NCBI GenBank assembly: GCA_046704485.1
Contig: JBJKRU010000141.1
Coordinates: 1 to 41,633, forward strand
DNA from: Candidatus Limnocylindrales bacterium
GTDB taxonomy: Bacteria; Chloroflexota; Limnocylindria; Limnocylindrales; CSP1-4
Reading direction: 5' to 3'
Length of the DNA stretch: 41,633 bases
Part shown: piece by piece, positions 1 to 41,633 of the stretch
How positions within the stretch are numbered: position 1 is the first letter of the stretch
Layout of the letters: each line of letters starts with the position of its first letter
Translations under genes and position numbers: made by a program
Notes under the pieces: model-generated
What the model saw: the letters and a program-made list of their open reading frames with translations, nothing else
Database searches by the model: none
Told to the model about the DNA's origin: nothing

Positions 1-37
1 CCCGCTGAGGGTGGAGTTCTCCAGTCGCCGCTGGCCC
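1..37. repeat. 37-bp exact direct repeat, copy 1 (identical to 916..952), starting at the first base of the window
   Basis: cccgctgagggtggagttctccagtcgccgctggccc is read identically at 1..37 and 916..952. Identity stops at position 38 (c) versus 953 (a). Confidence 0.95.
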
Positions 38-339
38 CGCCAGACGACCCGGAGCTCGACCGGCGGCCAGCCGACCCGCCAGCCGTCGACCCCGCGCCGC
101 TGCCGCGGGTGGAGCCCGCGGACGAGCTCGACGACGAGCGCCGGGTCCGGCTCGAGCCCCGCCGGCGGCTCGATCGTCAGCCGGACCGACTCGGCCGCGC
201 CCGCTTCCTCGTACGCCCGCTGCCTGGCGACGCCGGCGAGGAATGGCGCGGCTTTGACCGCGAGGTGCAAAGCGACTGCTGCCAGCGCGAACGGGACCGC
301 CGGGCCGAGGACGTCGAGGACCGTGGGGACGTGCAGCAT
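1..339 (-). CDS. partial CDS (first 113 codons, continues past the window start): membrane-anchored protein with weak resemblance to N-termini of actinobacterial TraD/VirD4-like conjugative coupling proteins
   Basis: Absent from the ORF track because it has no stop inside the window. ATG at 339..337, then MLHVPTVLDVLGPAVPFALAAVALHLAVKAAPFLAGVARQRAYEEAGAAESVRLTIEPPAGLEPDPALVVELVRGLHPRQRRGVDGWRVGWPPVELRVVWRGQRRLENSTLSG. Codon position 3 is very G/C-rich and there is a hydrophobic N-terminal helix. The functional guess rests only on a remembered pattern (TM helix followed by a PP..DP..L..L.P-type segment). Confidence 0.4.
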   Translation of the reverse strand, partial: MLHVPTVLDVLGPAVPFALAAVALHLAVKAAPFLAGVARQRAYEEAGAAESVRLTIEPPAGLEPDPALVVELVRGLHPRQRRGVDGWRVGWPPVELRVVWRGQRRLENSTLSG

Positions 340-594
340 GGCGCCCCGTCAATGCCCATGCCGAGCGCGCGGCTCGATCTGCGGCGCCGCAGCCATGCCC
401 ACTGGACGGGCGTTGACGGCGCCGACGGCAGCCCGCCTCGGAGGGCCCGCGGCCCGTATGGATCCCATGACGAGACCGTAGGCGCGAGACCGCGTGAGCT
501 CAATGCTTTCTGTGTACGAAACTGCGTACGTTCGCGTCCAGACCCGTCCGAGCCAGGGACGAAACCCCGGCACTGGGCGCCGTCCGATCGGCGG

Positions 595-2361
595 CTACGG
601 AAGGCGGCGGCCAGTCGGCGATAGGCCTGACGCTGACGATGTCTCGGGCGAATCCGCCAGGATGCGACCCAGGGCCCGCGCAGCCTCCTCGTACTGGGGC
701 TGCGCCTGGGCCGACATGTACAGGAAGAGATCGGTCCGAGCCCTTGATGCCCCGATGTAGATGCCGCGCAACGCCGCCTCGGACTCCAGGTCGCCGAGGT
801 CGACGAAGAGGATTGCGTCTGCCTCGAGCCCCTTGAACGCGTGCACTGTGCAGTAGCGGAGCACCCCCCGATCAGCCACCACGTCTGTGATCCGGTATGC
901 GAGATGCGGGATGCCCCCGCTGAGGGTGGAGTTCTCCAGTCGCCGCTGGCCCAGGATCACGATGTCGGACAGTGCGAAGCCACCTCCGACGAGCGAGGTG
1001 ATGTCGCGCCCAAGGAGGCGAAGCTGGTCGCTCGCGTCTTCGTACCATCGTCGCTGCACGTCGGGCCCTTCGACGACCAGGGTCTCTGTCGGCATGCGTC
1101 GACAGAGCAGGCCCGTCTCGATCGCGATCGGCCTCGTGTTCCGGCAGTTCACAGCGAGTGAGTAGGAGGCGGCGCCGACGCGAAGCTTCTTGAGCAGACC
1201 TGTCTGCGATGCCTCGAAGATGTCCTGCCTCGGGTCGATGAAGATCCGCCAGCGACCGCGGGACAACCCGCCCGCGAGCAGCGCGTCGAAGACGTCGAGA
1301 TCCGCGACGCTCAGGAGATCCTGCGCCTCATCGATGATGATGGTGTCGAAGCGGTCGGGGACCAGTTCGTCCACTAAGGCACGGTACGCCAACTCTGGGT
1401 AGTAGACCTCGAAGAGGTCGCTCTGCGACACGTCTGGGAGCTCGCCTTCCAGCCCGGCCCGGCGCACGATGTCGTGCGCCATGGCATGAAAGCTGAAGAC
1501 GTGGACACCCTTCTCTCCCGAGACGGCACTCGAGAGATAGGAAGCGAGATTCCTGTTGAAGCAGACGAGGGCCGTCGATTCTCCCCGCCTCGCGAAGCGG
1601 AGCGCCTCCTCCACCGCCAAGAAGGTCTTCCCGGTGCCGGCCCCGCCGGAGATGATCGCGCGGTCGTTCTCGGCGAGTCCATCGAGGACGGCGTACTGCT
1701 CGCGGGTTAGCCGCACCAGCTCCTTGTCAATCCGCGCTGCTCGCGCTCTCAGCGACAGCCGCACCTCAAAGTCGGGACGGATCAGTTCGACGATGTCCCG
1801 CGCGAGCGCGGGGTCGACCGTCGTCGGGGACCGGCCCTTGATGGCGCTGAGGCGCTCGTTCCAGAACCCCGCCACGCGCTCTAGGTAGGTGGCGAATGGA
1901 AGGGCAACGTCGTCGGAGTCGTAAACCAGGGCGGGGGTGATGTCTGGCCCCGAGACGGTGAAGGTCGTGTCGGGAGTCACCACGCCATGCCCCACCACAG
2001 CAGACCGGACGGCGGGGAGCTGCTCGCTCAGGTAGGCGTAGAGGGCCGATGCTGCTCCCCCCGCCTGCTCGAATGGACTCTCGGCGTGCGGCGGCGAGTC
2101 CGCTCCGCCCCTGTTCGTGTAGATCCAGGCGCCGTGGTCTCGTCGGAATCTGCCGCCTTTCACCTCGAGCACAAATACACCAAGCGGCCCCACAGCGACG
2201 AAGTCCGCCTCCGCCCACGGCTTGCGCCGGTGTCCGGCAATGCCCACGGAGTGGAAGACGGTCCAGGAGTCGTCGAGTTCTGAGGCCAGGACCGGGAACA
2301 GCTCGCGCTCCGCATCGCTCTTCGTGGCGTCGCCCACGAAGGGCGGGATCATTCTGGCCAT
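595..2361 (-). CDS. NERD-domain nuclease fused to an SF1 (UvrD/AAA-type) helicase
   Basis: Track ORF is 595..2535. I trimmed the start to ATG 2361..2359 (MARMIPPFVGD), which overlaps the TGA of the upstream gene as TGATG; the 58-aa Arg-rich extension looks non-coding. NERD-like N-terminus: ERELFPVLASELDDSWTVFHSVGI...EADFVAVGPLGVFVLEVKGG. Helicase motifs: GGAGTGKTFLA, IIIDEAQDL, IFIDPRQDIF, NCRNTRPI, TVHAFKGLEADAILFV, IYIGASRARTDLFLY. Confidence 0.85.
   Translation of the reverse strand: MARMIPPFVGDATKSDAERELFPVLASELDDSWTVFHSVGIAGHRRKPWAEADFVAVGPLGVFVLEVKGGRFRRDHGAWIYTNRGGADSPPHAESPFEQAGGAASALYAYLSEQLPAVRSAVVGHGVVTPDTTFTVSGPDITPALVYDSDDVALPFATYLERVAGFWNERLSAIKGRSPTTVDPALARDIVELIRPDFEVRLSLRARAARIDKELVRLTREQYAVLDGLAENDRAIISGGAGTGKTFLAVEEALRFARRGESTALVCFNRNLASYLSSAVSGEKGVHVFSFHAMAHDIVRRAGLEGELPDVSQSDLFEVYYPELAYRALVDELVPDRFDTIIIDEAQDLLSVADLDVFDALLAGGLSRGRWRIFIDPRQDIFEASQTGLLKKLRVGAASYSLAVNCRNTRPIAIETGLLCRRMPTETLVVEGPDVQRRWYEDASDQLRLLGRDITSLVGGGFALSDIVILGQRRLENSTLSGGIPHLAYRITDVVADRGVLRYCTVHAFKGLEADAILFVDLGDLESEAALRGIYIGASRARTDLFLYMSAQAQPQYEEAARALGRILADSPETSSASGLSPTGRRLP
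916..952. repeat. 37-bp exact direct repeat, copy 2 (identical to 1..37), inside the NERD-helicase CDS
   Basis: Same 37-mer as 1..37. On the minus strand both copies encode GQRRLENSTLSG in frame within two different proteins. Confidence 0.95.
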
Positions 2362-4082
2362 CAGTCGAAGCGCCGGTCGAGGTATCCCACGCCGTGCGCG
2401 CCCGGGGTGTCCACCACGGAGGCGCGGTCGAGGAGGACGTTGAGCTCCTCGCACGACACCTCGGGCAGGAGCAGGCACGCGTGACACGCCGCTAGGTTGA
2501 GGGCGTCCACACCGCTTCCGAGCGCCTCCGAACACAAGGGGTCAGAGGAACACCACGAGGCCCGCTCGATCACCTCCAGGACTGCCGCCTGAAGCCGGGT
2601 GGCGTTGGCCAGCGCGACGACTCCACCGAGGCTGCCAGCTGAGTCGGAGGACGCGGTGTAGATCAGGATCCCCGCCATCGCGTCGCTGGCGTAGATCCGC
2701 TCGCGGAGCGAGGCTGCGGGGTAGCCGCATTCGAGGGCCCACTGGTTGATCAGGAGGTGGGCAAGCGTGTGAAGCATCACGAACCGCGGGGTGATGCGAC
2801 GGTCGGGTTGCAGGCCTCTTGCCGCGAACCTGGCACGGTAGCGGTCGTCAATCATGCGAATGCGGTTGGCGACAGCTGGCTGGGCCTCCCACCGCCTAAT
2901 CCGATCTGCGTTGGCCTTTAGGAAGATCCCCTCGCCGCTGACGGACATCGCCGGCAGCCACCCCGGGCTCCCTTCGCTGAGGGAGGCGCGCCGCTCCGGC
3001 AGATCGGCTGGCGCTGGCGGCACTACTCGCGTGAAAGCCTCGAGGACGCGAACTTCCCGAAGGCGCGGTACGGCCATAACGGCGTCGAACCACCCACCGA
3101 GATTGCTGCCACCGAGGGGTACGGGTTCGCAAACGAACTCCTGGTCCGCGGCAGTCCCCTCACGACCGCGGACGAGCGCCTCGTACTCCTCGGCGCGAAG
3201 GGAATCGCTATCGCCGACGCCACCATCCTCATCCAGCTGTGAGCGCCTGCGCATGGCAGCTGCAACGAGGTCCTGGACCTTATAGCCAGTCTTCTCTGCG
3301 ATCCCTTCGAGGGCCGCGGGGAGGGTTTCGGCCGGCAGGACACGGAAGATGTTCCAGTGCTTCTCTAGCACCTGGAATAGGCCCTCCGACCAAGGCGGGA
3401 TCGAGAGGGCGGAGCGCAGAACGGGGAACCACACGTTCGAGGCACCGCGTTGAAGGGTGCGCGGAATCTCACCGCAGGAAGAAGCAGCCGCCTTGATCCA
3501 CGGGGCCCGGCCAGAGCAGGTTCCGAGCTGCCGCAGCGCGCTCGCATGGAAGGATCCGTCCATGCTCCGTTCTCGGCCACACGAGCATGAGATCACCACG
3601 TCGCGGAGCGATGCCGTTGCGCCAGCGATGCTCAAGCGAAGGCTGTGCTGCCCATCGCGCGATTGATGCCCCGCGTGCACCCAACGGAAGTAGGGAAAGT
3701 CATCGATGTGCCCGTGCGGGCACGCCACGATGAATCGCGACGGGACGAGGAGCGCCTCGCAGAGCTCGCACTTGTTGCGGTCGGGAGTCGTGAACTCGTG
3801 GTGCGGCGCGAGGCGGCCACAGCTCGGGCACGAGTTCCACAGGGGGAAGCGGACGACAGGAACGTCCGGCTTGTGATCGTCGCCGCTCGCTGGCGGCTCG
3901 ACGAAACCCTCTACGCCAAGCTGCTTCTCGAGCCTCGGCTCGTGAATGTTCTGATCCTGAACCTTCCAATAGTCGAGGCCGGCGACCATGAATGACTCGT
4001 CGCCAAGAGCGATGACAGACCCAACGCCGTACGTCGTGACGAGCTGATGGTGCCGGGCCTCGCCCTTGAGGACTGGTGACAT
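2361..4082 (-). CDS. drmB: DISARM DrmB-like protein (DUF1998 / MrfA-type zinc-binding C-terminal domain)
   Basis: 573 aa. N-terminus YGVGSVIALGDESFMVAGLDYW. Cys/His clusters CPSCGR..CELCEA and CPHGHIDDFPYFRW. C-terminal DUF1998-like LHTLAHLLINQ, IYTASSDSAGSLGG, CSSDPLCS, AACHACLLLPEVSCEELNVLLDR. Lies 4 nt downstream of a DrmA-like helicase. Confidence 0.8.
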   Translation of the reverse strand: MSPVLKGEARHHQLVTTYGVGSVIALGDESFMVAGLDYWKVQDQNIHEPRLEKQLGVEGFVEPPASGDDHKPDVPVVRFPLWNSCPSCGRLAPHHEFTTPDRNKCELCEALLVPSRFIVACPHGHIDDFPYFRWVHAGHQSRDGQHSLRLSIAGATASLRDVVISCSCGRERSMDGSFHASALRQLGTCSGRAPWIKAAASSCGEIPRTLQRGASNVWFPVLRSALSIPPWSEGLFQVLEKHWNIFRVLPAETLPAALEGIAEKTGYKVQDLVAAAMRRRSQLDEDGGVGDSDSLRAEEYEALVRGREGTAADQEFVCEPVPLGGSNLGGWFDAVMAVPRLREVRVLEAFTRVVPPAPADLPERRASLSEGSPGWLPAMSVSGEGIFLKANADRIRRWEAQPAVANRIRMIDDRYRARFAARGLQPDRRITPRFVMLHTLAHLLINQWALECGYPAASLRERIYASDAMAGILIYTASSDSAGSLGGVVALANATRLQAAVLEVIERASWCSSDPLCSEALGSGVDALNLAACHACLLLPEVSCEELNVLLDRASVVDTPGAHGVGYLDRRFD

Positions 4083-4086
4083 CCGC

Positions 4087-7000
4087 CTACCTCAGAAGGA
4101 ACAGGTTCGAGGACCGGTCGACGTCGCGCAGGCTCCAGAGCGTCCCGAAGGGCCCGCCCTTCTCTCGGTCTCCTGCGTCTGGGTCCGCGGCATCGACAAG
4201 CAGCGCCAGCTCGGGGTCCTTGTCGCTGTAGCGGAGCCTTCGATCTTCACGCGCGCGGGCGACCCAGTGGGCGATGATTTCGTCGAGGTGATCCCGAACC
4301 GCTTGGGCGTCCTCGCTCGATACGAACTTCGCGCGCTCGACAAGCTCGTCCCGGATCCCGTTGACGAGGTCCAGGTGCTTGTCGACCTGGCTCGCGCTGC
4401 CGTTGTCGCGAAGGGCGACAATGCGCATGCGCACGGCGGCGACAAGGGCGGCGTGGAGTGCTCGATCTCGAGCCCTAGGCGAGTACGGAGTGACGCTCGA
4501 GGACTCAACCTGCCGGTAAAGCGCGCCATGATAGCCGGCGAAGCCTTCGTAGTGCGACCGGTCGCGCGACCTGGCCGAGTTGAGCAGGACCACGACGAGA
4601 CCGGGGTAGCGGCGGCCGACTCGACTGGTGGCCTGGATGTACTCAGCGGTGCCCTGTGGCTGCCCCATCACGACCATGAGGCCGAGTCGGTCGATGTCGA
4701 CGCCGACAGAGATCATGTTGGTCGCGAGCACGACGTCCAGGGCATCGGGGCCGGACGTGCTGAGCTGGTCGAGGTATCCGGGGATGTCCGCTGACGACTC
4801 CCGGCTGGTGAGTTCAATGACCTTGTCGATCGGGCGGCGATCGTCTTGGTTCGGCTCGAGCAGCTTCAGGCGGTCCACGACGTCGTTGTGGACCTGCATC
4901 CGCGCTCCACTGAGCACGCGCAGGCTGTTGAAGTAGCCTAGGAGGGTCCAATAGGGGTCTACCGCCGCCTGTCCGGCTGCCGAGGCGTACGCCGATTGGA
5001 GCAAACGGGCATACGACCGGACAAGCAGTGTCGTCTGGCTGCTTCCCGGTGCCATGAGTCCGACGTAGAGGCGAGTCCCCTTCCGGTCCCGGCTCGCCTC
5101 AACCGCGAAGAACGAGTCGCGCGAGTCGATCCCCGCAGGCGGGAACTGACGGACTTCCCGGGCGAACAGGGCGATCGTTTGGGCTTGCGCACGCCTGATC
5201 GTTGCCGTGGACGCCACCACCTTCGGCCGTGCGCCGGAGGTGCTGGCGACGCCGTCGATCGCAGCCTCGTAGAGGCCAGCTAGCGTTCCTAGCGGGCCTG
5301 CGATGAGGTGGAGCTCGTCCTGAACGATGAGCTCTGGCGGCGGTGTGCCCGCCCGGTCGAGATTGAACAACGCGTGCGCCTGGGGACGCCAGGCGATACC
5401 AGCGAACTTGTCAGCGGTGGCGATGATCAGGGTCGGATGATGGTCGTAGACGTCATCATCGACGACGAAGACGGGCAGGTCCCGGTAGAACGGGCATTTG
5501 TCGTTTGGACAGCTGATGATCAGCCGGGACTTGTCGAAGGACAGGTTGTAGTTCCGCTCGTCCAGCTGGGTTCGGCACCACGGGCAGCTCTTGAGCTGAA
5601 CAGGGTTCGCTTGCTCGATGGTGACGCCGGCACGCAGCTTCTTGAGCTGGGCTCGGGCTTCGTCCCTGGTGTTGGGAGTGCCGCCCTGCCCAACGTAGAG
5701 CCCCAGCGAGACAGGGGTCTGACCGAGGCGAGCCGCATCCTCGCGCCGAAGAGTCTCGCAGGCGCAGATGAGCGAAGCTGCGCGCTCGAACTGCTGAATG
5801 GTCAAGAGTCGCAACGTGTAGCGCATGAGCGAGGTGACGCCAGCCCCGCTGACGCCGAGGCGCAGCCGGCGGTGGAAGATCGTGAACGCGATCAGCCCGA
5901 GGTAAGCCTCGGTCTTGCCACCGCCCGTGGGGAACCAGAGAAGGTCCACGAGGTCGCGATCCGCCGATCCGGGGTCGACCACGCCTTCGATGCACAGCAG
6001 GATGAACGCGAGCTGGAAGGGGTACCAGGAAATCCCGGTCTCGGAAGGACCTCCGCTCGATCGACCAGACCGATGCCACTCGGCGCGCGACCGGACCGTG
6101 AGAAGGGCGCGACTCGCGAGCTGGAAGGCCTCCCAGGTCGCCGCATCCCGTTCGAGCAGGTCGATCCCGGAACTTATCCGTTGGCACGCCTCAGCGCAGT
6201 CCCTCAGATGGGCGGCGGCGGCTGATCGGTGTACGCCGTCGACTGGCAACTCCCGTTGGACCGCTATCCAGGCTGCATAGGTGGCGGGGAGTTCGCGAAG
6301 CGCGGCGACGACCCTGTCCCGGGCTCCGTTCGCCAAGAAAGCAAGATCCAGGCACTTGAGCTCGATGTCCGGGTTGGACTCCGCGAGGCGAAGCTCATAT
6401 GCCGGGGTGTAGGTCGTTCCGATGGACTTCGGGGGGTCCTGAGTGCGATCCCAGTCGACGCCGCACCCATGCCCCACCGCGTAGGTGCGCGAGTGCCGAT
6501 AGAGGAGTGCGCTCGATCGAGCGTCGGCGTCGATCGCGGACTCCGACGCATTGGGTCGCTCGACGAATGGAGATGTGCCTCCGACGGCGGCCTCGACGGT
6601 CATGTGCGACTGGAAGAACGAGAAGGCGTCCTTCTCGCCACTCGCCACTGGCACGCGGTGCGAGTTGACAAGGGCGAGGGTCACGGCCCACGAGCCCGCC
6701 GCCCACCTCGAGCGCGCGAACAGCTCGAGACCATCCGCGACCGGCCGCCGACTACCGGAATCGGGCGCGCCGATATCGAGACGGATCTCCGCGGCAATCG
6801 GGACGCGTCTCCACGACGCGGCGCCGCGTCCATCGGCGTGCGGGGTCCTCTTGTCCGGCGGCACCTGCTCGCCAACCTGCTCGTACCGTGCGCACGACAC
6901 ATGCACGTCGAGCGCGCCGCGAAAGTCGCCGTGCACGGCGAACGAGAAGCCGACCGATGACGGGTAGCGGATGTGCGCCATGGACACACCCGGATCCTCC

Positions 7001-7230
7001 GACTGGCCGTCCGCGCCGTCCTCGGCCGCGTCGTTGTCCAGCTCGGGGGCGATCAAGTCGGTCGATTGCGGGTACAGGACGCCGACGATGTAGCTGGTGA
7101 TCGGGGCGTCGTCGATCACCTCTGTCGGCGTGCGTGGGCCCTCGAGGTCCGTGCGCAGAGCCTCGATGAGCGCGGCGCGGACCCGGTATTGGGCATCTAG
7201 CAGCAGCTCGCTCACTTCTCGTCGCCCCAC
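4087..7230 (-). CDS. drmA: DISARM DrmA-like SF2 helicase
   Basis: 1047 aa. N-terminal YIVGVLYPQ and RYPSSVGFSF segments. Helicase motifs WFPTGGGKTEAYLGL (I), QDELHLIAGPLGT (II), ASTATI (III), LATNMISVGVDIDRLGLMVV (V), QATSRVGRRYPG (VI). GTG start at 7230; an alternative GTG at 7215 would give a GTGA overlap with the upstream stop. Confidence 0.75.
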   Translation of the reverse strand: MGRREVSELLLDAQYRVRAALIEALRTDLEGPRTPTEVIDDAPITSYIVGVLYPQSTDLIAPELDNDAAEDGADGQSEDPGVSMAHIRYPSSVGFSFAVHGDFRGALDVHVSCARYEQVGEQVPPDKRTPHADGRGAASWRRVPIAAEIRLDIGAPDSGSRRPVADGLELFARSRWAAGSWAVTLALVNSHRVPVASGEKDAFSFFQSHMTVEAAVGGTSPFVERPNASESAIDADARSSALLYRHSRTYAVGHGCGVDWDRTQDPPKSIGTTYTPAYELRLAESNPDIELKCLDLAFLANGARDRVVAALRELPATYAAWIAVQRELPVDGVHRSAAAAHLRDCAEACQRISSGIDLLERDAATWEAFQLASRALLTVRSRAEWHRSGRSSGGPSETGISWYPFQLAFILLCIEGVVDPGSADRDLVDLLWFPTGGGKTEAYLGLIAFTIFHRRLRLGVSGAGVTSLMRYTLRLLTIQQFERAASLICACETLRREDAARLGQTPVSLGLYVGQGGTPNTRDEARAQLKKLRAGVTIEQANPVQLKSCPWCRTQLDERNYNLSFDKSRLIISCPNDKCPFYRDLPVFVVDDDVYDHHPTLIIATADKFAGIAWRPQAHALFNLDRAGTPPPELIVQDELHLIAGPLGTLAGLYEAAIDGVASTSGARPKVVASTATIRRAQAQTIALFAREVRQFPPAGIDSRDSFFAVEASRDRKGTRLYVGLMAPGSSQTTLLVRSYARLLQSAYASAAGQAAVDPYWTLLGYFNSLRVLSGARMQVHNDVVDRLKLLEPNQDDRRPIDKVIELTSRESSADIPGYLDQLSTSGPDALDVVLATNMISVGVDIDRLGLMVVMGQPQGTAEYIQATSRVGRRYPGLVVVLLNSARSRDRSHYEGFAGYHGALYRQVESSSVTPYSPRARDRALHAALVAAVRMRIVALRDNGSASQVDKHLDLVNGIRDELVERAKFVSSEDAQAVRDHLDEIIAHWVARAREDRRLRYSDKDPELALLVDAADPDAGDREKGGPFGTLWSLRDVDRSSNLFLLR

Positions 7231-9032
7231 TGGACGTCAGCTAGCCCGTAGACCCTCGGGCGCAGCCAGAGGCCGGATGCGCCGAGCCCGTTCCGGGTGC
7301 TCTCGGCGCTACTGCCCCCAACCGTCTCAATGCCGGCCACGCGAAGCCCGGTCAAGGTGACTGGAAACGGGTCACCACCCGCGGCGCGCTGCCCCTCGGC
7401 GATCGCCTGCGAGAAGCCCTCTGACGTCACCCCGATCTGCCTCCCGTTGTGGTCAAGAGAGTAGACGGCGCGGGCGGTTCCATCCACGACGGATCGTCTG
7501 AGCCTGAGCTTGACTGGATCGCCGACGGCAACGGAAGACGAGAGGTACTTTTGAATCTCTGAAGGTCGGGCGTCGATGTGCGCCGCACCTGCTGGGATGG
7601 CCCATTCGACGTCGTCGGACAGGACTTCGAGCTGCCGCAGGCGGCCGCGCGCTCCCGACCGCACCCACCGATTGTCCTGCCCGCGCCGCCGCCTCAGGCC
7701 GCGTGACTCGGGCTCCGGCAGCAAGTAGAGCTCCTCGCGAGCCCGGGTCATGCCGACATAGGCCACTCTGAGGTCGTCGGGTCCTTCAAGGTCGGCGGAT
7801 TCAACCCCGCAGAGGAACACAACATCCCACTCGAGGCCCTTGGCTCGATGGATCGTCGAAACTGAAACTTGGCTAGAAGGCGGCTCGACCAGCTCGACGG
7901 GGAGCCTTCGGGTTCGCAGCCTCGAGACGAGGACGCGGAGCGACAACTCGGGCGTCGATCGACCCTCCGCTCGCTTCAGCGCCTTCCACGCACGTTCCGG
8001 CTCGGCGTCGAGGGAGGCATCAGCGACCAGCCGATCAAGGAAGTCGGCCTTGGCGATCGTCGGGTACTGGTAGCCGGACATGGTGCGGGCAAGCCAGGCT
8101 CCTATCCACGCATCACTGGCGTCCCCGTGCAGTCGGTGAGGGATGCCCGCCGCGTCCAGGCCGCGCGAGACAGTCAGGGCTTGGCATCCGTACCGGCATA
8201 GGACAGCTGCGCTCCCATGATCGGCAGTGGCCGTCCTGATGATCATGGCTGCTCGGGGTAGCTCGAACGGGTGGAGCCGGTCGAGCTCCGACGCGATCGA
8301 GCCCGCAGTCGGAGTCCCCGTCCGGCCAAGGGCCCAGGCCCGTACTGCGTGGCCGCTGTCGGCAACCCGCGCGGCGAGCGCTGTCTTCGCCCGGAAGTTC
8401 TTCGTCAGCTCTGCAACGTGGGGCTTGGGCTGACGCTCGAGCACTCGGGTCAGGAACTGGCGGCTCGTGAGCTTCGATGTGGACTCATCGAGCGTCCAGT
8501 CGTATACGCCTTGGGCTGGGTCGCCGAGAAGGGTCATCCCGGCATCCGGCGAGAGGCGCTGGAGCATCCGGTCGACGAACTCAGCCCGGTCGCCCACAAG
8601 ATCTTGGACCTCGTCGACTACCACGTGCCTGAACTCCCGCACGATTGCCGCGATCTCCTCATCGTGCTCGACGAGCCGGGTCGCACTCCTGATCCTGCCA
8701 GCGTAGGACTCCTCGTGCCAGTCGCCGTAGGGCTCGTGGACCGCCAGCAATCGACTCGCGTAGGAGTCGATGGTGGCGATCGGGAACCCGGCCACCACAG
8801 CGCCTTCGCTGTGGACCCTCGACTTCAGGGCACTGACTGCGGCGTTTGAGAAGCTCAGGATCAGCACGGCGGAAGGCGACAGCCCTGCGGACGAGCACAG
8901 CCAGCTGAGACGCCGGGCCACGACCTCGGTCTTGCCAGTTCCGGCCGCAGCGAGCACGACCACCCGGGAGGTGATCTCCGCCTCGACGACCTGGCGCTGC
9001 TCGCTCGTCAGGGGATTAGGCTGAATCGTCAT
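7212..9032 (-). CDS. UvrD/Rep-like SF1 helicase with an unassigned C-terminal extension of about 160 aa
   Basis: Track ORF is 7212..9215. I trimmed the start to ATG 9032..9030 (MTIQPNPLTSEQRQVV), which forms an ATGA overlap with the stop of the upstream giant gene. Motifs: LAAAGTGKTEVVA, ILSFSNAAVSAL, VVDEVQDL, LLGDPAQGVY, LTKNFRA, STIHRAKGLEWDVVFL, YVGMTRAREELYLL. Confidence 0.85.
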   Translation of the reverse strand: MTIQPNPLTSEQRQVVEAEITSRVVVLAAAGTGKTEVVARRLSWLCSSAGLSPSAVLILSFSNAAVSALKSRVHSEGAVVAGFPIATIDSYASRLLAVHEPYGDWHEESYAGRIRSATRLVEHDEEIAAIVREFRHVVVDEVQDLVGDRAEFVDRMLQRLSPDAGMTLLGDPAQGVYDWTLDESTSKLTSRQFLTRVLERQPKPHVAELTKNFRAKTALAARVADSGHAVRAWALGRTGTPTAGSIASELDRLHPFELPRAAMIIRTATADHGSAAVLCRYGCQALTVSRGLDAAGIPHRLHGDASDAWIGAWLARTMSGYQYPTIAKADFLDRLVADASLDAEPERAWKALKRAEGRSTPELSLRVLVSRLRTRRLPVELVEPPSSQVSVSTIHRAKGLEWDVVFLCGVESADLEGPDDLRVAYVGMTRAREELYLLPEPESRGLRRRRGQDNRWVRSGARGRLRQLEVLSDDVEWAIPAGAAHIDARPSEIQKYLSSSVAVGDPVKLRLRRSVVDGTARAVYSLDHNGRQIGVTSEGFSQAIAEGQRAAGGDPFPVTLTGLRVAGIETVGGSSAESTRNGLGASGLWLRPRVYGLADVQWGDEK

Positions 9033-12000
9033 CCCCTGTCGAAGAGGTAGTCGAAGTGGCGGAATGCGAGCTGCCCGCCGAAGCGAAGGATGTTGTCCTC
9101 CACGTTCACGATCAAGCACTCGTCCTTTCCGCCGTTCATCGGGCCGCGTAGCCCGCGCCCGATCATCTGCTGGTAGAGGCCCGGGCTGAGGGTTGGGCGG
9201 GCGACGATGACGCACCGAACGGATGGGGCGTCGAAACCCTCAGCGAGCACTCCGTAGTTGGTCAGTACGCGGAGGTCGCCGTGGTTGAACTGGTCGACGT
9301 AGTGCCGCCGCGCCGCCGGGTTGGTATTGCCGTGGATGACCGCCGCTCGAACGCCCCGCAGACCGAGAATGGCGGCCAGCTGCTGCGCATGCGAGACCGA
9401 CGTCGCGAAGACGAGGATCTTCCATGTCGGGTCGAGTTGGAGGACGGTGCGTAGGATCGTCTCGTTTCGGGATTGGTCCTCGCCGAGCTGCTCCTCGATC
9501 TCGATTGGCAGCCGCTGCTCCCGCATCGCCTTGTCGGCCTGCTCCTCGCTCAGGTCGACGGTCCCGCCCGTGAGGATCTGCTGCTTCGCCCGCGCGAGCA
9601 CCCGCATTTCCTGAAGCGCTTCGGTGGGGTGGTCTCCGAGCACGCCGTCATCCAGCATGGTGGAGCCGTAACGTCGCAGGAGGCGTTCCGTACCCTCGAC
9701 GCTAGACCCCTTGAACGGGGTCGCAGTGAGACCCAGCAGTGGGCAGCGGTCTCGCTCCTTTTCCCGGCCGAGTCCGAGCCAGTGGAAGATCTTCGTGTAC
9801 CCCGTTTCTGTGGAGCCGTGCGCTTCGTCGACGATCACGACCGAGGCACGCGCCAGCCAGTCGTACTCGGGCTGCTCCCTCACGGAGGCGAGCTGCGCCG
9901 ACGTCGCGACGACGACGTGGGCCTCGCCTCGCTCGGAGGCCTCGGCGTCGCGGCCCTCCCACAGGCGGCTGATGCGGAGGCGGATCCTGGGACCGACGCT
10001 TCGCCAGACGTAGGCCCACGTCTGCACGGCCTGCTCGCAGAGCTCTTGCGTCGGCGCGCTCCAGAGGATAGGCCCGCGCATTCCGTCGTCGCGGATCGCC
10101 CTCACGAGCGCCTCTACGGTGACGCGCGTCTTGCCCGCCCCTGTTGGCAGGGAGAGGAGCGCTCGCTTGTTCTCGCGGCTGGCGAGGTGTAGTCGGATGC
10201 GCCGCGTCAGCTCCTCCTGGAACGGGTGGAGAGGTGGCAGCTCGGCGGGTCCGTCGACCTCCAGGAGTGGATCGAGGCGAGGCTCCTCGAAGCCCGCGTA
10301 CTCCCGTGGAAGGCCGAGGGCCTGCACGAAGCGGCGGGCGTTGGGCGCCCCACTCCACCGTTCCGGCGGCGCCAACCCCCTCTGTAGGAGCTCGTGCCGG
10401 AACTCCCGGAAGAGGTCGATGCCGTACACGCTTGAGGCCAGCCCAGCCAGCGCGAAGTCGTCGAGTGCGCCTTCGGTCTCCTCCACGCCGGCGATCATCT
10501 GCGGGGAGAGATGCCGCCTGATCGCCTCGGCGCCCACTGCCCGCAGGAGCTTGGCACGCTCGTCCGGCTCTTGGCGGACCTCGGCAAGGAGCTGACCACG
10601 CCGATCGTTCTCGCGTCCGGAGAGGATCTCCTGCACGTCCGCGTCGTTGAGGCCGAGGTCAAGCTCAGCGCTCAGCCGGTGGAGCAGCGCTGCATCGTTG
10701 GGCGAGTCCGGTTCGCGCCAATACAGCTTCTCCGCCTCGCGGACGAAGTTGATCCTCGACGCCCGGAGCCCACCGGGCCCGACAGAGACGAATCGCAGGT
10801 CACTGCACCGAACCAGTTCCAGCTGCCTGTCGCGGCGCTGGACGAAGGGTCGGAGGTCGGGAAACGCCTCGAGCAGCGGGACCGGGCCCTGGAGCGGAAC
10901 CGCATCCACGTGAGTCTCGATGAGCCCTCGGAGGGGCGCCACGCCCCATGCCGCAGCGAGATCCCCCGCGAGGACGGCATCGGGCAGATAGAGGACGGCC
11001 GTGTCGGACTCCGCCGCGGCGGCAGCCTCGTTCGGATCAGCGGTCAGGAACACGGCGTCGGTGGGGCGTACCTCCGGTCTGCCGCCGACGACGCAGCGTA
11101 GTCGTGACGGTCGGGCAGCATGACGAAACGCCGTCAGGTACAGGGCAGCGGCATTCGCTGGCGACACGTCCTCGGCCGCGGTCAGGGCGGCGGCCCACTG
11201 TAGGCTGTCCAGATCTGCTGGGCTTTCCGGCAATCCAAGGCGGCGCGCCCATTGCTCGGTGCACGTGACCACGGGGAGTACGGAGCCTAGGTGGCGAAGG
11301 CCGGGACCCACCGCCTGCGAGGCTGGCGCTGGACCGAGGCTCGTTGGGAGTAACCCATACTGCCGGACGAACCAGCTGACTGGGTCTATGACCTCGATCG
11401 CCGGATACGTCTTCATGGTGGCGTGCTCGACCTTCCATATCCGGTGGTCGGGCTCGGTGCCGACGATCTGCGCCGTGAACCGGGCAACCGCGGGCTCCGA
11501 CAGGTGGAGCATCGGCGACAGTGGTCCGAGGACGCCCGAGAGGCTGAGCTTCAGGTAGTCACGATCCGGGCGCTGGCGAAGGTCGCGGGTCGCGGCCTCG
11601 TATGAGTCTCGGGCGTCCGAGAGGTAGTCGTCGAGCCACCATTCGTTCGGGAATGCTCCGTCGTGGATCGGGCCTGCCTGGACCCCGAGCCCGCGAACAA
11701 CGTCCAGCGTCCCGTCGTGGTAGGCCACGTCGACGGTACTCCGAGCGTCATCCCCGTCGACCTCGGTGAGGACGCCGCCCGGCAGGAGTACGTACCGTCG
11801 ATCCTCGAAGGTGCCCCCAGCGGTCCTGAACTTGACAAGGGAACTCGCGACTGGCCTTGCTCGCAGGAGGGAGAGCGCTCGGTCCCCCGGGAGCTGGGCC
11901 GTGTCCCGCCAGAACCGGTCCCAGTCGCCGAAGCCGTGCTCGATCTGTCGCAGCAAGCCAGCGTACTCGTCCTCGAGCCCGACGTCGCGGATCTGGCGGT

Positions 12001-13747
12001 CCAGCAGGATCCGGTACGCCTCCGGATCCTGTTGAACCTCGGGATGGACGCGGAGCAGCTCGGTCGTCGACCCGGGCCTGTAGAGGAACACCGTCCGGGG
12101 GTCGACGGCAGTGGCGCTTCCGTCGGCGGTGAGAAGGATCTGAGCGGCGCGAACAGACCCCTCCTCGTGCCGACGGAGGTTCGCCGAGAGGCACGCCTCA
12201 GCCACCTTGAGGGCAGCGATGCTCGACGCCGGCTGGCCGTCGGCTGCCAGCGCCTCGAGCCAGGAGGAGTAGTCCGCGGCAGCGTTGCGGTCGCCGTGGA
12301 GGCGCTCAGCCTTCGACCGCCGCTCTCGCGTGGTCAGGACCGAGTGGTGCAGCCAGTCGCGCGGACGGCCTTCGAACGCCTCCCAGGTCGAGAGGGCCGC
12401 CTCCGGAGCCTCGCTCGGCGGGAACTTCACCTCGCTTCGCGGTCGCAGGAGGCCGGATTGGTCTGGAAGGCAGGGCATATGCGACGCGAGTGCATAGACC
12501 TGATCGCCGATGACGCCGTCGGCCCAGCTGGGGGATTCCCTGCCGCGGGCAGGGAGGATGTCGAAGAGGCGCCCGGGATCCTCTGGCGTCACGAGACGCG
12601 CGAGGTTCTCGGCGACAAGCTCCGCCGCCACCTGAACGAGCTCCCGGTTGAAGTCGCCCTCGAGGAGCGCCTGCCGGTCGTTGTTCGTCTTCCACGGCGC
12701 GTTGATGATGCCGGAGAGGGTTGTCTCTTCCTCTGTTGGAAAGAACGCCCAGAAGCGCCCCCGCCTGAGTTGGCCAGCAGTCCGCACTGCCCAGATAACC
12801 GGCACGACATCGCGGCGCGAGATCTCGCCTGCGTCGGCCTTGGCTGCGTCGGACGGTCGGTGGTCGCGCCGGAAAGTCATCCAGCGCGTGGCGCGGCCAT
12901 CCTCGATGAGCTCCAGCTCCTCCCCTGACGGCCGGACGCTTCCCACCCGGTACAGCCCGCTGGTGCGGTCCTCAATGGCAAGCGTTCCCACGTGGGGAGA
13001 GAAGAGCAGGAACTCTGCGGGGAACCGCTGCAGGTCCTCAGAGAGCCACTTGGCTGCGTCCAGGTCTCGCGGCAACTTGACCACAGTGGTCGCCCAGGCC
13101 ATGAGCTCCCGGAGGACCTCGTCGTCGGCCGCCGCGCCATCTGGCTCAAGAGGTACTGCCGTGCGGAGATAGGGCACGCGCTCGGCTCGCGGCCTGATCT
13201 GCCGGATCTGGCGTTCCGCTTCGGTTGGGTCGAAGCGGAACGACCCGGACCGGCTGAGGAACATGGGACGCCGTGTGATCGCGAGGACGGACTTGAAGCC
13301 GAGGCCGAAGCGGCCGATCTCGCTGCCTCTCTTGACGGAGAGGTCCGACATCAGGAGGGCGTTAACGCCGTCCACGGACAGGGGGCGCCCCTCGTTCGCG
13401 CAGTAGAGGGCGTGGTCCGTGAGGACGAGCTTCACCATGCCGCCCGGCTGGCTTATCAGTTCGTCGGCGGCGTTCTGGACAAGTTCGTAGACCTGCCGCC
13501 TGCCGTACCCCCCTTGGGCCGTGCCGAGCTCTTTGTTGGCATGCTCGTCGATCAGCAGGTGATCGTCGCGATACGTCGCGAGAGCCTTTGCGGATCGTTC
13601 GGCGACCTGGCTCGCCACAGTCGAGGAGGTGCCAGCCCAATCGGTGCCGCTGTAGATCGCGTCAGGGCGTTCGACATGTCGAAGCGGCAGCGGTGTCGGC
13701 TGGGCCGCGCTCGCCCCCGGTCCCGTCACCCAGCTTGCCCCCTGCAT
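9029..13747 (-). CDS. 1572-aa fusion protein: N-terminal sacsin/MORC-type GHKL ATPase, long unassigned central region, C-terminal Res-III/DEAH SF2 helicase
   Basis: GHKL (Bergerat) motifs: VYELVQNAADE, CANEGRPLSVDG, GRFGLGFKSVL. C-terminal helicase starts near residue 1197 (about 10159..9029): SLPTGAGKTRV, VIVDEAHGS, GLTATPFKG, VFATSVSHAQQLA, VLAEGFDAPSVRCVIVARP, QQMIGRGLRG. The antisense ORFs 11663..12928 and 12992..14161 are artefacts. Confidence 0.8.
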   Translation of the reverse strand: MQGASWVTGPGASAAQPTPLPLRHVERPDAIYSGTDWAGTSSTVASQVAERSAKALATYRDDHLLIDEHANKELGTAQGGYGRRQVYELVQNAADELISQPGGMVKLVLTDHALYCANEGRPLSVDGVNALLMSDLSVKRGSEIGRFGLGFKSVLAITRRPMFLSRSGSFRFDPTEAERQIRQIRPRAERVPYLRTAVPLEPDGAAADDEVLRELMAWATTVVKLPRDLDAAKWLSEDLQRFPAEFLLFSPHVGTLAIEDRTSGLYRVGSVRPSGEELELIEDGRATRWMTFRRDHRPSDAAKADAGEISRRDVVPVIWAVRTAGQLRRGRFWAFFPTEEETTLSGIINAPWKTNNDRQALLEGDFNRELVQVAAELVAENLARLVTPEDPGRLFDILPARGRESPSWADGVIGDQVYALASHMPCLPDQSGLLRPRSEVKFPPSEAPEAALSTWEAFEGRPRDWLHHSVLTTRERRSKAERLHGDRNAAADYSSWLEALAADGQPASSIAALKVAEACLSANLRRHEEGSVRAAQILLTADGSATAVDPRTVFLYRPGSTTELLRVHPEVQQDPEAYRILLDRQIRDVGLEDEYAGLLRQIEHGFGDWDRFWRDTAQLPGDRALSLLRARPVASSLVKFRTAGGTFEDRRYVLLPGGVLTEVDGDDARSTVDVAYHDGTLDVVRGLGVQAGPIHDGAFPNEWWLDDYLSDARDSYEAATRDLRQRPDRDYLKLSLSGVLGPLSPMLHLSEPAVARFTAQIVGTEPDHRIWKVEHATMKTYPAIEVIDPVSWFVRQYGLLPTSLGPAPASQAVGPGLRHLGSVLPVVTCTEQWARRLGLPESPADLDSLQWAAALTAAEDVSPANAAALYLTAFRHAARPSRLRCVVGGRPEVRPTDAVFLTADPNEAAAAAESDTAVLYLPDAVLAGDLAAAWGVAPLRGLIETHVDAVPLQGPVPLLEAFPDLRPFVQRRDRQLELVRCSDLRFVSVGPGGLRASRINFVREAEKLYWREPDSPNDAALLHRLSAELDLGLNDADVQEILSGRENDRRGQLLAEVRQEPDERAKLLRAVGAEAIRRHLSPQMIAGVEETEGALDDFALAGLASSVYGIDLFREFRHELLQRGLAPPERWSGAPNARRFVQALGLPREYAGFEEPRLDPLLEVDGPAELPPLHPFQEELTRRIRLHLASRENKRALLSLPTGAGKTRVTVEALVRAIRDDGMRGPILWSAPTQELCEQAVQTWAYVWRSVGPRIRLRISRLWEGRDAEASERGEAHVVVATSAQLASVREQPEYDWLARASVVIVDEAHGSTETGYTKIFHWLGLGREKERDRCPLLGLTATPFKGSSVEGTERLLRRYGSTMLDDGVLGDHPTEALQEMRVLARAKQQILTGGTVDLSEEQADKAMREQRLPIEIEEQLGEDQSRNETILRTVLQLDPTWKILVFATSVSHAQQLAAILGLRGVRAAVIHGNTNPAARRHYVDQFNHGDLRVLTNYGVLAEGFDAPSVRCVIVARPTLSPGLYQQMIGRGLRGPMNGGKDECLIVNVEDNILRFGGQLAFRHFDYLFDRG

Positions 13748-13891
13748 CGGCCTGCGTTGCGTCGGCCCTGCGTTGAGCGCCCGGCCTCGCCACCCGCAGT
13801 GTTACCCATCCGAGAGACGGCTCGCCAGCCCCCAGGAGTCCTGCATCCGCGCGGACACGGAGGAGGCGACGTGGTGCCCATCTTCTCGCCT

Positions 13892-15247
13892 TCAGGAGAG
13901 TCGGACCACCGCGAGATCCTCCGTGGACGGCGCCTCGCGGACCCCACCCAACTGGCCGATCTCGAGCTGCTCGGCGTCCGCGGCTGTTACCCTGGCGCGC
14001 GGCGGAGAGTCCAGCAGCGGGAGAACGCTCTGTCGGGCGATGTGCTCGGCGAGGAGCGGAGGGACGGCGTTCCCGATCTGCTTAGCGATCTGAACCTTGC
14101 TACCGCACCAGAGGAACCCGTCTGGGAACGTCTGGAGCACGGACCCTTCAAGCAAGGTTAGGGCGCGGTCCTGGGAGCGATATGGGTCGGACTCGTGCCA
14201 CTCGGGGTGCAGGTATCGCCCCTTCTCAGGCTTGAAGAACTCCGTCCGAATCGTCACGGACGGTTGTTCCCAGGACAGCCTTCCCATAACGTCCGTGGTG
14301 CCCGACCGCTTCTTCCGCCAACAGTCAAAGAGCAACTCCTCCGGCAAGTCGAAGCGGTTGCCGCCGGGTGGAACGTGTCGATACCGCTCGATGGATGCCG
14401 GGCGATAGGTCCGACCGACATGGATCTCGAGGCCGTGGAACGGGCCTGGGATCCGCTGGCCCGCGAACTCGATCGAGTTGCCCGGCAGGTCGATCGCTGA
14501 TGGCGCGAGTGGGATGGAGTTGGCCTCGAATGCCTCTCGGATCGTTGCCCAAGACACAACCGACCCATCCGGGGAGCCATGTCGCTGGTGACTCGGGACC
14601 GGGCCCGAGGGCTTGCCCACTCGAGACCCGATCACGAAGGCTCTGCGCCTGCGCTGCGGCACGCCGAAGTCCTCGGCGTTGAGCTCCCCTGACCAGATCT
14701 CATAGTCCCTCAGGGCGCCCGAGCCGAGTGCCTCAAGGAGAAGTTCGTAGTCCGGCGACTGGCGGAAGCGCGCCACGTTCTCGATCACGAACACTCGGGG
14801 TTCAGCGCGGCGGACGACCTCCAAGTAGTGGCGCCAGAGCTTGTTCCTCGGATCGTCCACGTCGCGCCGCCCGAGTCCCGAGAAGCCCTGACATGGCGGA
14901 CCGCCCACCACCACGTCAGCCTTCGGCACCTGCTCGAGGTCGAGCTTCGCGATGTCGCCGACGTGGACGATGGCACCGAAGTTCGCGGCGTAGGTGGCCG
15001 CCGCGGAGGGATCGAACTCGACAGCGAGCACGGGGCGAAGACCGGCGACCACGAAGCCTTGCGTGAGGCCGCCGCACCCGGCGAACAGATCGATGAGCGT
15101 GTGCTGAGTCACAGGCACATCGTATTTGACGGCTCCATGCAGATGCACGGTCCGGCCTGGGTCGCTGGAGGCAGCGTCGGACCTGCATCGCAGCGTCCCG
15201 ATGCACCGAGGGTCTCGGTTGCCGCGGTGGCTAGCCATTCGAAGCAC
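13892..15247 (-). CDS. DNA (cytosine-5)-methyltransferase (Dcm family; candidate DrmMII-type partner)
   Basis: Motif I DLFAGCGG, motif IV GGPPCQGFS, ENV, QRRRRAF, motif X GNAVPPLLAEHIA. The start is uncertain: in-frame GTGs down to 15112 would remove an Arg-rich leader. Confidence 0.9.
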   Translation of the reverse strand: MLRMASHRGNRDPRCIGTLRCRSDAASSDPGRTVHLHGAVKYDVPVTQHTLIDLFAGCGGLTQGFVVAGLRPVLAVEFDPSAAATYAANFGAIVHVGDIAKLDLEQVPKADVVVGGPPCQGFSGLGRRDVDDPRNKLWRHYLEVVRRAEPRVFVIENVARFRQSPDYELLLEALGSGALRDYEIWSGELNAEDFGVPQRRRRAFVIGSRVGKPSGPVPSHQRHGSPDGSVVSWATIREAFEANSIPLAPSAIDLPGNSIEFAGQRIPGPFHGLEIHVGRTYRPASIERYRHVPPGGNRFDLPEELLFDCWRKKRSGTTDVMGRLSWEQPSVTIRTEFFKPEKGRYLHPEWHESDPYRSQDRALTLLEGSVLQTFPDGFLWCGSKVQIAKQIGNAVPPLLAEHIARQSVLPLLDSPPRARVTAADAEQLEIGQLGGVREAPSTEDLAVVRLS

Positions 15248-15285
15248 CGCGAGGCTCCCTTGCCTCGAAGGGCGGAGGCGCCTGG

Positions 15286-16722
15286 TCAGCCCGCCGAGAC
15301 CCCGTAGAGGATCTCGGTGGGCAGCCGGCTGGACAATAGCCCGTCGTACTCGTCATCGACCTGGCGGATGTATGTCGGGACATCCACGCCACGTAGAGCA
15401 GCGTTCATCACGACCGTCTCGCCAACATGCCGCCCATTGACCAGCAGGAGCGGATAGCGGTCGGTCATGACTTCGCGCTGGGCCTGCTCTGTGTAGTGGC
15501 CGGTGGTAACGAAGGCGCCGACCCAGCCTCGATCGAGCCGGGCGACCACCCTCGCCAGATCCAGGCCGCCCGTGCCCGCCGCCTCGATCCCTCGGCACTT
15601 CGCCTGCCCTAGGACGACGAGGCTAAGACTGGAGGGACCTCCCCCGAGGTCGAGTCGGCCGACGAAATCGACGCCGCCATCGCCGGCCCGCTTCGTGATC
15701 CAGCCGCGGCGGTACTGGCCGGTCTCGTTGAGGCGCGATCCGACGACTTCAGACGCCAACGCCTCGAACCTATGCTCGCCCACGCCCTCCCAGCTGCCTC
15801 CCGTCTTGTAGTGGGAGATGACGGCATCGAGTGCGGCGGCCGCAGGCGTTCCGGGTTCAGGGCGCTGCTCGGCCGTGCTCAGAAGCCGATATCGCGACAC
15901 CGACTGGCGGACCTTGTCGATCTCGGCGGTGCCGTGATCGATCCACCGCCTCCAATTGGCCGGCGCAATCTGGGCGCTCTGCTCCAGGTTCCAGCTGGGG
16001 TCTCGCCGGCTCGCGATCCACTCCCATGCGAGGGTCAGGTTCTCAGGGCTCAAGTCGACGAGTGCGCAGTCGAACGCATAGTTCACGAACGTCCGACCTT
16101 GCCGGTCAACCTGCGTGACGCGCTGAGCGCGCTCGATCACCCCAACGCCGATGAACCGCCAGTAGCCCTTGGCATGGCCCTCATGGACGTGACCTTCGAG
16201 GAAGATCAGCGGGGCGGCGGCGAGGCGATCCTGCCTACGGCCGGATTGGTGCAGGGCGAACTGCTCGAGGATGGAGCGATTGCCTGGCGCGCCAAGTGGG
16301 TCAGCTCCGCGGTCGGCCTTGTTGTCTCCGTAGTAGCGGACGAAACCAGCGTGGGCATCCAGTTCGTCGTGCCATGGAGTCCAGTCGGTGCCCGCACGGT
16401 GTGGCTTTGACGCGATCAAGATCGCCGGTCGTCGAACACCATCGGAAGCATCGACCTTGACAATCGAATTGATGCCGTGCTCGAGCTGAACGCGTCCGGC
16501 CCCTGCCAGGCCAGGCCAGGTCGGCCACCTCGTGACGTTGAAGAAGTTGCGATCAGGACCGATGAACTCGACTTCGGGCCCCGGCGAGGGCTTCGAGTAC
16601 CTGTATCGCTCGAAGAGCCTCACGGCCTCCCTCCAGCCGAACGACGCCCTAGCTCGTATCTCGCTCGATGATCGCACATCGATCTCGGCGCGCACCATCC
16701 CGGTTTCCGAGCCGACGCACAT
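15286..16722 (-). CDS. restriction endonuclease with a C-terminal Mrr-type PD-(D/E)xK catalytic domain; N-terminal domain of about 230 aa may be an SRA/PUA-like base reader
   Basis: C-terminus: FEALASEVV, RAGDGGVDFVGRL, LVVLGQAKCR, GAFVTTGHYT (Mrr_cat pattern D-G-G-x-D ... Q-A-K). N-terminus: PAILIASKPHRAG, GFVRYYGDNK, APGNRSIL, PLIFLEG, KGYWRFIGVGVIE. This is only reminiscent of modified-cytosine-reader domains and was not verified. Confidence 0.7.
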   Translation of the reverse strand: MCVGSETGMVRAEIDVRSSSEIRARASFGWREAVRLFERYRYSKPSPGPEVEFIGPDRNFFNVTRWPTWPGLAGAGRVQLEHGINSIVKVDASDGVRRPAILIASKPHRAGTDWTPWHDELDAHAGFVRYYGDNKADRGADPLGAPGNRSILEQFALHQSGRRQDRLAAAPLIFLEGHVHEGHAKGYWRFIGVGVIERAQRVTQVDRQGRTFVNYAFDCALVDLSPENLTLAWEWIASRRDPSWNLEQSAQIAPANWRRWIDHGTAEIDKVRQSVSRYRLLSTAEQRPEPGTPAAAALDAVISHYKTGGSWEGVGEHRFEALASEVVGSRLNETGQYRRGWITKRAGDGGVDFVGRLDLGGGPSSLSLVVLGQAKCRGIEAAGTGGLDLARVVARLDRGWVGAFVTTGHYTEQAQREVMTDRYPLLLVNGRHVGETVVMNAALRGVDVPTYIRQVDDEYDGLLSSRLPTEILYGVSAG

Positions 16723-16759
16723 GTCACGCCTCTAGGGGCAAGTTCGCCTGGTTCGTCAT

Positions 16760-17515
16760 CTAGGCCTCAGCCTGGCGCCAGTCCTGCATCTGGACCACCT
16801 GAGCCACCCTGTCGAAAGACCAGCGCAGGGCCTTCCCGTACTCGAGCAAGCCGTCCTTACGCACAACGTCGACGATCGTCTGACCTGCCGCTGACCCCCA
16901 AAGGATCCGGCGCCAAGGGACCTCGACAAGCGACTCATCGCCGCCTTCGGCGTGGTACAGCACGAAGAGCGGGACCTCCATGACCACGACCGGGACACAA
17001 AGCGCTAACCCAGAGTGGTCTCGCGCCCACCCAACAGATCCGTCCATCGCCTGGCTCATTGCCCCATAGGCGACATCGTTGCTCTCGTCCGTTGCCTCAA
17101 CCACCGCGAAGGCCACATGTTCCTCGTCATAGGGCCCGCGACCCAGTGGAAACGCGCGCGTCAAGAACTCGGCGTCCGCCACGAACGAATCGGCCATAGC
17201 CGGGGACATGATCGGCACCCAGCCGCACTCCGCCAGCCGAAGCTTCGACTCGCGTGCTATCCAGGCGCCGCCGCCAGGCCCGGAATGCTTGCACTCGATG
17301 ATTGCGAGCGCTTCAACGCGAGACGTCAGCCGAGCGTCCGAGACCAAGTCAATTTCGCGGACCTTCCCTGTTGCCGCATCGACGTAGTGCCGACCAAGGG
17401 TCGATCGAAATCCCCAGGGCTTGAGTCCCTCGGCGGTTTGGCGCTCTAGGCCATATCCCTGATTGCCTACCCATTTCTCGACATCGTCGAGAGTCCGGTA
17501 TGACTTTCTGGCCAA
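16760..17515 (-). CDS. hypothetical protein with a PD-(D/E)xK nuclease-like motif
   Basis: 251 aa. KVREIDLVSDARLTSRVEALAIIECKHS gives the D...E-x-K arrangement of the restriction-endonuclease fold. I recognise no other family. Confidence 0.5.
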   Translation of the reverse strand: MARKSYRTLDDVEKWVGNQGYGLERQTAEGLKPWGFRSTLGRHYVDAATGKVREIDLVSDARLTSRVEALAIIECKHSGPGGGAWIARESKLRLAECGWVPIMSPAMADSFVADAEFLTRAFPLGRGPYDEEHVAFAVVEATDESNDVAYGAMSQAMDGSVGWARDHSGLALCVPVVVMEVPLFVLYHAEGGDESLVEVPWRRILWGSAAGQTIVDVVRKDGLLEYGKALRWSFDRVAQVVQMQDWRQAEA

Positions 17516-17641
17516 AGCAGCAATCCTCCCGATGGGACTCGTCCAGCGCGGGCCGCGGCGCCTGGTTGTCGAGCACGATCTTGGGTCAGCGAGACGCAGT
17601 GCGGGGGTCGCTTGCCGACCTGGCCTCGCTGGCGCCCCCGG

Positions 17642-18373
17642 TCATGTATGCGCCCGGAGCGCACGCAGGGGCTGGCTTGGCAGCCAGATCCAGCCCTCCA
17701 CCGATGCCACGCCCCGCAGCCGCGGCGGGATCGGCGCCACCTGGGCGAGCTCGAAGGCCCGGGCGACGAGCGCGGCGACCAGGGCATCGAGCGCATGGTC
17801 CGAGGCGACGAGGTCCTCGCGATGCCCGCCCACGTCGAGGCCAGGGACGCCCTCGAGGATCGCCTGGAGCAGGCGAGCTCGAGGCTCGGAGGCATCCGGG
17901 CGCTTGTACCGGCCCGGCTCCAGCCCCCAGGCAGACATCGCGCCAGCCGGGTAGACCTCGATCACCCCATCCGACCCATCACGGCGAAGGGGCAGCCCGC
18001 GGCCCATCTCGGTGAGCAGGCGCGCTGCGCGGGCGGCCGGGTAGGCGATCCGGTCGCTCGAGACGGAGAGCGGTCGCCGGTCGGTCACCTCGCGGACGTG
18101 GAGATCGGTGGCTCGTTGCCAGAGGTCGCCCTCTGCGGCGAACGCCTGCCCCGCGTCATACCGGCGCAGCGCCGCGACGAACGGCCGGGGCCAGCCGAAC
18201 GGGGCATCGATCGCCGTGACTGACGTCAAGCCGTCGCCAGTCAACTCAAGGATGTCCGCGTCCGACAGCGGGCGGCGCAGCTCGACAACCGCTGGCTGGT
18301 CGTCCCAATCGATTACGCACCCGGCCGTCAGGGCATCCTGCGAAGCGAGGTCAACCCCGAATGTGCGGGTCAC
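17642..18373 (-). CDS. DUF429 family protein (RNase H-like fold, predicted nuclease)
   Basis: Track ORF is 17642..18529. I trimmed the start to in-frame GTG 18373..18371 (VTRTFGVDLASQ), 29 nt after the stop of the SecB-like gene. Candidate acidic catalytic positions: GVDLAS, VTAIDAPFGWP, IEVYPAG, HALDALVAALVA. Confidence 0.65.
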   Translation of the reverse strand: MTRTFGVDLASQDALTAGCVIDWDDQPAVVELRRPLSDADILELTGDGLTSVTAIDAPFGWPRPFVAALRRYDAGQAFAAEGDLWQRATDLHVREVTDRRPLSVSSDRIAYPAARAARLLTEMGRGLPLRRDGSDGVIEVYPAGAMSAWGLEPGRYKRPDASEPRARLLQAILEGVPGLDVGGHREDLVASDHALDALVAALVARAFELAQVAPIPPRLRGVASVEGWIWLPSQPLRALRAHT

Positions 18374-18401
18374 GGCTGGTCGGACGTTGCGAGGGCGCCG
18401 A

Positions 18402-18938
18402 TTAGTGCTTGTCGTCCGGTTGCTTCCGCTGGCGGCTAGTCCGTGGCTTGCGGTTTCCGCGTGATTGCGAGTCGCCGACTCGCGCCCGATCCACGAGTCC
18501 CTGAACGAGCTCACGAGCCGCCTCGGCATCGATGGTTGGAAGCGGGGGGACGGCCAGCCCAGTCATCCTCGCGAGTTCGCTGACGTTCGCACGCAAGTAC
18601 GGGTATACGAGAACAAATGCCGTCGGGAGGAAGGAGTCGGCCGTCGAAGCCTCGATCGGGTTCCCGGAGCGAAAGTGCCCAGCCGTCTGACACGCAATCT
18701 CAAGGCGATTTCCAGTCCCGAAGGGAACGGCCACCGATGCGCCGATCGTGGCAACAAGAACGCGATCCTCCTCCTGCACGTGTGCGGAGACGGCGCTGAG
18801 TTGGAGGGTGGGCTGATCGCCGGCTCCCTCGCCGACATTGGGCACTCGCCTGACGGCAGCGTCAAAGAGGTACACATCAGCGAACTGGAACGGGTAGATC
18901 GGCAGGTCGACGGGCCCCGCGGCCCCCGGGGCCGTCAT
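18402..18938 (-). CDS. SecB-like chaperone of a toxin-antitoxin-chaperone (TAC) module
   Basis: 178 aa. The SecB-like segment AFVLVYPYLRANVSELARMTGLAVPPLPTID corresponds to the FPY.R......G.PP..L signature. ATGA overlap with the upstream antitoxin gene. Basic C-terminal tail. Confidence 0.7.
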   Translation of the reverse strand: MTAPGAAGPVDLPIYPFQFADVYLFDAAVRRVPNVGEGAGDQPTLQLSAVSAHVQEEDRVLVATIGASVAVPFGTGNRLEIACQTAGHFRSGNPIEASTADSFLPTAFVLVYPYLRANVSELARMTGLAVPPLPTIDAEAARELVQGLVDRARVGDSQSRGNRKPRTSRQRKQPDDKH

Positions 18939-19387
18939 GACGCCAATGCCAGGGACGACTGATGCAAACGGTCGCGCCCGGAAGTAGCGTCAGTCGGGTT
19001 GGCTGCGACCGTTGGGTTGGCAGCCGCGGATGCCCTCTCGACATGGCTAACCAAGTACGGGCGCAAGTCGGTGATTGACGGGTTCGCCGCGAAATCGAAG
19101 GCGACGACCCGAGGCTCGAAGACGAGTCTCCAGCGCAGGTCGAGCGCATCGGAGATCCGATTGAGGACCCCGATCCGGAAGTCCCGCTCACCCGATTCCA
19201 GGCGTGCGATCACCGACTGCGTGGTCCCGATCATGTCGGCCAGTTGACGTTGAGTCAGGTCGTGCTCATCTCGCAGGGCCAAGATCGCGCCCGCAGCGTC
19301 AGCAAACGGCATGATCTCCCGCAGATCGGCCTCGAACTCCTCCTCAGATCCGTAGCGCTCCCACACGCTGGACCGGCGATCTAGCAT
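18935..19387 (-). CDS. higA: XRE-family HTH antitoxin (HigA-like) with a C-terminal extension
   Basis: 150 aa. HTH: LTQRQLADMIGTTQSVIARLESGERDFRIGVLNRISDAL. A tail of about 50 aa follows the HTH domain, the position of a chaperone-addiction segment in known TAC antitoxins. Overlaps both the toxin and the chaperone genes. Confidence 0.75.
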   Translation of the reverse strand: MLDRRSSVWERYGSEEEFEADLREIMPFADAAGAILALRDEHDLTQRQLADMIGTTQSVIARLESGERDFRIGVLNRISDALDLRWRLVFEPRVVAFDFAANPSITDLRPYLVSHVERASAAANPTVAANPTDATSGRDRLHQSSLALAS

Positions 19388-19737
19388 CGCAGTCTTCCGT
19401 CCTTTGCCATCTCTACGAGTTCGGCCCCCCGCGCGGCGTGCCTCTTGTACACGTCTTGCGGGAGTTCTTCTTTGCGCTTCTCGATCACGACGATGCCGAT
19501 GATCAGATCATCGCCTGCCAGCGTCATGAGGAGCCGGTAGGCATCCGCCCGTAGCTGCCAGAGTCGATCGACTCCCTTGATCTTGTGAAACGTCTTGTAC
19601 GGCAGTTCCGCTCGCGCGAACCCGTAGGGCTCCAGTCTCCTGCTGATGTACTCCCGAAACTTGGTGGCCGCCTTGTGGGCCTCGGTACCCTTTGCGCGGC
19701 TTGCCTTCAGGAACCACTCGTCGGCCTCGACCGACAT
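19381..19737 (-). CDS. higB: RelE/ParE-superfamily toxin (HigB/Gp49-like)
   Basis: Track ORF is 19381..19842. I trimmed the start to ATG 19737..19735 (MSVEADEWFLKAS). Core: IKGVDRLWQLRADAYRLLMTLAGDDLIIGIVVIEKRK. The toxin gene precedes the antitoxin gene, as in HigBA organisation. Confidence 0.7.
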   Translation of the reverse strand: MSVEADEWFLKASRAKGTEAHKAATKFREYISRRLEPYGFARAELPYKTFHKIKGVDRLWQLRADAYRLLMTLAGDDLIIGIVVIEKRKEELPQDVYKRHAARGAELVEMAKDGRLRC

Positions 19738-20234
19738 GCACGTTCTGAGTTTCCCCCGGTCCGTCACAGCCGACCTCGGGTTAGCGCCAACCTGGCGAGC
19801 GGCCCGGCGAACGAAGAATATAGCCGATCTGCGATAATGCAACCCTGACCTTGGGGTCCACGCGCGGGCGGCTCACCGCGGTCGTCGTCCACCGGAGCTG
19901 TCGGCATATGGGCAGGCTACCGCGGGAGGGCGCGCGCGACCGCGGTCGCCGACGCCACTCGGCGGATCCGACGACCCAATCGCGCGTGTACTCGCCGCAG
20001 ACGACCCCCAGGCTACTGGCGGCGACGCAGAGCCCCGGGCTGCGCACCGGGAACTCGTGCGTCGCAGCCGCCATGCTCACAGTCGCTCGCGGGGCTGGCG
20101 AGCCGGCTGCAAGCGGCGCTATTCTGACGACGACCGGAGCGCGCCAAGGCAGGGTGTTTTGCTCTTCTGCCGCGACACTCTAATTACTGCGATTCCCGCT
20201 CGCCGTCCGAGCTCAGAGCACACCGCTGGCGAGG

Positions 20235-20286
20235 TCTGGACTTCCCAAGCAGAATGTCGCGGGTTCGAATCCCGTCTCCCGCTCCA
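20235..20286 (+). tRNA. tRNA-Gly(UCC)-like 3' fragment (anticodon arm, T arm, 3' acceptor strand and encoded CCA); pseudo-tRNA and putative att scar
   Basis: tctggacttcccaagcaga atgtc gcgggttcgaatcccgt ctcccgc t cca. The T arm GCGGG/TTCGAAT/CCCGT and the 3' end CTCCCGCTCCA closely resemble bacterial tRNA-Gly genes as I remember them. No complementary 5' acceptor strand (GCGGGAG) lies upstream. The anticodon loop region is 2 nt too long (GACTTCCCAAG). Confidence 0.55.
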
Positions 20287-20372
20287 TTCCCCACACTCCG
20301 GCGGCCTAGGCCTCTTGAGCCCTGTGCCCGGCGAGCGTTCGGGGCCGGCTGAGCCCGGGTAAGCTCCGGTGC

Positions 20373-20633
20373 ATGCCCTACGGCTGGATCGGGACAGGAT
20401 GCGAGGTCGCGGAAATCCGACCCGACCTCGCCGAGCGAGCCCTACGCGAGTCGCATGAGACGTACTACCGCGAGTCGGCGGGCGATGCGCAGGTCGCGGC
20501 ATGGCGCGATGAGCTGGCATGGCTGTCCGCCAGCTTCAAGTCGGTGCCCGAGACCTGCGACTGGGGTGTCGTGCTCGAATACGAGCTGCCGGACGAGGGC
20601 GGGCGTCGGCCGGATGTTGTCGTCCTCACGTCC
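20373..20633 (+). pseudogene. 5' remnant of a DUF2075/NERD-like ATPase gene
   Basis: AAWRDELAWLSASFKSVPETCDWGVVLEYELPDEGGRRPDVVVLTS matches the N-terminal pattern of DUF2075-type proteins (..AW..L..L.....G..LEY.IP..G.R.DVVLL). The protein-like sequence then stops (SSWSSARNRPSKRW) with no Walker motifs. The end coordinate is approximate. Confidence 0.5.
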
Positions 20634-20976
20634 TCATGGTCAAGCGCCCGGAATCGGCCCTCGAAGCGGTGGAGGCCGCCGCCGACGCTGACGAACAGGT
20701 AGAGGTTCGGACTGCGCTCGAGGACCGCCAAGTTGGCGCCGGTCAACGACATGTCGCTGCTCCCGCGCCACTCGCCGAAGTACCGGTACCGGTTATCGCC
20801 AGATGGCATGTCGCGATAGCCATGGACTCACTGTTCGCGCCACCCGAGAACAGGCACACATGCTCGCCGTGGGCCGGGTAGCTGATGCCTGAGTCGAGGT
20901 TTCCCATGAGCCCGTGCGAGGTAGGACTCGCTGATCCTCGCAGGTCCTGGATGCCAAGGTCAGCCGCACTGGCCAT
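20634..20976 (-). pseudogene. frameshifted 5' remnant of an SRA-like (modified-base-reader type) gene
   Basis: Two minus-strand frames join near 20800..20830. The first reads HGLMGNLDSGISYPAHGEHVCLFSGGANSE. The second reads VHGYRDMPSGDNRYRYFGEWRGSSDMSLTGANLAVLERSPNLYLFVSVGGGLHRFEGRF. Together they follow the SGG..D...Y.G.....L..GN.A pattern. The C-terminal part is missing. Confidence 0.45.
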
Positions 20977-21176
20977 TGCACGCTGGTCAGCCGAGTTGCG
21001 CGCAGCGACTCGGCCCCGTGTCGCCCAATCAGCCTCCCGGTGGCGGGACCACCTGGTCCACGGGTTCGGTCCGTCCCGCCCTCATCGGGACGGCCGCCCG
21101 GGCCAAGACTCCCCATCGAGGACGACGGACGACATCCCGCCCCCCGTCCGAGCTCCTCCCGTGCTGAGGCCGTTCC

Positions 21177-21846
21177 ATGACCCGCTCGCCAGCCGCGCGC
21201 CAGCCGCTCCTGCTGCTCGCCGGCGTAGCAGCCGCTGCGCTGTACGTCTCCATCGTGCAGATCGCCGCCGAGATGACGCCCGGGTACAGCCACATCGCGC
21301 AGCCCGTGAGCTCGCTGTACGAGTCGGGGGCCGCGATCGGCGCCCCCGTGGCGGCCGCGTTCGTCGTGTACAACGCGCTGGTGGGGATGTTCGGGCTCGC
21401 CATCGTCCGCCTCGCGCAGGCATGGCCCGAGCGCGGCCACGCCGGCGTCGCGGCTGGTGCGGGGATCGTCCTGTGCGCCGTCGCAGGCGCCATCGACGAC
21501 ATCTTCCCGCAGGATCCCACCGGCACGGCGATCACCACGCCCGGCACGCTTCACATCGCCTTCGCCGGGATCGCCTCGCTCCTGACCATCGCAGCCGTGG
21601 CGCTGGGCGCCTGGTGGCTGCTCGGGCGCCGGGAGCTGCGCCCGCTCGCCTGGTACTCGGCGGCATTCGCTCGTCGTCATCTTGGGGTCGGGTCTCGCCA
21701 CCGCTGCGGCAACCGCGTCCGGCTCGCCGTACATGGGGCTCCTCGAACGCGTCACTATCCTCACGTTCACGCTCTGGATGGCCGTCGCGTCGGTGGTGCT
21801 CGCGCGGGCCCGGGCTCGGGCTGAGACCGGGGTCGTGCCGGCATGA
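21177..21846 (+). CDS. DUF998 family membrane protein with an apparent frameshift near 21671
   Basis: Track ORF 21177..21824 is protein-like up to LAWYSAAFA and then turns Arg-rich. A neighbouring frame continues LVVILGSGLATAAATASGSPYMGLLERVTILTFTLWMAVASVVLARA and stops at TGA 21844..21846, forming an ATGA overlap with the next gene. Confidence 0.6.
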
Positions 21847-22688
21847 CCGCGCAGGCCGCGCCGGCCAGCGGCCGGCACACGGGCCTTGCCGACCTCGTCC
21901 GCGCCCACCCGCTGCCCGCCTTCTTCCTCCTCGCCTACGCGATCTCGTGGAGCCTGCTCCTCGTCCTCCACGGCGTCTTCGGCTATGACGCCGCCGTCGT
22001 CATCATGGTCCAGACGCTCGGCCCCACCCTCGGGGCTCGCCTCGTGCTCACTGCCATCGGCGGCACGCCCGCGTACAAGGACATGCGCCGCCGAGGCCGG
22101 ACGTGGCGCCAGCCCGTCCGGTGGTACGCGCTCGCCGTGGTCGGCCTGCCCGCCGCCTGCCTCGCCGCGACGGCGATCCTGCCGGGCGGCGTCGACGCCC
22201 TCCGGTCGGTCGCACCCGCCACGATGGCGTCGACCTTCGCGTTCTACCTCGTCGTCGGCTTCTTCAGCGGGCCGCTGTTCGAGGAGCCGGGCTGGCGCGG
22301 GTTCGCCCTGCCCCGCCTCGAGGGCTCGATGGGGCCGCTCGCCGGCACGCTCACGCTCGGGGTGCTGTGGGGGGCGTGGCACCTGCCGCAGTTCTTCATC
22401 CCCGAGTGGGCTGCGGAGAACGGCGGCTCCGATCCGGCGACGATCGCGCTGTTCCTCGTGCTGGTGCTGTCGCTCAGCCCCCTGCTCACGTGGGTCTACA
22501 ACCGGACCGGCGGGAGCCTGTGGATGGCCATGGTCACCCATGCGGGCATCAACGCGTCGCGCTCGTTGGTGCCGATCCTGCCCTCCGGGCCGATGTCGGT
22601 CGGCGTCGTCGCCTTCGGTTCGATCGCCCTCGTGCTGATCGCGTCGACGCGCGGCAGGCTGGGATACGGCCCGGCGGCCGCAGACTAG
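21843..22688 (+). CDS. CPBP family intramembrane glutamic endopeptidase (CAAX protease/Abi-like)
   Basis: Signature motifs FEEPGWRGF (EExxxR), GAWHLPQF (FxxxH-type), THAGINAS (HxxxN). Multiple hydrophobic helices. Confidence 0.85.
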   Translation: MTAQAAPASGRHTGLADLVRAHPLPAFFLLAYAISWSLLLVLHGVFGYDAAVVIMVQTLGPTLGARLVLTAIGGTPAYKDMRRRGRTWRQPVRWYALAVVGLPAACLAATAILPGGVDALRSVAPATMASTFAFYLVVGFFSGPLFEEPGWRGFALPRLEGSMGPLAGTLTLGVLWGAWHLPQFFIPEWAAENGGSDPATIALFLVLVLSLSPLLTWVYNRTGGSLWMAMVTHAGINASRSLVPILPSGPMSVGVVAFGSIALVLIASTRGRLGYGPAAAD

Positions 22689-22730
22689 CGAGGGCCAAGC
22701 CCCCGACCGGCAGCGGGTATCGTCGAGCCG

Positions 22731-23909
22731 ATGCGCGTCATGTTCACGTTCGCGGGCGGCCAGGGGCACCTGGAGCCGCTCGTGCCCGTGGCTCGGGCAG
22801 CTGAGGCTTCCGGTCACGAGGCGACCTTCTCCGGGCGGCCGTGGATGGTCGACAAGGTGGAGGCGCTCGGCTTCACCTGCTTCCCCGCGGGCGAAGACAA
22901 GGGCCTCCTGCCCGTGACCCGCCCGCTCGTCCCGATCGACATGCAGCGCGAGGCGCGCCAACTGGTGGTCGGCTTCGGGCGGCGGGTGGCCGGTGCGCGG
23001 GCACGGGCGCTGCTGTCGATCTTCGAGCGCTGGCAGCCGGATGTCGTCGTCTGGGACGAGACGGATCCCGCAGCCGGGATCGCCGCCGAGCGGCTCGCCA
23101 TCCCGCATGCCACCGTCCCGGTGCTGGCCTTCGGGATGGCGGCCGCCCCGTTTGCCGAGGGCTACAACCCCGTGCGCGTGCGGCACGGCCTGGCGCCCGA
23201 CCCGTCCGGCGAGATGCTGAGCCGGTACCTGGTGCTGTCGCCATTCCCCGCGAGCCTGCACGACCCGGGGCACCAGGCGCCGCCGACCACGCACCGGATC
23301 CGGATCGTCGACGCGGACCGAGCCGGGGGGCCGAACCGCAGCAGCCCGCCGCCTGACTGGACCCTTGCGATCAGGGGCGCCCCGTCCGTCTACTTCACCC
23401 TCGGCACCGTCTTCAACCACGAGTCGGGCGACCTCTTCTCGAGGGTGCTGGCCGGGCTCCGCGACCTCCCGGCCAACCTGCTCGTGACGGTGGGCCGCGA
23501 GATCGACCCGGGGATCCTCGGCCGCCAGCCGGCCCATGTGCGCGTCGAGCGGTTCGTCCCCCAGTCGGAGGTCTTGCCCCACGTGGACCTCGTCGTCTCC
23601 CACGGCGGCTCCGGCAGCGTCCTCGGCGCGTTGGCCTACGGACGGCCGATGGTCGTCCTCCCGATGGGCGCCGACCAGCCGCTCAACGCCGCGCGGATCA
23701 GCGCCCTGGGGGTGGGCCGGGCCCTCGACGCGGTTCGGGCGACGCCAGACGACATCCGCGAGGCGGCCTCGTCGGTGCTGGCCGACGCCGCCTACCACGA
23801 GTCCGCGGGCCGGATCGCCGCCGAGATCGCCGCCCTCGCGCCCCCCGACGTCGCCGTCGGTCTGCTCGAGCGGCTGGCGCGGGAGCGGCGCCCGCTGATC
23901 TCGGCCTGA
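22731..23909 (+). CDS. GT1-family glycosyltransferase (MGT/UDP-glycosyltransferase-like)
   Basis: N-terminus MRVMFTFAGGQGHLEPLVPVARA. C-terminal nucleotide-sugar motif VSHGGSGSVLGALAYGRPMVVLPMGADQPLNA. Confidence 0.8.
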   Translation: MRVMFTFAGGQGHLEPLVPVARAAEASGHEATFSGRPWMVDKVEALGFTCFPAGEDKGLLPVTRPLVPIDMQREARQLVVGFGRRVAGARARALLSIFERWQPDVVVWDETDPAAGIAAERLAIPHATVPVLAFGMAAAPFAEGYNPVRVRHGLAPDPSGEMLSRYLVLSPFPASLHDPGHQAPPTTHRIRIVDADRAGGPNRSSPPPDWTLAIRGAPSVYFTLGTVFNHESGDLFSRVLAGLRDLPANLLVTVGREIDPGILGRQPAHVRVERFVPQSEVLPHVDLVVSHGGSGSVLGALAYGRPMVVLPMGADQPLNAARISALGVGRALDAVRATPDDIREAASSVLADAAYHESAGRIAAEIAALAPPDVAVGLLERLARERRPLISA

Positions 23910-23927
23910 CCGATCAGGATCGGCGGA

Positions 23928-26597
23928 TCAAGCCCCCTTCTCCGGCGGGCTGCCACCCGGCGTCGGTGGCGCACCTAGGGGCGGCTCGAACGCCGCGGCC
24001 AGCTGGCGGGCCTCCGTCATGGTGAGCCGCCCGCCCTCCGCGTGGAGCGCCTCGTAGCCCTCGCCCAGCGTGGTGCGCACCTGCTCGTGCAGGGGCACGG
24101 CGCCGAGCAGGTGGGTGGGCGCGGCCGCTCCCAGGCGACCGGTCATCTCGTCGGCCTTGCCCTTCAGGAGCGCGGACCGCCGCGCGTCGCCCAGCCAGCC
24201 GGCCCACGCCGCCACCATGTCGAGGGCCATCGTCATCTCCACCTCGATCGCGAGCTCGTCAGCGATGGCCAGCGCCTCGCGGATGTCGCCGATGGCCCGC
24301 CCCCAATCCCCCGCCTGGCTCTCCGCCCAGGCCAGGCCCATCAGGCTGTCGGCGAGCAGCCACCGGGCACCCGCGGCGCGGTTCGCCTCGACCGCCCTGA
24401 TGTGGTAGCGGAGCGCCGTCTCCGGATCGCGCAGGATCGAGTGGAGGATCCCGAGGAATCGGTCGACCCAGGCCATGCCCAGGAGGTCGCCCGACCGCTC
24501 GTAGAGCTCGAGCGAGCGCTCGGCCAGCGTGCGGGCCTCCTGCGGGTCCTCGTCGACGAGCAGCGCCACGTAGCACTCGTTGTAGAGCGCGTCCGCGATC
24601 CCCCCCTCGTCCCCCACCGATTCGTACAGCCGCCGCGATTCCCGGTAGTCGCGGGCCATCGTGACGTAGTCGCGCTGCCAGTAGGCGATCCCGCCCTCGC
24701 CAATCAGCGCCTTCGCGCGCGCCGCTGGGCTCCCGCCCGGCTGGCCGAGCAGGCGCTCGAAGATGGCACGGGCCTCGGCGAACTGGCCGCGGAGCTGCCA
24801 GAAGCGCCACATCGAGCCGGCCGCCGCCAGCGCCTCGTCGAGCAGCCCGAGCTGGGGCGAGCGGTCGTAGGCCGCCCGCAGGTTGTCGTGGTCGCGTGAC
24901 AGGCGCCCGAGCCAGTCGAGCTGCTGGGGGCCCATCAGGTTCTGCTCCGCATCGCCCGCCCACCCGAAGCAGAGGCGTGCGTGGCGGAACGCCACGGCCG
25001 CGAACTCGCCCGCCTCCTCGAGGCGCTCGCGGGCGTACTCGCGGATGGTCTCGAGCATCGCCAGGCGCGTCTCGCCGCCGGCCTCCTCGCTGCGCAGCAG
25101 GCTCTTGTCGACCAGCGACGCCACGCCGTCGAACACGTCCGCGTCCAGGCCCTCCCCGCCGCAGACGGCCTCGGCCGACGCGAGCGTGCAGCCGCCCCGG
25201 AAGATCGACAGCCGCGCGAACAGCGTCTGCTCCGGCGCGCTGAGCAGCTCGTGGCTCCAGGCGACGGCGCCGCGCAGGGTGCGCTGCCGCTCGGGGAGGT
25301 CCTGGGCGGCGCTCGAGAGGAGCGACAGGTTCTGCTCGAGGCGGGCCAGGATCTGCTCGGGGCCGAGCAGCTTGATCCGGGCCGCCGCCAGCTCGATGGC
25401 CAGCGGGAGGCCATCGAGGCGCGCGCAGATCTGGGCGACGGCCGGCGCGTTGGCGTTGGTGACCTGGAACTCCGGCTTGACCGCCACCGCCCGCTCGATG
25501 AACAGGCGGACCGCCTCGTACTGCGAGAGGCGCTCGGCGGTGAGGTCCGGGCCCTCGGGCAGCGTCATGAGCGGCGGGACGGGGTACTCCTGCTCGCCGC
25601 GGACGTGGAGGGGGATGCGGCTGGTGGCCAGCACCCGCAGGCCGGGGGCGGCTGCGAGCAGCCGGGCGATGCCGGGCCCGGCGGCGGTCACCTGCTCGCA
25701 GTTGTCGAGCACGAGCAGGAGCTCGCGCTCGGCCAGCCACGCCTCGAGCGCGTCGATGGGCGGCCGGTCGGCCGGCAGGGTGACGCCCAGGGCGCCCGCG
25801 ATGGCCGGCGGCACCAAGTCGGGGTCGCGCAGCGCCTCGAGCGGCACGAACCAGGCTCCCTGGGCGTACTCGTCGATCAGCTCCTCGGCGACCCGGATGG
25901 CCAGCCGCGTCTTGCCGGTCCCGCCCGGGCCGGTGAGCGTCAGCAGGCGCGCCCCGGCCAGGCGGGAGCTGATCTCGGCGATCTGGCGGTCGCGGCCGAT
26001 GAAGCTCGTGAGGTCGGCGGGCAGGTTGTTGGGCCGCAGCTCCAGGGAGTGGAGCGGCGGGAAGCTCGCCGGGAGGCCCGGCACGACGACCTGGTGGATG
26101 CGCTCCGGGCTGGCCAAGCCCTTTAGGCGGTAGGCGCCCAGGTCATGCAGGCGCACCCCGTCCGGGAGCGCCTGCTCGACGAGGGCCCGGGTGGCGTCGG
26201 AGACCAGGATCTGGCCGCCGTGGCCGGCCGATGCGACGCGCGCGGCACGGTGCACGTCGATCCCCACGTAGTCGCTGCCGCCGAGGTGCCCCTCGCCCGT
26301 GTGGATGCCGATGCGGACGCGGACGGGACGGTCGTCCGGCCACGGCTCGGCGAGCAAGGCCCGTTGGGCGTCGGCCGCGGCCCGGACCGCGGCGGCCGGG
26401 CTGACGAAGACCGCGAACAGGGCGTCACCCTCGGTCCCGAACTCCGTGCCGCCCTGCCCGACGATGGCGCCGCGCAGCAGCTCGCCGTGCCGGGCGAGGA
26501 CCGCCGGGTAGCGGTCGCCGAGGGCGCGGACCAGCTCGGTGGAGCCCTCGATGTCGGTGAAGAGGAAGGTGACGATGCCGGTGGGGAGCGCGGGCAT
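23928..26597 (-). CDS. class III adenylate/guanylate cyclase domain + P-loop NTPase + TPR-repeat regulator
   Basis: Track ORF is 23928..26762. I trimmed the start to ATG 26597..26595 (MPALPTGIVTFLFTDIEGST). Cyclase: FGTEGDALFAVF, VRIGIHTGE, GIDVHRAARV. P-loop LTGPGGTGKTRLA and LVLDNCEQV. The C-terminus is helical and repeat-rich. Confidence 0.8.
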   Translation of the reverse strand: MPALPTGIVTFLFTDIEGSTELVRALGDRYPAVLARHGELLRGAIVGQGGTEFGTEGDALFAVFVSPAAAVRAAADAQRALLAEPWPDDRPVRVRIGIHTGEGHLGGSDYVGIDVHRAARVASAGHGGQILVSDATRALVEQALPDGVRLHDLGAYRLKGLASPERIHQVVVPGLPASFPPLHSLELRPNNLPADLTSFIGRDRQIAEISSRLAGARLLTLTGPGGTGKTRLAIRVAEELIDEYAQGAWFVPLEALRDPDLVPPAIAGALGVTLPADRPPIDALEAWLAERELLLVLDNCEQVTAAGPGIARLLAAAPGLRVLATSRIPLHVRGEQEYPVPPLMTLPEGPDLTAERLSQYEAVRLFIERAVAVKPEFQVTNANAPAVAQICARLDGLPLAIELAAARIKLLGPEQILARLEQNLSLLSSAAQDLPERQRTLRGAVAWSHELLSAPEQTLFARLSIFRGGCTLASAEAVCGGEGLDADVFDGVASLVDKSLLRSEEAGGETRLAMLETIREYARERLEEAGEFAAVAFRHARLCFGWAGDAEQNLMGPQQLDWLGRLSRDHDNLRAAYDRSPQLGLLDEALAAAGSMWRFWQLRGQFAEARAIFERLLGQPGGSPAARAKALIGEGGIAYWQRDYVTMARDYRESRRLYESVGDEGGIADALYNECYVALLVDEDPQEARTLAERSLELYERSGDLLGMAWVDRFLGILHSILRDPETALRYHIRAVEANRAAGARWLLADSLMGLAWAESQAGDWGRAIGDIREALAIADELAIEVEMTMALDMVAAWAGWLGDARRSALLKGKADEMTGRLGAAAPTHLLGAVPLHEQVRTTLGEGYEALHAEGGRLTMTEARQLAAAFEPPLGAPPTPGGSPPEKGA

Positions 26598-26713
26598 GCC
26601 GCATCTTGCGCGCATCGCCGGCCGTGGGGCAATGCGGCGGTGCGGCGGGCGGGGCGGATACCTCATCGGCGCGCGGGCCGCCTGCGAGCGGTGGCGGCCC
26701 GGGGCCGGCAGGC

Positions 26714-27373
26714 TCAGTGGAGCGGCGCGGCGGCGATCGCCTGGGCCATCGCCGTGTCCCACAGGACCACGGTGTGGTAGCCCATCGCGTTGGAGGGGTC
26801 GATCCTTGCGGGCAGGGGGAGGTCCACCATGCCGGAGGCCGAGCTGAGCGCGCCGAGGTCGAGCGCGTGGGCCGGGTCGACCTGGCTGCTCGAGGTGACG
26901 TCGCTCCCGGTCACAAGCAGGACGTGGACGCCGGCCGAGGAGGCCGTCGTGAAGTTCTCGAAGGTCACGTAGAACGCGCCCTTGGCGTGGTCGTGGTAGA
27001 GCGTGGCGGTGCCGGACGCCGAGCCGTCGACCGCGTGGAACGTGCCGGTCCCGTCATTGGTGACCGAGCCCGAGGCGCCGGGGGCCATGGACCCCGAGGC
27101 CATCGACTCGCCCGGCATCATCGACTCCGTCGCCATCGAGTGGGCGGCCATGGACTCGGCGGGCTTCATCGACTCGCCGGGGGCCATCGAGTCTGGCGCC
27201 ATCGAGTCGGCAGCCATGGACTCGGACGGCATCATCGAATCGGCGGGCGCCATCGACTCGGCCATCGATGGTGCAATCGTCGGTGGTGGCGTCGCCGCGG
27301 CCGAGCAGGCGGCCGTCAGCGCCGCAAGCATCACCAGCGAGCCGACGCGCAGCGCAAGACCAGTTCGGGTCAT
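26714..27373 (-). CDS. lipoprotein with a Met-rich tandem-repeat region and a C-terminal DM13-like domain
   Basis: Lipobox LAALTAAC. Repeats ESMAP/DSMAP/ESMKP/HSMAT. C-terminus GTFHAVDGSASGTATLYHDHAKGAFYVTFENFTTASSAGVHVLLV resembles the DM13 pattern. Confidence 0.65.
   Translation of the reverse strand: MTRTGLALRVGSLVMLAALTAACSAAATPPPTIAPSMAESMAPADSMMPSESMAADSMAPDSMAPGESMKPAESMAAHSMATESMMPGESMASGSMAPGASGSVTNDGTGTFHAVDGSASGTATLYHDHAKGAFYVTFENFTTASSAGVHVLLVTGSDVTSSSQVDPAHALDLGALSSASGMVDLPLPARIDPSNAMGYHTVVLWDTAMAQAIAAAPLH
27080..27271. repeat. imperfect tandem repeats of about 15 nt encoding (E/D)SM(A/M)P units
   Basis: Repeated ccatcgactcg / ccatggactcg strings. The protein reads SMAESMAPADSMMPSESMAADSMAPDSMAPGESMKPAESMAAHSMATESMMPGESMASGSMAP. 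Confidence 0.8.
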
Positions 27374-27549
27374 CTCGGGGATCTCCTCGTGCGAGCTCAG
27401 GCACGCGATGGTCCACTGGCGCGCTGACGCGCTGATGACGCCTCGTGACGCCTTGATGACAGCTCCGCCCGGCCGCTGCGGTTCGGCAAGGCGCGGACCC
27501 CCCGGACCGCCGAGGGGCGCCGGGGCAGCCAGCCCGGAATCCTGCGCCG

Positions 27550-28539
27550 GTGGCTAGACTTGGCCCCGTGACGGCGATCAACTCGAGCATCGAAGCCGGG
27601 GCGACAAGTCCCACGACCGGCGACGGCGCCGTCGTTGAGGTCGCACAGCTCCGCAAGCGGTACGGCGACGTCCAGGCCGTCGACGGCATCAGCTTCGAGG
27701 TCCACCGCGGCGAGATCTTCGGCCTGCTCGGGCCCAACGGCGCCGGCAAGACGACCACCGTCGAGATCCTCGAGGGGCTCCGTAGCCCCGACGAGGGCAC
27801 GGTGCGGGTCCTGGGCATCGACGCCGCGCACCACGCCGACCGGATCAAGGAGCGCGTGGGCGTCCAGCTCCAGACGGCGGCGCTGTACCCGTACCTCACC
27901 GTCGTGGAGGTCCTCGACCTGTTCCGAAGCTTCTACGCTCGCAGCCGGACCACGGCATGGCTGCTCGAGGCGCTGGACCTCGGGGAGCGGCGCCACGCGC
28001 AGACGCGCCAGCTGTCCGGGGGGCAGCGCCAGCGCCTCTCGGTCGCGCTCGCGCTCGTGAACGAGCCGGAGCTGGTGTTCCTCGACGAGCCGACGACCGG
28101 CATGGACCCGCAGGCCCGCCGCTCCCTCTGGGACCTGATCCTGCGCCTCCGGGACGCCGGCACCTCGGTCCTGCTCACCACCCACTACATGGAGGAGGCG
28201 GAGCAGCTCTGCGACCGGGTCGCGATCATGGACCACGGCCACGTGCTGGAGGCGGGCACGGTGCAGGCGCTCGTCACCCGGCGGTTCCACGAGCGCGCCG
28301 TGTCCTTCGACACGATGCCCGGGCTCGCGATCGCGGAGCTCGAGCAGCTCACGAGCGTGAAGCGGGCGGTGCTCGAGGACGGCGTGTCGGTCCTCTACAC
28401 GAGCGACGTGGCCGGGACGATCGGTGCGCTCCTCGCGCGGGCCGAGCAGCTCGGCCAGGAGCCGCGCAACCTCGGCATCCGGCGCGCGACGCTCGAGGAC
28501 GTCTTCCTCGACCTCACCGGCAGGGCGCTGCGTGAGTAG
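27550..28539 (+). CDS. ABC transporter ATP-binding protein (ABC-2/DrrA-like exporter)
   Basis: GTG start. Walker A GPNGAGKTT, signature LSGGQRQRLSVA, Walker B LVFLDEPTTGMD, H-loop TTHYMEEA. Confidence 0.9.
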   Translation: MARLGPVTAINSSIEAGATSPTTGDGAVVEVAQLRKRYGDVQAVDGISFEVHRGEIFGLLGPNGAGKTTTVEILEGLRSPDEGTVRVLGIDAAHHADRIKERVGVQLQTAALYPYLTVVEVLDLFRSFYARSRTTAWLLEALDLGERRHAQTRQLSGGQRQRLSVALALVNEPELVFLDEPTTGMDPQARRSLWDLILRLRDAGTSVLLTTHYMEEAEQLCDRVAIMDHGHVLEAGTVQALVTRRFHERAVSFDTMPGLAIAELEQLTSVKRAVLEDGVSVLYTSDVAGTIGALLARAEQLGQEPRNLGIRRATLEDVFLDLTGRALRE

Positions 28540-28566
28540 CGGGTCGCAAACGCAGGAGGCGCCGCG

Positions 28567-29685
28567 ATGCACGCCCTCGTGATGCTCACCCGCGCCAACA
28601 TCCGCAGCTTCGTCCGGGACCGGACGGCGCTGTTCTGGACGCTCGCCTTCCCGGTGATCTTCATCCTGCTCTTCGGGGCGATCTTCTCGGGCGGCGGCGA
28701 CACCACCTACAACGTGGGCTGGGTGGACCAGGACGGCACGGCCGCGTCGGCGGGGCTGCGGCAGGCGTTCAGCCAGGTGCCGCTCCTGAAGCTCGAGGAC
28801 GGCACGCTCGAGGCCAGCCGGCAGGCGATGCAGAAGGGCAGCCTGAACGGGATCATCGTCGTGCCGGCCGGGCTCGGAACGGCCATGGCGACGGCGTCTG
28901 CGGGATCGGGCTCGGGCGCAGCCGGCTCGGCAGGGCCGTCGATGCTGGAGGTCTACACGGACCCGAGCCAGCAGACCGCGAGCACGACAATCCGCCAGGT
29001 CGCGAGCCAGGTCGTGGCGTCGCTCAACGTCACCCTCACGGGCCGCTCGCCGGTGCTGGCCATCACGGACCGCACGCTCCAGACGCAGGACCTCACGTCG
29101 GCGGCGTTCCTCGTGCCCGGGATCCTGGGCATGGCGCTCATGCAGCTGGGCGTGTTCGGCGCGGTGCCGCTGGTCGCCCAGCGCGAGAAGCTGATCCTCA
29201 AGCGCCTGGGCGCGACGCCGCTGCCGCGCTGGACGCTCGTCGGCAGCAACGTGATCCTGCGGCTGCTCATCGGGCTGGTCCAGGCGGTGCTGATCATGGG
29301 GATCGGGGTGGCCGTGTTCGGCGTCCAGGTGCTCGGATCACTGCTGCTGCTGGCGGCGCTCGTGGTGCTGGGCGCCCTCAGCTTCATCTCGATCGGCTAC
29401 GTCGTGGCGGCCTTCGCCCGGACCGAGGAGGCGGCCAACGGCATCGTGCAGGTGATCCAGTTCCCGATGATGTTCCTGTCGGGCGTGTTCTTCCCGATCG
29501 AGATCATGCCCAACCTCCTCCGCCCGGTCGCCACGCTGCTGCCGCTCACCTACCTCGGCGACGCGCTGCGCCAGGTGATGGTCAGCGGGTCGGCGTTCGC
29601 GCCGCTGCCCGTCGACGTGGCCGTGCTGGTCGGCTGGTTCGTCGTCTGCCTCACCATCTCCGCACGCTTCTTCCGCTGGGAGTAG
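28567..29685 (+). CDS. ABC-2 type transporter permease
   Basis: N-terminus RANIRSFVRDRTALFWTLAFPVIFILLFG. Large extracytoplasmic loop followed by 5 hydrophobic helices. Lies directly downstream of the ATPase. Confidence 0.85.
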   Translation: MHALVMLTRANIRSFVRDRTALFWTLAFPVIFILLFGAIFSGGGDTTYNVGWVDQDGTAASAGLRQAFSQVPLLKLEDGTLEASRQAMQKGSLNGIIVVPAGLGTAMATASAGSGSGAAGSAGPSMLEVYTDPSQQTASTTIRQVASQVVASLNVTLTGRSPVLAITDRTLQTQDLTSAAFLVPGILGMALMQLGVFGAVPLVAQREKLILKRLGATPLPRWTLVGSNVILRLLIGLVQAVLIMGIGVAVFGVQVLGSLLLLAALVVLGALSFISIGYVVAAFARTEEAANGIVQVIQFPMMFLSGVFFPIEIMPNLLRPVATLLPLTYLGDALRQVMVSGSAFAPLPVDVAVLVGWFVVCLTISARFFRWE

Positions 29686-29792
29686 GCGGCGCGGCGCCGA
29701 TCGCTGCCTAGCGACGGGCCACCGACTCGGCTCGTCGCCGATCGCGGCTTTCGACCCTGTTCCGGGACTCTGCCGACGCGGACACTGCGGCC

Positions 29793-31268
29793 GTGGACGC
29801 GCACCGCTCGCACCCTCGCCCGGTCCCGCCCGTCTCCCGGGCGGCACGGGCGTGGATCCTGCCCGCCGTCGCCGCCCTGCTGCTGGCAGGGTGCGCGCCC
29901 GCCGTGCCACGCGTCACGCTCGTCGAGCCGAGCGCCGGCCCGTCCTCGGCGGCTGCCCCGCGGCTCGCGACGGCCCTCCGAGCCGCTGTCGACCCCGCAG
30001 CGATCCTGGCCGACCTCGACCGCCTCGCCGCCATCACCGAGGACTACGGCGGGACGCGGGCGGCCGGCAACCTGGGCTACCTCCTGGCGTCCGAGTGGAT
30101 CGCGGGCGAGCTGCGCGACGCTGGCTACGAGGTCACCATCGACCCGGTCTCGGTGCCGGCGTTCTCGCAGAACGGCCGCGGGGTGCTCGAGATCCTCGCG
30201 GCCGGCGCCCCCGCCCTCGAGGGGCCGCGCGACTTCAAGGCGATGCTGCTGTTACCCCCGGGCGACGTCACGGGGCCGCTGTACGCCCTCGGCTTCGACA
30301 CCGCGGCGGGTCCGGAGGCCCGAAACGGGATCGGCTGCAGCTCGAGCGCCTGGTCCGGCGTCCCGAGGGGCGCGATCGTCCTCGTCCAGCCGGGTCCGTG
30401 CCTGGCCCGCACGATCGTCGAGCACGCGCAGGCCGCAGGCGCGGCCGCGCTCATCTCCGCCAATCCGGCGTGGGGGCCGGGACAGGTCCGCCGCCCGACG
30501 CTGGTGGACCCCTCCGGGCTTGCCATCCCCGCCGTGGCCGCGACGCGCGACGCGGGGCTGGCCCTGGCCGAGGCCGCACAGTTCGGCGCCCGGGTCCACC
30601 TACGCATCTCGACGACCGTGGAGACGTGGCGGAGCGACAACGTGATCGCCCAGACGCCTGGCGGGAACGCCAGCCGCGTCCTCATGCTGGGCGCCCACCT
30701 CGATTCCTCGATCGACGGGCCAGGCATCAACGACAACGGGACGGGGGTACCCGTCCTGCTGGAGGTCGCCCGGCAGCTGGCGGCGCTGACCCACGGCCAG
30801 CCGGCGTGGAAGGTGCGCGTCGCGTTCTGGACGGGCGAGGAGTCGGGGCTGTGGGGCTCGGTCGACTATGCCAGCGCGCTGACCGACTCCGAGCGGGCCT
30901 CGATCGCCGCCTACCTGAACCTCGACATGCTCGCCACGCCGGGCGGGACGCGCCAGGTGTACGACGCTGCCACCTTCGCGAACCCGGCGTCGGCGGCCAT
31001 CGAGCGGCTGTTCTCCCATGCCTTCGACGTCGAGGGGCTCTCGTGGGAGCCCGTGGCCATCGGCGGCGCCAGCGACCACTACCTGTTCGACCAGCTCGGC
31101 ATCCCGGTCGGCGGGATCATCGCCGAGGCCAAGGCGGGCGACGCCTGCTACCACCTCGCCTGCGACACGGTCGGCAACGTCGACGCCGAGCTGCTGGGCC
31201 AGATGGCGCGCGCCGCGGCCTGGGCCACCGGGGCGCTGGCCGGCGGCCGGGCGAACCTGGGGCCCTGA
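29793..31268 (+). CDS. M28 family metallo-aminopeptidase (lipoprotein, PA-domain type)
   Basis: Lipobox LLLAGC. NVIAQTPGG..VLMLGAHLDS, GINDNGTGVPVLLEVAR, FWTGEESGLWGS, ASDHYLF. Confidence 0.85.
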   Translation: MDAHRSHPRPVPPVSRAARAWILPAVAALLLAGCAPAVPRVTLVEPSAGPSSAAAPRLATALRAAVDPAAILADLDRLAAITEDYGGTRAAGNLGYLLASEWIAGELRDAGYEVTIDPVSVPAFSQNGRGVLEILAAGAPALEGPRDFKAMLLLPPGDVTGPLYALGFDTAAGPEARNGIGCSSSAWSGVPRGAIVLVQPGPCLARTIVEHAQAAGAAALISANPAWGPGQVRRPTLVDPSGLAIPAVAATRDAGLALAEAAQFGARVHLRISTTVETWRSDNVIAQTPGGNASRVLMLGAHLDSSIDGPGINDNGTGVPVLLEVARQLAALTHGQPAWKVRVAFWTGEESGLWGSVDYASALTDSERASIAAYLNLDMLATPGGTRQVYDAATFANPASAAIERLFSHAFDVEGLSWEPVAIGGASDHYLFDQLGIPVGGIIAEAKAGDACYHLACDTVGNVDAELLGQMARAAAWATGALAGGRANLGP

Positions 31269-31402
31269 TCCGGACCGCTCAGGGCGCAGCCCCGGGCGGC
31301 GCCCGCCACGACCCGACGGGCGCTTGTCGACGAACGCCTCTTGTGCGCCGGCGGCCGCCCGACGACGGTTGGCGGACCGCGGCGCGAGGGGCGCCGCAGC
31401 CA

Positions 31403-33556
31403 ATGGGCTGGTCGATGTCGTTCAATCTGACGCCCACGAAGGTCGCGCAGCAGGGTCGACGCCCCTGGCTGTCCGTCGCACTCGTGGTCGCGGGACTTGC
31501 CGCCGTCGTGTCGTTCGGCGTGCTGGGCAGGGAGCCGGAGCCGCCCGCCGCCACGCCCCTCCCGACCCAGGCGCCGGCGGCCGTCGTGCCGACCGCCACG
31601 TCCAGCCCGGCCCCCACGCCATCGGAGGTCCTGTGGGAATGCCGGGCGCCGCAGGTCGTCGCGCTGCTCGGACCGATCGCGCGCCACCCGCGAGCCCTCC
31701 ACGCGACAGGCCTCGAGACCCTGTCGGCCTGGTCGCCCATCGACGGCCAGCTCGTCGCCGACGCGGCCTCCGGGTTCTGGTCGTTCGCGTACGGCCAGCT
31801 CGCCCACCTCGACGCGGCCGGGCGGGTGACCGGCACGTGGACGGTCGACGACGACGCGGTCTTCGGCGCTTCCTCGATCGCCGCCGCCCGGCACGGCGCC
31901 GAGTCGCTGTACGCCGGGCAGCGGAACGGGCTCGCCTTGTTCGACGGGCAGGCGATCCGCGACAGCATCCCGGCGCCGAGCAACGTGGCGGGGCTGGCCG
32001 AGGCGTCCGACCGCTCGCTCTGGGCGACCACGGACCTCGGGGTCTTCCATTGGGACGGCGAGGCATGGGCGGAGGTCTGCCGGGACCGGCCGGATCAGGC
32101 GGCCGGCGCAATCGCGATCGATGCGCGCGGTGGCGTATGGGTGACGGACCTCGAGCCCGGCGGGTACGCCTCGCTCTCGCGCTACAACGGTTGGGCGTGG
32201 ACGAGCTACACCGACGTGGTCAGCACGCTCGACGTGAACGTGCTCGCGGCCGGTGACGACGGGGAGGTGTGGGCGGCCGGCCAGCTCGGGATCGCCAGGT
32301 TCGACGGGATCGCCTGGGCGGACGCGCAAAGCGGGAGCAGCGTGTTCCTGAACGGGACGGTCTCGATATCGGTCGCGCCCGACGGCAGCCTGTGGGCGGC
32401 GACTGGGAACGACCTGGTGCGGGCCCAGCCGGACGACCCCGACGCCTTCCCCCGGCCGGGGGCCGGTGTGGCGCACCTGGGCAGCGCCGGCTGGGCGGTG
32501 TACGGGCCCGCCGACGGCCTGCCGATCAACGAGACCGGATGGTGGCCGACAGTCAGCGCCGTCGTCGCCTCCCGCGACGGTGTGGTCGCGGCAACCGTCG
32601 ACGGTCTGTCCCGCCTCGAGGGACATCGATGGGTCGGGTTCGGCCCGCCGGCCACCACCGGGCAGGGCGCGAATGCGATCCTCGCGGTCTCCGCCACCGA
32701 GGCGTGGGTGGGCGGCGACGGGCTCTGGCACGTGGTCGACGGCCGATGGTCATCGGTTCCGCTCCCGTCAGCCGCGCCGGACACCTCGGTCACCGACCTC
32801 GCCGTCGGGCCAAACGGGACGCTGGCCGCGGCCACGAGTCGCGGCCTCGATGTCCTTCGCGACGGCCGGTGGTCCCAGCTCGGCGACGGCTTCTACAGCG
32901 CGGTGGACATCGGGGCGGACGGCACGGTGTGGGCGACCCTCGCCGGGTGGGGGCCGATCGCCGTCCAGGCCTGGCGGCCGCAGGACGGGGCGTGGACGCA
33001 GCGCGAGTGGCTGCAGAGCACGCCGGACGTGGTGGCCGCCGCAGACGGGAGCGTGTGGGCCGGCTGCCTCGAGTCGCCTGGCGCGCCCGTCCAGCGATAC
33101 GACGGGAGCCGCTGGGTCCCGGTGTCCGTCCCGCAGCCGGCGGGACCCCGGCTCGTCGTCGGGCGGTTCGCGCTCGGGCCAGACGGGAGCCTCTGGGCCT
33201 CCATGAACCGGGGCGGGGGCTGGTTCCCGAGCAGAGGCGTGTGGGTCGCCCACCAGGCCGGGTCGAGCTGGACGGTGACACCCGTCGGCGACGGGTGGGG
33301 AAACTGGATCGCCGTCGCGCCGGACGGGGCGGCCTGGACCGGGACCGACGCCGGGCTCGTCCGGCTCAGCGGCGGCCGCACGGTCGTCGCGATCCCGGAC
33401 GTCGCGGTGAGCGCCATCTCGATCGCCCGGGACGGGACAGTCTGGGTCGAAGGACCGTCGGGCGTCGCCCACGTGTCGCCGGCCGTCGTCGCTGCGGCGG
33501 TTGCACAGGCGGCCAACACGCCCGGGGCGCCTCCGACGCGTCCCGGCCGTCCGTAG
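31403..33556 (+). CDS. membrane-anchored protein with beta-propeller (two-component-regulator propeller-like) repeats
   Basis: This is the real part of the chimeric 29852..33556 ORF, starting at ATG 31403 (or 31415). TM helix WLSVALVVAGLAAVVSFGVL, P/A/T-rich linker, then recurring D-G-x-(V/L)-W motifs (GGVWVTD, GEVWAAG, GSLWAAT, GTVWATL, GSVWAGC, GSLWASM, GTVWVEG). Confidence 0.6.
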   Translation: MGWSMSFNLTPTKVAQQGRRPWLSVALVVAGLAAVVSFGVLGREPEPPAATPLPTQAPAAVVPTATSSPAPTPSEVLWECRAPQVVALLGPIARHPRALHATGLETLSAWSPIDGQLVADAASGFWSFAYGQLAHLDAAGRVTGTWTVDDDAVFGASSIAAARHGAESLYAGQRNGLALFDGQAIRDSIPAPSNVAGLAEASDRSLWATTDLGVFHWDGEAWAEVCRDRPDQAAGAIAIDARGGVWVTDLEPGGYASLSRYNGWAWTSYTDVVSTLDVNVLAAGDDGEVWAAGQLGIARFDGIAWADAQSGSSVFLNGTVSISVAPDGSLWAATGNDLVRAQPDDPDAFPRPGAGVAHLGSAGWAVYGPADGLPINETGWWPTVSAVVASRDGVVAATVDGLSRLEGHRWVGFGPPATTGQGANAILAVSATEAWVGGDGLWHVVDGRWSSVPLPSAAPDTSVTDLAVGPNGTLAAATSRGLDVLRDGRWSQLGDGFYSAVDIGADGTVWATLAGWGPIAVQAWRPQDGAWTQREWLQSTPDVVAAADGSVWAGCLESPGAPVQRYDGSRWVPVSVPQPAGPRLVVGRFALGPDGSLWASMNRGGGWFPSRGVWVAHQAGSSWTVTPVGDGWGNWIAVAPDGAAWTGTDAGLVRLSGGRTVVAIPDVAVSAISIARDGTVWVEGPSGVAHVSPAVVAAAVAQAANTPGAPPTRPGRP

Positions 33557-33594
33557 CAGACTGTGCGGCAGGCAGAGGGCGCACGGAGAGTGAC

Positions 33595-34104
33595 ATGCAC
33601 AAGCTGACGCCGGTGGGGTCGATCGTCCGCGGGGCCCTGGCCGGCTGCGCGGGCACGCTGGCGATGGACGCGCTCTGGTACTGGCGGTATCGCCGCGGGG
33701 GCGGCGAGAGCCGCTTCGTCGCGTGGGAGACGGCCAGCGGCGTCACCTGGGACAACGCCTCGGCGCCGGCCCAGCTGGGCCGCAAGGTCATGGCCGGCGT
33801 CTTCGACCGCGAGCTGCCCGACGACCTGGCGCCCCTCACCAGCAACATCGTCCACTGGTCGTACGGCGCCGCCTGGGGCGCCGGGCTCGGGATGGCCCTG
33901 GGCACCGTCGGCCGGTATCCGCTGAAGGCCGGCCTGCTCTTCGCGCCGGTCGTGTGGAGCAGCGGCTATGTCGTCCTGCCGCAGGCGAAGATCTACAAGC
34001 AGATGTGGGAGTACGACCCGGCGACGCTGGGCAACGACCTGAGCGCCCACATGGTGTACGGCGTCGTCACGGCCACCGCCCTGCGGATCCTCGCCCTCAG
34101 GTAG
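33595..34104 (+). CDS. hypothetical small membrane protein
   Basis: ATG 33595 (MHKLTPVGSIVRGALAGCAGTLAMDALWYW), 169 aa, glycine-rich hydrophobic segments. The upstream part of track ORF 32269..34104 is an alternate frame of the propeller gene. Confidence 0.55.
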   Translation: MHKLTPVGSIVRGALAGCAGTLAMDALWYWRYRRGGGESRFVAWETASGVTWDNASAPAQLGRKVMAGVFDRELPDDLAPLTSNIVHWSYGAAWGAGLGMALGTVGRYPLKAGLLFAPVVWSSGYVVLPQAKIYKQMWEYDPATLGNDLSAHMVYGVVTATALRILALR

Positions 34105-34119
34105 GCAGCGGCCCCCCGC

Positions 34120-35412
34120 TCAGCGCGGCGGCAGGTAGTTCAGCGGGTTCTGGAACGCGCCGTTGAGCAGCACCGCGAAGTGGAGGTGGGACCCGAACGC
34201 GCAGCCCGTGTCGCCGACCCGGCCGATGATGTCGCCCGCGGCCACCTGCTGCCCGACGTGCACCAGCACCGCCGAGAGGTGGTGGTACCAGGTGACGAAC
34301 CCGCCGCCGTGGTCGATGCGCACCTGGATGCCGCCGCAGGTGTCGCTGGCGACGTGCCCGGCGGCGATCACGATCCCGGCGCGGGCCGCCCGGACCGGTT
34401 CGCCAATCGGGCCGGCGATGTCGATCCCCTGGTGGAACCCGTAGATGGTGAGGCTCTGGCCGTAGTACTGCGTGATGGTCCCGATCAGCGGCCAGCGCCA
34501 CCCGGTCGGTGCCAGCGTCGCCTTCGCGGCCGGCCGCGGCGTCGGTGACGGCGCGGGCTTCGCGGCCGCGGGGGCCGCTGTCGCGGGGGCCGGCTTCGCC
34601 ATCACGGTGAACGTGGCGGCGCGGGCCGTGCCGAGAGGGGCGCCGTTCGAGGAGCGCGCGGTGTTGGCCACCGACAGGCGGACCCTGGCGCCGTACGGGA
34701 TCGGCGTCGACGGCGTGAACACCAGCACCGTGTCGCGCTCGGCCCACGCGAACCGCCCCTGCAGGGCCTCGCCGTTGACGGCGACCTCGAAGGCCGCCTC
34801 CGTGGAGGGCTGGTCCATCGACGAGGTGAACCGGACCGAGACCTGGCCGGGCGGGGTGACCCCCGCTTGACCCGCCAGCGGCCGTAACCGCACCACGGGG
34901 ACCGGCGCAGGGGTGGCGGTCGGGTCGGGGGTGGCGGTCGGGTCGGGAGACCGGGCGACGAGGGGGATCACCAGGACGCCCTCGTCGGCGGCGCTCACGG
35001 GCGGGAGGGTCCGCGCAGTGGGGGCCGCAGACGGGGCGGGCGGCAGCGTGCTGAGCGCGCTCTGCGGCGCCGGCTGGAAGGCCCGGGGTGTCTCCGCGGA
35101 CGCCGAGCCGCCGAGCACCAACTCGCCGACGACGCTGACCGCCACCAGGGCCACCACCAGCACCGCGGGCCTCGTCGACCGCAGCCAGCCGACGGCGCTG
35201 GACGCGTACACCCAGGCGAGCACGGGCAGGGAGAGCAGGAGGACGAGCAGTCCTCGACCGCGCTCGTGTCCACCGGTCACCGGCTGGTGGGGCAATAACC
35301 GAGCTCCCTGCGGATGGCAGAGGCGAAGCCGGGCATGCCGGCCCCGCGAGACGGGCAGGGTACACCCGGACGAGGGACCGTCCCAGTGCGCCGCCCAGCC
35401 CCCGGCCCGCAC
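34120..35412 (-). CDS. M23 (LytM-type) peptidase with an Ig-like domain
   Basis: HQGIDIAGPIGEPV, HGGGFVTWYHHLS, GDTGCAFGSHLHFAV. Ig-like segment VSVRFTSSMDQPSTEAAFEVAVNG. The start is uncertain: GTG 35280 just before the TM helix LLVLLLSLPVLAW is plausible. Confidence 0.8.
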   Translation of the reverse strand: MRAGGWAAHWDGPSSGCTLPVSRGRHARLRLCHPQGARLLPHQPVTGGHERGRGLLVLLLSLPVLAWVYASSAVGWLRSTRPAVLVVALVAVSVVGELVLGGSASAETPRAFQPAPQSALSTLPPAPSAAPTARTLPPVSAADEGVLVIPLVARSPDPTATPDPTATPAPVPVVRLRPLAGQAGVTPPGQVSVRFTSSMDQPSTEAAFEVAVNGEALQGRFAWAERDTVLVFTPSTPIPYGARVRLSVANTARSSNGAPLGTARAATFTVMAKPAPATAAPAAAKPAPSPTPRPAAKATLAPTGWRWPLIGTITQYYGQSLTIYGFHQGIDIAGPIGEPVRAARAGIVIAAGHVASDTCGGIQVRIDHGGGFVTWYHHLSAVLVHVGQQVAAGDIIGRVGDTGCAFGSHLHFAVLLNGAFQNPLNYLPPR

Positions 35413-35588
35413 GCGCCGGAGGACGCGCCCGCCCGCAACCGCGCGCCCGCCATAGCGCAGTCAGGATTCGCGCGCACGGGCAGCTACGCTGCCGCCCCCT
35501 TGACTCCCCGCGGTAGACCCGAGAGCAAGGCCCGCCGAGACGTCCCGAGGCCGGCCGGAATTGACGAGGCACGAAGCAAGGAGGGGCT

Positions 35589-35981
35589 ATGGGACAGATC
35601 ACGGCCTACAGCTGCACGGCCTGCGGCGAGGGGTTCAGCATCCGCGACGGCGGCGGCTTCTTCTTCGATCTCCTCCACTGCGACCGGTGCGGCGCAGCGC
35701 AGTCGGTTGCCCACGCGCAGCTCGGCGACATCCACCTGCGCTTCGTGAAGGGCCTCCGGACGCCGTACGCGATCGCCCGGGGGGCGACAGACCACGACAT
35801 CCAGGCGAACTACCCAGGCGAGCCCCTCTCACGGGACGAGTACCACGCCGCGGCCGAGGCGACGCTCGACCCCTGCCAGTGCGGCGGCCGTTTCCTCTAC
35901 GCCGCTCCGGCGCGCTGCCCCGCCTGCCGCTCGACAGCCGAGGCGTGGTCGAACCGAAAGGTGGTGCTCCATTACGACTGA
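35589..35981 (+). CDS. small Cys-rich zinc-ribbon protein (hypothetical)
   Basis: 130 aa. Cys pairs CTAC, CDRC, CQC and CPAC. AAGGAGGGG Shine-Dalgarno 2 nt upstream of the ATG. Confidence 0.6.
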   Translation: MGQITAYSCTACGEGFSIRDGGGFFFDLLHCDRCGAAQSVAHAQLGDIHLRFVKGLRTPYAIARGATDHDIQANYPGEPLSRDEYHAAAEATLDPCQCGGRFLYAAPARCPACRSTAEAWSNRKVVLHYD

Positions 35982-36073
35982 GCCGCCGCGGGCTGACCGC
36001 CGACTCCTCGCCCCGCCTGACCAGGTCATGCCGCTGTGGACGAGCGGGTCCCGTGAGGCTAGCGTTCGCGGAG

Positions 36074-36868
36074 ATGACGGACGCCGAACTGGCTGCTCTC
36101 GAGCACGACAACTGGATCGCCTACCTGACCGGCGTCGTTGGCTGTGCCTCGAGGGCCAGCGTCACCCGGGCCGGCGGGGTGCTCGCGATCCTGACCGGTC
36201 TGCCGTTCGACTGGTTCGGCCAGGTCCTGATCGAGGATGAGGCGGCGACGCCCGACGCGGTGCTCGCCGGCGTGGCCCGGGCGCGCGAGCTCGGCGACGC
36301 TTTCGTCGTCCGACTTCGGGGAGGCGTCGACGACCGCTTCATCGAGACGCTGGCCCAGGCGGGGCTGGAGCCCCAGGCGGAGGCGACCCCGTTCCCCGGC
36401 ATGGCCGCGTTCCCGATCGAGCGCGACCTCCTGGCGCCCCATGCGGTCGACGGGCTCGTGATCCGCCGGGTGACTGACGCGGCCGGCATCGATGAGCACA
36501 ACGATGTCGTGACGGCCGGGTTCGGCTCAGATCCCGCAGTCGCGCTGGGGACCGCGTGCCCAGACCTCCTCGACCGGCCCGAGTGCGTCGTGTATGTGGG
36601 ATGCGCGGACGGCCGCCCGGTCGTGTCGGGGCTGGGCTGGCGGAGCGGGCGGACGATCGGCGTGTACAGCATCGCTACCAGGCCGTCGGCACGCCGACGC
36701 GGGTATGGGGCGGCGATGACGGCGCGCGTGGTGGCCGACGGCCTGGCAGCCGGCTGCGACGTGGCGGCGCTGCAGGCGAGCGAGATGGGTCGCCCGATCT
36801 ACGAGCGCCTGGGCTTCCGGACCGTCATCCGATACGTCGCCTACGTCGATGCGGGGCGCGGTGGCTGA
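36074..36868 (+). CDS. GNAT family N-acetyltransferase
   Basis: ATG 36074 (MTDAELAALEHDNW). Acetyl-CoA pocket IATRPSARRRGYGAAMTARVV and ASEMGRPIYERLGF. The upstream part of ORF 35561..36868 is non-genic. Confidence 0.7.
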   Translation: MTDAELAALEHDNWIAYLTGVVGCASRASVTRAGGVLAILTGLPFDWFGQVLIEDEAATPDAVLAGVARARELGDAFVVRLRGGVDDRFIETLAQAGLEPQAEATPFPGMAAFPIERDLLAPHAVDGLVIRRVTDAAGIDEHNDVVTAGFGSDPAVALGTACPDLLDRPECVVYVGCADGRPVVSGLGWRSGRTIGVYSIATRPSARRRGYGAAMTARVVADGLAAGCDVAALQASEMGRPIYERLGFRTVIRYVAYVDAGRGG

Positions 36869-36978
36869 GCAACCGGCTCCCCGACGCGGGCCGGCGACCG
36901 CGCTCGCTAGCAGCGCCCACGCTCGCGCCCAAGCTCGCTCGCTCGCGCGCGGGCGCGCTCGCGGGTGGACGGGCCGGG

Positions 36979-36984
36979 TATCGT
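36979..36984 (+). promoter_or_regulatory. possible -10 hexamer (TATCGT) for a leaderless transcript starting at ATG 36991
   Basis: TATCGT fits the TANNNT pattern and sits 6 nt before the ATG. No Shine-Dalgarno sequence lies between them. Confidence 0.25.
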
Positions 36985-36990
36985 GGCGCC

Positions 36991-37272
36991 ATGAAGGGCG
37001 ATCGGGTCGAGGCCGTGGTGGACACGGGGCAGGGCGTCCAGACGTTCGTGATCACCGCCAGCCGGGCAGGGCGGCGGATCGAGGTCGTGACGTCGCGGGG
37101 GGTGGTCGAGGTCCGGGAGGTGACGCGGACCGGGATCACGGTCCGGACGGGCCGGTTCATGACCTCCCGGCTGGTGGCCCTCGTCGAGCACCCTGCCGCC
37201 GACGACCGCGGCCGCGTTGAGGAGTCCACGCGGCACCGCCTCCAGCCGTCGCGACGGCCTACCGAGCCCTGA
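36991..37272 (+). CDS. hypothetical small protein
   Basis: MKGDRVEAVVDTGQGVQTFVITASRAGRRIEVVTSRGVVEVREVTRTGITVRTGRF. Beta-strand-like composition with G/C-rich third positions. No family recognised. Confidence 0.4.
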   Translation: MKGDRVEAVVDTGQGVQTFVITASRAGRRIEVVTSRGVVEVREVTRTGITVRTGRFMTSRLVALVEHPAADDRGRVEESTRHRLQPSRRPTEP

Positions 37273-37421
37273 GCGTTCGCGGGCGAGACGGAGCCTGGCA
37301 AGCGGGCTGACGTGGCCCGGCTCGCCCTGCCCCCCGCGTCCAGGCGGCGCTGGTGGAGGACCTGCCGGGCCCGGGCGGGAGCGGCGGAGACCGGCGGCCG
37401 ATGGGGCGTGGAGGCCGTCGG

Positions 37422-38339
37422 TCAGTCGCGGTCCAGGCGCTCCAGCACCGGGCCCATGGCCTCGAGCGTTGTCATCGTGGCGGGCCACAGCAGGCACTCG
37501 ACCTGCGTCACGCCCACCCCGGTGAAGGCCCGGATGGCATCGGCGACCTGATCGGCCGACCCGCGGACCGGCACGCCCAGGCCAACCGCCTCCGAGCCGG
37601 TCTCGTCGGTGGGCTCCACGATGATCCCGGCCGACCGCCCGATCGTGGCCGGGTCTCGGCCGATCGCCTCGCACGCGCCCTCGAGGGTCCGCACCAGCGG
37701 CTCGAACTCGGCTGGCTCGCTGCGCTCCTGCGCGTAGTAGCTCCAGATGTCCGCGTGACGCGCGGCCAGGGCGATCGTCCGGGGCCCGCCGGCGCCCAGC
37801 ATCAGGGGGACGGCGCCGGACCGCGGGCCACGCGGCCGCGACTCGAGGTCGCTCGCGTGGTGGTACGGCCCGTCGTGGTCCGCGCGGCCGGTCCGGAGCA
37901 TGGGCGTGATGATCTCGAGCGCGTCCTCGAACCGGCCGACGACGTGGTCGAGCGGGAACCCGAAGGACCGCGCCTCGGAGTCGCCGCTGCCAGCCCCCAG
38001 GCCGAACACGAACCGCCCGTCCGAGATCTCGTCGAGCGTCTCGACGGCGCGGACCGTCAGCCCCGCGTTGCGCTGGTTCGCGGACAGCACCCAGGTCCCA
38101 ACCTCGATCCGCGACGTCGCCTCGGCGACGGCACCGGTCATCGCGACGCACTCCCACCATCCGCGGGGCCCGGGCCAGTCGGGCGTCCGCCACAGGAGCT
38201 CGTCCGGGACCCAGACCGTGTCGAACCCGATCGCCTCGGCCAGCCTGGCCATGGCCCGCAGCTCGTCCCACCGGTGGGACCGCCCGGTCTCCGGATCCTC
38301 GTAGAGCGGGAGCACGATCCCGACCTTGATCGACCGCAT
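37422..38339 (-). CDS. LLM-class flavin/F420-dependent oxidoreductase
   Basis: Track ORF is 37422..38642. I trimmed the start to ATG 38339..38337 (MRSIKVGIVLPLYE). FDTVWVPDEL, IEVGTWVL, LDEISDGRFVFGLGAGS, TQVECLLWP. Confidence 0.75.
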   Translation of the reverse strand: MRSIKVGIVLPLYEDPETGRSHRWDELRAMARLAEAIGFDTVWVPDELLWRTPDWPGPRGWWECVAMTGAVAEATSRIEVGTWVLSANQRNAGLTVRAVETLDEISDGRFVFGLGAGSGDSEARSFGFPLDHVVGRFEDALEIITPMLRTGRADHDGPYHHASDLESRPRGPRSGAVPLMLGAGGPRTIALAARHADIWSYYAQERSEPAEFEPLVRTLEGACEAIGRDPATIGRSAGIIVEPTDETGSEAVGLGVPVRGSADQVADAIRAFTGVGVTQVECLLWPATMTTLEAMGPVLERLDRD

Positions 38340-38503
38340 CGGCTTGGCCTCCAGCCTGACGGGGTGCGGACGCGCCTCTGGCCCACGCGGCGCCGCCGCC
38401 CAATCGTCCCATGACAGTCCACTCAGGTCTCGCGAGCCTGGCCTCGCCAGCCGGCCACGTCCCGCCCTACGAGCCCGCTTCCGGCCATGTGCAGCCGAGC
38501 CGC

Positions 38504-38661
38504 TGCCCGCCCAGCGGGCACTCGAGCGCAGATGCCCGGCCGACGGTCGACCCGGCGCAGGAATCCCGCCCAGCGGACATCGCGACGCATGCGGGACCGC
38601 GGCCGCGCGTCGGACTGCCCGCCCAGCGGGAGCGTGCTCCACAGTGGCCGCCCAGCGGGCA
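38504..38661. repeat. four copies of the 11-mer CCGCCCAGCGG (part of the hairpin-capable GCCCGC-CCA-GCGGGC) in a non-coding region
   Basis: The 11-mer starts at 38507, 38566, 38619 and 38648. Copies 1, 3 and 4 extend to (T)GCCCGCCCAGCGGG(C/A). Confidence 0.8.
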
Positions 38662-39064
38662 CCAGGGCATGCGGGTCGTGGCGCGACGCGCGGCGGCCAT
38701 CAGGCCCGCGCGATCAGACGGTCCTCGGGTCCGCGGCGCTCCCGAGGCGCTGCTCCCCGAGACAGGGCCCGAGGGCGTCCACCTGGCCGTCCGGGAGGCC
38801 CCAGCCGACGTCCCGCCAAGGGCGCCGGTGGAGATCTTGACCCGGTCGGCACGGCGGACTCGGCTGCGTTCTGGAGGGTCGCTCGGGCGTTTGCGACGAT
38901 TCTCCTTGACCAACGGCCCCGCATCGCCCACCATACGCAGACGTCCGGGATCGCCGGACGCCAGCACCAATATCCGGCCCCAGCCATCGGAACTCCTTTC
39001 TCTCGCCGCAACGCGGGCAATCGGAACCCGCTCGACCGGCCGGAGCAAGGAGTTTTTCGTGACC

Positions 39065-39391
39065 ATGGATCGCACCCTGACCTGCGCCGACTGCCGGTCG
39101 GAGTTCACCTTCACCGCCAGCGAGCAGGAGTTCTACGCGGAGAAGGGCTTCTCGGAGCCTCGTCGCTGCCCCTCCTGCCGGGCGGCCAAGAAGGCGGCCC
39201 GCAACGCTGGCTCGTCGTACGGCGACTCGTCCTACGGCGGCTCGTCATACGGGTCCGGGCGCTCGTACAGCTCGGGCCCGCGCGAGATGTTCTCCGCGAC
39301 CTGCTCGAGCTGCGGCCGCGAGGCGAGGGTTCCCTTCAACCCCACCAGCGGCAAGCCCGTCTACTGCTCGGACTGCTTCCGCAACCGGTAG
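39065..39391 (+). CDS. CxxC-x17-CxxC type zinc-ribbon protein with a Ser/Gly/Tyr-rich linker
   Basis: MDRTLTCADCRSEFTFTASEQEFYAEKGFSEPRRCPSCR, then the low-complexity stretch SSYGDSSYGGSSYGSGRSYSS, then CSSCGREARVPFNPTSGKPVYCSDCF. AAGGAG lies 12 nt upstream of the ATG (GTG 39059 is an alternative start). Confidence 0.75.
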   Translation: MDRTLTCADCRSEFTFTASEQEFYAEKGFSEPRRCPSCRAAKKAARNAGSSYGDSSYGGSSYGSGRSYSSGPREMFSATCSSCGREARVPFNPTSGKPVYCSDCFRNR

Positions 39392-40075
39392 CATCCGCAC
39401 CGGCCAGCGGCCCCGGGGGTGACCCCCGGGGCCGTTTCGATTCGGCGGGACCCGCTCCCCAACTCCAGCTTGTCCTTGAGCTCGCGGCTGCGGGACGGGT
39501 GGCGCAGCTTCCGGTTGTCGGGTGCGTCGACGTTCCCGCTGTGGACCGAGAGATGGGCTGAGTCGAGGAGCGCCAGGGAATCCTCGGGCGAGCGCGATCG
39601 GTTGTGCGCGGCCACGAGCCGGTCCACCTCTCGAATGACGGCCTCGGTCTCCGCTCGCAGCGTCCGTGGCCGCCGTGTTCAGACCGAAGTCCGGGGGGGC
39701 GAGGAGCAGGTTGCGGCCGCTGCCCTCGTCCGCGGTGGCATCGCGGACCATCGCGGACGCCTCCGGCCCGAACGGCAGCCGGTGCTGCGGCTTCGCGGTG
39801 CGCATCTTGTGCTCCGTATCGTGGGTCGTCCGCTCGCGCAGCGAGACCATCCCCCGCCAGGGAGCCCAAGCGAGGTCCTCGCCGGGCTCGATCGCCTTGG
39901 CGAGGACGACCTCCTCCTCGGAGGTGAGCAGGGCGACCCTCCTGATCTCGCTCAGGTAGAGGCGGATGGAGTCGTCTATCGCGGGTTCCGCCGAGGCGCG
40001 GCGGGCGATGGGGTCCTCGGCTGGCTCTTCAAGGTTGCGGTCCGTGGGCTCGGGGATGTCCTCGTCGTCGGGCAT
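39361..40075 (-). CDS. uncertain, apparently frameshifted CDS with a sigma-70 region-1.2-like motif
   Basis: ATG 40075 gives MPDDEDIPEPT...DDSIRLYLSEIRRVALLTSEEEVVLAKAIE (resembles sigma70 region 1.2). Coding-like third positions continue to about 39665 (..LNTAATD), then move to another frame (LRAETEAVIREVDRLVAAHNRS...) that stops at 39361. No region 2 to 4 sigma motifs are seen. Confidence 0.35.
39409..39440 (+). terminator. perfect 11-bp stem hairpin (GGCCCCGGGGG-tga-CCCCCGGGGCC) followed by GTTTCGATT; probable intrinsic terminator
   Basis: Read directly from the sequence, 18 nt after the TAG of the zinc-ribbon gene. The U-tract is weak, as is common in high-GC actinobacteria. Confidence 0.6.
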
Positions 40076-40420
40076 CGCGGGGACTCCGACGGCTGAGAGC
40101 GACGTGGCACTCGGGAAGGGCGCCCGTGCAGTGATCCCGCACCTCGAGGCAGATGCCGGCAGGCCGCCGGGTCGCTGCTCTGCGTCCTGTCCGGCGCAAT
40201 CCCCCGCGAACGTCAGGTGGAGGCGGCCCGGCTCGCAGCTGACGTCATCCCGTCGGGCCCTGCTGTGGGCCTGCGCCATGAGATACGGTAGACTTGCGGC
40301 CTTCGCGCTCGACGGACGCTCCGGTCTGCGTCCGCGGCCCTGCGCCGCCCGATCTCGATCCACTTGCTGCCCTGACCGGGCCCCGCACCCGCGGGAGGGC
40401 CCTCAGGAGCACACTCCTCT

Positions 40421-41633
40421 ATGTCCTTCGACAGCCTCGGGCTGGCGCCCCACTACCTGCGCGCCGTCGCCGACGAGGGCTACACCGAGCCCACGCCGAT
40501 CCAGCGCCAAGCGATCCCGCTGGTCCTCGCCGGCCGCGACCTGCTCGCCGCGGCCCAGACCGGCACCGGCAAGACGGCCGCCTTCGTCCTGCCCATGCTC
40601 CAGCGCCTGGCCGACGCCGACCCGGCTGCCGGCATCGCCCGCCCGGCCTTCGGCATGCCCGTGCACCCGCCCGTCCGGGCGCTGGTGCTCACGCCCACCC
40701 GCGAGCTCGCGCTCCAGGTGGAGGAGAGCGTCCGCACCTACGGCCGGCACCGGCCCGTCCGCTCCGTCGCGATCTACGGCGGGGTGGGCTTCAACCCGCA
40801 GGCGAGCGCGCTTCGCAAGGGCGCGCCCGTCGTGGTCGCAACGCCGGGACGCCTGCTCGACCACATGTCGCAGCACACGATCGACCTCTCGCGCGTGGAG
40901 ATCGTCGTCCTCGACGAGGCGGACCGCATGCTCGACATGGGGTTCATCCGCGACATCCGCCGCGTGCTGGTGCAGCTGCCGGCCCGGCGCCAGAGCCTGC
41001 TCTTCTCGGCCACCTTCTCGGACGAGATCCGCGCCCTCGCTGAGGGCCTCCTCGTCGACCCGGCCACGGTGGACGTGGCGCCCCGGAACACGGCCGCCGA
41101 ACTCGTGGAGCATCTGGTGATCCCCGTCGACCGCACGCGCAAACGCGACCTGCTGACCCACCTCGTGGGATCGGGCGAGGTCTCGCAGGCGCTCGTGTTC
41201 ACGCGCACCAAGCATGGAGCGAACCGCCTCGCCGACCAGCTGGTGCGCGACGGCATCGTCGCCGCGGCCATCCACGGCAACAAGAGCCAGGCGCAGCGGG
41301 TCCGGGCGCTCGACGACTTCAAGGCCGGCCGGGTGGGCATCCTCGTCGCCACCGACATCGCCGCCCGCGGGATCGACATCGAGGCCCTGCCGCACGTCGT
41401 CAACTACGAGCTGCCGACGGTCGCCTCCGACTACGTGCACCGGATCGGCCGCACGGGTCGGGCCGGCGTCGGCGGTCACGCGATTTCGCTGGTATCGGTG
41501 GAGGAGGCGGAGCTCCTGCGCGCCATCCAGCGCCTGCTGCGTCGGTCGCTGCCGTCGGCGGTGGTGCCGGGCTTCGAGCCGGACCGATCAGCGAGCCTCG
41601 AGCCGCTCGGGGCACGGCGAAGCGAGCCCGCAC
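40421..41633 (+). CDS. DEAD-box ATP-dependent RNA helicase (RhlE-like), 3' end outside the window
   Basis: Absent from the ORF track because it has no stop in the window. ATG 40421 ([16 protein letters not shown]). Q motif [57 protein letters not shown]. Confidence 0.9.

Follow-up and report, generated by a model that had tools for sequence, protein, structure and literature searches.

What does a protein that joins a GHKL ATPase to an SF2 helicase do in an operon with DrmA and DrmB? The question is raised by the window analysed here, a stretch of 41,633 nucleotides from Candidatus Limnocylindrales bacterium, in which a frame of 1572 codons on the minus strand encodes such a fusion (Table 1). 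GC3 is 0.83 in this frame; the two alternative frames have 0.73 and 0.49. The fusion has 2210 protein matches at E ≤ 1e-5, with a query coverage of 93–100% in the best 120, and on this basis its architecture is judged not to be a product of chance. The middle region used alone as query returned ~500 clusters at 50% identity.

Table 1. Features of the fusion protein and of its operon in the window
Feature	Residues	Coordinates	Strand	Basis or content
Whole ORF, GHKL-helicase fusion, 1572 aa		9029..13747	(-)	sacsin/Hsp90-type GHKL, predicted novel middle, SF2 helicase
GHKL (Bergerat) ATP-binding domain	~41-250	12998..13627	(-)	NF047352, Foldseek, residues invariant in 77 sequences
Hsp90-middle/transducer-like beta-rich domain	~251-365	12653..12997	(-)	Foldseek alignment length
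Unassigned middle	~449-1150	10298..12403	(-)	mixed alpha/beta, net acidic, without internal repeats
RadD-like SF2 DEAH helicase core	1173-1550	9098..10231	(-)	Pfam, RadD match, motifs
Apparently portable module	48-864	11156..13606	(-)	common to helicase-less 1096-aa protein, Arthrobacter plasmid p2MP
C5 cytosine DNA methyltransferase		13892..15247	(-)	Pfam DNA_methylase 9.5e-57; PADLOC DruM2 6e-101, DrmMII 4e-47
UvrD/GajB-like SF1 helicase		7212..9032	(-)	Pfam UvrD-helicase 7.8e-24; PADLOC GajB 1.8e-28
DrmA, short form, DISARM helicase		4087..7230	(-)	NF038325 974 bits vs cut-off 950; PADLOC DrmA 2.2e-237
DrmB (DUF1998/MZB zinc-binding partner of DrmA)		2361..4082	(-)	NF038324 498.9 bits vs cut-off 240; Pfam MZB 3.7e-9
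NERD (PD-(D/E)xK) nuclease fused to SF1 helicase		595..2361	(-)	Pfam NERD 3.6e-11; PADLOC RTasNERD-Hel 2.4e-49

Architecture of the fusion

All of the Bergerat and helicase motifs quoted in the first-pass annotation are located in this frame. The Bergerat motifs are ELVQNAADE (residues 88-96) and GRFGLGFKS (residues 145-153); by the residue mapping onto sacsin, taken from PMC9880540, GHKL motif I is formed by E88, N92 and D95, the adenine contact by N118-x-G120, and the lid by G145-R-F-G-L-G-F-K152. NCBIfam NF047352 ("sacsin N-terminal ATP-binding-like") matches with a score of 62.6 bits (cut-off 50), and Foldseek with a model of pLDDT 87 returned Hsp90 N+M (6.8e-5, probability 1.0), sacsin SR1 5v46 (2e-3, probability 1.0) and MORC4 (7.6e-3), in agreement with the GHKL fold proposed earlier. 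The earlier label "sacsin/MORC-type" holds in its sacsin part, extended to Hsp90, and fails in its MORC part: the profile scan gave no match of the MORC or HATPase_c_3 profiles, and the replacement of the adenine-contacting Asp (Asp79 of Hsp90) by Asn118, together with the lid GRFGxGF, is exactly as in sacsin, as is the signature E-x3-N-x2-D. The domain is thus Hsp90/sacsin-type at the level of sequence. The part preceding the helicase (~1150 aa) equals the length of one sacsin SIRPT (at least 1100 aa). In contrast, Pfam SACS reaches 22–25 bits against a gathering cut-off of 32.8, and sacsin is a eukaryotic chaperone without a helicase.

Foldseek alignments against full-length Hsp90 span 404–716 columns and exceed N-domain-only matches, which places a transducer-like domain after the GHKL domain. 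In the predicted model, the loop NAPWKTNNDRQ (residues 349-359, with K353, D357 and R358) sits between the strand 347-349 and the long helix 365-380 and may be the catalytic loop of the transducer; the candidate catalytic Arg on a loop preceding a long helix is a likeness to the sacsin SIRPT and to Hsp90 N+M. R358 is invariant in the 77 sequences compared, as are E88, N92, D95, N118, G145-G150 and K152, while K353 and D357 are kept in 76.

The central stretch, in which nothing had been placed, is indeed unassigned; its size is ~700 residues (~450-1150) rather than ~800, because residues ~250-365 form the transducer-like domain. Residues 401-1170 matched nothing in Pfam or PADLOC at E ≤ 1. The structure search proposed for this region was run with an AF2 model of residues 440-1170 (pLDDT 91.6), and Foldseek found nothing at E ≤ 0.001 in PDB (best 0.22) or BFVD (best 0.25); hhalign of segments found no internal repeats. 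The net charge over residues 651-880 is -10, the invariant residues are nearly all W, P or G with the exception of R476 (invariant in the 77 sequences), and an enzymatic constellation is not evident. Going by the model, the ~700 residues between the two ATPase parts are a structurally novel scaffold. The region is net acidic and has no recognisable DNA-binding fold, which leaves the idea that it senses DNA directly without support.

At the C-terminus, the motifs PTGAGKT (1201-1207; Walker A GAGKT, 1203-1207), DEAH (1307-1310), TATP (1341-1344) and QMIGRGLR (1527-1534) are invariant in 76–77 of the 77 sequences, K1206 and T1207 being kept in all and DEAH and QxxGRxxR in 76. The complete DEAH helicase described earlier is borne out by Pfam (ResIII 4.8e-18, DEAD 1.2e-15, Helicase_C 4.6e-17) and by the best solved relative, E. 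coli RadD 6jde (E-value 2.2e-21 when the sequence alone is the query, 4.5e-36 when the profile of its family is used). Both RecA lobes, Walker A, DEAH, TATP and QxxGRxxR match RadD, but the match covers only the first ~357 of RadD's 586 residues, and the chain of the fusion stops ~20 residues past the second RecA lobe. Judged from the conserved motifs, both ATPase engines of the fusion are intact: the GHKL of Hsp90/sacsin type with its transducer at the N-terminus, and the SF2 translocase of RadD type at the C-terminus.

With RadD as its best solved relative, the protein could serve in housekeeping DNA repair, as a RadD paralogue equipped with an accessory ATPase, and have no role in defence. 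This is very improbable: at 117.6 bits the fusion stays below the cut-off of 720 for a RadD equivalog and is no orthologue, its occurrence is patchy (at least 398 stretches that match, among 185,579 species-representative genomes), the gene shares its low-GC island with genes for a methylase and a restriction enzyme, and it is linked to DISARM genes in most loci, as described below.

The nearest folds of the N-terminal part, Hsp90 N+M and sacsin SR1 and not MutL or GyrB, raise another explanation, in which the GHKL module is not a DNA clamp but an Hsp90/sacsin-like protein remodeller, an ATP-driven chaperone for assembly or activation, by which the UvrD-like helicase, DrmAB and the NERD-helicase would be loaded or released, with the C-terminal helicase merely a DNA tether. 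The sacsin-specific residues of the ATP site and the acidic middle region, with its W, P and G invariants and without enzymatic constellation, are in its favour. However, client-binding or co-chaperone features are not recognisable in the fusion, and a nucleic acid substrate is suggested by the conserved and complete SF2 motor to which the module is covalently joined. Known GHKL proteins in restriction-like operons, moreover, are reportedly all predicted to act on DNA (PMC2292703; paraMORC, PMC3710099). We consider the chaperone explanation unlikely.

Operon setting and conserved gene order

The DrmAB operon context is confirmed, as DrmA and DrmB both score above their NCBIfam cut-offs. The C5 methyltransferase gene is located 144 bp upstream of the fusion gene and is presumed to be the self-marking component of the cassette. 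The ATG of the UvrD-like gene overlaps the stop codon of the fusion gene by 4 nt (ATGA) and the start of the NERD-helicase gene overlaps the DrmB stop codon (TGATG), overlaps from which translational coupling of the cassette genes is predicted. A D...EVK motif is readable in the translation of the NERD-helicase, which is probably the effector standing in for DrmC. As read from the window, the order of the cassette is C5 methyltransferase, GHKL-helicase fusion, UvrD-like SF1 helicase, DrmA, DrmB and, in the clade of the window, NERD-nuclease/SF1-helicase. GC is 65–68% over the first ~20 kb of the window versus 72–75% further on. The cassette is adjoined by a methyl-directed restriction enzyme, a DUF429 gene and an HTH gene.

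In 77 of the 81 informative loci, the fusion gene is followed on the same strand by the UvrD-like helicase, DrmA and DrmB, and these loci span Actinomycetota, Acidobacteriota, Chloroflexota, Planctomycetota and Abditibacteriota. Five loci for which Pfam calls had been precomputed show the identical gene order, and it stays fixed at only 32–41% identity across the first 1170 residues of the fusion; a C5 methyltransferase is near the fusion gene in 71 of 85 related loci. The NERD-helicase gene is confined to the clade of the window and missing in the large Streptomyces clade, which means that the effector step is not shared by all. Four informative loci have no DrmAB genes downstream. More distant GHKL-helicase fusions without DrmAB adjoin Fic, or PLD and an SNF2-like helicase, so a protein of this type has no inherent link to DrmAB. 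We propose, with a probability of roughly 0.6, that a conserved DISARM-like defence cassette of the restriction-modification type, not yet named, has the fusion as an obligate subunit.

Relation to named systems and reuse of the sacsin-like module

Class 2 DISARM is drmE-drmA-drmB-drmC-drmMII, as Ofir and co-workers reportedly described in 2018. In classical DISARM, DrmD is an SNF2 helicase and DrmC a PLD nuclease. The window cassette resembles class 2 in the split DrmA helicase with DrmB (DUF1998), in the C5 cytosine methyltransferase alongside and in its defence-island location. It differs in the absence of the DrmC PLD nuclease, DrmE and DrmD: PLD, SNF2 and DrmE were not found in the nine large island ORFs with Pfam, PADLOC and NCBIfam profiles, nor a PLD or SNF2 domain in three small island ORFs with Pfam. 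The cassette has instead the GHKL-helicase fusion, the UvrD/GajB-like helicase and the clade-limited NERD-nuclease/SF1-helicase.

ARMADA type II consists of the SNF2 helicase ArmA, the PglX methylase ArmB, the YprA helicase ArmC and the GajB-like helicase ArmD with RelE (10.1101/2025.09.15.676423). Each of the two systems has a methylase, an SF2 helicase in an accessory role, a helicase of the YprA family and a UvrD/GajB-like helicase with a nuclease domain. In the window, however, the YprA helicase is of the split DrmA/DrmB type, the methylase is of C5 type and not PglX, and a RadD-like accessory helicase, preceded by a GHKL part, stands where ARMADA has SNF2. The preprint of Bell et al. 2025 mentions only "many uncharacterized DISARM-like classes", without GHKL, sacsin or MORC wording, and no paper in the library searched joins DrmA/DrmB to GHKL, MORC or Hsp90-like terms.

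The first-pass annotation had not recognised the fusion as belonging to a named defence system. For the whole protein this stands, since profile scans with PADLOC v2, NCBIfam and Pfam gave it no name; the N-terminal module, by contrast, is already present in TmtA of the anti-phage system Tiamat, whose PADLOC model PDLC03964 matches residues 41-449 at 1.4e-45. The two proteins share a homologous sacsin-type GHKL with transducer and a comparable overall length (~1300-1780 aa), and in relatives the homology extends to TmtA profile position ~640. A PD-(D/E)xK nuclease has been reported for TmtA (10.1101/2024.10.26.620412); it has no helicase and therefore does not represent a named family of identical architecture.

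A further relative is encoded on Arthrobacter plasmid p2MP: WP_173160688 ("hypothetical protein") aligns with residues 48-864 at 35% identity (BLASTP, E 1e-117). There too the sacsin-like module lies directly downstream of a C5 methyltransferase, followed by MzaB-, MzaD- and MzaC-like genes, but it has no fused helicase. The module seems to be a portable front end: TmtA has it with different C-terminal parts, and in the Mza-like operon it stands alone; its service to three unrelated effector sets is a point for the chaperone explanation.

The homology to TmtA, which works alone, also suggests that the fusion might, like Tiamat, be a single-gene defence protein complete in itself, with an independent DrmAB module as its mere neighbour in a defence island, since clustering of defence genes is real and GHKL-helicase relatives without DrmAB exist, as do the four informative loci without DrmAB downstream. 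We find this quite improbable. The homology is limited to the first ~420-530 of the 1300-1780 TmtA profile positions (the first quarter to third), and the fusion is operonic with DrmAB, in an order fixed across several phyla at low identity and with a 4-nt start/stop overlap with the UvrD-like gene. DrmA and DrmB of the window, lacking DrmC and DrmD/E, would be incomplete by themselves.

Proposed role of the fusion in the cassette

Within the proposed DISARM-like cassette, the fusion may occupy the slot of DrmD or DrmE in classical DISARM and that of ArmA in ARMADA. A sensor or clamp role replacing DrmE or DrmD, as suggested earlier, would fit the absence of DrmC, DrmD and DrmE and the fixed position of the gene. 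The GHKL module would be an ATP-gated switch, perhaps closing on DNA or on a partner, that licenses the SF2 motor on incoming DNA without the 5mC mark. The motor and the UvrD-like helicase would then remodel or unwind the unmarked DNA and provide the single-stranded substrate that activates DrmAB (Bravo et al. 2022, as cited in 10.1101/2025.09.15.676423), and degradation of the DNA would fall to the NERD nuclease-helicase. To act as a clamp, the protein would have to dimerise through its N-terminal part; whether domains of the sacsin type do so is doubted (PMC9880540), and a MORC-like clamp model is thereby weakened.

We also counted the four informative loci and the distant fusions without DrmAB against the cassette reading. 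Nucleotide binding by sacsin is debated, and the adenine-contact Asn that the fusion shares with it was counted likewise. On the preferred reading, the fusion would be a fixed yet unnamed component of a widespread variant of the anti-phage system DISARM.

Two predicted ATPase engines in one protein

The 1572-codon reading frame of the GHKL-helicase protein runs without a stop, and its GC3 is 0.83 in its own frame versus 0.73 and 0.49 in the remaining two frames. The motifs named in the first-pass annotation are all present in its translation, at the positions collected in the table. Motif I of GHKL ATPases, E-x3-N-x2-D, provides the general base and the Mg-binding asparagine. The corresponding E88, N92 and D95 are invariant in sets of 53 and of 77 sequences. 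So are N118-x-G120 of the adenine-contact motif, whose consensus DxGxG has Asn for Asp in sacsin, and G145-R-F-G148-L-G150 of the Gly-rich lid, whose consensus is GxxGxG. Across the 77 sequences, which are 32-41% identical over the first 1170 residues, both engines keep their catalytic residues with few or no exceptions; this conservation is partly by construction, as the scan patterns held part of motifs I and VI.

Features of the cassette and its island (nucleotides of the window) and motifs of the GHKL-helicase protein (residues)
Feature	Position	Strand	Remark
NERD nuclease fused to SF1 helicase	595-2361	-	
DrmB (DUF1998/MZB)	2361-4082	-	NF038324, 498.9 bits; cut-off 240
DrmA	4087-7230	-	NF038325, 974 bits; cut-off 950
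UvrD/GajB-like helicase	7212-9032	-	
UvrD-like tail	7212-~7720	-	no assignment
GHKL-helicase protein	9029-13747	-	1572 codons
C5 methyltransferase	13892-15247	-	DrmMII/DruM2 type
AspBHI-like methyl-directed restriction enzyme	15286-16722	-	
251-aa ORF	16760-17515	-	
DUF429 protein	17642-18529	-	
Three small ORFs	18402-19842	-	178, 150, 153 aa
ELVQNAADE	residues 88-96		
GRFGLGFKS	residues 145-153		
PTGAGKT	residues 1201-1207		
DEAH	residues 1307-1310		
TATP	residues 1341-1344		
QMIGRGLR	residues 1527-1534		

An AlphaFold2 model of residues 1-1170, derived from 53 homologues, reaches a mean pLDDT of 87.3. Foldseek comparison of this model with the PDB identified full-length Hsp90 (N and middle domains; 6.8e-5, probability 1.0), the crystal structure 5v46 of sacsin SR1 (2e-3, probability 1.0) and, more weakly, MORC4 (7.6e-3). 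These matches therefore confirm the GHKL fold that the first-pass annotation had assigned to the N-terminus. The NCBIfam model NF047352 (“sacsin N-terminal ATP-binding-like”) is matched with 62.6 bits over a cut-off of 50, while the Pfam SACS family (PF25794) gives only 22-25 bits, under its cut-off of 32.8. The label “MORC-type” is unsupported: residues 1-450 contain no MORC profile (HATPase_c_3 plus S5), a Pfam scan at E ≤ 1 returns SACS alone, and MORC4 is structurally the weaker relative. Membership in MORC was thus dropped for lack of sequence support in Pfam.

The correspondence with sacsin extends to individual residues. E88, N92 and D95 are equivalent to sacsin E116, N120 and D123 (PMC9880540 Table 1), N118 is equivalent to N160, both being asparagine where Hsp90 has Asp79 (PMC9880540), and the lid G145-R-F-G-L-G-F aligns with G188-R189-F-G191-I-G193-F (PMC9880540). 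Residues 136-146, which precede and overlap the start of the Gly-rich lid, are the sole low-confidence stretch within the GHKL domain model; the lid of sacsin is likewise modelled at low confidence. The GHKL domain is followed by a beta-rich domain (~251-365), a candidate for the middle/transducer domain, in which a strand and a long helix are joined by the loop of residues 349-359 (NAPWKTNNDRQ). R358 of this loop is invariant, and K353 and D357 are kept in 76 of the 77 sequences. Hsp90 and sacsin place their catalytic arginine in the same strand-loop-long helix arrangement. Because of its invariance, R358 is a candidate catalytic residue in the model. The prediction of an Hsp90/sacsin-type ATPase at the N-terminus is supported.

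At the C-terminus, Pfam detects ResIII (4.8e-18), DEAD (1.2e-15) and Helicase_C (4.6e-17). The complete DEAH superfamily 2 helicase claimed from the initial reading is borne out, with Walker A, DEAH, motif III and motif VI across two RecA lobes, each conserved in 76-77 of the 77 sequences. Among solved structures, E. coli RadD (6jde) is the closest relative, at 2.2e-21 for the single sequence and 4.5e-36 for the family profile. The listed matches of the profile search of PDB sequences are all helicases and reveal no sequence-level link to sacsin. The score against the NCBIfam RadD equivalog, 117.6 bits, is far under the cut-off of 720; the orthology was therefore rejected, and the helicase is RadD-like and not RadD. 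By its motifs, the protein combines two intact, conserved ATPase engines.

The middle region and the spread of the family

Residues 401-1170 match nothing in Pfam or PADLOC, even at E ≤ 1. For residues 440-1170, a separate model has very high confidence (pLDDT 91.6, pTM 0.69), and its Foldseek search returned nothing at E ≤ 0.001, the best values being 0.22 in the PDB (probability 0.05) and 0.25 in BFVD. About 700 residues therefore stay without assignment; the first-pass annotation had been right that the centre could not be placed and had put its span at about 800. Pairwise hhalign comparison of nine segments disclosed no internal repeats (best probability 5.7%). The commonest residue is shared by 0.40-0.53 of the sequences here, compared with 0.65-0.76 in the GHKL domain, and the region is conserved less than either engine. 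Apart from R476, nearly every invariant residue in it is W, P or G. Recorded Pfam matches of the best 120 homologues all belong to helicase or SACS families, as in the protein itself. The middle region looks like a scaffold and not an enzyme. Homology to DrmE or DrmD was rejected, as neither PADLOC nor NCBIfam gave a match (PADLOC at E ≤ 1 for the middle region).

The middle region is net acidic, with a charge of -10 over residues 651-880, and a DNA-binding charge signature was dropped on this account. The acidity favours the main rival explanation, in which the Hsp90/sacsin-type module would remodel partner proteins instead of clamping DNA. Doubts about the dimerisation of sacsin-type domains (PMC9880540) point the same way. 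We consider this explanation unlikely.

The GHKL-helicase protein is not an orphan. At E ≤ 1e-5, a word-index search retrieved 2210 proteins. Alignments of the 120 best-scoring ones span 93-100% of the query; these proteins measure about 1490-1830 aa, are 41-76% identical and carry at most the name “DEAD/DEAH box helicase family protein”. With the middle region alone as query, an exhaustive HMMER search gave 496 clusters, defined at 50% identity, that pass E ≤ 1e-3; the stricter limit of E ≤ 1e-30 is reached by 168. Most are ~1530-1570 aa long and share the layout. Relatives are encoded by at least 398 stretches in a set of 185,579 genomes with one genome per species. The 80 strongest matches come mostly from Streptomyces and other Actinomycetota, and also from Acidimicrobiia, Acidobacteriaceae, Planctomycetota, Chloroflexia, Dehalococcoidia, Solirubrobacterales and Abditibacterium. 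A collection of 50,697 phage records yielded one weak match, and the family is not phage-borne.

A DISARM-like cassette in a lower-GC island

On the minus strand, the genes are read in the order restriction enzyme, C5 methyltransferase, GHKL-helicase, UvrD/GajB-like helicase, DrmA, DrmB and NERD-helicase. DrmA and DrmB both exceed their NCBIfam cut-offs, in agreement with the DrmAB operon recognised in the initial reading. The stop codon of the GHKL-helicase gene overlaps the UvrD-like start as ATGA, and the DrmB stop overlaps the NERD-helicase start as TGATG. Five genes of the cassette are likewise consecutive in Bryobacteraceae, in further metagenomic contigs and in one genome contig of 5.9 Mb. 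Besides the translational coupling, the synteny with the UvrD-like, DrmA and DrmB genes is fixed: the four genes follow one another on one strand in 77 of the 81 related loci informative for downstream order. The accompanying C5 methyltransferase is detectable in 71 of all 85 loci. The nuclease-helicase is the last gene in the window's clade and is confined to it, the large Streptomyces clade stopping at DrmB.

That Streptomyces clade (L039 and most of L017-L085) carries no NERD-helicase gene, and no nuclease was recognised in the scanned flanks of its cassettes. In L039, an HTH_31/DUF5753 gene alone comes after DrmB, and the C5 methylase lies 5-6 kb upstream, beyond an opposite-strand block with a DUF6339 protein and a 711-aa HTH_3 protein. 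The few loci without DrmAB after the GHKL-helicase have other defence-type neighbours: an SbcC-like AAA_23 ATPase, a ResIII/HA helicase and an 817-aa UvrD-like protein in L040 (2385-8104, 14722-17175), and a SIR2_2 and a DUF4020 protein in L023 (5806-9322). We also note that the UvrD_C match ends at residue ~498 of the 667-aa maximal UvrD-like ORF, with ~170 residues beyond the last Pfam helicase match.

DISARM is characterised by the PLD nuclease DrmC and by either DrmD (SNF2) with DrmMI or DrmE with DrmMII. The cassette retains DrmA, DrmB and a DrmMII-like methylase and differs in the absence of the three defining features DrmC, DrmD and DrmE. No PLD/DrmC was found in the scanned island ORFs (Pfam only for the three small ones) or in the 10 kb on either side in the five loci that had precomputed Pfam calls; none of the nine large island ORFs matches DrmD or DrmE models; and neither SNF2 (DrmD) nor DrmE was found in the window or the Pfam-annotated loci. 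ARMADA consists of an unsplit YprA helicase, a BrxHII-like SNF2 helicase and a PglX-like methylase (10.1101/2025.09.15.676423). It was ruled out because DrmA and DrmB are separate genes here, and an SNF2 helicase and a PglX methylase are absent from the cassette.

The AspBHI-like 5-methylcytosine-dependent enzyme (RE_AspBHI_N plus Mrr_cat; PADLOC mREase_II 5e-131) adjoins the C5 methyltransferase. The pair recurs in the 76%-identical locus L004 (3103-4440; 87% identity) and in a Nonomuraea genome (L010, near 5850; 40%). With a methyl-directed nuclease beside a cytosine methylase, their site specificities must not overlap. Some relatives have an ORF of 191-235 aa between the methylase (or Vsr) and the GHKL-helicase (L001 9258-9965; L002 9213-9788), whose product may be a regulator. 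These ORFs share a repeated segment of ~66 residues (39% identity), with tblastn matches also in L010, L012, L014 and L015; the window has none, its methylase and GHKL-helicase genes being just 144 bp apart.

The GC content steps at about 20 kb from 65-68% (1-20000, the cassette side) to 72-75% (20800-41633), and the cassette therefore lies in a lower-GC island that was probably acquired horizontally. At the island edge, the DUF429 protein (Pfam 7.4e-24) matches PADLOC candidate PDC-S44 weakly (5e-10) and has no homologue in any related locus. The 251-aa ORF between its gene and the restriction enzyme has no match in Pfam, NCBIfam or PADLOC, nor by tblastn in the 85 related loci. The three small successive ORFs have overlapping ends; the middle one is HTH_3 (Xre-type), the 178- and 153-aa ones are without a Pfam match, and the trio, at the border of the island, may be a regulatory or toxin-antitoxin-like module. 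Ordinary actinomycete genes flank the island (EryCIII-like glycosyltransferase, adenylate cyclase-AAA-TPR regulator, ABC-2 transporter). A promoter/terminator scan found fewer sites than in shuffled sequence and is hence uninformative at this high GC.

The best PADLOC match of the GHKL-helicase protein is TmtA of the single-gene anti-phage system Tiamat (1.4e-45), limited to residues 41-449 against profile positions 6-421 of 1538. The farthest profile position reached is 533 of 1486, relatives extend the homology to about position 640, and the helicase lies outside all TmtA profile matches. TmtA itself is reported with a PD-(D/E)xK nuclease (10.1101/2024.10.26.620412). Tiamat identity was rejected for want of a full-length profile match, and a stand-alone Tiamat-like gene was rejected on the translational coupling and the conserved downstream order. 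The Arthrobacter plasmid p2MP encodes a 1096-aa “hypothetical protein” with 35% identity to residues 48-864 (E 1e-117) and without the helicase; its gene comes after that of a C5 methyltransferase, with MzaB-, MzaD- and MzaC-like genes next in line. Distant sacsin-GHKL/ResIII-helicase fusions without DrmAB have a shorter middle region. From these three kinds of occurrence, the front end (~40-860) is a portable module, and the fusion architecture is wider than the DrmAB-linked clade. Such distant fusions are found in L087 (10001-15594) and L088 (3804-14374); in one case a Fic-domain gene comes next, overlapping by 4 nt, and another has a faint PLDc_2 protein and a 1195-aa SNF2-like helicase upstream. 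They may represent further unnamed systems built on the same architecture.

Proposed role and implications

The GHKL-helicase protein is neither TmtA, RadD nor MORC, and the cassette is a common, unnamed DISARM-like class. A 2025 survey of the YprA family places “many uncharacterized DISARM-like classes” in its DISARM-like clade (10.1101/2025.09.15.676423) and contains no GHKL, sacsin or MORC wording. In the literature searched, we found no description of the cassette or the fusion and no paper combining DrmA/DrmB with GHKL-type terms; sacsin is connected with phage defence only via HEPN domains, and Tiamat/TmtA appears in survey mentions only. The protein is probably an obligate subunit of a DrmAB-based defence cassette. 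Within a DISARM-like system it would take the place of DrmD or DrmE, or that of ArmA in ARMADA, and act there as the accessory motor or switch. The division of labour that we propose is tentative: the GHKL cycle would gate the SF2 motor on DNA without the methyl mark, the protein together with the UvrD-like helicase would generate a single-stranded substrate that activates DrmAB, and the NERD nuclease-helicase would then degrade the DNA. For the explanation as a whole, subunit and division of labour together, we estimate a probability of roughly 0.6.

Iyer and colleagues reportedly predicted in 2008, in general terms, GHKL ATPases in restriction-like operons, so the principle is not new. To our knowledge, the mechanism of DISARM past DrmAB is unclear, and the contribution of the accessory proteins DrmD and DrmE is not known. 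The cassette is a natural experiment in this respect, in which DrmAB is retained and the accessory genes are all swapped, for the GHKL-helicase, the UvrD-like helicase and the NERD-helicase. Being common in Streptomyces and other Actinomycetota, the arrangement is genetically accessible. In genome pipelines the protein is called only “DEAD/DEAH box helicase family protein”, and it escapes defence finders. Through one shared module, Tiamat, of unknown mechanism, is connected with two methylase-linked multi-gene systems, the Mza-like operon and the DISARM-like cassette, which offers a handle on the module's function. The sacsin repeat is mutated in the human ataxia ARSACS, and the 4579-residue human protein is hard to study. 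The GHKL-helicase protein is a possible bacterial counterpart of that repeat, and it provides a confident model of ~700 residues that has no structural relative in the PDB or BFVD.
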